64,000 nt of DNA from Folioceros fuciformis. Taxonomy: Eukaryota. How positions within the stretch are numbered: the first letter of the stretch is position 1; each line of letters opens with the position of its first letter. The notes below the pieces were generated by a model that ran no database searches, had not been told where the DNA came from, and saw nothing but the letters and a program-made list of their open reading frames with translations. Both the position numbers and the translations under genes were made by a program. Location: contig JBNGIO010006379.1 in NCBI GenBank assembly GCA_049999805.1, positions 189,614 to 253,613 on the forward strand, read 5' to 3'. Positions 1 through 64,000 of this stretch are shown here, one piece after another.

Positions 1-205
1 ATAAAGCACCCTACCCCTCTAGTTCCTCTTAAACCGATATGGATGTAAAGTATGGACAAATTATTTTTGATATGGATGTAACATATGAGCAAAAGGGCCT
101 ATTGATATGAATGTAACATATAGACAAATGACCTATTGACAGACACGCAAGACCTCTGGTTTGGTAGCGAACAAAACTCCAGCACATTGCAAATTGCTTT
201 GGTAT

Positions 206-285
206 TGCACAACTCCAATGGATTGCTTAGTCCTGCACAACTCCAATGGATTGCTTAGTCCTGCACAACTCTAGTAGATTGCTTA
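206..285. repeat. 28-bp tandem repeat, about 3 copies
   Basis: Unit tgcacaactccaatggattgcttagtcc starts at 206, 234 and 262 (third copy diverged). Confidence 0.85.
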
Positions 286-998
286 CCAGATTCTTAGCAA
301 CTCATCTCTAATACATTAGGACAACATATACTTCACTATTGCAAAACTAAGATGCACCTTACTATAGAACTAAAATGCATGCATAGTAAAAGCAAGAATT
401 CTAAGATAAGTACCCAACAATACTTCATTGTTCCATGCGGAACAATGTTGAGTGTTTAACATTTTGAGTCTAATAATTCAATTGATGTCCATGTTTAAGC
501 CACATGGACCAAGGACTTAAAACAGTATCTTGGCATGTGTATTGTAACATCTTTAATATATATTGTTCAAATTCTATCTTGTCCAGAAAATTCACTAAGT
601 TTATTTAAGCAAGTTGTGCATGCATAGATGTGGTCCTTTACCTATACTCTAGTTATCTTTTACCATTGGTAGCATCTCAATCATGCGAGAATAATATATA
701 ATAAAACTTTCAAAAGAGAAGACTATAATTTCATGGATGGATGGTTCAAGATGGCCATGCGTAGAGCTCCATGTTTCACACTTGCATGTGGTGCACACTT
801 TTACCTACCGCATAAGCTCAAACTTACTTGGATATTGATACCTCATGTATCACGTTCAAATTATGAGTTTAGACGTGTGTGCTCATCTATTCTTGTCACA
901 TGTACGAACCAGCACCAAGTCCTTTCAAAATCCTATATTTGATATTATCTAATTAATATACACATACAAACCAGAATCAAGTCCTTCCAACATCCTAC

Positions 999-1245
999 AT
1001 TTCACACTATCTCTCAGTTTCCCTTCGTGCTATTATCGTGGACATTTCACACTATCTCTCAGTCTCCCTTCGTGCTATTATCGTGGACATTTCACACTAT
1101 CTCTCAGTCTCCTTCGTGACTATCTCTCAGTCTCCTTCGTGACTATCTCTCAGTCTCCCTTCGTGCTATTATCGTGGACATTTCACACTATCTCTCAGTC
1201 TCCTTCGTGACTATCTCTCAGTCTCCCTTCGTGCTGTTATTGTGG
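999..1245. repeat. Minisatellite of 45-bp units mixed with shorter ~22-bp derivative units
   Basis: atttcacactatctctcagtctcccttcgtgctattatcgtggac at 999, 1044 and 1089, followed by truncated tatctctcagtctccttcgtgac units. Confidence 0.9.
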
Positions 1246-1576
1246 TGCTTCTTGTGATGTGCTGCTCGAGAACGAGTGTCCGAACATGGAAGACTTGGAG
1301 GGCAAACTCTCTCCCGCCCAATCGATTTGATAGGATTTTTCTATTCTTTTATAATTTTCTTTCCTCCTTGAAGAAGTTTTCAATATGCCTTCCAACACAG
1401 TCTCCGTCTCTCACCACTACAACAATTGAAATAAGACATGGACAAAACTGAACCACGGATTACGTACAGTGGACACAATACTACTGATTAGGCGCAGTGG
1501 AAACAGTACTACTGATCAGGTACACCGGAAACATCACTCCAGCGCACACGCATGCTGCAATCTGCAATGGCTCTAC

Positions 1577-2402
1577 TTAAAACTGTGTCATCCCGATACC
1601 GCCGCCTCTGAAGTCCTGTCCAGAATCCTTGGCTTTCGTGATGAGAATGTAGTACACCACGCTGGTAAACATTGTCAGGATTGAGAAAGCGGCTCCGCCA
1701 TTGAATATTCCGCTCCTCAACTGCTTACAGCTAATCTGATCGCTTCCATTTAGGAATCCCTTCTTAGTGCGAACAGAGTTCGAGGCTGAGGCGACAATTA
1801 ACAAAAGCTCGGCAAGAACAAAGCAAACCCTGCAAATAACAGAACCCCATGCGCCAGGAGAAGGGGACAAGGCAAGCTTCAGTGCGTGCTGATCTAAAAA
1901 CGAGAAACCCAAGTTTGCAGTCACAGAGATGGTCGTCGCCACATACCACACCACGACGAAGAAAATAACACCGAAAACTCGAGCTGAACCGGCTCGATAG
2001 GGACCCCCACAGCAAATGCATTTCGTCACACCCGTCACAACAACATGGCCTAAGAGAAGGAAAAGAATTGCTCCAGCCCCAAAGCCTGATGCCTTATCGC
2101 TGCTGTATTTGCAATATACGTAATCTCCTACCGTTATGAGGGAATCTTCCTGAGTATCGGCCTGAGTATGGAAACCACTTACACCGATCAGTCTCTCCTC
2201 AGGCCCTACGTAAACACATCTCGCATGAAACATCCCAGAGGACTGCACCCTAAGAAAGTGGCAACAACAAAATGAAGGACAGAAGTTGAGTTAAGCAAAC
2301 CTTGCTTCTATTCCTTTCACCACCAATAGCAAGTCCAAATGCGATCAAGTCCGCCACCACTACCACCAGGATGATTAGCCATGATACCCTCCCCCCTGCC
2401 AT
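1577..2402 (-). CDS. DUF1218 family (MWL/VCC-like) multi-pass membrane protein, copy 1, multi-exon
   Basis: Exon 1 reads MAGGRVSWLIILVVVVADLIAFGLAIGGERNRSK|GT. Later exons carry YVYCKYSSDKASGFGAGA, TKCICCG and SCKQLRSGIFNGGAAFSILT, all typical of DUF1218. Stop at 1577. Confidence 0.85.
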
Positions 2403-3565
2403 TGCTATCACAAGCACGTACCACAAACAGCGGAAACTTTAGCTTCAGGCACACTCGATATGACCATGAACCATGGACGGGTAATAACTCGGTAGCATAA
2501 AGATACGCATCAGCGATCCAGAGATCACGAGGTCAGACAAGATCCGGAACTATCTGAAGAAAAGCACGAAACCAACTTTCATCCCAAGTCTTCACGCTAC
2601 CAGGCTTCAACCGGGAGCCTCACAAACATTCTCAGCTGGACGCACAGTCGGCTGTCAGCTGATGGATGTGGAGTTCAGGCAGATGGAAGAAGCCGTGTAG
2701 ACAAGCAATGCACGGCCCCGTGCTTTCTCCCAACAAATCCGCATAAATATGAACACACCTTAAGAAGGCCTGTTCCCCAGCTGCAGGGGGAACTCCGCAG
2801 CTCCGAAACTCGGGTTCAAGTGCCGCGTCCAAATGAACAGGCTCAAATGCCAGCCGCAGCTTGCTTCTCACTGAACAAAATGCTACCGACTACAGTTCAA
2901 GCAAGACTGACGCGTCCCTAATGTGCTCTCAAGGTTCGATCTCTTCCAAACCAACTACACTACACACTGCACTCCACACTCAAAAACTCTCACAAACCCT
3001 GCCACAACCAAGAGAGCCAGCTGCAGCTCGCTGCTGTCAAGCAGTTGCCGCTGTGGGCAGGGCGAGGAACCCGATGCGAGACCGCAGATCTGATGGGCAA
3101 CTGTCTACACCGTTACCTGCGGACAGTCCAGACGCGTAAGAAGACGCGCGGATGATAGGCAGGTCAGACAACCCACGGGCTTCGGACCAGTTCCGAGGTC
3201 CCCGTCGAAACGTGCATTGCAAGTTGTCAACAGTTATCGGGTGACGTCCCACCTGGCATGGTGCACATGGGACACTTTTAACCCACTAAACAGTGAGATG
3301 ATATACATATACAGTACTTATCTTCAACACTACGGTTGCTTAAGGCCACAGAAAGCCCAACGTATCACGTGTCTTGGGCCAATCGACGGATATCGATAAA
3401 ATTGAACAAAATAATAAGAACTACTCGTCTTCTGTCGTAAGTTTTAGCGCGTGGCCATCGGATAGCTCTAAAGCTTAGAAAGGGGATCCATGTTTAATGA
3501 CACGCAAGCGAGCCGTGTGGGGCACGGACGTAAAACGGAATACTGTACTGTACTCTCGTTTACCC

Positions 3566-4386
3566 TCATGCCGCGTCGTATGGAGCACTCTGGGGATAGG
3601 CTGCCATGCTTACCTGCGACTGAAGTGTAGAGCGCAGATCCTCCAGCGTATTCACGTACAGCAGGTAGTACGAGAGCCCCAGGATGGCGCTGAAGAGAGT
3701 GAAAGCAGCCCCTGATGAGAATACTCCTCTTTGAATGTGTTCGCACTTCATAGGATTGTAAGGGTCTTTGGCCTTGGTATGCATGGCGTTCCTGCTGGCG
3801 CCAGCCAGTAGGCAAGCTTCAGCTATGATGCAGCAGATCCTAACCAAAAATCGACAGGACGAAAAGAGCACTTTTAGTCAAGCACGTTTACAAAGTTCAT
3901 GGCTTCGGAGTGTGGAAGAGATGGCAGGAGTTAGTGCTATTACCAGCAGAAGAAGAAGATTATGGCGACGAAAACTCGATTTTTGCCGGGCTTGAGCGAG
4001 CCTCCGCAGCAAAGGCAGCGGGTCAGGCCCATTATCACCAGATGTGCCATGCCCAGGAACACAAAGGCAAATCCGGCGAGGCCGGTGGAGATGTTTGGCT
4101 TGTATTGGCAGTAGTACATCATCCCATCGTACTGCAAGGTAGCCTGCAGCCAACAACCAGCAACGACCACACACCTGCCTTTTACCATCGGGTTACCTGG
4201 CCTAAACATACTGCGCAAACGAAAGAGGTGCAGGCAGAGCGACGCGGGCCCAAGGGATGGAGGCTCACTCACAGAACTGAGTTTCTTCTCAGCTACGATT
4301 GACAAGCCGAAGGCCATAACGTAGAAGGACAGTGCAAGAACAAATGCCGAGACCGAAATCTTGGACTTCCCGTCGCTGTACCCCAT
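3566..4386 (-). CDS. DUF1218 family membrane protein, copy 2, multi-exon
   Basis: MGYSDGK...MAFGLSIVAEKK, YYCQYKPNISTGLAGFAF, TRCLCCG, IIAEACLLAGASRNAMHTK and CEHIQRGVFSSGAAF. Same layout as copy 1. Confidence 0.85.
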
Positions 4387-5699
4387 GCTTCCAGGGGGTG
4401 ATCACGCAGCAGGATCTCTCTTGAGCGAGTTGAAGTGAGGTGCGATCTCTGGAGGCAGGAGTGGACAGGGCAGGACACGATGAGCGGTGCCAGCAATGCC
4501 TGAAAAATTAGCCAGCACGAGGAGTCTGAAAACACACATCGCGAGCCCACACAATCTGTTAACAGACGAGACACTGGAAGCCGAAACCAAGAGCCACGAA
4601 CGAAAAGTATCCGACGCCAACAACTCACGCAAGATCAAGCAGACCGTGAGGCAGCAGACTCAGGCAAGAAGTTCGCATTCACGCACACACCCTCCAGCAG
4701 CAAGACGAAGTCCAAGTTGAGAGAATCAGCACAGCAGACACACATCACACAACCAGTTGAACCAGGGCAACGGCACTCGCATAGAGCATGGAGGTTTCCA
4801 CAGAGGCTACACGGCGATCAATCCGGTCCTTCAAAACTCCAACGCACTCAGACCGATCGTGTCACCAGACCAGATTGCGCAATGCCGATAGGGGGCATGT
4901 CGTGCCGGAATCCAGAAAACGGCGGCGGCCGTGAAGGATTGATTGCGCGAAAGGCGGGGCGGGAGGCAAAGATGAGGAGGCCAAGAATGTCGGCCGTACA
5001 GGATGCTGAATCGTATCATGTACATATGTATGCAATTTAAAGATCTGAGGGCAGGCAGTGAAGCGAAGGCCAGCACATGTACTTTCGGCGGCACAAATCA
5101 AATTTGACGGCAGCGGGGCTGGACAGCGCATTGATTGTAATTCCCGCTTAAACCTAGAAACCGACGGCCATTGCTGAGCAGCCACCCCGGGAAGGTTTGG
5201 CAGCGGACGAAGGTCCAAACCAATCGCAGACCTCCGCACGGAACACCAAGATGTATGTATCTTTGTCACGGTGCGTTACACGGTTGCAAATGGATACCCG
5301 ATGGGCATTGAGTCTGGCACGTGTGTTTGGGTCGGCCCCCCACGCCCGCTACATGTACCTTTTATGTTCTTGCCCATGGCCATAGCATGGTAAGTCATGC
5401 AGCATCGAACGGGTGGCCACAACCGTTTTGTTTTACACGGTACTTGTTTAAGGTTACAAGCGCATATGGCATGCCAAAGGGACACGCTCCCTCTCTCTCT
5501 AGGTTGTTTTACAAACACACAGGTTATGCATCCGCTTTGGTGCGTACGCGAGTTTGAGGGCCAAAACCAAACCGGACATGCTTGTCCAAGCACGGGCGCG
5601 CCCCAAGCATAACATACTTTATATGGGAATATACACAAGAATCTACCACATACTCTTGTACTCAACATAGTCACGTCACAAGGCCCATCTTTGCACCGT

Positions 5700-8600
5700 A
5701 GACAAACTTTTCTCTTATCACTATGTTGGTCATATGGGCCGATATCAATAGATCCTTTTGTTTTTTTAGGGTTTCTGCACCCTGATCATTAAAGATTAGG
5801 CTTATACACCATCTTAAAATTACACTACACACAGAGGAAAACATCGTAGGGTTTACTGTTCAATAGGTGGTCACGGATCAACCGTTCCACATCGGAAGGG
5901 GTATCAAGCATTTAGAGTTGCTAGCCTCTTAGGCCTTTCCTCTAGTCCACAGTATTCATGGCCATATGCTTAGAACATGAATTGCCAACGTTTTTGCATG
6001 CTAGATTGCACCCCCTTTCCTCCAATCCACGGTGATCCCAAAATGTGGTTGTCGCGTTTCTAAGGAACCTAGAATATCCAGTAGTTTTTGCCAAGTTCGC
6101 AACATAAGCTAGATGCTCCAGGTTCCTCACAAAGGCCGTCAAATGCTTGTAAGAAGCCTGCAGGGATTTCAAGATGTGCAAGAGATTGAGGCCTCTACTA
6201 TCCCCACTTACAGCTCATGTTCACAAGGGTCATTCCCATCCTATCGCACTCTTAGCCGCATTGCCCACCTTCTCTAAGTGTACTATGCAAATGAGAGATT
6301 TAGAATTGAACATGCAACAAGCCACAGTAGCACCTACAACTACATTTACAGGTTCACAACAAAATCTAACTTCATTAAGCTGCAACGATGAGGCAAGAAC
6401 GCAACGTACACTACCATCATAGATTAACAACTCTGGTGCTACAAGGGCAATCTACTAACACAAGCTTCAAAAAAAACACCAAAGGTTGAACATCTTTGGA
6501 GGAGCAAGGGCAATGCCTCTTACTTGCCTAAACCTCCACATCCTGCATGCAACATGCATCCCTACACTAAGCGATCCCTAACACGACAGGCAACATCAAC
6601 TTCCACTGCACACTAATGTAAGTTTGCACTTAGCTTGCGAAGACTACCTTCCAGCGAATCCACCAAGCCTAGGTTGTTGTGTAGAGCATGCACCGCATCT
6701 ACTAGCTTATCCGCAACGTTGCGTTTAATCATGTCTCCTTCCACTGCGCGTCGGCCTTGTGTGCCACGGGAGGCACCTTGCCGTACTGCTAGAGGCGTGT
6801 CATCCTCATCCTCTCTAGAAGAGCAAATCTCAAAGTACGACAGCTCTCGCCGCCGCTTCCGCACCCTCCTCACTGGCGCCATGCTGGACCCTAAACTACG
6901 ATTTGCATCACTACCTCAACGTGCCTCTTGCCCTGTACCATTTGTTAGAGTGCCTTGGGGACCTCCTCCACCACCTCCTGTGTGTCTGGCAATACTTGCC
7001 TCCACTGCATCGAGCCCCATTTGTAGAACATGACTTCTCATTTCCATGTGTTAGTGGTTGCTTCCACAAACAATTGGCCTTGTTCGAGCCGTAGTATATG
7101 GGCGCTTGCAATTCGCTATCAGGAGCTTGGTCTGCAGCCTCTTGTCTACAACGGACAATCCTGAACTAGGTAGTGCCTACAGCAAATCAAGCACTTCAGG
7201 CGAGCATTGGGGGAGAAGTGGGCATTCCTCTACAAAGGATACATGGTGGACTTGGTTAGAAGCGACGAGTTGGATATAACCAACTCGTGGCACATCCATT
7301 TTCTTCATGCGACGTTCATGCCCACCATGGCAGCCAAGTTGGAACATTGGATATAGGTGTGGAATATGCATCGAGTGCGGCGAATGAGGGGGCCGAACAG
7401 GGACATACCATGGCATATACCGGCTATCACTTTCCAAGAGGAAGAGAGGCTATAGGGGTTGGTGCAGCTACCCCTGTATGCTGCAATGGAGAGGAGTACG
7501 ATGTGCGTGGCCCACAATATGCTCAGAACTTGGCTCCAAAGATGCCCCCACTAAGGAGGATCAACCTACTAGATGGGGTGAGCAACTTCAATGGTGATTA
7601 CATGGCTGGAATGTGGTGTTGGGTTTTTTTTGTTGCCTTCCACATTGTAGAGGTGGGCTCTGACTTGGACCCTAATCGAGGTCAAGGTGGAAGGCTGTAG
7701 GCTTCCACCTAGGGGCTGAAATCAGTGCTACATGGTGAGTGGTGCATGAAGTGTAATGATGTTGTTGCGGATAGTGCTTGAGAATTAGCAGTGTAGCCTG
7801 AGGGTGCATCTTAAGGATGTGCTCTATGGGTTTGAGGGTGTTCTTGATGTCATTGCAGGTGCACGCATTCATGACCCACCCTACTTGTGTAGTGTGAATA
7901 GACATTGCAGGTTGGTATATTGAACTTGCTCATGTGTAGTTGTAAACCGCAAACCCCAATTGTAGTTGCAGAGTGCCATTCCATGGACACAGAGGGGCAT
8001 TTGCCTCCTTCACTCTCTATAGTAGTAAGGTGTCTACCTAGCGGGTAAGGGGCATGCACAGTTTTGGTTGAAATGCTTTGTACATTTGTCTTGCCATTAT
8101 GGGCTCCAAAATAAAAAGGGGGTTTCATTCCCCGGTACACTATGACCTTTTAGGTGTGAATGCTAGTGGAACGTGCACAAGGTGTGGACATGGGAGGAGA
8201 ATGTGCGGTAGAAGAGATCCGCTTGTAATCAATTGTGTGGCAATACATGGGAATGCATGGAGGGGCATCCCCTTGAGCTCCAACCTTGAAACCCTCAGCA
8301 TAGTGTGCTATGGAGATGGACAAAATAGCTGCAAGGGACATCCCCTTCAGTTGTGCACATAACACCCTAAACGGCCGGAGGTGTGGAGATACACGAAAGT
8401 GAGCAGTGAGGGACATCCATTCGCGCTCTTCCTCAACACTAATTGCAGCCAAGTTTGCTGGGAACAATAAACCCTAAAAAAGCATTATATGTAAGAGAGG
8501 GATAGGGACGTGCTAGAAACAAAAACATGTGACAACCACTCAAAACTTATGAAAACCCTAAGTACATGTTGGGTTGTCTCTATAGGGACATCCAAATGGT

Positions 8601-8900
8601 TGCCAACTAGTGATGTGGGCAGGTTTGTGACATTAGAACTTTGGACTAGAGGGGCAAAACATTTTATGAAAGACCACTTGACCATATAGGTATTACATAT
8701 AGCTAGGTGGAGAGTTAGAAGATTCATGAAACTCATATTGGGTTGGACCAATACCGAAGTTGTTATTGTTCATAAATGGTTCCATAATGGAGCAGCAAGA
8801 GTAGTAACTTCCATAGTTGACGACCTTGCTATAAATATTGTTTTGTTGTAAATATTTTTAATTCATTTTTTGTCTTAATAAAGAGTAGTGGGAAAGCCAC
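5700..8900 (-). mobile_element. Degenerate TE-like / decayed coding tract with a SWIM-zinc-finger-like remnant
   Basis: Many short broken ORFs and no recognisable intact gene. CTCNDIKNTLKPIEHIL (7813-7863) resembles SWIM CxC-x(n)-CxH with one Cys lost. Boundaries are approximate. Confidence 0.3.
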
Positions 8901-9542
8901 CATGTGACGGACGAGATCCAAGGCCCTGCTTCTTAAGAATGATCGTTGCTCTTAAATATTATTTATGATGTACTTGACCTAGAATAGAAAAATATTAGAA
9001 TATCCTTATTAATCAAATCGGAAAATTTAAAGAAAGGGAGTTCGATAAAAAAATGCCTAACCGTGGTTTGCTCTGCTATATTTCTATCCAAGAAATATGA
9101 CTCGCTTTAGTCCCATTTCGCCTCTGATGAGAGGGTCACCAACAGGATGAGGTCATGTTCAGGAGTTTTACCTCCGTTCTAGGGTGCTGTTGCAGACTAA
9201 ATTCGCTAAGATTCAAGCCGACTAATAACCACCTAATTCATACCTGCCACCTGATCACTATCTAATTCGCGCTGACGGCTCACCAACCACCTAATTCATA
9301 CCAACTCATTACTCCCTAACACCGCAGAATCCGACAACATTGGATAGCTGATCTTGCTCCCGAGGTGCCCCAAACCAAAATTCTCTTCACTACCTGAATT
9401 TCTCAGACTTGACCCAGATGCTCAGATTCTCAGCACTCGTGTTCCAGGCCCTGCGCAGGTTCTCCTGCTCTCCCGATTCTCGCGGAATTTCTGGATACGC
9501 GTTGGCACGGCACGCTTCACCCATGGCACTGCCAAGCGGTTG

Positions 9543-11453
<1,911 letters not shown>

Positions 11454-12595
11454 TCAACTCTACTTCCCCTGCTCCGCACCTCGTAATCCCAAATACGCAC
11501 CTCTAATACGCTCCTTTGAAATGTTGTGGGCGTAGGATTCCAGTCGTCCCCCGCCAAAATCAAGCTCGACTTGCTCACTCACACGTACCGTCTTACGTAT
11601 GTAACTAGGGTTTTATCCGTCACCCAGGTTTACTATGCCCTCCTTCAGGTCTTGTCCTTGCCAGTCTTTGGGGGAGGGGAAAGCATGCTACCATTGCCAA
11701 ACAGTCCAGGTTGCATGACAGGCATGCAGCGCATGGACACTCGTTCGCTTAGAGCTTCCGTGCGACTCGTACCTCACACTTAATTTAGAATCTATTGAAA
11801 ATACAATATGTGAGGGAAAGGAATCCTTGGTATACCAAGCTACTTGATGGAAAAGACGCTTCCTTATGGACACCCATTTTTAAGCGCTTAATCCTTAGTG
11901 CGTGATGTCGTCCCGTTGCCGGGACGGGACGCCTGAAGCTCATTTTTGAACGCCATTCAGACGGTTGGGTCAGGTAGCGTCCATAATACACGCTAGTTAA
12001 AGTATCTATGTAGTTAGCGTGGCCACCTGGCGGTGGCCACCGCTGGCGCCACCGGGAAGTACCAAAGCTGCCTCCTTCAAAGCACGCGTGGCTTGCAGCG
12101 GTCCCTAGCCTTCGGTTGTTTCCACGGGCTTGCCGTCCGCCAGATCTGGGGCTGGGTGTCTCTTGTCTGTTTTTGCGCAGGCGCACGCTTCCGTGGGTGT
12201 GATGCAGCATTGCGTAGACCGATCTCCTTGAGCAATTTTCTTAGGGTTCTGGCGTTCCCGCTGCTGCCGTCGATCAGATCGTTGCTCGCCATTGCTGGAG
12301 ATCTGGGTGTGATCGGGGTTTTGATTCGGGGCTGGTTGATGCGAGCTCCGCGTACCGCAGTGAGGGAGGAGCTGGAACTCCGGTTTGTGAGGTGCGTGTG
12401 GAATCCCTGTGTTGTTGTGGAATAGCTCATCGCTCTTGGTTGGAAGTTGCACGTGGAGTACGTGTGTTTTGGTTTCTTGGCGTGGTCGGATGGGGCGGGG
12501 TTGAGGTTTGTTGCTTCGGTTGCTGATGGAGTGGTGTTGTTTGCGATCGCAGTGGGCTTGAGTAAGGTGCAGTGGGCCGCCGAGGTCTTGGCGTA

Positions 12596-13198
12596 ATGGC
12601 TCTCTCTCAATCGGGGAACTTGCAATCAGGAGGAGGCTTGCAAGCCTCGCCCGCTGCCCGGCTATTCATGGCCAGGTTCTTCGAGGCCGCCAAGTTTGCG
12701 CTCTCGCAACGGCGGCCATGGGCGGAAATGGTGGATCGGAACGCCTTTGCCAAGCCAGAGTCCTTGGCTGAGGCCAGTAGCAGGCTGAAGAAGAACTTGA
12801 CCTATTTCAGGATCAACTACATCATCGTTCTCCTGGGAGTGGTGGCACTAAGCCTGTTGTGGAATCTGGGATCCTTCATCGTTTTGGCTCTGCTTGTGGC
12901 AGCCTGGGTCCTGCTTTACTTCTTCCGGACTGAGCCCTTGGTTTTGTTCAACAGAACGTTCAGTGAAAGGGAGGTCCTGATTCTCTTGTCGGCCTTCTCC
13001 GTTCTCGTGATATTCATCACCAACATTGGATCTCTTCTCATATGGGCAGGACTTTTTGGCTCCCTTCTCATCGCTGTACATGGTGCCCTTCGAGTGCCGG
13101 ATGACCTCTTCCTGGACGACCAGGAAGCTCCGGGGGGCTTCTTGTCATTCCTTGGAACAGGGGCCCCACCGGCACCCGTCGTAGTCTCACATGTATGA
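12596..13198 (+). CDS. PRA1: PRA1 (prenylated Rab acceptor) family protein, PRA1.B-like, single coding exon
   Basis: RRPWAEMVDRNAFAKPESLAEASSRLKKNLTYFRINY, two long hydrophobic stretches and HGALRVPDDLFLDD. First ATG at 12596. Confidence 0.93.
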   Translation: MALSQSGNLQSGGGLQASPAARLFMARFFEAAKFALSQRRPWAEMVDRNAFAKPESLAEASSRLKKNLTYFRINYIIVLLGVVALSLLWNLGSFIVLALLVAAWVLLYFFRTEPLVLFNRTFSEREVLILLSAFSVLVIFITNIGSLLIWAGLFGSLLIAVHGALRVPDDLFLDDQEAPGGFLSFLGTGAPPAPVVVSHV

Positions 13199-13946
13199 GG
13201 CCAGCGGCACAGGGTTAGAGTTATTGTAGTGTAGATCGGTGTAGGCGCATTCTGCCTCTTCAATATATCTGCAGTTGAGCTATGTACGTTCAGTTTTTGC
13301 TTGAGACTACGAGCGGAGGCTCTCAGTGCACGTGATCCGTTTCACTTCTGTGAACAGCACGAGCAAGTAGCTCTTGGGAAACAAGGTGTTCTCCGAACTA
13401 TCAGGGTGGAGTGAAGTTCCGCTTAGCGGAAGCTTCACCTCGAGGAAGAAGAATCAACCATTCTGAATCTCATCAGACCCACAAGAAGACGACTATGGCG
13501 TATTTCATGAAGAGGGTCTTCTCCGAAGGAGGAACTTTTTCAAGCAACATCCACTTTCGCAGGTAGTAGGTTACCACTGCGCTCGCTAACGCAAAGGCGA
13601 TTTTTTAAAACTATCCCAAGACAAATATATTTATACTTAAATCAATATATTTTGAAATAATCCATTTGTAAGTATCGATCTGAGATCGTAGATCGGAGTG
13701 GAAGATGCCTTCAGGAGCCACGTTCTCTAGGAGAGTGTCTCCATTTGGACGACAGACATCGGAACGTCCAATCGGACAATCAAATCTTACTCACTATACG
13801 TCGGGCAGATGGGATTTCCTCAATCTTGCTTCGTACAATGAAAAGGGTCATCTTTCTTTGGGGTTCAACATCTGAGTCGCGGAGCCAGCAACCCTGGCAA
13901 GCTATGTATATGTGTGAACCACCTTTACAAACACACAATGTCGTAC

Positions 13947-15400
13947 TCAAAGCGAAACGTGTTGTCTCTTGGACTCATACGCCCTAATCCGTCTCTCTAA
14001 GCTTCCGTTCAATCGATACCTGGTTAGCAAGCTGGGAAGGTAGGATACTACGTCCCACAGGCTCTCTCTGAGAGTCGGCGGAGGAGTCCGGCCTCTGGCA
14101 AATGCCAAGACGTATTTAGCACCAGGCCTCGTTAACACATGGAATTGTCCCTGCTTGACTCCCTCCAAAGTACAGTTCGCAACGTGTTCAGCTGACTCCG
14201 CATGACTTTCTCCTTTGTAGGCAGTGATATCCTTAACTCCTTCGTCTTCCCCTTCAGCTGCAGTATGGTGGAAGGGCCTCACAAATCAGGAAAGAACATC
14301 TGAGTCGGTGCATGAAGTTTCGTCAGTCGGCGAATACAATCGGAAACTTACCAACATCAAGCATTGGCGTGGTAGTGTACCCCGGATACACCACGCTCAA
14401 TCGAATGTTGTGCGGAAGAAGCTCAAGCCTAAGCACTTCCGCCATTCCCCTTTGGCCCCACTTGCTCGCACAGTAGGGGACAGCCTTGTATAGCGGAATC
14501 TGAAAAGGTGGAGGACTGAAATTGACACAACAGAACCGCACCTTGCCTTGCCTTGCCCTGCTAAGTCTAGCAATGATGGCTGCATCCGAGGTCATTCAAA
14601 GTCAAGATCTGAGTGCCTTACCAATCCCGACATCGAGTTCATGAGAACAACTGACGACGGATTGGATTCGCTGCGCTGCTTCATGAGGGGAAGAGCTGCG
14701 TGCGCTGTGTATAGGGACCCGAGCAAATTGATCTGGATAACACTCTCAATCTCCTCGAGGGTGCAGTCAGTAAAATACTTCAACTGGGCTATCCCGGCAT
14801 TGCAAACCAGAACATCGATTGGCTTCCACGCAAACGCCTCTTGGACTGCTGCCGTGATGGCTGGCCCGTCACTTACGTCCACAGCCTGCCAGGAAGTAAC
14901 ATCTAATTAATAGGAATCCACGCAATTCAGATGAATCTAAGAAAGATTTCTGTACTCAGCAGGTTAGCCTGTTGAGGCCACCAACAACCAGCTGCTGCGA
15001 GACGGCATCAGGAATCGAGGAGAATGTAATGCATCTCTTACAGGTCCGTCATGCATTTACAGGTCCAGCTCACCATGCCGTACCCGGAAAGGGGATCGGC
15101 TTATCAAACCTTGAGAAAAACGCTGTCAGCGCTCCGCTGTGTGGTCTCCAACAAGGTAGAGCAGGCCTTGGTGAGATTTGCCTCACTCCGGCCCATAATG
15201 CTGACGAAGGCCCCTTCTTCCAGCGCCTGCTTTGCAATGGCCAGCCCGATACCGCTGGAGCCTCCCGTTATCAACACATGCTTCCCTTGCAGCGACTGGA
15301 TGAACGCGGGTTTCCGATTCACAGCGAGATGCTTCACCGCCAGTGCTGCGAGCAGCGCCGCGGCAGTGGCGCCGAGAGGCAACACCAAACCCCTCGGCAT
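13947..15400 (-). CDS. TSC10: 3-ketodihydrosphingosine reductase-like SDR (TSC10/KDSR family), copy 1, multi-exon
   Basis: N-terminal hydrophobic anchor, GKHVLITGGSSGIGLAIA, IDVLVCNAG, catalytic YCASK, and LRLEL...SVVYPG..TPML. Confidence 0.8.
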
Positions 15401-15698
15401 CGCACTGCGTCCGCGCCTGCGTCTGCCCGAATCTGTTGACCGCGATGCTGATAGAAGACATTAGGCCTGCACGCCACTGATGAACCCGCACGCCACTGAT
15501 AGACCCGCACGCCCCCAGTTCCGCACTGCATTGTTGAAGCTAGGTAGACTACACAAAACTGGCGACTGTCGGTCATCATCGCTAAACTCGTCTTGGCGAT
15601 TCGGGGAGTTTGTTTTGATCCGAGAGCTCACCGCTCTACAACAGGTTCTGGGCAGGGCTTAGGGTTTTAGCATGGCGTCTCTGATAATTCTATGGTTT

Positions 15699-15851
15699 GC
15701 AAAGTCGAGTCCCAAGGAACTCAAACGGATTTGATGCCCAGCAAAGTCGCGTCAACGGGACTCAAACTGACTTGATGGGTGGCAAAGCCGAGCTCAAGGG
15801 ACTCAAACTGCATTGATGAGCGGCAAAGTCGATCCTAAGGAACTGAAACTG
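15699..15851. repeat. ~41-bp degenerate tandem repeat (4 copies) in a divergent intergenic region
   Basis: Units begin gcaaagtcga/gcaaagtcgc/gcaaagccga/gcaaagtcga and share g(g/a)actcaaac...ttgatg. Confidence 0.75.
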
Positions 15852-16429
15852 CGGTCCCAGGGTATATTGTTGCAATGTCCACAACCAGGACCCCCATGCA
15901 ATGAGCAAGTTGCGATCGAGCAAAGATTTTAGGGCGTTCATTATGCATCGTCATAGTCGTGGACGTTTGTAGTATGAGAGGCAGTATTTCGCCACGATTG
16001 GAGCGTTGGATGGCAGGAGAGATCCTGCAGAGGAGACTGTTGGCCAGATGGCGGCAAGTATCCAGGGCCTCCTTTTATTCAGCTAGATGGTGTGAGCAGG
16101 TACTTGATTTTCCAGGTGCTTGAGTGGATGGAAGCTGCAGTGGTTTTCATCATTGGTAATGCTTTTTGTCTTCTGGGCAAAACTTGGGTGCGGGCGTCCT
16201 GGCATGCTCAACTTGTGTTGGGTGGCAGTGCCAGCCAGGTTTGGAGGTGCAGGGCACGAGCGTGGAAGTGACAGTGGAAGTTGCTGAAAAAGAGGCTGGG
16301 GAGCAACCTCCCGCTGGGAATGCTGCTGTGCCACCATTAGGTTGTTTTCCAATGTCCCACTGTATTTCCTCCTTTTCGTAGGATAATGTTGCAGTGTTCT
16401 TTTGAAGTTGAATCTGTCTCTCTGTGCAG

Positions 16430-19108
16430 GGAAGAAGGTGAAAGCGAAGCTTGTTGCTCTTCAGGAGCAGGAGCATGGGCTGACAGCTAAGCATATACCA
16501 GAGTCAGCCTGGAGAGTGCTTCGTCGACTCAATAGTCTGGGTGAGGTTGTTTGGGAGTGTTCTGCCAGTCATGAACAGATCAGGTTGTTCAGGTCTTGGT
16601 CGCTTCTGTTCGCTCGTGTGAGCCCTTGCAATTTAGCTGTTGCATCTGGCTATCTGGATCAGGATATGAATCGTATCTGGTAGGAGGAAGCGTTCGAGAT
16701 TTGCTACTCAAGCAAGTTCCAAAGGATTTTGACGTGCTGTCTACAGCCAGTCCACGAGAGGTGTGTACCTTTATCCTTGCTGTCCATGTAGTGTTTGGAG
16801 GAAGCGGATCCAGCATTCGGTAATATTGGGTGCTGGTTTGCACTTTTTGATCCGCAGGTGCAGAGGGGCTTCCCACGCAAACCTTTGATTGTAGGAAAGC
16901 GGTTTCCGATATGCCTCATTCCTTCTGGCGGATCAGTTATTGAGGTAAGCACTTGGCTTACCTCACTAAAGAATGCTTTAGGCTGTCAATCATACGGCTC
17001 TATGTGACGCAGTCACGTTGTTTTTAATTTGTTGTTTCCCAGAAGCTGGAAATAACGTCTCCCATGATGTTGCAATAAAAGGTTTCAAGTTTCAGTACCA
17101 CGTTCAAGGCATTCGGGGGCTTTAGGCCTAGAATATCTGCTAGGAGACCAGAGCTTTTACAGGGGGTTGATGACTGGGATGAGGGTGATTTTGCTCGGTG
17201 GGAAAATTCCCAGAAACGTGATTTTACAGTTAATGGGTACCATTGCCCTCACTCGTCACAGCAAGTCTTTGGACTGCCCTGCTCTTTCATGAAAACGAAT
17301 CGATAACCTTGTTACTGAGGTGCATAGGGGAATGATCTTGCAGGCTCATGTATGACCCTTTTCAAAAAGTTGTGTATGATTACGTCGGTGGTCTCCAGGA
17401 TCTGAAGAAGCTCAAGGTATGAACGGGGCTCTGATTAATGGGGTTGGATCATTGAGGCTTTACATTTCAAATGTGGAGCTTGCATTTTGCCAGCTCATAC
17501 CGTAATTGTTTGCAAATAGACGGTAATGCGCACAGGTTTGGTTTTTTCATTTCCAGATACGAACTGTGATTCGCGCGAAAGATTCTTTTGCAGAAGACCC
17601 TGGTAAAGTTTTAGTTTGTCAGGTTGTATGTGCCAGCTTGTAAGGTGGGCTGGAAAGGAGAGTCCGGACTTTCTGTCCTTGAATAACAATGAATTCCATC
17701 TGAAGGAATGATCGTGGTGGTTTTGTCAGTAAGGATCCTGCGTGCAGTTCGTTTTGCTGCACGCCTTCAGTTTAGTGTATCTAGGGTCACAGAACAAGCA
17801 ATGCTAGCTCAGAAACACCTACTTTCCCAACTCTGTGGGGTAAGAGATCATTGCAGTGGGACTGTGTTTTGGTGCATGTACTTGGTGACACATAAAGCAT
17901 GCTTCCATTGATTCAGAAGATTGTTTTGTGGAAGGTACTGGCCAGTTATTGCATTCACTGTGTCATGTTTCGGCTGCAGGGGCGGCTGTTGTTGGAAGTT
18001 AATACTTTGATGGCGTATGGTGCTGCTGAACGGTCGTTTCGTTTGCTTTGGAGATATGGGATCCTGGAGTCTCTTTTTCCTCTCCATGTAGGTGGTTTGC
18101 TGTTCTGTCCGGTCCGTTCGGTGCTTATTCCTGTGCAGTGAAATGGCCACTCAAACTGCACTCAAGGCCTTGTGGTCATGCATCAGGCGCAGTATCTCAA
18201 GGCACAGAACTTCGCACGACAGGACCAAAATTCAAATCTTCTTCTGGTGGGGTTCTCATAATGTGGGTTGTCTAGTACGTAACTCCTGCAATTTTTTCTG
18301 ACTGGGGCTGATGACAGGACTTTCTGGCGAATATGGACAAAGTGTTTGGTCCTGATCGACGATGCCATGCATCTCTCTGGTAATGGTTTGTAGCGATCTT
18401 CTCGTTTGCTAGAACCTCAAGGGGCCTCGCTTGTTGGAAACTGGGAGGTGTGGAAGATCTTTAATTTGATTGAGCTTTCTGCAACATCGTGTCTGGTATC
18501 AGGACTACAGTGCTAGCATTCCATCTGGCTTTATCACGTGAAAGGAGGAGTCGTATCAGTGCTGCAGCGGTGGCTTTGGCCGTGTACCACAAGACAGGTT
18601 TGGTGGCTGGGGTGAGAAAAGCCAAGAGAATTAGCGAGAGACATCAAAGCAAGGATAATTCGTTTGTCCGCGACTCTGTTAGCAGTGAGCTTACTGTAGA
18701 AAGCTCTGATAGTGAGGCTGTGTCCGACTCCATAGTTGAGGAGGCTAAGCTATTGCTGGTACAGATGCACGACGTGATTAAAGACATGCGAGAGCATTCG
18801 CGAGACAAGGTTGGCTTCGGCTTGTATTATTGCAGGATCTTGAAGGCAGTAAACATTATCGGTCTTTAATTTGTTGGTGTGGGCTTCAACAGGTTATGTC
18901 ACGAGCTGTTTACAAGAAGGTAGAGGAGATCCTGCTGAGAGCAGCAAGCGATGTGAAATCTGGTGAAAATTGCCTTAAGAAGAAACGAGGGGACATCCGG
19001 GACGATGCCGACAGGATGAAAGCTGTCGCTGATGGGGACGTGGAGGAAGTCAGCTATGTGTTTTCACGCATTGTTCTCACGACGTTGTTCCCGACCACTT
19101 CTCGGTGA
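16430..19108 (+). CDS. Class II nucleotidyltransferase, bacterial-type poly(A) polymerase (PcnB-like) family, multi-exon; 5' exons upstream of 16430 unresolved
   Basis: YESYLVGGSVRDLLLKQVPKDFDV, IVGKRFPICLI, WENSQKRDFTVNG, LMYDPFQKVVYDYVGGLQDL, SFAEDP, RILRAVRFAARL and RLLLEVNTLMAYGAAERSFRLLWRYGIL. Confidence 0.85.
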
Positions 19109-19483
19109 TAAGAATCCGTGGGGTGTCTATCTAATAATGTTTCCAGCAAAAAGTGACAAATCCAGTGAAGTAAGCATGAACAGTCATAGGTGAATAGTCC
19201 TTGGGCAAAGGAAACCTTAGGAAGAGGTTTGAACAGTTCAACGAAGACAGTTCCAAGGTCTGTTCAAGCACAGTCTCTCCGTGGGCAAAGGAACCCTCCG
19301 GACCAAGCAACGCTCTCACAAGTCTTGCCGTGGGCACACTCTCTCGTGCCTGGACAAGAATTACTAAAATCCGTGCCTCGTCCGCAAGCGTCTTGAGGGA
19401 ACGTCGATGAAGGGCCAGTTAAGCAAAGAGGTACCAATCCAGGTCAAGGGGAGTAGTTGGACTGTTGGATGGCCGACGACAGT

Positions 19484-20811
19484 CTATGGGGGTGACCTTT
19501 GATGTTGTCTCAGTATCTGTTTCTTCATACGTGACGCGGCCAGCACGCTAACGATTCTCATAGGAAGGAAAAGCAAAGTTTCAAGGCAGGCTCTCACAAC
19601 GCCATCTGGAGGCATAAACCCTCTGGCTAGGACAATAAGGAGGTGTCCTAAGGGTTCGTTGGTGACCAAAAACCGCCCTTGTTTGACTGCTCTTACTATC
19701 AGCTCAGCCACATGCTCTGGTGTATCGGCTCTTTTCCTGTCATATTTGCTGACTTTCGACATAATCATCTTCACATTTGGATCCTTCTCAGCTACAAACA
19801 GGAAGACGGAGGACTATCGTCACTGTTCAGTTGTAAATCATTGAAATGCAGATGCTGGAGCCAAAGCAGAGGTTTGGTTACACTACCTTCGTCTAGGAAT
19901 GGGGTCTCAATGAATCCAGGGCAGATTAAGCTCACTCGTATGTCGTAAGGAACAAGCTCCAGCCTCAAACACTCTGCGTAACCTTTCAGTGCGTACTTCG
20001 ATGCAGTGTAGACACCATGACCGTACATACAGAACTGCACCAACGGGCAGTGTGCAGTAATTTGTCAGCCTATAGATGCGGACGCTGCGCTCCGTGCCTC
20101 AGCAACTGGCCAAGTTTCTAAAAGCCGAAAATCATGATCGTGACGAATAAGCAAGCACTAAAGGACTGACAAGTACAAAAATGCTCACCATTGACGCCAG
20201 AGACCCTACGATGACGATAGATGAAGGGTGGTCATGGCAACGAGCTTTCATCATCGGGAGCGCTGCTTTAACGGAGTAAATAACTCCGAGAATGTTTGTA
20301 GAAATAATAGCGTCAGCATCCTCCTTGGTTATTTCGTCTAGGAATCCACCTCTGGTCATTCCAGCATTGCATATTAACACATCAATAGGAACCTCGTTAA
20401 TGGCGGCCTCCATTCTAGCAAAGTCGCATACATCCAATCCCTGCAGGAAGTGCATCAAGGTTCAGCAAGCGGAACTATTGTTGAACCGTGGCAAGTTCAA
20501 ACAACAGGGGAAAAGCAAGGTGACGAACGGAGAACCTTGATTGTTATGGTCTGAGATAGCAAGGCGGACTGTTGGACGAGGCCGCGTTTGGCGCGGACGG
20601 ATATCAAGAAAGCTTCTGCTTCAATCAACTTCTTCTCGCTCCGGCCAGTGATAGTGACAGAACCACCGCCAGCTATGACCTTCTCGGCCAGCGCAAGTCC
20701 TAATCCAGTTGATCCGCCTGTTATGAACACATGCTTTCCTTGCAAATTCTTAATATGCAACTTGCGCGTGGGAAAAAGATTTTGAAAGAACTGAGGGACT
20801 GTTGCTGCCAT
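19484..20811 (-). CDS. TSC10: 3-ketodihydrosphingosine reductase-like SDR (TSC10/KDSR family), copy 2, multi-exon
   Basis: GKHVFITGGSTGLGLALA, PIDVLICNAG, YGHGVYTASKYALKGYAECLRLEL and SLICPGFIETPFLDE. The start is uncertain: first in-frame ATG is 20811, and a possible upstream exon has a donor near 21175. Confidence 0.8.
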
Positions 20812-22448
20812 TATCCAAGCTCCCAATATACTGCGACTCCACGAGCACTAGAAAAATCTCCAACAAGGTTCGTCTGCGTTCACCTTCCGACTTCCGGGGT
20901 GTACAATCTGCAATCGTCAACGCAACACACGGCGTCCGTGTGAGTCTCAACGGGCAATAAGGCAAGCAAATGATGCAAGAATCACAACTCGCCAAGTGTC
21001 GTCTCCGGATGGCAATTTGCTCCTGCATCCTTCCGCGTCTAGATCTGCAAACTACCAGCCCGCAACCCGAAGGCCCCGCGCCATACTCTCCTCGCCGCTC
21101 CGAAATAATGCAGCAAAGCAAAGCGTAACCAATTCCTCTCTCGGACTGCGACTGGGGCTACACAGCGCTTACCTGCAAGCCTACGCGTCAGACGCGATCA
21201 CCAGATAGCGTCGCGCGAGGATCCGATGACGACGAGGAGCGCCGGCATCAAGACAGATTCCGCAATTGCGGGATGCCTCTGCCTGCAGCGTCGCGAGGCA
21301 ATTGATCTCCACTCCTCGAACGAAATTGGCAATGAATGACAGGTCGCTTTTGGAGCGTGGCGGGAGGCGGAAGTTGGTAAGGGAGCACCTGTTAAGCCGG
21401 TGGCCACCTACGTAACATGCCAGCCGTCTCCAGAACATTTATGTCGTAAAGACCATTCTGGTGGGCAGCGTGTTTTGGATGAGCTCACGGATTGAGAGGG
21501 ACGGACTCGTACATACAACGTTTAAATTCCCCTTTTAAAGTGTGTAATTGACCAACCAAGCTCCAGCATGTTCGTTTGTCTTACGCCAAAATACACACAC
21601 GTCTAAAACACGTCGCCGTTAAACATTTATGTTCAGAGGATGGGGAGAGGCCAGCCTATGTGTATATCGGTTGTAGGTTCCAATGCTTGTAAGATGGAAT
21701 CTAGAAACCATCTATTCTAAAAAAAACAAAGGGAGAGTAATCCAATGCTAAGCACATCTTTCACACTCTCAATATGGTGACAGAAGGGATGCAAATCTTG
21801 CATGAAATGATAAGTCTTGTGAACGACGCCCATTCCACATCTTTGCACTACCAAAGACAAAGAGTAAGGCTAACATGCTTGGAGGTACTATCCCAAGTGA
21901 AGTCTATAGGAAGATCGACCATGAGCAAGACTCCATTGAGTAAGATGTAACAGTGCTTCCTCAACATAAGAAACCCACCTTCAATAGCCACACAAAACAT
22001 AAGGATACATTGACCAAGTTACTTCAACTCCCCTTCTTGATGACAAATAGCTTGTGAAGTTGAAGCAAGCTAATTCATCCTCCAAATCATCCATATTCAT
22101 TGCTAGTTTGTTCAAGTTCCTTGTGAATGAAAAATTAGAATCAAGAACTAAAGGACAAAGTCCTTTGGGATAAACACTAACCCAAATCAACAATCTATTC
22201 TAGCCTAGCCATCAACCATGGGGTCACCATGCTACAATTGATCAAGGTTGTCATGTGATTGATCATGTAGTTATCCATCATAATTGAATTTAACGTATCC
22301 TACTTTTGTTACTCTTCTTCCCAAGCACAGCCCAGTTAGAAATGCCATGTTATGGCATGGCTGTAGATCTCCCCACATAAGTCGATTATCTTATGTGTGA
22401 ATTAATTATAAGATCTATACAAACAGTTTGATCATCCTCTTCGAACAT

Positions 22449-23156
22449 TCAATTGAGAAGCCAGTCTAGTAGTAGGAACATATGGACAAGTACAATGATC
22501 ATATTTATCATTGTTAAGTTCAATATAACATGCCACATCCGTCTAAGTTGAAGTCTGAATTGTCTCGGGTCACGCCATTCTTCGACATAAGTATGTTCTT
22601 CGTTAGTGACGAGGGCATTAATGAGTGCACGATCACTTGCACTTTCTCCAGCAGGGGCAAGAGCATGAGTGAGTAAGGAAAGCCCATTGGTAAACTGGTT
22701 GATTAACCAAGACAATAATCTCCCCACGAAAGAAGATGCATAAGATAGCATATTAATCACTACATCCTTTGTGTTGAGCACAGCGATTAGAATATGAAGT
22801 ATTACAATCATGGTGACTTCGTAGTAGATTTTTATTTGAATTCGGAGTCGCTCCACTCGATGCAGAAAGTCATCATGCTTCCTATCGTTTGGACGAAGTG
22901 TGCCAGTACATAAAGCAACCACATAGAGGATGCAGGATACTGCGGTCCTTGAAAGAGTGACCAAGAATTTCAATCGAGTCCAGAACCCCATGGCAAACCA
23001 AATCCAAGTTACGGTAAAAAATATCATGGACTTGGTAATCTCGTAGAAGAGTTTCAATTGAGCCCAAACTCCTTCTGCATTTTGTTTTAGATCTTCCATG
23101 AAGGAATCACAATGCGATATATAGAACTGAAGAATAGTTGGCCGGAAACAATCCAA
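22449..23156 (-). CDS. Uncharacterised hydrophobic ORF (~235 codons), no recognisable family
   Basis: Uninterrupted 700-bp frame in AT-rich DNA with several hydrophobic segments and internal repeats. The ORF call starts at TTG; the first ATG is MEDLKQ. Confidence 0.35.
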   Translation of the reverse strand: MDCFRPTILQFYISHCDSFMEDLKQNAEGVWAQLKLFYEITKSMIFFTVTWIWFAMGFWTRLKFLVTLSRTAVSCILYVVALCTGTLRPNDRKHDDFLHRVERLRIQIKIYYEVTMIVILHILIAVLNTKDVVINMLSYASSFVGRLLSWLINQFTNGLSLLTHALAPAGESASDRALINALVTNEEHTYVEEWRDPRQFRLQLRRMWHVILNLTMINMIIVLVHMFLLLDWLLN

Positions 23157-24091
23157 GGTTAGAAGACTCCAATCTTGCTGGTCTATAGCTTTTGTTGCAG
23201 AAACACTAAGGAAGGTTGGCCTACTGGTCTAGAGCTTTTGCTGCATATACACCAAGGAAAGTGGGGCTCAAAGAGTTTTTCAAGGTGGAGAGATGAATTG
23301 CAAGGCAATTTGGTCTAGAGCATTGCAATGTCATGGCTAATGAAGGTTGGATTAAAGAGTCTATGTGAGATCAAGCGACTGGAGGTCCCCTGAGCTTATG
23401 TATAGCTGTTGGCTTTATGCTTCTAATGCTATTGGCTTTTCGTTTCTACAACTGTTGGCGTTTTATTTCTAGATTGGTTGGAAAGACAACTTGCTTTCAT
23501 TGCCGACACTAATGATTTATTATTTTATTGATTTAAATTTATTTATTAGATCTGTATGGGCATAGATCTTGGTTTTTAAGAGCTTAGAATGAAAGGAAGT
23601 CTTAGGAGCTTAAGATCAAACAAACAGGCTCACGCGTTGGACAATACACCTTGGGAGTGATAGGAAGACCCATTGGGATACAGAGTGCGTACGCCAAAAT
23701 GATGCGTTTTAGAGTTAATGACACGTTTGTAAAAGCCACACAAAGATATCTCAAAATTAGTCAGGTACAATGCACACGAGAGTGTGTAAGCCTGAATGCT
23801 TGTTCAAGACTTTCAGAAATCAAGCCTAAAGGTCCACCGAAATCTAATTCCGACACGGACAGATTGTGATGACAAACTGCCCGAGGCAAATACCAACTAT
23901 CCTATGGCACTACAGCTCATCTCTGGACTAACTTCGGCGCCACTGAACGTCTTAACAGAGTGCTCTTGGACCAGCCTTCAAGACTTCCGTGTGTTTTTCC
24001 GGCGCTTAGACACTGCATAAGCAGTTAACTTATATGTCTCAACAGAATTATCAATGTCACTCATGACAAATGTGTATGAGCAAAACCTCCA

Positions 24092-25876
24092 CTAGTTCAC
24101 ACCCAGACCACTCATCTGGCTTTCCAAGACGCCGTCTTCTGTATTGTCCTCCGACTCATCTGCATCTATACCTTCAGCATCCTCATCATTCTCTGCTTCC
24201 TCTTCCTCATTCTCGTCCAAGGAGCCAAGCACTGACACTCCCGAGACGCCCTTTGCCAGCTCGTCACGCAGAGCCTCTATACCTGCCTCTGAAATTTGAT
24301 TGCCATCCAAGTTCAGGGACTTGAAATGTTGCTTGTTAGCAACAGCTTGCGCCGCTGCAACCGCTCCGGCCCTTTGAAGAGAGTTCGTGCTGAGATCTAG
24401 CTCCTTGAAATTCTCACTGCCATTGAGCAGGGCCTTGCAGATGATCACTGCTCCCTTATCCTTCAGTTCGTTCTCTGCAAGGTTCAGTCTAATAAGGTGT
24501 CTCTTACTTGAAATACAACTGGCCAGAGAGTTTGCTGACTTGTGCGTGATCTCATTACTGCTGAGTTCCAAGACAGCGAGATTGGGGGCCGTGGAGGCCA
24601 GAGCTTCAGTGATGGCAATGACACCCTCGTCTTCCAAAGCCAGTTCACTTAGGTACGCCTCTCGCAACTCCGCATGAGACCTCAAGGTCTTGGACAGAGC
24701 AAGACCACCTTCCGGACCGAACATGTTATCTCTCAAGTCCAGCTTCAGGAGACTCCTGCCGGACTGTAGAGCTTCGACCAACGCTATCCCACCCTCGATG
24801 CTCAACCTGGTGGAAGAAAATTTGAAGTCTTCGAGGCGGGATGCACCACTCACAAGCTCGGCAAGAATCAAGCCCCCTTCATCACCAGTCATGTTATTGT
24901 GGAAATGGACCTTCCTCAGCTTCTCGTACACCGGGATGAGCTCGCAAATAGCCCTGGCAGCGTGCTCTGAGATTCCATTGTTCATGAAATAAATCTCCTG
25001 CAGAGCCTTCTGCGACTTGAGAAGAGAACCAAAAGCCCGAACCCCTTTCTCCCCCAAAGCATTGTCCGAGACGTTGAGTGACCTAAGCTCACTCCCTACC
25101 AGAGCATCGGAAAACATACCCATGACTGCCAACGCATCGGCTTCCGACTGCCCTGCCACAATATCAGCCAGATTGACATCCACCAGCTGGCCCTTTATGG
25201 CTCCTAGAACTTTAGCAGCTACCTCTCCCGCTGCCCTGTCGAAGCTGAGATTGCTGAAACATATGCTGGAATACCTATTTCCAGGCTCCGTCAAAGGTTT
25301 CAGCACCTCCAGTGCCTGATCTCCTTTCACAAAAGCCCTCTTTCCCCCAGACCCTGCCGCATTGAAAAAGGTAGGGCCCCCTCCACCACTGACCTCCTCC
25401 GCAAATCCGACTCGCCGCACGACAGCCTTTGCCTGCACCTGCGCCTGCCCATTAGACAGAAACTCCGTCTCCGTGCCCCTGTCCACCTGCACAACCACGC
25501 CATTACACTGACCTTCCAATCCGCCCACACCACCAGACTTGGCCACCTCGCCATCCTTCCCCACCACAGGCTTCGACTTGACGGCCTCCAGCATGAGCGA
25601 GCTGGCCCGCTTCGCGTACAGCTGCACGACCGCCGTATCGCTGCTCCCAATCTGCGCAGCTGCTTCTTGCTCCGCGAACGCAAATGCCTCGTTCTCTATC
25701 CTCTTGGCGTGCTCCAGGGCCTCGTCCGGGCTCAGCGCCACATACCTGTCAGTGCCCAGGGAAAATGTGCACAGATTGGTCGACATTCGCTCCACCAAAT
25801 TTGACCGAGTGCTCTCGCTCGGAGGCCAAAGCTTGAAAGCGTGCTCGTGCCCCGCCGCATCCCTTCCCGCCGCCAT
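24092..25876 (-). CDS. RanGAP: Plant Ran GTPase-activating protein (WPP domain + LRRs + acidic tail), intronless CDS
   Basis: FKLWPPSESTR WPP motif, LRRs such as LNVSDNALGEKGVRAFGSLLKSQ and LDLRDNMFG, acidic C-terminus. First ATG at 25876. Confidence 0.95.
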   Translation of the reverse strand: MAAGRDAAGHEHAFKLWPPSESTRSNLVERMSTNLCTFSLGTDRYVALSPDEALEHAKRIENEAFAFAEQEAAAQIGSSDTAVVQLYAKRASSLMLEAVKSKPVVGKDGEVAKSGGVGGLEGQCNGVVVQVDRGTETEFLSNGQAQVQAKAVVRRVGFAEEVSGGGGPTFFNAAGSGGKRAFVKGDQALEVLKPLTEPGNRYSSICFSNLSFDRAAGEVAAKVLGAIKGQLVDVNLADIVAGQSEADALAVMGMFSDALVGSELRSLNVSDNALGEKGVRAFGSLLKSQKALQEIYFMNNGISEHAARAICELIPVYEKLRKVHFHNNMTGDEGGLILAELVSGASRLEDFKFSSTRLSIEGGIALVEALQSGRSLLKLDLRDNMFGPEGGLALSKTLRSHAELREAYLSELALEDEGVIAITEALASTAPNLAVLELSSNEITHKSANSLASCISSKRHLIRLNLAENELKDKGAVIICKALLNGSENFKELDLSTNSLQRAGAVAAAQAVANKQHFKSLNLDGNQISEAGIEALRDELAKGVSGVSVLGSLDENEEEEAENDEDAEGIDADESEDNTEDGVLESQMSGLGVN

Positions 25877-26204
25877 GGTGCCCCAACCCAGCGGCGCTCT
25901 GCGCACCACCAGCTGCTCAGGCCTCCCACATCCTTCCCCAAAGCTTCATCTCGTCTCGCGGCTCCAGGCCCTGGCCACCCGCGACACCAAACCCTGCCTC
26001 GCCTCACGCCGCGACCTCAACACCATCACTACCCCCTTCTTAGCCTCGTCGCTCCTTTTAAAGCTTTGAATGCACAGGAAAGCGGGAAGTTGCTGCGAAC
26101 GTTCCCCCTTCCACTGAAAAATCCAACCCCTAATTGCACCAGCGCCCGTCGGTGCGCAAGTGTTTAGAGTCTTGCGATGTGTCTGAGAATCAGCATTGCA
26201 TGTC

Positions 26205-27631
26205 ATGGCCTGCCGGATGTCTCATGTTGTGGCCACAACGCAGCAATGCGGGGCCGATCACAGGACGTTGAAATGTGCTCACGTGCAATTGCAACGGAGA
26301 CAGCCGAGGGCCGTCTTGCGAGTGAGCTGTCAACTGTCTCCAGCCGGTTCCGGAGGTGCTGCACATAGTTTGCAGGAAGAGCTGGCGCTGAGATCCGGAG
26401 TCGGAGCTGAGGCACTGGAGCCGGAGCAATCGCCTTCTGCATTCACACCACGGCAAGTGGCTGTTTTTTGGGATTTAGACAATAAGCCTCCCAAGAACAT
26501 ACCGCCTTACGATGCTGCGCTGCATCTGACGAATTTGGCGTCTGGTATGCTCCTGCTGCTGTGAAGGGAAGGGTGGTGTGTTTGTGGATGTTTCTGTTTG
26601 TTGGTAACAGAGTTGTTGGGTGTTGCAGGGTTCGGAGAGGTGGTGGATGTTGTAGCGTATGCGAATCGGCACGCGTTCAGTTTTGTTCCGGAATGGGTGA
26701 GGGAGCAGAGGAGGGACCGGAAGAGGCTTGATCAGCTGGAAGTGAAGGGGTTGGTGCAGGTGGCGGAGCCCTATGTCTGTTCCCTGTGTGGAAGGAAATG
26801 CAGGAACAACTTGCTTTTGAAGAAGCACTTCAAACAGCTGCACGAGCGGGAACGGAATAAGAGATTAAGTCGATTGGACCAATTGAAGGGGAAGAAGCGG
26901 GTCAAGTTTCGGGAGAAACATGCAGATCGGGAGGTTCGGTACAAGGAAGCTGCCCGAGGTATCATCATGCCCAAGGTGGGCTACGGACTGGCAACTGAGC
27001 TCAGGAGGGCTGGTGTTTTTGTGAGAACTGTGCAGGACCAACCGCAGGTGAGCAGTCTCATCCTTTTTCTTTTTGTTGGAGTGGGTACAACGTTCTTCGG
27101 CTGAGTAGTGACGGAACTTGATTGCAGGCTGCAGACATCGCTCTGAAGCGGCACATGCTTCAGTCCTTCAGGCAGGGTGTGAGGTGTATATGCCTCGTGT
27201 CTGATGATTCGGATTTTGGAGACATTCTGAAGATGGCTCGGTATCAGAAGCTGCGGACTGTTGTGGTGGGTGACACGAAAACTTTGAAAAGCTCTTCAGA
27301 CATGTGGTTTTCGTGGGATGATGTATCTTCAGGCCGAGCACGGCTTCAGGCCAATGAAGACTCTGAACAATGGGCTAATGAAGATGCTCTTGCCAAGGAC
27401 CTGCTTGACGATGAGTTTCTAGATGACAGGGATGCAGTCGAGATCAGGCTGAAGGAAAGGTTTGGCAGAACCGATGACTTAAGCTACAGTGTGCCTATTA
27501 GGGTCTCCCAAGTTTCAGCATTTTCTGATGAAGACGCTCAAGATGCCAGTCCATATTCTTGGGAAACAGCATCTGATTCGGATGATGATTTATACTACTC
27601 TTCGGATGAGATTTCAGACGAAGAGGAATGA
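26205..27631 (+). CDS. NYN-domain protein with an inserted C2H2 zinc finger, 3 exons
   Basis: VAVFWDLDNKPP, AYANRHAF, YVCSLCGRKC...LKKHFKQLHERE, PKVGYGLATELRRAGVFVRTV and LVSDDSDF (NYN acidic motifs). Confidence 0.85.
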
Positions 27632-27967
27632 AAGGCGTGTTGTACTCTGGATGAACCGATTCCGTTGGACCTTGCTCGCAGCGAAGGAAGCTCTGAGCCA
27701 ATGTTCAGGATCTAACAATGGAAGTCCTGTTTATCACGACCAAATATACAAGACTTTATCATGACAAAAGGGTTGACTGTCAGTGCCTCGTCATATTGAA
27801 GGGCGTGCGCGTGGTCCAGTGTGTCACACATTGTGCCGACGACATCCGGTGGTTTTGAGGAGAAGTGCATCCCTTGCCTTCTGAGGGTGAGGTTTCGGGG
27901 CCAGTGACTTGAGCTTTCCATAAAGTTTACAGCAGGCCTCGTCGCCAGCAGACAGTATCGCATGCCC

Positions 27968-29483
27968 TTATTTCTCAGGATTACGGAGGGCTGCTAGGAG
28001 GGGTGACCATCTTGTATCCACGGTGGTCTCTTCCACACCGACTGCCAAGTTTATCAGCGCATCAGATTATATCGATCCCGTTTCGACTCAAAAACAGTCA
28101 ACAACAGTCAAGCATGAACGGAGGGCGGGACTGCTTACTCTCCCACTTCCGGGCTCCAACGAGTCTACAGTTTTCTGAGCAGATTGCCTGCAAGCCAATC
28201 AATACGTCGATTCAGTCGCAGAGTCCGACACTTCAACTTTGAAGATTTGAGACGAGGGGAATGATTACCTTCGAGAACTGGCTGAGACGAATGGTGTCTC
28301 GTACTATTTGTGTCAAATCGGCGGTTTCGTCTCCGACAGGGAAGTATACAACCTGGATGAACATGCACGGTTACATCTCAACTCGAGGACTGGTTGCGCG
28401 GAAGGGATAACCTACCTTTGCGCTGCTTACCGTGGAGTCGACATTGTCTCCCCCTGCTTGCTGAGAGTGTTCACCCTCGTCTTTTGTGGGGGACAGCCAG
28501 ACTTGAAAGGGAGTGTCCACCTACAAAAACACTGCCGCTCAGACCCATGATACTCTGACCATGACAGCAGATAGTGCGCTCAGTTGTGAATACCAGGGAA
28601 GAGTACTTGCAGAAGCATCGGTCACAACGTCTGAGAACTGAGCAGTAAACTCTGCCCTTGACGAAGAATCCGCGACCTGCCTGACTGACACCTCACAGGA
28701 TGGTGAAATGTCAAAACAAAGCAATGGGTTGGAACGGCGACGAGGGAGGTGAAGAACAGAAACAACTTCCACCTTGCTCACAGCCAGGTCCACAACTACA
28801 ACATCCATTCGAGGCTTGTCTAATCCTCTGGCTGGCGGAGCAATAGCCATCTCTGTAAGACCAAGCTCTTCCAATGTCGTGGCTTGCTGGGTCTCCCACG
28901 CTTCTGCCCACTTGCTGTCACTCCTTTCCAGGGTGATGAGATTGAGTAGCTTTTTCCTGGACATCCTTTTCCTGCCTTTCCTGGTTGGGGATGTTCCCGC
29001 ACCGACATCCTGTGAAACAAGAAGCCACACTCCCTCACCACCCGCCTCAAGGCCATCTCCACGCCAACACCCCGCAACATTACGCAAACTCACCTCGACC
29101 GAGCTCTGATTGGAACCAGCCACAACAGCAACTCCTCTGCCACCACTTCCCCGACGCCTACAATCAGGGGACGACGTGGATGCCCTCCCTTTGCTCCCAT
29201 CCTGCAAACTCCACCTCTCCACTGCAACCCAGCCCAGGACTGTTCCACAATTTTAGCTCAGGCATCCGTGAGCAAAAGAAGCAGAAATGAAATGCGTGCC
29301 GAGGAGCTGTGCCGCGTGTTCCATCATTGACAGCAGCGAAATGCCTCAACTGCTGACAACCAGGATAAGATGAAAGCGGTAGCACAAACCTGAGGAGATT
29401 GCGTTAGATTGCTGGTTGATTTTGATGCATTGAACTGCCTGCAACGCATTCTGGCACCCGGGATGAAACAGTGCTCTAGCCAT
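27968..29483 (-). CDS. YceD/DUF177 family (large ribosomal subunit rRNA accumulation protein homolog), multi-exon; 5' end tentative
   Basis: Spliced reading on the minus strand gives GFFVKGRVYCSVLRRCDRC, VDTPFQVWL, ADLTQIVRDTIRL, AICSENC and VDTRWSPLL...EK*, with TAA at 27968-27970. Confidence 0.75.
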
Positions 29484-30888
29484 CGCTGCGGTGCTGGTCA
29501 CATGAGCTTCATCATGCTATTTCAATCCAGGATGTTTTCAACAAGCCATGAGGTATGTTTGAAGTACCACGGCCCAAGAGTGACCACCGACCGCAGCGAG
29601 TTCATTTACTTGTTAAAGTCGTTCAGGTGGACCTGTGGGTACTTTACCATCGACTTTCATCGGTACACACACGCACATCCCACTTTACTCCAAAAAACTA
29701 GAGAGAACCGCCTCTACTTGAAGCACATCTACCAGCATCCAGGGGGTCCTCCTTCCGAAGCCCTAGAACTAAGTCGCATACCAGTCCCAGAAAGCGAATG
29801 CGTTACAGGCAGTTCAAATTTCAATGCTTGCAAGTCAGACAGCAGCCCAACGCGCTCTCGTTAAGGTTTGTGCGACCCTCAGGATCTACACGATAGATCA
29901 CCACCTTGTGTTCCTCCCATACTTCAGTCCCCGTAAAAGTGACTCAGCACGGATGCAGGCCCGAACGACGGCCCAAACCGTGGCCACTACTGCTCCTCTT
30001 CCTGTGCTACCCGGCATTCAGAGGGTCTGATCATTTCTTCTGTCCTTTGGCGTTGCCGCAGCCCGTGATACTTCCCCGTTGTAGCTGAGATTCCCCGTGC
30101 CCAGGGGCCCGAACTTCTCAACCACCTGCCTGCAGCATCCTGCATAGGACGTAGCTGTCGCTCTCGGGACTTATGATCAGGCTTTGGCTGTACGCTTCCT
30201 CCATCCACCCACACCGGAAGTATGTCGTTGCACTCATTGATGGCATTCAGGCCGAGAGAGTTGATACTTCGCTAGAACTGACCTTGACATCCGCATACAT
30301 CAACAATCCCTTCATGGCAGCATGCCCCATCCTTGACTTCTGATTTCCGTATCCACTGGCAGATTCAGACTGTGCCTGCAAGGACTTCAGGTTAGAATCG
30401 TTTCCGACATACCCTGCCTTCCTCCCAGCTAGAGTAGTGTCCCGGGAGAGGGAATAGGCACCAGCTTGGTGCCACCTAGGTGCCAATTCTAAGTCACATC
30501 TGGATCCGATTTTCCTCAGGTGACCTAGATGATGACGATCCGACCCGCCTCTGGCCCCTATATGGCTTTGCCAACCGGCTTGGGTCGACTCCTCCCTATC
30601 TGGTTATCGAGATCTTGCAAGAAGACATGGGTTTCCACCTTCACCAAGGCTGTCACTTTGTCCGTGAGCAGTTCCTGGGCCACGTGTCTCATGGTGAATT
30701 TTACTACTAAGTGACGCGGCAAAACCTGTCCTTCAGGGACAGATTTGATGCTCACGTCCCCGACAAGAGCCCATGACCACTTCGTTGGACAGCGCCACGC
30801 CAAAAGCATGGCTCTCTTGGATGCCTGAGTGTGAAGGTAGCCACTTTCGCATCACACGGAAAACTAGGCTCATCAACCACTTTTCTCG

Positions 30889-33849
30889 TCAGGGTCGACC
30901 CTTACAGCTGCAACAACCATTAGCAAATCGATGCACACGGTACCCATCCCTTACAACAATGTTCCTCTGCTCCAGCCTTGACATGATCTCTGTAGAACTG
31001 TGGCAGTCACTGCACATGCGTAGATTCTTCGTTACCACCAAAGGTGTCCCACTTGGAGTGTTCAAGAGACCAAACGCCAGAGCTAGCTTCTCAGCATGCC
31101 CACAAAGCGTTTCTTCCTTTTCCTTCTCAGACAGTGGCTTCAAAACCAACTTTGTGTGAGGTACGTGGCCCCCTTCTTGTTTCAGATGTGCATTCATGCT
31201 CTCAACCTTTGGCGCGATATCATCTCTTCTTTCCCCCACCGAAAATGTGTGCACCTGCTTCTTCACCTCAATAGTCGCCACTGCAGGTTTCTTGTTAGCT
31301 CCTGCAACCAATCTCTGTGTTTCGATCCTGTCTACATCGCTCCACATCCCTGCATCTGCATAGGCATTGGCCATGAGAACATACGCAGACGACGCCCTTT
31401 CCGGGTCCAGCCTAACAATCCTTTTGAAACACCACATCGCCTTCTCTATATCCCCGTGGCTTTTACAGGCATTCAACAAAGCCGTCAAGCCCACGACATT
31501 ACGTTGATCCTCACATGATAAGAGCATCTTCTCTGCCTCATCTAAGTGGCCTGCACGCCCAAGAAGATCAATCATGCAGTTGTAATGCTCAATAGTAGGT
31601 TTCATGCCATGCTGTTCAGCCATGGAATCAAAATGCTTGCGCCCCTCGTGAACCAGTCCCTCATGACTACACGCTACTAAAAGGCAAGTAAAAGTTGCAT
31701 CATCAGGCTGAACACCGGCAGCTAACATCTCTTCAAAGCAAGCTAGGGCTCTGCGGGCATCGTCACAAGTGCCATACCCAGATATCAGGGCATTCCATGT
31801 CACCACACTCCTTGTGTTCATGCTGTCAAAAACTTGCCGCGCACCTTTCAAATCACCACATTTTGCATACATGTCCACCATACAGGTGCCGAGCACTACA
31901 TTATCCTGCAATCCTCTTTTGACAATCTGTGAGTGCAGCTCCCTTCCCATCTGTAAGGCACCAGTGCTTGCACAAGCCTTGAGGAGGCAAGCAAAAGTAA
32001 AATGGTCAGCCAGTATCATCCCGTCTTCCTCAATTTGTCCATACAAAACAAGCGCTTCCTGGCCTAGCCCTTGCTGTGCATACCCAGATATCAGAGCATT
32101 CCATGTCGCCACATCCTTTGTGGCCATGCTGTCAACAACCTGACGTGCCGCTTCCAGTTCACCACATTTTGCATACATGTCTACCAGGCAGGTGCCCACC
32201 ACGACATCCTTCGACAGTCCTCTTTCAACAATCTGTGAGTGCAGCTGCCTGCCCTTCTGTAAGGCACGAGCACTTGCACACGCCTTCAGAAGGCCAGCAA
32301 AAGTAATACGATTACCCAGAATCATACCCTCTTCCTCCATTTTTTCATACACAAGAAGCGCCTCATCTCCAAGTCCTTGCTGTGCATACCCAGTTATCAG
32401 AGCATTCCATGTCACCAAATCCTTTGAGCCCAAGCTTTCAAAAACTCGTCGTGCAGCTTCCAGTTCACCACATTTTGCATACATGTCCACCAGACAGTTG
32501 CCCACAACTACGCTGTGCAGCAGTCCTCTTTTTACAATCTGTGAGTGCAGCTGCCTGCCCTTTTGTAAGGCACCAGTGCTGGCGCACGCCTTCAGAAGAC
32601 AAGAAAAAGTAAAATGGTCGGCCGAATGGACGCCGTCTTGCTCCATTTGTTCGTACAAAACAAGCGCCTCCTGGTCCAGCCCTTGCTGTGCATACCCAGA
32701 TATCAGGGCATTCCACATCACCACGTCCTTTCTGGCCACGCTGTCAAAAACCTGGCGTGCTTCTTTCAGTTCACCACATTTTGCATACATATCCACCAGG
32801 CAGGTGCCAAGAAACAAGTCAGGAGGGACGCCACTGTGCAATATATCACAGTGCACCTGCCTGCCAGATTCCAAGTCGACAGCCAGTGCACAAGCTTTAA
32901 GGGCAGCTCCCAACACGTGAGCATCCACCTTCACTCTTGATCTTCGCATCTCATGGTACAGTTGTACAGCTTCTTTAGCTTTCCCATGCTTCGTGTATGC
33001 GGAGATTATGGAAGACCACATGAAGGCATCTGGCCTACCCACCCTGTTAAGCACATCCATGGCCTCCTCTAACCTACCTCCACAAGCATACATCCGCAAG
33101 ATGTGATTTCCCAGGTATGCATTCGACTCGTACCCAAGTTTGACAGTGAGATCATGAACTCGTCGACCCAGGACCAAATCCTTCTTAGCTGTACACAGTT
33201 TGAGCACAGTGTAAAACAGAGACTGAGAAACAACAAAGCCAGTCTGCGCCAACGATTCCAGGGCTCCGACGGCCTCAGAAAGCTTCCCCTGCTCACATAA
33301 CATGTTCACAGTTCTGGCCGTCACGATGCCGATCCTGGATCCTTCACGCCCCACATGTTGAGGATTATCCGAAGAGCTTGACTTGGAAGGAGAGGCACCA
33401 TGACCCATCTGCAGGTCCAAGGAATTGAGTTTCTCATCAGCCCAATCGGGCTTACACAAGTTGTTTAACCACAGGACCTCGCCGGATTTCTGTCGCCGAA
33501 AGGCAGGTGAGTGGGAACTCTTCTTGTCTTGTCTGCTGTCCCACCGCATGGCAGGGTCGGGTACATATTGTTGCCACAAGTGCTCCTGATCCTGGCGATG
33601 ACCATCTTCGGAAAGCCCGTCTCCACCAACACATTCCATCGGAAGTGGAAGGGCTGGGCTCCTTACACTGCTGCACCGGGAAGCTTTGTTCGCTAAGAAT
33701 TGACTTCCTAAGATGCGGTGAGCGGGAGCTCCTTGAAGAATCCCTGTACAAACGCCAGTTTGTTGGGTCGAAAACAGGTCTGATTGCCATAGTGTGCCCA
33801 TCGTTCGGCACCGCTGTGGGAAGATGGCCTTAACAAGAGCCTGTACCAC
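30889..33849 (-). CDS. PLS-class PPR protein with E1-E2 and a DYW:KP (GRP-ending) deaminase-like domain; putative U-to-C organellar RNA editing factor
   Basis: Single 986-codon frame (first ATG 33801) with about 17-18 P/L/S motifs, then P2-L2-S2-E1-E2, KKPAVATIEV, HAEKLA, NLRMCSDCH and HRFANGCCSCKGRP*. Confidence 0.95.
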   Translation of the reverse strand: MVQALVKAIFPQRCRTMGTLWQSDLFSTQQTGVCTGILQGAPAHRILGSQFLANKASRCSSVRSPALPLPMECVGGDGLSEDGHRQDQEHLWQQYVPDPAMRWDSRQDKKSSHSPAFRRQKSGEVLWLNNLCKPDWADEKLNSLDLQMGHGASPSKSSSSDNPQHVGREGSRIGIVTARTVNMLCEQGKLSEAVGALESLAQTGFVVSQSLFYTVLKLCTAKKDLVLGRRVHDLTVKLGYESNAYLGNHILRMYACGGRLEEAMDVLNRVGRPDAFMWSSIISAYTKHGKAKEAVQLYHEMRRSRVKVDAHVLGAALKACALAVDLESGRQVHCDILHSGVPPDLFLGTCLVDMYAKCGELKEARQVFDSVARKDVVMWNALISGYAQQGLDQEALVLYEQMEQDGVHSADHFTFSCLLKACASTGALQKGRQLHSQIVKRGLLHSVVVGNCLVDMYAKCGELEAARRVFESLGSKDLVTWNALITGYAQQGLGDEALLVYEKMEEEGMILGNRITFAGLLKACASARALQKGRQLHSQIVERGLSKDVVVGTCLVDMYAKCGELEAARQVVDSMATKDVATWNALISGYAQQGLGQEALVLYGQIEEDGMILADHFTFACLLKACASTGALQMGRELHSQIVKRGLQDNVVLGTCMVDMYAKCGDLKGARQVFDSMNTRSVVTWNALISGYGTCDDARRALACFEEMLAAGVQPDDATFTCLLVACSHEGLVHEGRKHFDSMAEQHGMKPTIEHYNCMIDLLGRAGHLDEAEKMLLSCEDQRNVVGLTALLNACKSHGDIEKAMWCFKRIVRLDPERASSAYVLMANAYADAGMWSDVDRIETQRLVAGANKKPAVATIEVKKQVHTFSVGERRDDIAPKVESMNAHLKQEGGHVPHTKLVLKPLSEKEKEETLCGHAEKLALAFGLLNTPSGTPLVVTKNLRMCSDCHSSTEIMSRLEQRNIVVRDGYRVHRFANGCCSCKGRP

Positions 33850-34797
33850 GATTCTCAGGTGCGCGCAATGCTATTGTTAACAGTCTATTGATTGAGTCGG
33901 TCTATGATTTGTCCACTCCAGACAAACACACTCCTTCCATTCATTACAGCAGGGATAGCCGCTAAGGATGGATTTCCATCGTGGCCAGATTACTTCGCAA
34001 CTGTTATCCAGAGTATACCTAGGTACTTGCACCTTGTGATCATCTTCCTTCCTTTTGCAAGTTGCTTCAGTACGTTGAAGAATTTGGGCAAAGATGTCCT
34101 GCACTAAACTAATAATTATTTTTCTGACTAGAGAAGTTGGGAAACTTATATTATATCTTTTATTTTTGGAGAGTTATGAGCTTTCATTCCTTCTCAGCAT
34201 ATTTTTCAATGCTCCATATTGGCATGTGAAATGCATCTATGTTACATGTGGTGGTCATCAAATAACTTACTTTAATAAAATATTATCACCAAAGTTATCT
34301 AGCATATATTGTTTGCTTCCTAAGTTTGAAACAAAGCAAACTTTCATAGCCAACACCACAAATTTCTAAGGAAGTAAACACACTTTTGTATCTATGAAGA
34401 GGCAAGCCAAGCCAGCGAAGGTTGCATGTTTGAGAAATATGCTTTATGGTACTTGATCACCAAAAGAATGACTTGTAGACAAGTAGTATTGAACCCATAT
34501 TTGTGGAGAGGAAAATTAATGAAACTACCTCTAAGCCATACCCACATAGAATGCTTCTATACATGGTCACAAATCTCAAGCTCATATAAAGGTCATGCAA
34601 TGAAAGCTCAATACATGTGCCTCCAATCCATAAGTACGTGTCATAAACTATAGGCATTTTGTAAAATTATTACATTCAATGTGATTTACTCATGTCACAA
34701 AGATCAATCATGAAAATTCTATCGTTGGTGAATTGGAAAGGCATTGAAACCAAGGGAGACTAGCTTCCAATGTTGAAGTTGGAGAACATCTTTCCTA

Positions 34798-35377
34798 CAA
34801 AAAGGAAGGTACTCAAATGGGCTTAAGTGATCCGATTCACATCAAAAGGAAGGTACTCCAATACGCTTAAGTGATATGATTCATGTCAAAAGAAAGGCAC
34901 TCCAAAGGGCCTTAGTGATGGGTTCTCATTCTCCAATGGGCTTAAGTGATCTAATTCATGTCAAAAGGAAGGTACTCCAAAGGGCCTTAGTGATCGGTTC
35001 TCATTCTCCAATGGGCTTAAGTGATCTAATTCATGTCAAAAGGAAGGTACTCCACAGGGCCTTAGTAATGGGTTCTCATTCTCCAATGGGCTTAAGTGAT
35101 CTAATTCATGTCAAAAAGAAGGTACTCCACAGGGCCTTAGTGATGGGTTCAAAAGGAAGGTACTCCAGAGGCCTTAGTGATGGGTTCAAAAGGAGGGTAC
35201 TCCAGAGGGCCTTAGTGATGGGTTCAAAAGGAAGGTACTCCAGAGGGCCTTAGTGATGGGTTCAAAAGGAGGGTACTCCCGAGGGCCTTAGTGATGGGTT
35301 CAAAAGGAGGGTACTCCAGAGGGCCTTAGTGATGGGTTCAAAAGGAGGGTACTCCACAGGGCCTTAGTGATGGGTTC
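34798..35377. repeat. Composite minisatellite: 72-bp units grading into 38-bp units
   Basis: tcaaaaggaaggtactcc...gggccttagtgat...ctccaatgggcttaagtgatctaattcatg (72-bp period), then aaaaggaaggtactccagagggccttagtgatgggttc (~38-bp period). Confidence 0.92.
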
Positions 35378-35815
35378 TGATTCTCGTGTTGGAAAGCTAT
35401 CGCATCCTGGCGAGTTCACTTTCGAACACGAGACAGTAAAGCAATCACATAGGTTAAGCTTACTTTGGTTCGATCTCACAACCGTCTTGCACACAAGACT
35501 ATGTGCAAACCACTAAGCCATTGGAGTTTGTTGAAACCTTCAAGGTTTATACAATGAATTAATATCCATATTTTAAACAACTTTTCATATGATGTGAACC
35601 ACATTCCACAAATTAAAAATAATAATCTAGGTCATCTTCATCACTCTTCTATTGTTTTAACCTTAATGACATTCATTAGATGGCCATTTAGCAAATGGCT
35701 ATCTCTATTTGCCCCTTCTCAAGTAGGCCTTGTAATCTATGAATTACAACAAAATGGTTAACCCATGAATAAAATTCTTTATAGATCTCCAATCAATCAA
35801 TTCAAGTGCTATTGG

Positions 35816-35928
35816 TAGTCATTAGGTTTCATCAGGTTAGTCATTAGGTTTCATTGGGTTAGTGATTAGGTTTCATCGGGTTAGTCATTAGGTTTCATCG
35901 GGTTAGTCATTAGGTTTCATTGGGTTAG
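35816..35928. repeat. 22-bp tandem repeat, about 5 copies
   Basis: ttagtcattaggtttcat(c/t)ggg repeated. Confidence 0.88.
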
Positions 35929-36358
35929 CTTTAGTGTCCTTATCTAAGGGTAGATGGTTTTCCATCGTGTTTTTTTTAATAAATAAAACTTAAGTTTTGG
36001 TTTTATAGATCTCCAATCTCGACATTCAAACTTGACTTCTTTAAAAGAGAAATGAAAACAGTATAATTTGTTAACTCTAATGTCAAAGCTTTAAAAGCTA
36101 GGAGCTTGGATGAGGTAAACACCTTAATTTCTTATGAAACTTCCTACACCTTCTGATGAATTGCCCCTGTAGAAGGGGCTCAAAACGTATTGAATATTAT
36201 AGAATAATTGTGTTAATTGGTTTATCTCGTGAAAAGGGTGTTTGCTAAGAGCTTGTGTCAAAAGTACTCCTGTGGGTTTAGTTAGGTAACCTGATTCTAG
36301 TTAGCCAGGGCGAGGCGAGGGCAAGGGCATCGGCACGGCGTGGTCCATCATTTTCCTC

Positions 36359-37800
36359 GCAAGGTCGACCCTTACAGCTGCAACAACCATTAGCAAATCG
36401 ATGCACATGGTACCCATCCCTTACAACAATGGTCCTCTGCTCCAGCCTTGACATGATCTCCGTTGCGCTGTGGCAGTCACTGCACATGCGTAGATTGTTC
36501 GTTACCACCAAAGGTGTCCCACTTGGAGTGTTCAAGAAACTGAACGCCAGAGCTAGCTTCTCAGCATGCCCACGAAGAGTTTCTTCCTTTTCCTTCTCAG
36601 ACACTGGCTTCACAACCAACTCTGTGTGAGGTACGTGGNNNNNNNNNNNNNNNNNNNNNNNNNNNNNNNNNNNNNNNNNNNNNNNNNNNNNNNNNNNNNN
36701 NNNNNNNNNNNNNNNNNNNNNNNNNNNNNNNNNNNNNNCATGTCCACCAGACAGTTGCCCACAACTACCCTGTGCAGCAGTCCTCTTTCCACAATCTGTG
36801 AGTGCAGCTGCCTGCCCTTTTGTAAGGCACCAGCGCTGGCGCACACCTTCAGAAGACAAGAAAAAGTAAAATGGTCAGCCAAAATGACGCCATCTTGCTC
36901 CATTTGTTCATACAAAACAAGCGCCTCCTGGTCCAGCCCTTGCTGTGCGTACCCAGATATCAGGGCATTCCACATCACCACGTCCTTTCTGCCCACCCTG
37001 TCCAAAACCTGGCGTGCTTCTTTCAGTTCACCACATTTGGTTTGCCCACTCTGGTGATCACATCCATGGCCTCCTCTACCCTCCCTCTGCAAGCATACAT
37101 GCGCAAGATATGATTTCCCAGGTATCCATTCGACTCGTACCCAAGTTTGACAGTGAGATCATGAACCCGTCGACCCAGAACGAAATCCTTCTTTGCTGTG
37201 CACAGTTTGAGCACAGTAAAACAGACACTGAGAAACAACAAAGCCTGTCTGCGCCAACGATTCCAGGACTCCGACGGCCTCAGAAAGCTTCCCCTGCTCA
37301 CATAACATGTTCACAGGTTTAGGCGTCACGATCCCGATTTTTGATCCTTCACGCCCCACACGCTGAGGATGATCCAAAGAGCTCAACTTGGAAGGAGAGG
37401 CACCATGATCCATGTGCATGTCCAAGGAATTGAGCTGCCCATCAGCCCAATCGGGCTTCCCCACATTGTTTAACCACAGGACCTTGCCGGATTTCTTGCT
37501 CCGGAAGTGAGCTGAGCGGGAGCTGTTCTCGTCTTGTCCGTTGACGCACCACCCGGCAGGCTCCAGTAAAGATTGTTACCACAAGTGCTCATGCTCCTGT
37601 ATTCGAACGTCGTTGGCAACTCGGTGCCCACCAACACATTTCCTCGGAAGTGGAAACGTTGGGCTCCTTACATTCCTACACCAGGATGCTTTGGTTGGCA
37701 GGGGCTGACTCCCTGAGATGTGGTGAGCGGAAGCTCCATGTAGAATTCCTGTACACAAACCAAATTTGGGTCCGCAGCAGGTCTGGTTGCCATGAGTGTA
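36359..37800 (-). pseudogene. Pseudogenised tandem duplicate of the DYW:KP/GRP PPR gene (spans N gap 36639-36738)
   Basis: Near-identical to 30889-33800, with a premature TAA at 37576-37578, a 2-bp deletion near 37216, a ~250-bp internal deletion near 37035, and the stop after GRP changed to TGC. Confidence 0.85.
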
Positions 37801-39399
37801 ACGAGAGACAGACTGTAACAAGATTCGGAGGTGCCATCCATCGCCACAGCAACCTCAATGACACAAAGATTTAGAGGCCGTGGTACACCACAAGGACTTT
37901 CGAAACAAGGATTTTCAAAACTTCCCACGATCTGGCAGTCGAACTTTCCATGTCACATGGAATGACGTCATACATTGGGTTNNNNNNNNNNGTTCAGGGT
38001 CGGGTTAGGGGTAAATTTACAATGGGTTTAGGGTCGGTTAGACATTTTCAGGAGGTAGACTAGCACTCATCCGGAGGTAGCCTAGTACTCATGGAGAGGT
38101 AGACTAAGTGCTCGTCGGGAGTATTAGACTAGTAGTAGTCGCACTCGAAATTGTTCAGGTCAAACACTTAGTAGTAGTCGCACCGGAAATTGTTCAGGTC
38201 AAAGTTATTTTTTTTAGTAGAAGCAGGGGGTAGAGCAATTTCATAATTATTTAATAAAAGAGATTAATATATTATTAAAATGGATCAAATGAAAATCATT
38301 AGATTTTTTTGTCATGAAGCCATGCATTAAAGTNNNNNNNNNNNNNNNNNNNNNNNNNNNNNNNNNNNNNNNNNNNNNNNNNNNNNNNNNNNNNNNNNNN
38401 NNNNNNNNNNNNNNNNNNNNNNNNNNNNNNNNNAAATTTACTTATTGTATTTAACTAATAATTTTTTTTAAATAGACTCAGTAAGTTTTTTTAATAAATT
38501 TCATGTAAAATAATCCATCCCAACTAAATGGACCGATTATGTACTATAATAGATTACGTCTAAATGTCTATATCTTGTAAGTCATATAGCTTAAATCTAC
38601 TACATCTTCAAATTTGTTTTGTACCTTTAAATTTATGTTAGTTCGACTTCATTGACATTTCAAATATGCTCTATGACTAACTACTATTTGTAATTAAGTT
38701 GTTTGAAATTTGCTGGTGGTTTCAATTCATACATACTTCAAATGCAAGCATGATGAACTACTATTTATAACTTAATTATTTAAAATTTCATATAAGTACG
38801 AATTTATCGTTACTTGAAATGCACTATATGATCAACTATTCGTCTACAATTGCTCACCCTTCATAATTTTTATCGTAATATTTCAAAACTACTAACATCA
38901 AAATCAAGCTCACCATAAACATCTTATTTAAATACTCCATTAAAGTAGCAATGTGAGTGGAAGCGAACATTATTTAGTTCTTTTGAAGCCAAGTTCTTGT
39001 AAATGTGTGTCCTAACAATTGATTGTGCACAAGACTATGGATTTGTGTAAGATATGGTGAAGCAAACATAGAGCAGGTACGACCCCATCTCTACTATGCA
39101 CAAGCCTTCCACACATGGACAAGGAACACGATCAATACATTGCCACCAGCAATTTGTGGCCCACGTTTTAGCACCATGCTTTAGGCTATGACTTCTTCTC
39201 ATCTCCTCACACATATTATCGTTTTGGCACAAAACATCAACAAAAATTTAATTCAATTTATAATGATACACCTAATATGCATAATTCCACAGATACAATA
39301 CAAATTCAAGCCTTACTAAAACACAAAGATACATCGATATTCATCCCTTAATTAAAAAGATCCTAAAAATACTTTAGCTTTCTACTTATCCACAACAAT

Positions 39400-42300
39400 T
39401 GACCAATTTGTCCTAGCTAATTACGAGGAAGACATTACATTCCCAGAAAGAGAAAATTAGAAAATAGCAATTAAATTAGAATTAGATTACTTAAAAGCCA
39501 ATAAAACTTGGACCTTTATTAACTTATAGGATCTAATTGGACATTTTAAATTAAATTGAATGCAAATGACAGCGTAGGAAGGTATAAGACTAGATTAGTG
39601 GCCAAGGGTTACTCACAGCAACATAGATTCGACTATGATAAGATAAATATTAGGCCAGTGCATGAGATCACCTTACTTAGAACTCTTGTAGCACCAGCAT
39701 TTCATCACAACTATGAACTGATGGACTATGAACTCATGCACTTTGACATGAAAACCGCCTTCCTCTATGATGACCTTCAATGTACTATATATCTTATTGC
39801 AACTATGTACTTATGCAACTTGACATAAAAATCGGGTTACCATACCACATATGTGGAGATAGTGTCTTATCACAACTATGAATTTATATAACTTGACATA
39901 AAAACCGCCATCCTCTACAATGACCTCCAACTTACGTCGCATTGCAACTATGCACTTGTGCAACTTGACGTAACTCTAGAGCATCTCATCATAACTATGA
40001 ACTTTTTATTGGTAGAAAATAGGTCGGATTATGACAGCTTGCGCCATTGGAGGGAGTAACAACTATGAACTAATGCAACTTGACATAAAAAAACAAATGC
40101 AACTTGACATAAAAACCGTCACTTGCCATAGATATGGAAATAACGTCTAATCACAACTATGAACTTATGCAACTTGACATAAAAAATAAATGCGACTTGA
40201 CATAAAAACCGTCACTTACTATTAGCATAGATATGGAGATAGCATCTAATTGCAACTATGAATTTATACAACTTGACATAATACCAAAGCATCTCATTAT
40301 AACTATTAACTTATGTAGCTTGGCATAAAACCGCCTTCTTCTACGGTGACTTGCAACGGACCATCCTTTATATTTATATTGACGTACAACGTATTATATT
40401 CATGGAGATAGGACCTGCAACGTACCATATATGTGGAGATAGCATCTAATTATGATTATGATTATGAACGCAACGTACCATATATGTGGAGATAGCATCT
40501 AATTATGATTATGATTATGAACTCATACAACTTAACATAAAAACCGTCTTCCTCTACATTGACATGTATAAAAACCATCTTCCTCTACATTGACATGCAA
40601 CGTACCATAACATCGAGATAGCGTCTGATCACGATTGTGAATGTATGCAACTTGACATGAAAATTGGTTTCCTATACTTGGAGATGGCGATAAATCATGA
40701 CTATAACCTTATGTGACTTGACATGAAAATCGTCTTTCTATACATGGAGATAACATCTTATCACGACTATGAGCTTCAGTGACTCAACATGAAAACCGCC
40801 TTCCCATACATGGGGATAGCGTCCAATCACGACTATGAACTTATGTGACTTGACATGAAACCCATTTTCCTTTACATGGAGAAAGTGTCTAATCACAACT
40901 ATGAGCTTATGTGACTCAACATGAAAACTATGAGCTTATGTGANNNNNNNNNNGTGACTCAACATGAAAACTATGAGCTTATGTGACTCAACATGAAAAC
41001 CACCGGATAGCGTCTAATCACGACTATGAACTTTTGTGACTTGACATGAAACCCATTTTCCTATACATGGAGATAGCGTTTAATCACAATTATCAACTTA
41101 TGTGACTTCACATGAAAACCACCGTCCTCTACATGTCATCGTACCATATATATGGAGATAACGTCTCATTATCATTATGAACTTATGTAGCTTGACATAA
41201 AAATTGTCTTTCTCTTTAATAACCTACAACGTATTATATGTACGGAGATAACATCTCGTTGCCACTATGAACTTATACATCTTGACATAAAAACTGCCTT
41301 CCTCTATAATGACCTCCAACGTACCATATATATTAAGATAGTGTCTCAATACCATTGTGAACTTATACAGTTTTACATAAAAATTACCCTATATATATGG
41401 AGATACTTGAAGAAATAAAGGTTGACAAAAGATTATACTACATTTGCTTATTATTAAAAGCACTTCATGGATTAAAACAAAGTGCTATGGAGTGGTATGT
41501 TAAACTAGATGAAACCCTAGAGACATTAGGATTTACTAAGCTAGAATCTGATAACATCTATATGAATAGATCAAAAGACTACTTCATTCTACTTGTTATA
41601 AATGTAGATAACATAGTACTCATATCCAACTTCAAGCCTATGCTATGAGATACGGGGTCAATGCTTTCAAAACATTTTGCCAGGACCACATCTAGGGAAC
41701 TATCCAATTGCTTAGGAATTCAAATAGTTAGACATAAGTAATCTAGAAGCACATTAATACATTAATCAAAATATATTCATGAGGTTCTAGCTAAGTATAA
41801 TATGTTTGACTCTAAAGTTGTATCTACACAAATGCAGGTTAACCTCAAGCTCACTAAACCGTATGAAAACTCAAGTGAAAGTGCCTAATCCAATGAGTTG
41901 GTAGCCTTATGTATTAAATGGTTTGCATGAAGCCGACCTCCCTTTTTTAGGAGGAGCTCTATCTTAGTTCTTGTATCCTAGCTGACACAACATAACTAAT
42001 AGACCATCAAGTCAATCTTCAAATATCTCAAATCCACATCTAATATTGGACTTTTATATCAATCATCCACTAAGCGAGGTGGGCCTCTCCAACTCCAAGC
42101 ATTTAGTGATGCTAATTGAAAGCCTCTCCAACTCTAAGGATTCATTGATTGCCATCAAGCCTGGTAATTGGAAGGCCATAAGCTTGGTAATTGGAAGGCC
42201 ATAAGCTTGATAATTGGAAGGCCATAAGCTTGGTAACTGAAAGCCCATCAAACCAATCTTCAAATAAGTCAGATCCACATCCAATGTTGGACTTTTATAT

Positions 42301-43230
42301 CAATCATCCACTAAGTCAAGTGAGCCTCTCTAACTCCAAGCATTTAGTGATGCTAATTGGGGTGGGAATAATGTCATCATGAAGAACATCAGCAGCTATG
42401 CCTCTGCAACTCCAAGCATTTAGTGACCCAAGGGTGGGGATAAAGTCTTCATGAAGAGCAACAGCTAAGTGCCTCTAATTCCAAGCATTCAACTCCAAGC
42501 ATTCATTGATGCTAATTGAGGTGGGATAATATCATCAAAAAGAGCGTCAGATGATCAATCAAAAAGAGCGTCAGATGATCAAAGTCCAAAGTCTTGGTGA
42601 CTTGATAAGCTTAATAAAATGGAAGTAAAACGCGGTGTTCGTCAATGCTATAATGAACTCAGTAGCTATGTGTCCCGTTCTAAGAGGGATAGCCACAAGT
42701 TGGAGTAGCAGGCGACAATGAGTTATTATCTTAAGCCCTACATAAGCAAGAGTATTGCTCACTAACTTACGCTAACAAAGAGTTCCATGCAAAATTCAAA
42801 AGAATAGTAAAATTCAAAAAGTAGTTAAAAATGGTAAATTTAAAGTTTTGTAACGGCTGACCGAGCAAATGACGGCGGACATCCTTACCAAGGCACCCCG
42901 CCTCCGCGAAGCCTCAACAACGCTGCGCATCTATCAGCCTGAGAAGATTATGAGACATGATTAGTAATAGTTAAAAGCTAGCCGTGACTGGCATTAAAAC
43001 TGAAGTACATAATGCTTGCAGGCTAAGTGGGAGTATAAAGATATGTAGCGTCCTAAGCATTAGGAAAGGCTTGGTGCCGATCACGAAACGTCACTCAATT
43101 AAGCAGTTCCTTCTACAGCACCGCTGCACCATAAGAACAACACTCTGTACATTCATTCAGATTAGATCCAAAAATCCACACGCCCATGTGCAGGAATCAA
43201 AGGCGTATGTGAACTTTAACACTGGCAACA
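39400..43230 (+). mobile_element. Degenerate Ty1/Copia LTR retrotransposon (RT and RNase H remnants)
   Basis: RYKTRLVAKGYSQ, HFDMKTAFLY, LLKALHGLKQSAMEWY, ILLVINVDNIV (decayed YVDD) and TADILTKAP near 42870. Purine-rich aagtgggag at 43025-43033 is a possible PPT. Many stops; LTR ends are not established. Confidence 0.85.
39690..41400 (+). repeat. Degenerate ~66-bp satellite derived from the Copia RT 'ELMQLDMKTAFLY' segment
   Basis: Roughly twenty or more variants of (gatagcgtctaatcac)gactatgaacttatg(tg/ca)acttgacat(g/a)aaaacc between two RT coding blocks. Confidence 0.85.
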
Positions 43231-43891
43231 TAAATTCAGTAACAATTGCGTGCCTCCTGCAAGCATGTGCAGGCGACCTTCAGAATGATCTGAGGTTGAA
43301 GAAGGGAACTGAAAAGCTGAAAAAAATGAAACATCAGCTCCCTTGCCGGCAGCAAGCAAAGGCTTGCTTGATTTCCTCAGTCCCGGATCCCAGCTTGTTC
43401 AGGCACGGTCACCAAAATCAGGGCACCCATCGAAATTGCTTGCGAAAACGAGTCTGGATTCCGGAGTTCGGTCACAACGTGGTCACAAATCTGAGATTCA
43501 GAAGGTCTGTTTGAGAACCATACATTTAATCCTGTTACTGATGATAGGAGGCTCGGAATCACACCGGCCAGACGTGTGCCGCACGCAAACAGGGATCTGA
43601 AAACAGAGCCCTGCGACAAGCGATTATAAGTGATCCCTACTCGAGATCGGCGGGTAGACGTTCTATTTTTCTTAAATGGTTTCCGGGGTACAATCTTAAT
43701 TTGCAAAACCGACGCGTCACACATCACGTTCCCGCTCGAAAAATGCAAACTTGGTCCCATGACCTGCACAGACCGGTACGTTCCGAGCAGTTTGACGTGT
43801 GCAAGGCGGCTGGCCGCCAGCCTCAAGGGAGTTCCAAGTCGTGATTTCCAGAAGGTGCGGCCAAGCAGCTGATGAGTGAGGGCAGCGGCAG

Positions 43892-46800
43892 ATGCACCGT
43901 GGGCAGCTTGGTGGAGCTCTGGACATGGACGCTTCAAGGAGTACCGAGGCTGAGGAGAAGATGAGGGAACTGGAGGCTGCAGCTCTGAAGTCCCTTCACT
44001 CCAAGGAGCTCATGGTCTACAATCGTGACGGGACTTGTACCTGCCCCTTCCGTTCCAGCGAGAGGAAGACCCATCTGTACAAGCACCTCGAGTTCTGCTC
44101 CCACGCCGAGAATCTCATGAAGGACAGGGAGACCGGAGACCAGCACAACGCGCTCCTTACCTCCCTGGAGCGGGAGCTGATGCGGCATTTGGAGGATGCT
44201 GCTCCCCGGATTTTCAAGCTCCTGCGGGATGAGCTGAGGCAGCGGGCGGAGATCATGGCCCCCAGGGTGTTGACGGTTGTGCAGCCTGCACCCAAGCGCG
44301 TGCGTCCCGAGCACCGGGTGGTGCATCCCTGGGCAGGGATTGTTCACAATGTCAACACCCTGGAGAGAAACATGCGGAGAATGCTCCCCGAAAACTTGAA
44401 GCTTAGGGACCAATTCGCGCATTTCCAGCCTCAGTGCGTTAAGACGTTCTGGGAGTACGAAGGGGTGCAGGGAGTGTCCGTCCTCGTGTTCGGGCAGGAC
44501 ATGAAGGCGTATGCGAATGGCAGGTCGTTTGAGGAGAGCTTCCAGGCCGTGCAACGGGGCCGGACTGACTGGGAGCGGTGTACGGCGGCCCGCCAGAAGA
44601 TGACGGATCTCTTCGGCTGGATGGCTCAGGAAGACGACTACTACGAGCCTGGGCAGGCGGGGCAGTTTCTCCGGGAGATGCATAAACTCACCACGATGCA
44701 TGACGTAGTGGAGGAGCAGACGAAGGACAGGCAGGGGCTGGTCAAGAAGAGTGAGGTGGCGGAGCTGGTGGACCCTCTGAAGAAGGGGCTGCCTAAGCCG
44801 TCCAGAGCGAAAACTGAGAAATTCAGCCTCGGTAACAAGGGGGTGCAGGCTTGGGAGAAGGCTAAGGTGACGACTCATTTTCAGAAACAGCTGCCGGAGG
44901 AGGAGACTCGACAAGGTGAGTGCATCTCGTCATGTTTGCGACTTGTCGTCTGATGGGTCGATGGCAGGGTGGGCAGTGACGACACGAGGTTGTTTTTTTG
45001 TTTTTGTGGCAGTGCGCTTCGAAACGATCAAGGCTGCGCCGCTGCGGGTCCCGGCCAATCGCGACCTCAAGGTGGTGTACCCGTGGGTGGGACTCATCTA
45101 CAATGCACCGACTCTTGACCCGGATGGCAGGCGGACCAGCCCCGGGCGCGGAGGGGTGAGGGAGCAGTTTGAGGAGTTCGATCCCCAGCAGGTTCAAGTG
45201 TTCTGGGCTGTTGACGGGCCAATGGGGGTCGCGGCTATCACCTTTAAGCCAGGTGCGAAGGGGTATGAGGATTGTCGACTGTTTAACAGAAGTTTTGTTC
45301 GGAAACATCAGGGAAGGCAGAATTGGCTTGAGAACAAGGGGACGTATCGGCAGGGGAGGGACCTTTATGGCTGGATGGCCGGTGAAGAAGACTACAATGA
45401 TGAAGGGAGAGTCGGGGAGTTTTTGCGGAAGAGTTATCATTCGATCACATTGAACCAGCTGGTGGACAAGGAAATGATGTCTGGCGACCTGTTGGAGAAG
45501 CAGCTGCTTGAAATCATCCAGGAACAAATTAGGCAGTTGCCGGAAAGGGCACACACGAACAAGAAAGCGGACCAGGGATTGCAACTGCAAGTACAAGGTT
45601 TGGGGCCTCTCAGCTGGCTTTTTGTCATCGTTTCCATGTTCCCTGCCTCCGTTGCCCACGGTGAAGTGATCTGTCACAGGGAACGAAACACTGAGAGCGG
45701 ATTCTAAACGAGAGACGAGGAAACGGGCTCAGGAATTGGATGCACAATTGGCATCCCTGGTGGCGCGCTATTGGAAAATGAGCACCAATGACACCCAGAA
45801 TGAAGGAGAAAGGAGGCAGCTCGAACTCAAAATACCAGAGGTACCGGTGAAGCTTGCCCTTTTTCTTGTCCTTCAAGCAATGAGGTGAATCTTTACATTT
45901 CTTTCTCTTAGTGCCGACGAGCCGAGGAGGGGAGAGGAACTGTTTCTCCACTAACGTCTCAGGCGTGGTTTGGACAGAATGAGATCCTGCTACAAATGGT
46001 CGCCCAGGAATGGACCCGAGTTCGAGACAGGGTCCGCAAAAAGCACCTAAGTCCGATAGAGAAGTTCGAGGTAACTTACATGACGTTATCACAAACTGCA
46101 GATTCTTGTGGCTTGCGTGCACAAGGTTTCTATAGTGACCTGTGAGGGAATGTTACCACGAGAAATTGCAGAACGAGCTGAAGAGGTACCTGGAGAAGGA
46201 AATTCATGATCAGCAATAGGACCGGATTCCTGCAAAGCAGCAAAAGATGGTGATGGAACGACGATAGTACGTACTGGACCCAGAGACGATAGGAACACAG
46301 AGACGGAATGTTGCAGGCACGGAGCAAGCGACAGTTACTGGGAAAATCTATGAGATGGAGGAGAACGTTCAAGGAACCTGATTGATATCGTTTACCACTT
46401 GGCTGTGTCTCATCGACGTCCCCCGTGGTTGGTCCTCTCCATCGGGGGCGTCGAATGCCACACAGGCCATATCTGTTGACTTCAAATAAATTGTTTGTTT
46501 GTCGTTTGTCCCATCGACTGGAGGTGTCCTTGGATGTGAGTCCCGGTTTCTGCTTCTCGGGCGACGCCCCTGGTCGATGTGCGGTGGAGGTGTCCTTGGA
46601 TGTGAGTCCCGGTTTCTGCTTCTCGGGCGACGCCCCTGGTCGATGTGCGGTGGTTAGATGCAACAGAGGCCCAGGACGAGGACCAGCTCCGTAACCCATT
46701 CCTGGGTGACCATGGATCAGCTCTTTGAATAAGGCCCGCACCCAGAATTTTGAATGTAGAACTGTAGCTGTGCAGAATGAATTCTGAACATCATGTAACC

Positions 46801-47181
46801 TTGTAGTGCTGAGCTGGGTAAGGAACCAGTTGAACAGGAATCCACGAGCTCTTAGGATGCTTGGGAGAGGAGTTCCAATGAACCTACAGACTAGGTTTTG
46901 GATGTCATTCTTGGATTTCAAGAACAACGTTCAAAGCTCAAAGCCCATTTCGTGTGGAAAAGTCATCTTTGAGATGACGTTTCCACACAAAATGCAATCT
47001 CGTGGCTTGCGTGCACAAGGTTTGTGGCGTGACTTGAGAGGGAATGTTGCCTTGCAGCGAGAGTCGCAGAACGAACGGATGAACCTGGAGAACAAATTTC
47101 TGCGACAAGAGCTGTATCTTGACAAGCTGGGGATGGCGGGAGAACCACTGTGCATACAGAAGTCGATAGAAATACCATAAC
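43892..47181 (+). CDS. XS-domain protein (IDN2/FDM/SGS3-related) with zf-XS-like region, two XS domains and coiled-coil exons; 3' end uncertain
   Basis: GTCTCPF...HLYKHLEFCSHA. XS1: VVHPWAGIVHNV...DLFGWMAQEDDY...GQFLR. Intron 44916-45012. XS2: VVYPWVGLIYNA...DLYGWMAGEEDY...VGEFLRK. Coiled-coil exon at about 45680-45840. Confidence 0.75.
46519..46652. repeat. 66-bp perfect direct duplication
   Basis: tggaggtgtccttggatgtgagtcccggtttctgcttctcgggcgacgcccctggtcgatgtgcgg occurs twice in tandem. Confidence 0.9.
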
Positions 47182-47443
47182 TGAAAGTTACAGGCACGGA
47201 AGCAACAAACTGGCAAGATTGCAGGGTTGGAGTACAAACTGCGAGAACTTAACACACATGCGGTTGCGGGGGCCGTCGAGGTCGGCATCGACGGGGGTGC
47301 AGCTTGAACTTAGAGACAGCCTGAGGGGAGCAGGTTTATTCCAACATTAGTTTTGGAGAGAAATCCCATTTATAAACCGGAGAGTCCGAGAGGATAAGGA
47401 TAAGGATCTCCACAGATCTGACGAGGGTTTAAACGTGAACGTT

Positions 47444-48832
47444 TCACACAGACCTGGCCCTAAACGTCAAGTAGCTATACAGAACGGTCAGCTCCCGCTG
47501 AAAGGTTCGTGATGCTTGAAGCTCCGGCAGGTAGTGCATCAACGAATTGTTCAGCTCCTTGTCGTGATAAAGTCCCAGCCTGATTATTTCCCGATCGTAA
47601 ACTGTTGCCGCTTCCTGTGCTGTTGTCCATTGGAACCTCTGGATCTTTGGCATGGTGGTGAGTGGCATATTTCTGTTCGGAATGGCGTAGTATCGGCCTG
47701 CTACGTCCAAATTGTCAACAAACACATGAGCTTCATACTTGATGTCGGGGCACCTTAGATCGGGTAGTTGATGTTTGGTCTTGCACCGTTTTCTGATGTA
47801 CACACCGTGTGGCAGCCTGCCCCTGTATAGATGACGAGGCACGAATCCGCGCCCGGGCTGCGCTTCCCTCCTGACGTAGTGAAGCACCTCCCGCCAATCC
47901 GTAAGAGCCACCCATTCCGGTTGCTGCAACCGCTCCAAGTACACCTGTAAATGCTCAGGCGCTGTAAAATTCAGGTTCACTCGAGATCTCGAATCCAACC
48001 TCAACCCGCTTAGGTACAGCTTGAGCTGCACTAGGTCCCAGAACACCGCTGCTATTGTTGCACTATGAAAAGTTGCCAGAAAAATTTGCGAGGGATTCTT
48101 CCTGCGAGTCCGCACGTTCCGATTGTGAGACACCGACACCTGCACTTCGTACCTCTCATTCCCTTTATGCCATCGCACTCCGTAATAGTTCTCGCTTTCA
48201 GGTTCCTCTATGGCGCTCACGGTGTCCTGGCCATCCGCCTCTTTTTCGCCGTCAACTTCTGCCTGGTTAGCAACCTGTTCCTGCTCAGCAACCTCCTGCT
48301 GCTCATCAACCGCTTCCCGGTGATCAACCTCTTTCTGGTGACCAACCTCTTCCTGGTGACCAACCCCTTCCTGCTTCCCACTACTCGAGCACTCATAACA
48401 AGTCCTCGCTCTCTTGCTTTTCCACGGTATCTTCTTGGACGCGACCTTGAAATGTTGCACTGCTCTTTGCAGATCCTCCATAGTTGGCGGCACTGGCGGA
48501 GCTCTTTCTCCCTTGACAGTCATGATTGCGTCCACGACGTCCTTCATCGTCAGGTAAATTGAGCTCAGAAAATCACCGAGTTTGAAGAGCCGCCATGGCA
48601 ACTGTGGAGTGCCACTGGAGTTTGTGCTTGTGCTGCCCTCCTGTCTGTTAGCATGTGAGAATGTGTCAAGCAAATAATTATTTTGCATGAAGAACTCCAT
48701 CCTTTCATCCACCCATCGCTTGGGGATCAAGTCATGAGCATCCGCTTCAGGTCTCTGAGCAAAGTCCTCTGGCCCACAATCCATCAGACTTAAGCCAGCA
48801 TGTAGAGTACGGTCCCAAGTTTCACAATTCAA
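47444..48832 (-). CDS. Divergent protein with two AP2-like DNA-binding domains (long uninterrupted frame; start uncertain, first ATG 48784)
   Basis: AP2-like 1: YYGVRWHKGNERYEVQV...QIFLATFHSATIAAVFWD...VNLNF. AP2-like 2: HGVYIRK...KYEAHV...WTTAQEAATVYDREII...ELNN. Confidence 0.65.
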   Translation of the reverse strand: MNCETWDRTLHAGLSLMDCGPEDFAQRPEADAHDLIPKRWVDERMEFFMQNNYLLDTFSHANRQEGSTSTNSSGTPQLPWRLFKLGDFLSSIYLTMKDVVDAIMTVKGERAPPVPPTMEDLQRAVQHFKVASKKIPWKSKRARTCYECSSSGKQEGVGHQEEVGHQKEVDHREAVDEQQEVAEQEQVANQAEVDGEKEADGQDTVSAIEEPESENYYGVRWHKGNERYEVQVSVSHNRNVRTRRKNPSQIFLATFHSATIAAVFWDLVQLKLYLSGLRLDSRSRVNLNFTAPEHLQVYLERLQQPEWVALTDWREVLHYVRREAQPGRGFVPRHLYRGRLPHGVYIRKRCKTKHQLPDLRCPDIKYEAHVFVDNLDVAGRYYAIPNRNMPLTTMPKIQRFQWTTAQEAATVYDREIIRLGLYHDKELNNSLMHYLPELQASRTFQRELTVLYSYLTFRARSV

Positions 48833-49899
48833 GTCTCGAGATGCTGCAGGAGCGGCCTCTTACTACTAGCTCGCGGCGCTGGATGCTCCTGACCCGTGGC
48901 GACAAGGATGTGGAGTCCTGCGCATGCCCGCCTGCTGCTCCCTGCCGTGACTGTGCCTCAGTTCGAAGTAACAAAGTTGAACAATGAACTCAGAACATTC
49001 CTAGCCCTTACGAACGTGGAGGAACTCACCTAACCGAATTGGTTTCCGCCAGCTTAATCCCCAATCGATCGGGAAGACAGACCTAAATGGTTTCTTGCCT
49101 AGGAAGGTTGCAAAATAGGCGGGACACCTTGTGCAGAGATAAAAGGCTATAGTAAGACGATAAGTTTGATATAAACAATGGCAGTCTATTGATAGTTATA
49201 TAGCCTTTTGGCTCTCTGTATACCTCGATAAACATAAAACTTATCTCGATGGGGATGACGATATTATTATTTTTTTAAAGATTTTTCTTTTCATAACTTA
49301 ATGAAATAAATCTGAAAGAAAATGACAAAGTACTTGGGGAGAAGTCTGCCCAAATCGATTTCCATATTTTCAAGACTACATCTTGTTATGGAATACCCAA
49401 AGTGACACCTCCTATAGTATATGGTCCCGTATTTTACAGCCAATGGACATGACCATATTGGGATAAATAGTAGGCTTCAAATCATAGGGGTTGATTTTTT
49501 CTCCTAATATTACGGCTTGTCATCGACCATAGATGCAAGCATTATATAGTTTTTTAAGGTTAATTTTAGGAAAAGGCTTTTTTCAATATTAATTCAAATT
49601 AGTAATTCTCCTCTTATTAAAATATATTAAAGGATATCATGCTGTGACTATCTTTAAAGAAGGCATGACGTATCAATGTTAAAGGAAAATAATTAGAAAT
49701 TGTTAGAAGCACTTTAGGTTATAGCAAGAGAGATATAGCAAGAGAGAGCAAGTGATAATAAGTTAGATATAGACTTGAATCACTTAGTTTTGAGTCATGG
49801 AATGTCGAGAGTGATGAGCTATAGTAAGACAATCAAGTAGCACATAAAGATTTGTTAAATGGAGATGACACATAAATAGAAATGCTTCTTTATTAACTG

Positions 49900-50180
49900 A
49901 TGGATTTGGGTCTTGGAACAACATGGTTCCACATGCTTGTGGTTCAACTAGTGGATTTGGGTCTTGGAACAACATGGTTCCACATGCTTGTAGTTCAACT
50001 AGTGGATTTAGGTCTTGGAACAACATGGTTCCACATGCTTGTGGTTCAACTAGTGGATTTGGGTCTTGGAACAACATGGTTCCACATGCTTGTGGTTCAA
50101 CTAGTGGATTTGGGTCTTGGAACAACATGGTTCCACATGCTTGTGGTTCAACTAGTGGATTTGGGTCTTAGAACAACATG
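49900..50180. repeat. 51-bp near-perfect tandem repeat, about 5.5 copies
   Basis: gtggatttgggtcttggaacaacatggttccacatgcttgtggttcaacta at 49951, 50002, 50053 and 50104, with flanking partial or variant copies. Confidence 0.95.
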
Positions 50181-51069
50181 AGTTTCTATTTAACCTTCAC
50201 TTGAAGAAGGAAGTTGCATTGAAGAAGGAAGTTGCATACATTGAAAATTCTTCTGAAGAATATTATAAAAAAAAGGTCTCTTTTAAGTCGTGCTTAAGTA
50301 AAAGATGCAATTGGGATCATACGCATATTTTTTTTAGCAATAACCAAATGATATGATACCTACAATCAAGAATTCTCAATAAATTGACAAAGAAGTTTTA
50401 TATAGGTTAGGTCATCATTGAAACAAGTAGAAATAACCGTTTTCTTTTGCAAATTTAAAGTTTATTTTTGAATAAAATGATTTTATATTATAATTATTAT
50501 ATTTATATATTAATTTTAAATAAAATATATCATAATCTATAAAGTATAGTTTATAATTCTCACATTCTAAATATTTTGTTTTTGAAAAATACATGAATTC
50601 TGTAATTGTTACCCCTCCCTAAATGTGACATGATGGAAGTAGGGGTCTTAATAACATTTAAGGAGGGTGGACTGCAATTATGCACGTCTTGTCCTATCTG
50701 TATTCCGCATTCTGTAGCTGATAACTCCATTAAACAGAGGAGTTTATTCTTCGTATTTCCAATATGATAAACTCTGGCTTGCTGTCAGGCACTACTTGCT
50801 TCCGATCACCACCTGACTCTAGAAACTATCTAGGACGCCTGATGTATGACTCACTAGTTTCTGAGCCCGGTTTTATTGCATAAGCTGTGAAGAAATGAGG
50901 GCATCGTCTACCAGGAGAAAAGCCAGGAACTGTACAGAGCCGGTTACATCTATGCACTGCTGCAGTCGTGGTCAATCAAAAGAATTGTCTCGGACCTCCG
51001 CTGGAGCGGCACAAGCTTGATTTTGTGCCTTCCACCTGATCTATAATATACAAAGATGCACCACTGGCA

Positions 51070-52207
51070 TCATGAACAGCATTTCGATTGAGGGGTTGGT
51101 GTTGGTTTCTCGTCAATGATCACCATCCCTTTTCTTTGTGGATTCACAGCATTGGCCCTGTCCACTGTGCTTTTCCTACTCTCCAACAAACCTGCATATA
51201 GAGACGAATCAGTCATCAGCATAGCCATTGCAATTGTCATTACCTTGACTGAGACTACAAGAACAAAACAATCAAAAAACGAATTACGTTGTGCAACGTC
51301 CTGAAAAGGCTCTGTCACCCCAGTGTTCAACTTCGCAGAGGTCACAAAGTGAGTGGCTCCAATTGATTTCGCGTAACTGTTGACAAGCACAAAAACAACA
51401 AGCAACAAGTTGACATCAACAAGCTGAAATTATAAACGCGACTTGCATGACAAACGGAGAAACGTTGGAATGCAGGGCGAGCAAACCTCTCAGAATCCCG
51501 AAGATCCACCTTTCTTTGTCTATCCATGTCACTCTTGTTGGCAACAATAGTCATGACGATGTTTTTGGGAGCCATTTTCCGTAACTCTTTCACCCAGCTC
51601 TTAACTTTATCAAAACTGTCCTTGTCCAAGAGGTCATAGACCAACAACGCCGCTGCAATGCATTCCAGAACGTACCGAGAGTGAATTGACTGGATCGAAG
51701 CAGGTTGGAGGAGTGACAGGTCGACTCAAAATAGGCACTCACCGTCAGCATCTCTGTAATAGATGGGCCCGAGAGCATGGAATCGCTCCTGCCCAGCTGT
51801 ATCCTGTAATGGCGGAATTCAGTTCACAATGAGCATCAACGGCAGGGCAGAGACCACAACAAAAGAATGAGACGGAGATGCCGAAAATTGTTCCCGACAA
51901 GCTTACCCAGATTGCTAGTGTGACCGCCTGACCATCTACGCTGATACTCTTCGTCAGGTAAGAGGCCTGAATTGTGGCAGTTTGCTTCTCGGAGAAGACA
52001 TTGTTCACATATCGCAACACCAAGGACGTTTTCCCGACCCGGCCTGTAGAGATCATGAATTTACACCCAGCTTTCAGAAACGAACACACCACCATGTCAC
52101 AGCAACCGATCCAGCTACAGAATCCTAGGGTTCATCGTGGATTGCAGGGAACGAAACTGACCGTCTCCAAGAAGAACCAGCTTGAAGGGGACCGGACTAG
52201 GCTTCAT
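51070..52207 (-). CDS. RAB21: Rab21-type small GTPase, multi-exon
   Basis: MKPSPVPFKLVLLGD|GRVGKTSLVLRYV, TIQASYLTK, DTAGQERFHALGPIYYRDA, SWVKELRKM, NKSD, TSAKLN and prenylation site SKCCS*. Confidence 0.88.
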
Positions 52208-53085
52208 GCTGCGCTACAAAGTGCTCCCCCTTCTCGCTACTTCTGCCTTCAAATGCCACCCCGCGTGCCTGCCTAATGAGAGAGTGCATCCATGGCGTAG
52301 GCAAGCAACCCTGATTGCAAGCATAAAGCTTCTGTCTGCACTGAATCCCAGGTTCAGGGTCCAAATCAGCAGGCTCTACTGACCAGTCTGATTCATGCGC
52401 CTACAACTGCCCCTTCTTCCGTCATGTTTCCGTGATTCCCTGCCACTTGTCGTAGAAAAGCAAGTCATCGCACTGAAAGAGACTGCCTCCGACACACTCT
52501 CCCTTCGCCTTTTAAATGAAAACTCCCAAAATTCGCTGTCCCTCCAAGCTTATATGTAGGTACATGTACTTACAGAAATAAGCCACCTGCTCAGCACAAA
52601 TACACATACTGTAGCGGGCATTCGCTGGTTCCCGTTGTCGTTCGCCTGAACTGCAAGTAACGTCCTGGTTCACATGACAGCTGCTAATGAAGCAGCAAAG
52701 ACTGCCATCAATTGAACCTTTGCGGAATATACATGAATAATGTCCATGCTTCCAGCATATTTTTTGGCCATCTGCAAATCAAGCTGTTCCCGATCACCCA
52801 GTGTTGTTCGTCCTGACTTCCGAGAACAATCGGAGGCGGTCAGCTCCAGTAAGTTTCTAGGGTTCTGCATTTGGGTACGCGGTATGGCAAAATCCGACTT
52901 GGGTTGCTGCCGTCGTTGGTTGGAATCTGGAAATCGAGTTTGCTTCAGGTTGAAGTTCTGGGATGTACACAATCTAACAGGGATGAGCCAGCCCGATCTT
53001 TAGAAACGCTTCAGAAGATTGGGTCTGTACTTTGGGAATGCTGGGACGCCTATGATTAGACTGTCCCAGCTGTCTAACTACAGTC

Positions 53086-56000
53086 ATGGTTGCACTTATG
53101 GATTCTACGAAGGATGGCTCGGCGAGCCTGCAGATGGCTGCACAGGTGGCCTCGCATCAGACGAGAATGCAGAAAATCGTGTTGAGCTGGGATTATTTAA
53201 GACTGCTTGCGATGTCAAAGGTTGGAGATCCCATGGCTTGCGCGAGCTGGATTTGAATTTCTTGTTTACCTTGGCCCAGTACTCACTGTCGGACTCTTGG
53301 CAGGTTAAGGTGAAGAAGCGTAAATTTGGGGAGACTGCAGGAATGGACGGGGAATTGGCTCTGAAACCTGTTCCTGACTCGTTCCAGGATGCTTCGGATT
53401 ACATTAACGTGTTTGAGCCTCTGCTGCTCGAGGAGTGTCGAGCTCAGATTTTAAGGGGCGACGACGACGATAGTGAGTTGTTGTCAGGTTCTGAGGTGAA
53501 GAATGTAGGATATTGCTGCAGCAGACGCTAAGGTGGTGGTTTGTAACCTGTTTGGATTGAACAGCTAGAGCAAGGTTTCGGCAGGCTGGTCTGCTCAGTG
53601 CGGAGATGGCAAATGACTTCTACTTCGCTCGCTTTGCCATGCATGTTGATGTGACTAACGAGTTTACTGATAACGACCTTCTACTTATTACCAAGGAAAA
53701 GGTATCCACATTAGACCCTGGTAACAAAGTCGTTATGCCAACCTTGCCAGGAGAGGGGTCTCCAGAAGTGCAAAGTGGCTGCCTCAGACGAATTCACAAA
53801 AGTTTTTTTTGTGTTTGACAGCCAACGGAAGGAGGGCCGATGATGACCACTTATGCTTTTGCAACTGTTGAGAATCGTGAGCCTCGGGCATTGAAGATCC
53901 GGATGTTTCTGGATGAGCATGGCATCAAAGATGTTGCATTCGTCAAAAATGAGGCAGCAATGCGTCTGCGTGCTGCCTTGCAACCTCATACAGGATGGTG
54001 GATCCTCAAGGTATTTGGTATTTCAATGTTTCTCATGGCTAAGTAGTGAATGTTTCAATACGTATGACGAAGATTGCAAGCTTGTGCAGTACTGATTGTC
54101 ACCCATTTTGCAGCTCTCCAACTTTTCTACAATACTGAGGGAATACACAGCTCTCAGAGCTGTAGCTAAATTGCCCTTTCTTGATGTCATTCTCACCGGG
54201 AAGCTCCCAGGGGCGGATTCCCCCCCGCAAGCCTCAGTCCCTGGTGCTTGGAACATACCTAAACCTCTCAAACAGTACCTGGAAGCAAATCACAATGACT
54301 CACAGCTCCAGGCGATACAGGCATGCCTTGCAAACTGCCTTGTCGTCTGTAACCCAAGATTGGTCAACTTTCTATTGACTTTTTGGAGGACTTGTCAGCT
54401 TCTTACTGATTTGTGTGTCACATGCAGGCCGGCCTAAATCGAACACCGCTTGTGCTAATACAGGTCCGTTAACTCAAAACGTTTATATTCTGAATCTCTC
54501 ATCCAGCAGCGATTAGTGACGTGACCTTAGGGATGTCTTGAAGTCTGTTCTGCATTCTTAAATGGTCCTATTGTTTTCTGTCTTTTAATCCAGGGACCAC
54601 CTGGTACAGGCAAGACTCAGACCATACTGGGCCTCCTTAGTGTCATATTGCATGCGACTCTTGCAAAACTTCCCAAGTATGTTCGTTTATCCATTCCATT
54701 ATTCCCCATGTCATCGAGGGTCTTGCTGGGCTTAGGGAACTTACTATGTGCTATGCTAATTGTGACACTTGTTGGGGCTTGCTCTGTTGAAGTATCTTGA
54801 AAGCAGATGCATGTGCTGGTTGTGCAGATATAATGACGCATCCATGTTAGAAAGGCTGGGATTGCCGTTCGAAGAAAGGTAAGTTGAAGTATGGACCTTG
54901 AATTGTTGCTCGAACCAGATCTTGGATGGAAGGATTCCGGAATGGCTTGTGCTTGGGGACTGCACTGATGTGAATAATGGTTGTTGGTGTACAGAGTACA
55001 ACATTGGATGAAAGCCTCTCCCTGGATGTGTGCTAGAAAAAACCCTCGAGAATCTGATGAACACATGCCTTCTGATGGTGATGGTGGTTTCTTCCCAACC
55101 TCGGGAAACCCTTTTGTAATGATCAGATCTTCTACCTGTTCCTCTTGGTTGTATCCAGCAATTTTTGGCCGGTGAGTGTTGTGGAGAAGACCACGAAGTT
55201 CTGATTTGGTGTGCCTGTTAAATGGCAGAAACCAGAACTGGTGGGAGCAAAGAGAAAGCACCGTGCACATGTATTGGTTTGTGCACCGTCTAATTCAGCT
55301 TTGGATGAGATCGTGCTGCGCCTAGTGAATACAGGTCAGTGCCTCACACAGACTAAATGGCCATAAACAAGAAAATATGAAGACAAGTGTTTGCTCACTA
55401 ATTTAGCCTCTGTACATGGCGTGCTGTCCTCAACATCTCCTTTTTTTGGGTTTTTGCTTTGGCGTATTTTTGTAGGTCTGCATGATGAAAGTGGTATGCT
55501 CTATACTCCTAGTGTCGTAAGGGTGGGGCTGAATGCACATCACTCTGTTCAAGCTGTGTCAATGGACAATTTGGTGAGCAATTTGCAAGGTATCCTTTGT
55601 CTTTCTGAGTTGCTCGTAGGTTTCTCGTTCATTGTCTTACCATTCCAGCATATGCTGCATTCAGGTGGCTCAGCGTTTGAGCAGCATGCAACGATCTGGT
55701 GGGTCTGGTGCAGTCCGTGCGGGTGATGAGCGTGACCGCATGCGTGCTTTGATTCTTGAGGAGACTGCAATAGTGTGTGGTTCTTGCTTGGCCCTTGTGT
55801 GCAATTTTGCTCCTCAGTTTATGCTGCTTATGTTTACCCCTTGTAAATCATATCAACAATTGCATCTGATGCATCTGAGCAGGTCTGTTCCACGTTAAGC
55901 TTTAGTGGTGCTGCAATCTTTAGCCGGATGAAACGTGGCTTTGATGTAGTGGTGATCGATGAAGCGGCTCAAGCTGTGAGCATGCGTGTCCCACTGATGT

Positions 56001-57656
56001 ATCTATGCAACGTTTCCTTTCTGCCCATTACTGAGCGTGAAGTTGATTACTTTTGGTTGGACAGGTTGAACCATCTACTCTGGTGCCTCTCATGCATGGA
56101 TGCAAGCAGGTGTTTCTTGTAAGGCTCCTTCGTCCTGTCATTTGCCATTGTGCCAAAGGTTCGAATTGTTCTTGTCTTTGATTGTTTGTGCTAAATTTGT
56201 AGGTTGGAGATCCCATTCAGCTGCCGGCCACCGTTCTATCGTCTTTGGCGGTCCAACATGGGTAGAAGTTATTCCACGGTCTAAGCTGCAATGAATAAGT
56301 TGCACCTGCTCTCCAATTTCTTATTACGTAGTTGTTGTTCCAGCTATGAGAAAAGTCTGTTTCGGCGGCTACAAAAGGCAGGGTACCCCGTGCAGATGCT
56401 AAAAACTCAGTATCGCATGCATCCTCAGGTGCATTCATCAGTTCTCCTACTTTCTAACCGTTCAGAAGGGTTAAGAATGGTTGTTCGTAACATGTCTGTC
56501 TATTGTATTGTTAGAACAGATCAGAGAATTCCCTTCAAGGGAGTTCTATGATGAAAAACTGGAAGATGGAGAGACTGTGCTGCAGCAAACCAAACGTCAA
56601 TGGCATGAACATCGTTGCTTTGGACCTTTTGCCTTCTTCGACGTGGCAGGAGAAGAAACTCAGCCGGCTGGCAGTGGATCGTGGGTTAATCATGAAGAGG
56701 TTGAGTTTATCCTGGTCCTCTACAGGCACTTTGTGGTAAGGTATCCAGAGCTCAAGGGAGGACCTCGTGTGGCTATCATTTCACCATATAAGCAACAGGT
56801 TAAGCTTCTCCGGGAACGCTTCAAGGAGATGGTTGGGGTGGAAACCGCTCGTCTAATCGACGTAAACACTGTGGATGGTTTCCAGGTGCTTCACGTTTTT
56901 GTTCTTGTAAAAGCGTTTGCTCACTTGTCGGATATCGTGGCGTCTCCGAGCCATGTCTGCTGCTGATACGCCCTCTTGGCTCATAACTGCTGTTCTGGGG
57001 GGAGGGGGATTTCAGGGACGAGAGAAGGATGTGGCTATATTCTCTTGTGTTCGAGCCAATGCCAGTGGAAGCATCGGTTTTGTGGCCGATTATCGAAGGA
57101 TGAATGTCGGTCTTACCCGTGCTAGAACTTCTATGCTGGTGAGTTTGTAACCTGTACGTGAAACGCAAGATATGCGTGACCCCGTCGGTATCAGGTCTCG
57201 GATTTAGTTGACTTTAGGCTGGTTGCCATTGTCTTCAGGTTGTTGGAAGTGCGAAGACGTTGGCATTTGACAAGCGGTGGAATAATTTAGTGGAAAGTGC
57301 AAAGAGGCGCAAACGATTCTTTGAGGTTTGTGTCCTTTCATTAGCTTGGATGCAACGACAACTCTCATGTTTGCTAGCGTCAGCAGATGGTGGATACGTG
57401 CTGTTGACATTCGATTATTGTCTGGGAACAGGTTCAAAAACCTTTCAATCAATTGTTCAGCGAGGAAAGTCTAGCTGCCATGAAAACCCTGGAAGAGGAG
57501 GAAGAGGGAGGTGCCGAGGGCTTAGAGTCTGAAGCTGTGGTTATTCAGGATACGAAGGTGTCCGATTTTGACAGCTTAGTCAAAGGGGTGGAAGATGCAG
57601 ACGTGGAGGATGCAGGAAGCTTTGGAGACTATGATGATGAAGTCGACGACTCCTAG
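53086..57656 (+). CDS. MAA3: Sen1/senataxin-like SF1 helicase MAGATAMA3, multi-exon
   Basis: [93 protein letters not shown] and [10 protein letters not shown]. Confidence 0.92.
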
Positions 57657-60202
57657 TACACCTTCACATGGAGGCACCTGCAAGAAATGTATCACCAACT
57701 GCTCAAGTGAGATGCAACGTGCACCTCCGCTGGCACCGTAAAGGTTGATAGGTATACTCCCTTTTCAATGTTTTTGGGACTTACTGATTGCTTTGGTTGC
57801 TAGTTTTGGACTTCTCGCTGGTTGTTTGACCTTTGGATAGCGATGCAGGATTTCATCATTGGAACGCTTCTGTGCAGGTGAGAGTAATTCCTTGCTGTGG
57901 AATTGGGAAGTGTGCCCCACCGTCACATGCTTCCCTGCGCACGTGCAAGGCGTTCATTGCCTTTCGTCCTGAGTATTTAGATGAAGCGTCCGTGAAGCAG
58001 CCAGCCGGTAAGAAAGGTACAGTGAGACACTCGGCCGGTGGAACTGGTTCTTTCCAATTTGAACCGCAGGATCGACCAATACTCAAAGCAACTCCTTTCC
58101 CTGGATTTGAACCGCAGGGTAGCTTTGTACCTGCATGTCGGTTAAGTTGAGTTGAAGGATGGTACGGGTGTTGAACTGTCCATGGAGGAATTGAAGAACG
58201 TGAAGAAGAGGAATGCAGGAACTCAATGCATTGTTTGTCTTCTAAATGTTAACCCTCTTGTCACTTGTGTTGACAATGAAAAGCGATTCCTGCTTTCCAT
58301 ACGTTGTGGTGTTTGGTCCATGCAAACTGTAAACCATTAGCTGTGAATGTAATGTGAACGTAAACTTTGAAGGTGCTATAGTGTCTATGTAGCTTGTTTT
58401 GAACATGGTTTTGAAGTAAGACCGCCGCTGCCAAGGGCATGAATGGTACTGAGATAGCCATGTGTTATATGTTTTGTCCTTCACGCACCCAACGTAGAGG
58501 ACAGGAACATGGTGGGCGTCTGGGATTTACTGATGAACCCTAACCCTATTTTAGTTTTCTGTATATAAATAAGGGTGCCCTCGTTCTTATAGTTCAGAGC
58601 TTAGTTGTGGAGGTCTGCTTGTTAGCGGTTGTGCTCCGATTCCTTTCCGGTCAATCCTTGTGCGTATGCAGTGGAATTGGTCGTCTGCTGCGTCTCATCA
58701 GTAAGGTGATTTCGCGGCTAGCATCATCGCAGACGAAGTGTTGCTTCTGCCTTGGGGGCAGACGGCCTCTTTTGCAGATGGAGTAAGGAGTACGTTTGGC
58801 TGGTAACCTAGCTCCCGTTCGAGAGAAGTAGGGGCGGGAGCTGAAGTCAGCGGGCATGTGGTCTGGGATTTGAAGTGCTGGTGGTAGACTTGTGTCGCTA
58901 GGCGTGCCCCAGATCACGGCGGTTTCGGCTGTCTGGCCTATTTTTATGTTCTGTCACCTGATGTCTGTGTTTACCACAGTCGATGTGTGGTGCGAAAAGT
59001 GAGCTCTGTTGCCATTGATGATAACCAATCAAGCGTAAGTTGCGGTGTCGTCGAGACCTTGCTTTGTAAGGTGAACCTACTCGCTCACCACCGCTTTCTA
59101 TGGCGCATACCTCTTCTGAGGCGTTTCGAGTGAAGTGCTCTGTAGTGATTCATGTTGGGTCCGAGTTAACGGGTAGGGAATGTGATGACGTATTGTCGCC
59201 CCAGTTTGGCTGCTGTCGACAGCGTTGTGGACCCGAAGTATTCGTGCCGCGTGTTTGAAATGCGTGTTTTAGGTCAAAAAGGTGTCTTTGGGAGGTGTGC
59301 CTATTTGAGTGAGCTGTCCGCACCTGACGCAATATCTCGAGGATGATAATCCTAAGGCTAGTTTCTCAAAACATTCGCAGTGGCCGCCTGAGAGTTTTCG
59401 TCCCGCCAGGCTTGAGAACTGATGCGGTAGAACTTCCTTGGATATCTGAGAGTAGCAAATCAAAAGTAGAAGAACGAGGAGACTTCGGTTCATGATCAAC
59501 TTAGGTTTTCTGTCCCAGTCTTGCTTTCATGTTGCCACTTGTCCTGATCGGAGTTTTAGACGCATCGCGCTACAAGCTGCTCCTTCCCAGACTTGTAGGT
59601 CGCGTAGAGCTAGTGAAATCATCGAGCGAGAGTAGGCGGTAAACCAGCCTGTGGTCAGTTTGCGTTTTAAGACTATCCCGGAGGACAAACTCGGTTGCAA
59701 ATTCTGAGCAAACAGGGACAGACTCCGAGGAAATGGGACGACCCTCTTGATGTAAGGATTGAAATGAAGATTGTTCTCCAAACACCAAAAGAATTGCAAG
59801 TAGCAATTCAGCACATCCTGAAGTATCTATTGCACACTTCGAGCGCGAAGACAAACTCACGAAGTTACTCCTCCAAAACCGCACACAATGACTTGGGAAG
59901 CTGACACAATTCACGGACGCTTCTCCTTCTCCTGTAATGCGAGTGATTTCAATCCTCGTTCAGTCGCCAACATAAAGCTCATCATAGAAAACTTGACACC
60001 GACGCGTAAGGCGCTTCAGGCAATCCACACTTGCGAAGCCATGGGGCTCTCGCAAGACGTGAGTAGGGAGGCCGAGTGGGACGCCGAGGCGGAAGGGAGC
60101 GGCAAATGCAGGCGAACATCCACCCTTCCTCCGGGCGTGCGTGAGCTTGAGCCGTCACAGAACCCTGCCACTGCACGGCTGTGACGCTGTGATGCGTGTC
60201 CG

Positions 60203-60388
60203 TTAGCCGGAGAGGCTGCCGATGCTGCCGTATCGCTGGCTCCGGAGCGACAGGCGCCCGAGAAGGAGCGAGGAGATAGAGCGCACCAGCCGCGACGCAA
60301 TGGCCTTCTTCACGGCCCCTCGCCTGGGCCGCCGACGCTGCTGCTTGGCCGGAGTGCTCCGCTGCTGGACCTGCTGCAGGTGCGCCAT
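60203..60388 (-). CDS. Small basic protein (61 aa), paralog of 62136-62363
   Basis: MAHLQQ...RRRPRRGAVKKAIASRLVRSISSLL...YGSIGSLSG*. Supported by a paralog conserved at protein level. Confidence 0.6.
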   Translation of the reverse strand: MAHLQQVQQRSTPAKQQRRRPRRGAVKKAIASRLVRSISSLLLGRLSLRSQRYGSIGSLSG

Positions 60389-62135
60389 GGCGGATTCTTG
60401 AAGCTTGCTCCGAGCTTGGAGGAAGTCGAGGAACAAGACGTCGACACGAGCTGATACTGAGACGTCTCCGATGCCGGAAAGAGCACTTGAAGTGGAGACT
60501 GCAGCAGCACGACTGCAACACCGGAGACAAGAGGAGACGAGAGTCGCGAATGCGAGAATGTGAGCTTTCCACAACAAGCTTGTTTGCTGTGTGTGCAGAT
60601 ATTCGGCAACGAAGGCAGCCATGGTTTTATGTGCCCTCCTCCTGGCCTCCAGCCCTCGTCCCTCCATCCACCCTTCCAAGGTCGTTGTTGACGCTGTTGA
60701 CTAGTCGCAGCCACGAAATGGGCACGAGGTTCTCGCTAGCCGCCAAGCGAAGTACAGGAAGCACATGGCTCAGATACATACATACTTGGGGCGTCTTGCC
60801 CTCTACTTGAGGTACAGTATATACTATCTACCTATCCATAGTATCCGTACTGTCAAAGCTTCGCCTCCTGGACCTCTTTTTGTCTTTTAGCCGGGTTCTT
60901 TCACATATTAAAATGAAAATACAGTATCCACTTGTTTCCCGATACATGCACAAGTACTGCTCCCGTACATGATGCCTGTCACGTGCATGGCAAATTGGCG
61001 AGATCGTCAAAGTTACATACTGTACTTAAAATTATGAAACATGTACCGCTACATTAGGTAGGTATTCATGAGATTCTTGCCCCACTTTGCAAGCTCGTTG
61101 AATAAACATGTGCAAAACGTTGTTGGCTGAGATAGGGACTGGAGACCTACCACGAGCTCGTAAGGCAGCCAAGTATCAGCCATCGTCGCCAACGTAGGCC
61201 ACACGGCTACATGCGCTTCACAAGCTCTCGGCATGTGGGCGGATGCGCTGGACGATGCGATCGCTGTGATAGCTGGATTCAGACCTTGACTGAGGCTGCC
61301 GTAGGGCGTGAGGCTTCCGAGGGATGGCATTCCGGCCTGGGAGGAAGGAAATTGATGGGCGCAGGCAAATGTGACTTGCTGGGGGACGAGCAGCTGGGGA
61401 AGGGGAGGNNNNNNNNNNNNNNNNNNNNNNNNNNNNNNNNNNNNNNNNNNNNNNNNNNNNNNNNNNNNNNNNNNNNNNNNNNNNNNNNNNNNNNNNNNNN
61501 NNNNNNNNCAGCTGGGGAAGGGGAGGTAGGGGACTCGGAGAGCGATTCTCTCATACACAATGTGGGAAAACTGCGACAAGAACACGCAATTTATTGCAAT
61601 TACAGAAGCCCTTGTTTGCACTCTATCTTACATTCTGAAGTGAGGTGGAGTAGCAGCGATGGTACAGAAGAGGACCTGTGCCGTGCTACCTACTCAATTC
61701 TACAAAGGCTTCAAGCCATGATACATAATCCGGCATGTATATGAGCAAGTCTTGCGAAAGCACAAGTTTGAGATATCTACCCTCGCGTGATTGATCAGGA
61801 ATGAAGAAACACGGCGAACCAAGAATTCCAAAATGTTCCTCACGGCCCCACAGGGCACAGCACCTGCTTGAGGGTCACAGCAGGCCTGGAGCGCATGGTG
61901 GGAAGAGGATGCATTTGGTCCACGAAATGTTCGCCTGGTGTAGGAGCGCCATCGAGTTCAATCCGACGCAACCAAAGGCCAGCGCAGGCAGTGCAGACGT
62001 CAGCCTTCACACATCCATCCAATGTCGTCCGTGGTTCGTGCAGCCGGGCGCGGCTGAAGAAGTTTAGGGAGTTTCCAAGATCCGAACTCGCCAACTCTTA
62101 CGAGAATTGGCGCCTCGCCAATTCTCCCTCTTCCC

Positions 62136-62363
62136 TCAGCCAGAGAGGCTGGAAATGCTGGAGAGGCTGTTGCAGCTCCCCCCGACGCTGCCCGCGTATC
62201 TGAAGCTCCTGTTCGAGATCCCCCCGATGAGGGACGAGACGGAATGCAGCAGTTTGCAGGCGATGGCGGCCTTGACAGCCCCCCGCCTGCGCCGGCGCCG
62301 CTTGCCCGCGGCCGACATGGCCAGCGTCCCGGGCCTCGGCGCGCTCACATCCATCTGCGCCAT
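62136..62363 (-). CDS. Small basic protein (75 aa), paralog of 60203-60388
   Basis: MAQMDV...KRRRRRRGAVKAAIACKLLHSVSSLI...SISSLSG*. Confidence 0.6.
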   Translation of the reverse strand: MAQMDVSAPRPGTLAMSAAGKRRRRRRGAVKAAIACKLLHSVSSLIGGISNRSFRYAGSVGGSCNSLSSISSLSG

Positions 62364-63255
62364 CGAGTTGCTAGTTTGATCTTGCGGGCTCGCTGTTGCT
62401 GTTCCAGTTGCAGTTGTTCCGGAGGAGGACCCTGCAGAGTAGAATGCAGACTTGAGGCTTCGGCCGCCACACCAGAAGAGAGCAAAGAGGAAAGCGCAAT
62501 TTTCAAAATGCCCGACAGGAGCTTTTAACCGACAGAGGAGCAGGCAGGGGGCACAGATATGCTCAGGGAATCAAGTTTGCCGCAGGGAGGCCAGCGGAGG
62601 AAGCAGGGGAGGAAGGCGCCGAAGCTAGGGCCACAGCGACTGCGGGAAGACGTCAAGGCTAACTTGGACCGGCCCAAATATCACGCGGCACAAGGGATGG
62701 ACAGCACGCTGGTCCGTTTTAGGGTTGAGACTTGCGTGATCTTCAGGACAAAGACGCCGTAGCGTGCGGCACAAGGAGGAGGATATTCTAGGAGATGCTC
62801 TCTGGCATCTCCCAATTCTCTGCGCTGTGACTGGCCGCTGGCTGCTAGCCGCTGGCTGCTGCTCCCTGTACCGTGGGATAAAAACAACGTGTCCAAAAGT
62901 TGGTGTCCATCCCCTGGCCGCTGCTTCCTCCAGCCCCCTGAGGCTCTCCACTGGAAGCTGAACAGTGGCCCAACGGACACGGACGGGGCGCCCATTGATT
63001 AGAGGCCTCCTGGCCTCCTGGCAAGGCTGGCCTCGGTCATTGAGGGCCGCTGCTATCAGAGAACCTGAGTAGGCTGCAAGAAAGACAGTAGTCAATACGC
63101 GCGGCCACGTCTGCAACATCGCTTACAGATGAAGACTTCCCTGTTGACGGATGATCCTCAACACTGCGGACCTTTGAACTACTCTATCCAAAGCAGGCAG
63201 ACTCGCAGGTAAAAGATTAAATTGAAGGGTACAGTGCAACTAAGTCGCATGACTG

Positions 63256-63327
63256 AGGAGGCAACCAGGGTTGAACTGGTGACCTATCGGACTGCAGCCG
63301 ATTGCTCTACCACTGAGCTATACCTCC
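63256..63327 (-). tRNA. trnC-GCA: tRNA-Cys (GCA), intronless
   Basis: Cloverleaf: acceptor GGAGGTA/TGCCTCC, D arm GCTC-AGTGGTA-GAGC, anticodon ATCGG-CTGCAGT-CCGAT, T arm ACCAG-TTCAACC-CTGGT, discriminator U. Confidence 0.95.
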
Positions 63328-63399
63328 CTATAGCCATGTTTCACATTAGCTTATATTTATATCAATTTAAATAAAAGAACATTTCAAATGTGAATAAAG

Positions 63400-64000
63400 T
63401 TAGTGACAATTTAGATCTTTCTCTACAGCAAGAGAAAGGCCAGAGTTCTTAAATTCTACATGTAGTGCTTGCGTTGTCGATGGTTCTTGTTTTCCCAATA
63501 TACCTTTGAAGACTTGAGCAAATATAACTCTCGATTCAAACAATGGCAAAAATGTGCAAACAATAGATGAGAATAGTGCCCAAATGATGGAGATAACGAC
63601 CCATAGCGTGAAGTATTTCTGTGAACAAGAATAATGTAATTGAAATTAAGCATCAAATAAGTGTACATAATGTAGCTGCGTCTATTCATACACGAATGAC
63701 TTTGGCATGTAGAATGACTTACCTCCGAAAAGACACCTGCCGGTAGGGCAAGGAGAGGCCAAACTATGCAGGTGATGAAAATGATTCCCAATGCAATGAA
63801 TAGGGTGAGTCGAAAATATCGCTCCATGGCTTTCTGGTCGTTCTGATCGTATTGTGATATGTCGATGCCATCCATCACCTCTATCTGTTGGAATCTGCTG
63901 CATACGTGGTACCGGGGTTAGCAGCTTAGCCATCTGAGGTTAGAGCTTTGGGTATCCACATGTGTGTCAAAATCCAGAGTTCGCACCTTCCGTAGCTGTC
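63400..64000 (-). CDS. DUR3: DUR3-like urea/solute:symporter, 3' exons only (gene continues beyond the window)
   Basis: IVWPLLALPAGVFSE|KYFTLWVVISIIWALFSSIVCTFLPLFES matches the DUR3 C-terminal TM helices. TAA at 63400-63402. Confidence 0.75.

Follow-up and report, generated by a model that had tools for sequence, protein, structure and literature searches.

DYW:KP proteins are PPR editing factors with a Lys-Pro in place of the Pro-Gly of the N-terminal box (PMC11845758), an Ala or Cys replacing the Ser between the zinc-binding His and the catalytic Glu (PMC11845758, PMC11332814), and a 3-4 residue deletion in the PG box, with loss of the xHP, in a domain of 132-133 aa (PMC11845758, PMC11332814, PMC9478123). 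The family has been described since 2020 and has been catalogued across 22 hornwort genomes (PMC13386178). One hornwort variant, the GRP subgroup, whose definition PMC9478123 credits to Gerke et al. 2020, is without the Lys that pairs with the Asp of DYW in PG domains (PMC9478123). KP2 and KP3, consensus proteins designed on GRP sequences, gave 26% and 22% U-to-C editing in E. coli with no C-to-U editing (PMC9478123). In a model published in 2024-2025, the amino group is donated through a Schiff base formed by the active-site Lys88 (PMC11332814; PMC11845758), a residue required for the U-to-C activity of the synthetic KP proteins (PMC11845758). The synthetic enzymes become trapped in bacteria as crosslinks between RNA and protein, with no free C released, and no free C was obtained in vitro either (PMC11332814). 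The activity of natural KP proteins is described as still unknown in PMC11845758, and our search of the open-access literature, 2025-2026 reviews included, found no native KP editor with a demonstrated activity.

A first-pass annotation of the DNA studied here had proposed a native U-to-C editor, citing the association of DYW:KP and GRP variants with U-to-C editing lineages and the conversion of U to C by synthetic DYW:KP proteins. The literature agrees on both points, as the class is linked to lineages with U-to-C organellar editing and the GRP-based designs did convert U to C (PMC9478123). The further remark that the amino donor is poorly defined is partly outdated, given the lysine Schiff-base model available since 2024-2025. 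We analyzed the gene within the window (the whole 64,000-nucleotide stretch of DNA) and mapped the following features of the encoded protein, P0001.

30889..33801, minus strand: complete intronless coding sequence of a PLS-class PPR protein with a DYW:KP domain (open frame, Pfam, collinearity with the relative P0002)
33598..33801, minus strand: N-terminal extension, residues 1-68, presumed organelle-targeting presequence (counted from the first ATG; start codon inferred)
33409..33597, minus strand: conserved N-terminal motif, residues 69-131, homologous to the OSB PDF motif, with the triad PAF (profile search)
31498..33330, minus strand: 18-motif PPR array, residues 158-768, in which P2-L2-S2 comes after five P1-L1-S1 triplets (segmentation, Pfam)
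31773..32808, no strand assigned: internal 306-bp tandem periodicity, 3.4 copies with 81% matches, which falls on the three central P1-L1-S1 triplets (TRF)
31294..31497, minus strand: E1 (residues 769-802) and E2 (residues 803-836) motifs (Pfam PF20431, segmentation, 9kfx alignment)
30892..31290, minus strand: DYW:KP deaminase-like domain, 133 aa, residues 838-970, GRP subgroup (Pfam, profiles, tree, alignments, model)
30889-30891: stop codon of the P0001 open reading frame (codon check)

The gene is intact. Its reading frame runs uninterrupted through 970 aa plus stop and ends in ...CCSCKGRP*, and the product is collinear with P0002 across 905 residues at 57% identity. Pfam matches to DYW_deaminase (PF14432, residues 878-968, E 6.1e-33), E_motif (PF20431, residues 782-845, E 1.6e-11) and the PPR families (E 3e-88 to 1e-42) place the domain content far beyond chance. 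The architecture is that of the PLS class, with alternating P, L and S motifs in tandem followed by E1/E2, and residues 360-966 align with the synthetic PLS-DYW protein 9kfx (E 5.9e-190). Residues 1-68 vary among relatives, conservation beginning at about residue 66-72. The span originally singled out, 30889-31300, contains the DYW:KP domain in full, along with the stop codon and three E2 residues.

We examined the C-terminal domain residue by residue, and located the following positions.

31282..31290, minus strand: KPA, the 'KP' signature instead of PG at the start of the domain, in the sequence KKPAVATIEV
31090..31098, minus strand: H902-A903-E904, the zinc ligand His, the Ala that stands for the PG-type Ser, and the catalytic Glu (solved-structure alignment)
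31027..31029, minus strand: K925, equivalent to Lys88 in DYW:KP numbering and to K915 of OTP86, proposed nucleophile and nitrogen donor (the Lys of TKNLRM; literature)
31000..31014, minus strand: C930-S-D-C933-H934, the CxxC catalytic zinc ligands and the first structural-zinc ligand (OTP86 alignment; PMC7611903)
30904..30933, minus strand: H957, C964 and C966, the other structural-zinc ligands (OTP86 alignment; PMC7611903)
30892..30900, minus strand: C-terminal GRP replacing DYW (sequence; tree)

The catalytic zinc site HxE...CxxC of PF14432 is present as H902, E904, C930 and C933; the codons of HAE and CSDCH were checked, which bears out the reading of a retained deaminase core. The KP for PG, the HAE for HSE and the KGRP terminus were likewise all found. 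Across 31 KP-type sequences the H, E, K, CxxCH, later H and CxC positions are invariant and the A of HAE nearly so, and P0001 keeps every one of the catalytic and zinc-binding residues. In OTP86 the structural zinc is held by the His after CxxC, a later His and a CxC near the C-terminus (PMC7611903); the corresponding putative site of P0001, judged from the alignment, is H934, H957, C964 and C966, with the ligand residues kept. The segment reported as shortened and lacking the HP is indeed so, as alignments to both 9kfx and 7o4e open a 4-residue gap in the query right after FSVGERR, the site of the HP-containing stretch in solved PG-type domains. We considered whether loss of this stretch removes a zinc ligand and rejected the idea, because the structural-zinc ligands of OTP86 lie elsewhere and are all kept in P0001. 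From the KP dipeptide onwards the domain spans 133 aa, with K at position 88 and M at position 92. P0001 therefore carries all the KP hallmarks described in the literature (KP dipeptide, Ala of HAE, 3-4 aa deletion, 133 aa, non-DYW end, Lys88 and Met92). Lys88 was rejected as a KP marker, as it is present in 144 of the 145 best library matches carrying HxE...CxxCH, and 117 of these 145 are PG-type; the residue is necessary but not diagnostic for KP.

The AlphaFold model (mean pLDDT 83.9, pTM 0.76) points to a cytidine-deaminase fold with a gating-domain insertion. Its Foldseek matches were 9kfx_A (E 1.6e-16, TMq 0.75), 7o4e_B (TMt 0.83), 7o4f and 7w86; bacterial and other cytidine deaminases followed with much weaker scores.

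Segmentation of the PPR array was manual, guided by the alignment to 9kfx, and gave 18 motifs of 31-36 aa each. Triplets 3-5 are 69-73% identical to one another in protein, compared to 26-46% for pairs that include triplet 1 or 2, and the equivalent central triplets of P0002 are 47-61% identical. The specificity positions vary between these otherwise similar triplets. P0002 is the closest full-length relative, but it was rejected as a functional orthologue because 7 of its 11 P/S specificity pairs differ from those of P0001. No orthologue or other relative with the predicted target or the specificity residues of P0001 was found among the relatives compared, so that there is no sign of conserved specificity for this protein.

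A second, related sequence lies close to the gene.

36349-37799: degraded tandem paralogue, 2.5 kb upstream of the P0001 gene, with an in-frame stop, frame changes and a Lys88 to Asn change

The span of this paralogue includes a 100-N gap at 36639-36738, and the paralogue may be either a pseudogene or an artefact of assembly. Contigs from four sequencing runs were also compared with the gene; these were mostly thousands of PPR contigs, 85-95% similar, piled on the repeat region, and the exact contigs of one organism cover the unique ends only, at 30600-30951 and at 33384-33834 or 34100.

The unusually alike central triplets and the degraded paralogue point to a birth-and-death regime, in which an open frame alone is no proof of function. 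This raises the possibility that P0001 is a recent duplicate that is idle, decaying or limited to RNA binding, an open frame with no editing role. The fate of the paralogue, the homogenised triplets and the failure to find matching specificity residues in any relative would all fit such a history, as would the loss of the Asp from the triad of the N-terminal motif. Nevertheless, we consider it unlikely, since the 970 codons contain neither a stop nor a frameshift, all the invariant KP-family residues are kept and the domain is modelled with confidence. In addition, specificity positions that differ between similar triplets are compatible with a functional recognition code carried by a conserved scaffold.

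We regard P0001 as probably a site-specific organellar RNA editing factor belonging to the GRP subgroup of the PPR-DYW:KP class. Its gene would be nuclear, intact and free of introns, and would come from a non-seed land plant, most likely a hornwort. By homology to characterized factors, the N-terminal presequence would import the protein into the plastid or the mitochondrion, and the 18 PPR motifs together with E1/E2 would bind about 20 nt of RNA lying immediately on the 5' side of the target, with each motif recognizing a single base. The sequence predicted from residues 5 and last of the P and S motifs is 5'-U G n G U n U Y n G U n R U n Y-3' at positions -19 to -4, and the 133-aa DYW:KP domain would then act on a uridine at position 0. 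Here the catalytic zinc would be held by H902, C930 and C933, with Glu904, and the structural zinc by H934, H957, C964 and C966. According to the published model, K925 (Lys88) would attack C4 of the uracil to form the Schiff base, and hydrolysis assisted by zinc and the glutamate would release a cytidine carrying the lysine nitrogen. The compartment, the RNA target, the editing direction and the turnover of P0001 are all predicted here by analogy with its relatives.

P0001 could be catalytically active as a C-to-U or dual-direction editor rather than a dedicated U-to-C enzyme. Every residue needed for hydrolytic deamination is present. In human cells the synthetic protein KP6 edits in either direction, in vitro it edits C to U, and single substitutions switch its direction (PMC11845758; PMC11332814); P0001 has G64 and V113, and the E64G and L113V changes raised C-to-U editing in KP6 (PMC11845758). 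These two residues were picked as the natural KP consensus, making them typical of the class and not diagnostic, and V119, which favours U-to-C in KP6, is also present in P0001 (PMC11845758). Lys88, whose loss yields C-to-U activity, is intact. Together with the behavior of the GRP-based KP2 and KP3, which edited U to C without C-to-U in E. coli (PMC9478123), these observations make a C-to-U or dual-direction role for P0001 rather improbable.

The assignment of the domain to the KP class draws on its relatives, on profiles and on a tree. We assembled 57 DYW-region sequences (56 matches and the query), comprising 31 of the HAE/KP type and 26 of the HSE/PG type; the best 30 matches to the P0001 region were all KP-type, with a top identity of 74%. 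When scored against profiles, as the first-pass annotation had suggested, the query reached 223.5 bits on a profile of 30 KP matches and 145.9 bits on a profile of 24 PG matches, a margin of 77.6 bits that is not a fully independent measure because the sets were split by HAE/HSE and the KP matches are closer overall. A tree of 56 domains, in which the KP and PG labels stand for the HAE or HSE residue, separated the two types with support of 100/99 and nested the query on the KP side, in a clade of five GRP-ending sequences (100/97) that adjoins a mainly DRH-ending group. The position of K103 in PG-type domains, four residues after CxxCH, is a Glu in P0001; it reads E/E/E/T/Q in the five GRP sequences and is K in nearly all other sequences of the tree. 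Together with the predicted fold, these results place the P0001 domain in the DYW:KP class, GRP subgroup, rather than in DYW:PG. The gene is most likely of hornwort origin, given the literature that places the GRP subgroup there. An ordinary DYW:PG cytidine deaminase that acquired its substitutions by chance is an almost negligible alternative: despite 44% identity to the synthetic PG-type domain in 9kfx and the score on the PG profile, that reading is refuted by the types of the relatives, the profile margin, the placement of the query inside both the KP clade and the GRP sub-clade, the 4-residue gap in the alignments and the co-occurrence of all the linked KP traits.

Compared to the described systems, P0001 is closest to the GRP subgroup and its derivatives KP2 and KP3, with which it shares the KP box, HAE, the short PG box, 133 aa, the GRP end and a Glu at the K103 position, as well as the architecture (P1-L1-S1)n-P2-L2-S2-E1-E2-DYW:KP. 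It differs from the two designs in being a natural single gene, in having five P1-L1-S1 triplets to their three, and in carrying a presequence and an N-terminal PDF-type motif, both of which they lack. The closest relative in the database reaches only 74% identity in the domain and 57% overall. The hornwort DRH subgroup and the fern and lycophyte DYW:KP proteins (the basis of KP1 and KP4-KP6) share the KP box, HAE or HCE, the deletion and Lys88, but have retained both the terminal-triplet Asp and the Lys corresponding to K103, and fall in separate groups of the tree; the fern relatives (Adiantum) are 50-53% identical to P0001 in the domain. The DYW:PG editors (OTP86 7o4e/7o4f, DYW1 7w86 and synthetic PPR-DYW 9kfx) have the same fold, zinc sites, Glu, Lys (K915 in OTP86), gating-domain insertion and PPR-E1-E2 context. 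In contrast, theirs are the PG, HSE, xHP and DYW end of hydrolytic C-to-U enzymes, and P0001 differs at each of these signature positions.

We further analyzed the N-terminal motif at residues 69-131, which is conserved in P0002, P0008, P0014 and P0092. A profile of the motif searched among longer proteins matched 103 proteins, mainly PPR proteins of non-seed plants, and also picked up, at E 3e-18 and 1e-13, proteins that bear the name single-stranded DNA binding protein; one of these SSB-named matches carries the SSB domain PF00436 and two C-terminal copies of the motif. No copies were found among shorter proteins, no Pfam family matched at E up to 10, and the atlas gave no usable match. The triad is PDF in 99 of the 118 motif copies among the profile matches and PAF in P0001. 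The PDF (Pro-Asp-Phe) motif of the OSB proteins, which bind ssDNA in plant organelles, spans about 50 aa and is sufficient for ssDNA binding (PMC6963530). P0001 resembles the OSB proteins in matching a profile shared with SSB-named proteins, and differs from them in having a single N-terminal copy placed before the PPR array, no OB fold and an Ala for the Asp. The consensus KP enzymes stall as crosslinks at the step of the lysine-linked intermediate, and the synthetic KP designs are all without the PDF motif. It is very doubtful, although conceivable, that in native PPR editors the motif works as a single-stranded nucleic-acid-binding module that aids substrate handling or release of the lysine intermediate. 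In that case, a U-to-C editor with turnover would have to be sought among native PDF-PPR-DYW:KP proteins such as P0001 instead of the consensus designs. PDF-type motifs on PPR editing factors may merit separate study.

The P0001 gene is an ordinary, typical member of a large catalogued family. With 1,583-2,308 PPR genes reported per hornwort genome, one further member is unsurprising, and since no feature sets this gene apart from other hornwort GRP-type genes, its value is that of one more candidate. As natural KP activity was still unshown in the 2025 paper, any intact native gene is a possible test object. No candidates for enzymatic U-to-C conversion other than the DYW:KP proteins are known, and such a conversion would fill the remaining place among the programmable RNA base editors.

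The main gene lies on the reverse strand at window positions 30889-33801, as one uninterrupted reading frame of 970 codons whose product terminates in ...CCSCKGRP before a TGA stop codon. Pfam recognized the following elements in its predicted product, P0001:

P0001, many PPR repeats (E down to 3e-88)
P0001 residues 782-845, E motif
P0001 residues 878-968, DYW_deaminase domain (E 6.1e-33)

The best solved relative was 9kfx, a synthetic PPR-DYW protein, to which residues 360-966 were aligned (E 5.9e-190). With this alignment as a guide, we segmented P0001 into five P1-L1-S1 triplets followed by P2-L2-S2, the E1 and E2 motifs, and lastly a C-terminal domain that is 133 residues long when numbered from its KP dipeptide. 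The span 30889-31300, in which the first-pass annotation had proposed a reverse U-to-C RNA editing enzyme, is this domain plus the stop codon. The sequence features put forward for that proposal were all recovered: KKPAVATIEV stands at the place of the PG box of PG-type domains (DYW:PG, the canonical C-to-U class), HAE is read where the PG-type matches to the domain region read HSE, CSDCH is present, and the terminus is GRP versus DYW in PG-type domains. The shortened segment described after FxVG appears as a 4-residue query gap directly after FSVGERR in HMMER alignments to 9kfx and OTP86 (7o4e), and the HP-containing stretch of these two PG-type proteins falls at this gap. A role of the lost HP stretch as a zinc ligand was ruled out, as the OTP86 zinc ligands sit elsewhere (PMC7611903).

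A search with the P0001 domain region found 56 proteins among 298 candidates, giving with the query 57 sequences, 31 of HAE/KP type and 26 of HSE/PG type. The best 30 matches were all KP-type, with a top identity of 74%; the named KP-type matches came from Adiantum ferns only (50-53% identity), and the angiosperm and Selaginella matches were PG-type. In the profile comparison that had been suggested as a check, P0001 scored 223.5 bits on a KP profile (30 KP matches) versus 145.9 bits on a PG profile (24 PG matches), and a maximum-likelihood tree of 56 domains split KP from PG with support of 100/99; neither result is fully independent of the class labels, because HAE/HSE served to assign the sequences and the closest relatives of the query are also the KP matches. 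The tree was built without P0056, in which the DYW-like region is followed by a long extension of unrelated sequence. P0001 was placed inside a clade of the five GRP-ending sequences (support 100/97), adjoined by a ten-sequence group in which nine end in DRH. The Lys at PG-type K103 is missing from all five GRP sequences, and P0001 has Glu at that place, four residues after CxxCH; it carries Lys at position 88 and Met at position 92 of the KP numbering, in agreement with the literature. The DYW:KP class is defined by the KP pair, by C-termini that vary, and by Ala or Cys replacing Ser (PMC11845758), with a deletion of 3-4 residues as a further trait (PMC11332814). Hornworts have two KP variants, DRH and GRP, called after their last three residues, and GRP proteins have Glu in place of K103 of PG-type domains (PMC9478123). 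This picture agrees with the class and subgroup placement of P0001 by its sequence.

In OTP86, the catalytic zinc is bound by H892, C920 and C923, and E894 is the catalytic residue; when the enzyme is inactive, E894 is in contact with K915. The structural zinc is bound by H924, H947, C954 and C956 (PMC7611903). The aligned residues of P0001 (H902, C930, C933, E904, K925, H934, H957, C964 and C966) are invariant across 31 aligned KP-type sequences. With these aligned sequences as input, AlphaFold modelled residues 801-970 at a mean pLDDT of 83.9 and a pTM of 0.76, with a single weak loop at residues 883-890. Foldseek matched the model to 9kfx_A (E 1.6e-16), to DYW1 and to both states of OTP86 (TMt 0.75-0.83), and other cytidine deaminases scored far more weakly. 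Lys88 (K925, position 88 from the KP dipeptide) was ruled out as a KP-specific mark. We surveyed a representative library of 1.84 billion proteins, with 2,480 matches at E up to 0.001; among the best 150 of these, 145 had a recognizable HxE...CxxCH (117 HSE, 15 HAE, 12 HCE and one HQE), and 144 of the 145 carry Lys.

The central part of the PPR array contains a repeat at the DNA level:

31773-32808, 306-bp tandem periodicity (81% DNA matches) over the three central P1-L1-S1 triplets

The three triplets share 69-73% protein identity, versus 47-61% for the same triplets in P0002, the closest full-length relative, and their specificity residues still differ. The pattern suggests recent internal duplication or homogenization. 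On the PPR part (window 30834-33758), 3,560 to 42,751 contigs per run were observed at 85% likeness in four runs from three coded organisms (X1, X3, X4 and X5), most of them no more than 90-95% identical. Such a pile-up shows that similar PPR genes form very large families in these organisms, and it explains why assemblies break inside such genes.

A second copy and five runs of N, which mark assembly gaps, were located in the window:

36349-37799, reverse strand (as the main gene), tandem paralogue of the PPR-DYW:KP gene, from DNA and protein comparison
36639-36738, 100 N, in place of the middle of the paralogue's PPR array
37982-37991, 10 N
38334-38433, 100 N
40944-40953, 10 N
61409-61508, 100 N

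Three of the five gaps fall in the paralogue region or a short way upstream of it. In three blocks the DNA of the paralogue is 83-95% identical to that of the main gene; over the C-terminal 92 residues, which also end in KGRP, its product is 89% identical to P0001. Its active-site Lys88 is replaced by Asn, its N-terminal part contains an in-frame stop and frame changes, and it lacks about 245 bp of the main gene's sequence. The copy is probably a pseudogene, and it is possibly in part an assembly artefact. The spacer between the two copies contains short satellite-like tandem repeats at 34800-35385 and 35816-35928, with periods of 38, 44, 75 and 150 bp, and 22 bp.

Comparison with relatives also revealed a conserved motif near the start of P0001:

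33409-33597, reverse strand, conserved N-terminal motif (residues 69-131 of P0001)

The motif is common to P0001, P0002, two further database proteins (P0008 and P0014) and a PG-type Sphagnum protein (P0092). Of 1,019 candidates, 103 matched its profile; the majority were PLS-type PPR proteins from mosses, a liverwort, lycophytes and ferns (Sphagnum, Diphasiastrum, Calypogeia and Adiantum). A rescan of 104 motif proteins, a set that includes the five seeds, found a DYW-type motif in 33. Angiosperm proteins annotated as single-stranded DNA binding protein were matched as well, and one of these has an SSB domain and two C-terminal copies of the motif. The motif matches, as a putative homologue, the PDF motif of plant organellar ssDNA-binding (OSB) proteins. 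A Pro-Asp-Phe triad, the signature in OSB proteins, occurs in 99 of 118 motif copies, whereas P0001 reads PAF, with Ala instead of Asp. We found no description of a PDF-motif/PPR fusion in the open-access literature: the one paper there naming both the PDF motif and pentatricopeptide is a review, the available text of which describes the motif in OSB proteins only (PMC6963530), and a 2026 study of the OSB family does not mention PPR.

The neighbouring open frames gave the following Pfam results, and no Pfam family was found for the frame at 47444-48784 on the reverse strand:

24092-25876, reverse strand, WPP domain and leucine-rich repeats (RanGAP-like architecture)
27155-27631, forward strand, weak NYN-domain match below Pfam's cut-off
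43892-44953, forward strand, XS-domain ORF
44961-45707, forward strand, XS-domain ORF, adjacent to and in tandem with the preceding one

P0002 is 57% identical to P0001 over 905 residues with the same architecture; seven of the 11 P/S specificity pairs differ, and no orthologue with the same predicted target was found among the relatives compared. The DYW:KP class has been on record since 2020. A table of the DYW:KP subgroup covers 364 Archaeplastida genomes, including 22 from hornworts, and four chromosome-level hornwort genomes highlighted in that work carry 1,583-2,308 PPR genes each (PMC13386178). Synthetic KP enzymes stalled in bacteria as covalent RNA-protein conjugates, and gave no U-to-C conversion in vitro (PMC11332814). 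The activity of natural KP proteins was still unknown according to a 2025 paper (PMC11845758), and no native KP editor characterized since was found in the open-access literature searched, later reviews included. Judged by its sequence, the main gene is a textbook member of a described class, its catalytic domain departing from that class at no point, and adds at most one more member.

By homology, the PPR array of P0001 would recognize the stretch of RNA lying 5' of the target, and the base at position 0 would be the substrate of the DYW:KP domain. In the PPR code, residue 5 and the last residue of P and S motifs specify the base (ND, U; NN, C or U; TD or SD, G), and the S2 motif is aligned to RNA position -4. 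Applied to the P and S motifs, with L-motif positions left as n, the code predicts the target U G n G U n U Y n G U n R U n Y at positions -19 to -4. The published placement of E1 at -3 is consistent with this register of S2 (PMC9478123). In the published model, the active-site lysine attacks C4 of uridine to give a Schiff base; hydrolysis then frees cytidine and the enzyme keeps an allysine, or an unknown carrier restores the lysine (PMC11332814). Replacement of Lys88 in synthetic KP proteins abolished U-to-C and unmasked C-to-U editing (PMC11845758), and KP2 and KP3, both designed on GRP sequences, converted U to C at 26% and 22% in E. coli (PMC9478123). By analogy with these proteins, P0001 would probably combine target reading with lysine-type U-to-C chemistry.

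Follow-up and report, generated by a model that had tools for sequence, protein, structure and literature searches.

Can the RNA target of a natural candidate U-to-C editing factor be read from its PPR motifs, and how far does such a reading narrow the choice of sites? The question is raised by a gene on the minus strand of a 64-kb stretch of nuclear DNA, referred to below as the window. [quoted passage not shown] The activity has been demonstrated with consensus-designed KP proteins (PMC9478123), and that of natural KP proteins was still termed unknown in 2025 (PMC11845758), for which reason an intact natural GRP-type gene whose code can be read is worth using as a candidate when factors are matched to sites. 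It is considered here, with a probability of about 0.6, that the locus is an intact, intronless nuclear gene for an organelle-directed PLS-class PPR protein with a GRP-type DYW:KP domain, predicted to act as a U-to-C editor of the consensus site derived from its code.

The gene and its deaminase-like domain

The complete intronless coding sequence lies at 30889..33801 on the minus strand (970 codons and a stop codon at 30889-30891) and starts with the first in-frame ATG past an upstream stop. No other open frame of the window is as long, with 993 codons from stop to stop against 617 in the next one, and the remaining non-genic frames are all shorter than 260 codons. Pfam places a PPR array in the 970-aa protein at E = 3.2e-88, far above chance expectation, together with an E_motif at aa 782-845 (E 1.6e-11) and a DYW_deaminase domain (6.1e-33). 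The N-terminal 55 residues (33637..33801, minus strand) have a composition resembling that of a transit peptide, with one acidic residue (D+E), four basic ones (K+R) and eleven S+T, and probably form an organelle presequence; on the basis of this N-terminus the protein is presumed to be directed to an organelle.

Four public runs were compared with the gene, all of them as contigs, and are not counted as RNA evidence. Identical contigs cover the ends of the gene alone (30300-30951 and 33384-33834/34297), both ends being found in two runs of one organism label, dated 2017 and 2025. The contigs of run X3, whose label "RNA?" is a guess, are identical at 30300-30951 and 33384-33834; in the DNA run X1 they reach 34297. 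The repeat array between them is bridged by none of the contigs listed and is covered by short paralogue unitigs alone, thousands of which overlie it.

The C-terminal 133 residues, from K838 onwards, constitute a DYW:KP deaminase-like domain of the GRP subtype (30892..31290, minus strand), as found by Pfam, alignment and a residue check. DYW:KP domains are defined by Lys-Pro in place of Pro-Gly at the domain start (PMC11845758), by the zinc signature HxE(x)nCxxC with Ala or Cys instead of Ser after the His (PMC11845758, PMC9478123) and by a length of 132 or 133 aa against 136, the xHP residues being absent (PMC9478123, PMC11845758); GRP is a named hornwort variant, whose C-terminal triplet differs from DYW (PMC9478123). 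Each of these features is present in the protein: the KP start (K838-P839, followed by A840; 31285-31290), HAE (H902-A903-E904; 31090-31098), CSDCH (C930..C933-H934; 31000-31014), the terminal GRP (30892-30900) and 133 residues without xHP, all on the minus strand. The protein also has, as K925 (31027-31029, minus strand), the 88th position from K838, the residue Lys88, which is reported to be essential to U-to-C editing (PMC11845758). When aligned to the PG-type synthetic PPR-DYW protein 9kfx (E 2.6e-43), K-P-A stands opposite E-P-G, HAE replaces HSE and a four-residue gap falls at SHPQ.

Of 123 proteins examined, 43 carry the domain, 28 of the PG type and 15 of the KP type. All 28 PG-type domains have HSE and four extra residues and end in [DGN][YF]W; the KP start is found in 11 of the 15 KP-type homologues against none of the 28. 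The GRP end occurs in five of the 43 domains, and it is with these five that the 970-aa protein belongs. Lysine occupies the Lys88 column in 42 of the 43, PG types among them, so this residue has no power to separate the KP from the PG type. The gene had earlier been called a putative U-to-C editor in a reading made from the sequence only, and since the domain is DYW:KP this label is fair.

The motif array and the predicted target

When the 970-aa frame was divided by residue position into units of 31, 35-36 and 35 aa, sixteen contiguous motifs were obtained at aa 228-768 (31498..33120, minus strand; numeric parse and Pfam) in the order S-(P-L-S)x4-P2-L2-S2, an array which, ending in P2-L2-S2, is that of the PLS class. 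The E1 and E2 motifs (aa 769-837; 31291..31497, minus strand; Pfam E_motif and parse) stand between S2 and the deaminase domain, as in the architecture of editing factors. From the N- to the C-terminus the fifth and last residues are S-ND, P-SD, L-GD, S-TD, P-ND, L-SS, S-ND, P-NN, L-AD, S-TD, P-ND, L-AN, S-TS, P2-ND, L2-TT and S2-NN; all 16 pairs given by the sequence-only reading were thus reproduced in identical order. Ten of the 11 P and S motifs combine N, S or T at position 5 with D or N at the last position, against none of the five L motifs, and the one P/S pair outside the D/N rule is T-S, at -7.

The earlier account of the array holds for the motifs that it listed and is incomplete at the N-terminus, where two PPR-like motifs and a PDF motif had been left out. 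The L-like motif at aa 193-227 (Y/N; 33121-33225, minus strand) falls inside the span 31490-33230 then given, and the P-like one at aa 158-192 (A/S; 33226-33330, minus strand) just beyond it; with S2 at -4 the two motifs (aa 158-227) would come to -20 and -21. They may add to RNA binding, as may the PDF motif.

According to the review PMC12733224, position 5 of P and S motifs specifies a pyrimidine when it is N and a purine when it is S or T, the last residue specifies U or G when it is D and C or A when it is N, and, counting 3' from the S2-aligned base, the fourth nucleotide is the one edited. In designer proteins L2, S2 and E1 are assigned to -5, -4 and -3, and -2 and -1 are reported to show a weak additional preference, for purine and pyrimidine respectively (PMC9478123). 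The residue-to-base translation made earlier agrees with the code as published in PMC12733224, and its count of positions from -19 to 0 is correct. The predicted cis-element would accordingly read 5'-U G n G U n U Y n G U n R U n Y n n n [U]-3' (-19 to 0), in which the Y at -12 and at -4 is more likely C. This prediction takes no account of the L motifs, of E1/E2, of the two additional N-terminal motifs or of the PDF motif.

The protein thus consists, from the N- to the C-terminus, of a presequence, one PDF motif, 18 PPR or PPR-like motifs, E1 and E2, and the DYW:KP domain of the GRP subtype. In the most likely mechanism the PPR array would bind one strand of an organellar transcript at one base per motif, the KP domain would thereby come to lie over the uridine found four bases 3' of the S2 base, and the zinc site (HAE...CSDCH) together with Lys88 would convert that U to C.

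The target had been described as concrete, which is overstated. The consensus has 11 informative positions and about 18.7 bits, and in 400 kb of organelle DNA, both strands included, about 0.5 exact matches and about 170-240 matches at two mismatches are expected by chance. With the window as a null, it gave no exact match, five with one mismatch and 41 at ≤2 mismatches against 30 ± 5.4 expected, a number reached by three of 100 shuffles; no meaning is read into these matches. Per 1000 U-to-C sites the chance matches amount to about 0.07 at ≤1 mismatch, about 0.8-0.9 at ≤2 and about 6 at ≤3. In view of these numbers and of the information content, the consensus has discriminating power only when it is set against a catalogue of verified U-to-C sites, and there only at ≤1 mismatch. 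No organelle-derived DNA to be scanned was found in the 64-kb window, where a tRNA-Cys (63255-63327) and a SNORD14 snoRNA (59335-59453) were the sole features found. The step from code to target is routine, and the value of the gene rests wholly on comparison with the editome. Should the consensus pick out a U-to-C site there at ≤1 mismatch, gene and site would be among the first natural pairs of KP factor and target open to testing, with the PDF motif included.

The PDF motif, of the OSB type and about 50 aa long, was located by homology search and alignment at aa 66-132 as searched (33406..33606, minus strand), with a core at about aa 76-125. A search with aa 66-132 retrieved 181 library proteins at E<=1e-3, and an SSB-like OB fold is present in 50 of the 150 matches listed out of these 181; one of them, P0268, has an SSB domain/OB fold (E 5.4e-14) and two PDF motifs. 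Pfam matched no family to the first 157 aa when E values as high as 10 were allowed, a Protein Atlas search with aa 66-132 gave no usable match, and a word-based search with the same segment among proteins of similar length gave nothing. The motif is degenerate, with P-A-F and RWD in place of P-D-F and WWD, so that it does not carry the Pro-Asp-Phe described as the conserved PDF-motif signature (PMC6963530), which the homologues P0022 and P0351 retain. According to PMC6963530, the PDF motif of AtOSB1 suffices by itself to bind ssDNA. Fusion of the motif to PPR arrays is also seen in 33 of 120 PPR homologues, of both the PG and the KP type, and no description of it was found in the literature searched or in passages of PMC13386178. 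That the motif serves PLS-type editing factors of seed-free land plants as an auxiliary module not described so far is a speculative idea and rather unlikely. If true, the module could anchor the RNA upstream of the array or lengthen the stretch bound there, and the two-residue code alone would then under-predict targets; the fusion is a separate small lead on RNA binding by PLS-type editing factors.

Relatives of the gene and other explanations

The gene is an ordinary member of a very large known family, as 3309 proteins among 8000 candidates are homologous at E<=0.001. The closest database proteins (P0022, P0038, P0056 and P0321) have the GRP end and an equal number of motifs at identities of up to 57%. 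Three of them, P0022, P0038 and P0056, which are closest in full architecture (57% identity), share only four, two and one of the 11 P/S code pairs; they are paralogues or factors with other targets, and because of these low counts a conserved target is without orthologue support. As to the neighbouring RanGAP gene, the closest named proteins are those of liverworts (55-61%), with no near named relative, and these similarities fit a bryophyte lineage that is sparse among named proteins. Together with the GRP subtype they suggest that the gene comes from a land plant, most probably a hornwort.

About 2.5 kb upstream there is a broken tandem copy of the gene (36351..37799, minus strand) in three pieces, which match 30881-31168 (94%), 32482-32781 (95%) and 33038-33795 (84%) of the gene. 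The frame shifts between the pieces, a gap of 100 N lies at 36639-36738, and N replaces K at the Lys88 position; the decaying copy indicates that the family turns over. Canonical code residues had been taken as a sign of a functional, specific factor. That argument is weak, because paralogues have 8-10 canonical pairs of 11 and even the broken copy retains an ND P motif, and a better argument for function is that the 970-codon frame and the catalytic residues are intact.

It is quite possible, although at less than even odds, that the protein is a real U-to-C editor whose site differs from the consensus at 3 or more of the 11 positions, or one with several targets, specificity being set by the L motifs, E1/E2, the extra N-terminal motifs, the PDF motif or the RNA context. 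The 18.7 bits, with the chance matches that they allow per 1000 sites at two and three mismatches, and the 41 matches in 64 kb of unrelated nuclear DNA speak for this possibility, as does the presence of a PDF motif and two non-canonical motifs upstream of the array. It is also reported that the specificity of L2 in designer proteins varies with other residues and that the context at -2 and -1 matters (PMC9478123), and that for PPR56 many aspects beyond the code are of importance (PMC10482289). Nevertheless, 10 of the 11 P/S motifs hold canonical pairs, and natural editors are described as very precise in register (PMC12733224).

A recent, redundant or silent paralogue, with a frame that is open yet unused and with no site of its own, is an unlikely explanation. 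It would suit the size of the family with its thousands of paralogue unitigs, the broken copy 2.5 kb away, in which canonical code residues are likewise kept, and the finding that no RNA data set is listed for the gene. However, the frame has stayed open over 970 codons where other non-genic frames do not reach 260, all the catalytic and subtype residues are intact where the neighbour has N at Lys88 and frame changes, and the code differs from that of every close homologue, so that the gene is no obvious duplicate of another factor. More doubtful still is a different action of the protein, be it C-to-U deamination, editing in both directions or the binding and stabilising of RNA alone. The zinc-site signature is shared by C-to-U enzymes and the activity of natural KP proteins is unproven (PMC11845758); for the fern-type designer KP6 editing in either direction is reported (PMC11845758, PMC9478123), and the direction can be switched by single substitutions (PMC11845758). 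Against this, the protein combines HAE and Lys88 with the KP start and lacks xHP, and KP2 and KP3, which are of the GRP type, gave only U-to-C editing in E. coli (PMC9478123). A U-to-C editor of the consensus site is the reading retained.

Comparison with known systems

The nearest functional counterparts are KP2 and KP3, designed on the hornwort GRP consensus by Ichinose et al. 2022 (PMC9478123), for which 26% and 22% U-to-C editing and no C-to-U editing are reported in E. coli, the HAA and AxxA mutants being dead. The P2-L2-S2-E1-E2-DYW:KP order, KP start, HAE, CxxC and GRP end are common to these proteins and the one described here, and so, by prediction, is a target base 4 nt 3' of the base aligned with S2. 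KP2 and KP3 contain three designed PLS triplets, whereas the natural protein has 16 canonical and two degenerate motifs, a presequence and a PDF motif. The subtype features are also shared with the natural hornwort DYW:KP proteins of the GRP variant (Gerke et al. 2020, Gutmann et al. 2020). Relatives of the gene may already appear in published lists of KP proteins with their predicted targets; no natural KP protein assigned to a site was found in the literature searched. From the closest GRP-ending database proteins the gene is set apart by an identity not exceeding 57% and by few shared code pairs, which suggests a different specificity and no known orthologue.

The similarity to OSB-like proteins concerns aa 66-132, which match the repeat of about 50 aa following their OB fold; here a single degenerate copy stands at the N-terminus of a PPR protein without an OB fold. 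With the DYW:PG C-to-U factors the protein shares the PLS-E1-E2-DYW layout and the HxE...CxxCH zinc site, its matches being the synthetic PPR-DYW 9kfx (E 2.6e-43), DYW1 7w86 (2e-29) and OTP86 7o4e (1.3e-27). It differs from them in having PA for PG after K, HAE for HSE and GRP for DYW and in the absence of SHPQ, and the reaction to be expected from it would be the opposite of theirs.

Gene structure and motif array

The gene under study occupies one open frame of 970 codons on the minus strand (window 30889-33801), taken to start at the first in-frame ATG past the upstream stop. No other frame in the window is as long; among the frames listed, the second is a RanGAP-like gene of 617 codons and the others do not exceed 471 codons. 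In the protein, the PPR repeats are recognised by Pfam at E 3.2e-88, and they are followed by matches to an E motif at aa 782-845 (E 1.6e-11) and to DYW_deaminase at aa 878-968 (E 6.1e-33); the key coordinates of the gene were confirmed by re-translation. Contigs identical to the window at both gene ends come from two runs that carry one and the same organism label, and the array is unbridged among the contigs listed.

When the protein was divided by residue number into adjoining motifs with lengths of 31, 35-36 and 35 residues, an array of 16 PPR motifs resulted, S-(P-L-S)x4-P2-L2-S2 (aa 228-768, window 31498-33120, minus strand). The fifth and last residues are, in array order, ND, SD, GD, TD, ND, SS, ND, NN, AD, TD, ND, AN, TS, ND, TT and NN, so that all 16 pairs listed by the sequence-only reading were reproduced. 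Two degenerate motifs on the same strand lie N-terminal to the array: a P-like one (A/S, aa 158-192) and an L-like one (Y/N, aa 193-227), the latter falling within the span of that reading and absent from its list. Pairs of N, S or T with D or N are found in 10/11 P and S motifs versus 0/5 L motifs.

Predicted target and its discriminating power

According to the review PMC12733224, N at position 5 is associated with pyrimidines and S or T with purines, and at the last position D corresponds to U or G, and N to C or A; this two-residue code is valid for P and S motifs, and the edited base is almost always the fourth nucleotide 3' of the S2-aligned base. The same register is described for designer KP proteins in PMC9478123, where L2, S2 and E1 are placed at -5, -4 and -3, with a preference for a purine at -2 and for a pyrimidine at -1. 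Since the consensus 5'-UGnGUnUYnGUnRUnYnnnU-3' follows from these rules and this register, it was correctly derived. Within it, C would be favoured by the code at the NN motifs, and the T-S motif permits no call beyond purine. The target had been called concrete, and here the predicted element is less specific than the word implies: it is informative at 11 positions, which together amount to about 18.7 bits.

In 400 kb of organelle-like sequence, both strands included, about 0.5-0.6 exact matches, 14-18 matches with one mismatch and 170-240 with two are expected by chance. Per 1000 known U-to-C sites the corresponding expectations are 0.002, 0.06-0.07 and 0.8-0.9. Therefore the prediction becomes useful only when it is compared with a verified editome and no more than one mismatch is allowed. 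The 64-kb nuclear window itself holds 41 matches with up to two mismatches (30 +/- 5.4 in shuffles), five of them with one mismatch and none exact; no organelle-derived RNA genes were found within it.

The closest homologues, database proteins P0022, P0038 and P0056, have 57% identity to the protein, the same motif number and a GRP end. They share with it only 4, 2 and 1 of the 11 P and S pairs respectively, and are thus no help for the target. Of their 11 pairs, 9, 8 and 10 respectively are canonical, so that such residues are a trait of the family and, contrary to what had been suggested, do not indicate that this copy is being used. What would argue for a functional gene is the long open frame, the intact catalytic and subtype residues and an N-terminus that appears presequence-like (of the first 55 residues, 1 is acidic, 4 are basic and 11 hydroxylated). 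The probability that the protein is an active editor of U to C, specific for a site with approximately the predicted cis-element, is put at about 0.6.

Broken copy and other features of the window

A broken tandem copy of the gene lies 2.5 kb upstream of the intact one (36351-37799, minus strand) and forms a contrast to its open frame and residues. Only three gene pieces are present, corresponding to 30881-31168 (94% identity), 32482-32781 (95%) and 33038-33795 (84%), the reading frame shifts between them and N replaces K at Lys88, while an ND P motif is retained. A 100-N gap at 36639-36738 may hide a further part of its array.

Just upstream of the PPR gene region there is a tandem direct repeat with a unit of about 75 bp (34831-35253, plus strand), which shows up among the listed ORFs as a recurring peptide and has three identical consensus-pattern matches at 34937, 35012 and 35087, spaced by 75 bp. 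The stretch 38001-42000 is AT-rich (GC 0.31-0.34 versus about 0.5 in the flanks), with N gaps in or near it at 37982-37991, 38334-38433 and 40944-40953; no RNA genes were found in this stretch. Two neighbouring long open frames of similar sequence (43880-45707, plus strand; 357 and 278 codons) have the look of two related genes in tandem. The intronless RanGAP-like gene (24095-25876, minus strand) combines a WPP domain with leucine-rich repeats. Its top named matches are liverwort proteins, with 55% identity for Marchantia and 61% for Riccia (over 70% of the query), followed by Ginkgo (53%) and ferns (51%), and a close relative is absent among named proteins. Taken with the GRP subtype of the PPR protein, these matches suggest that the DNA comes from a hornwort. 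A SNORD14 C/D-box snoRNA (59335-59453, plus strand, 66.3 bits) and a tRNA-Cys(GCA) gene (63255-63327, minus strand) were also found.

PDF motif and DYW subtype compared with known proteins

A full HMMER scan with aa 66-132 (window 33406-33606, minus strand) matched a repeated motif in 181 proteins at E<=1e-3. Among the best 150 of these 181 matches, an SSB-like OB fold is present in 50; PPR proteins account for 13, three of which have a DYW-type domain, and 87 belong to neither group by a single-sequence test. In the database protein P0268, two motif copies follow an SSB domain (E 5.4e-14), which is the OSB architecture, and the motif is the PDF motif of the OSB family. The copy in our protein is degenerate, with P-A-F for P-D-F and RWD for WWD. 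Of the 120 PPR homologues collected with the whole protein, 33 have an N-terminal PDF motif according to an HMM made from 18 copies of the motif; they comprise PG- and KP-type factors alike and include proteins named from the lycophyte Diphasiastrum, the fern Adiantum and the liverwort Calypogeia. Such an N-terminal motif likewise occurs in the database proteins P0351, P0321 and P0246. No description of a PDF motif-PPR fusion was found in the freely accessible article texts covered.

In PMC11845758 and PMC9478123, DYW:KP domains (putative U-to-C) are distinguished from DYW:PG domains (C-to-U) by a KP start instead of PG, by Ala or Cys next to the zinc-binding His and by loss of xHP, which gives 132/133 aa versus 136; Lys88 is conserved, and the C-terminal triplets vary, GRP and DRH being the two named hornwort variants. 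The domain studied here has K838-P839, HAE, CSDCH, K925 (position 88 counted from K838), 133 residues and the triplet GRP. As a control, 123 proteins from the homology searches were inspected and the domain was present in 43. All 28 PG-type domains have HSE, four extra residues and a [DGN][YF]W end, whereas the 15 KP-type domains have HAE, HVE or HCE, start with KP in 11 cases and are without the four residues in 14. The GRP end is found in five domains, our protein among them. Lys88 is not discriminating because K stands in this column in 42 of the 43 domains. Compared with the solved synthetic PG-type PPR-DYW protein 9kfx (E 2.6e-43), the protein has PA where 9kfx has PG, a four-residue gap at SHPQ and HAE instead of HSE. 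The gene is a natural GRP-type PPR-DYW:KP protein and a further member of a previously known class.
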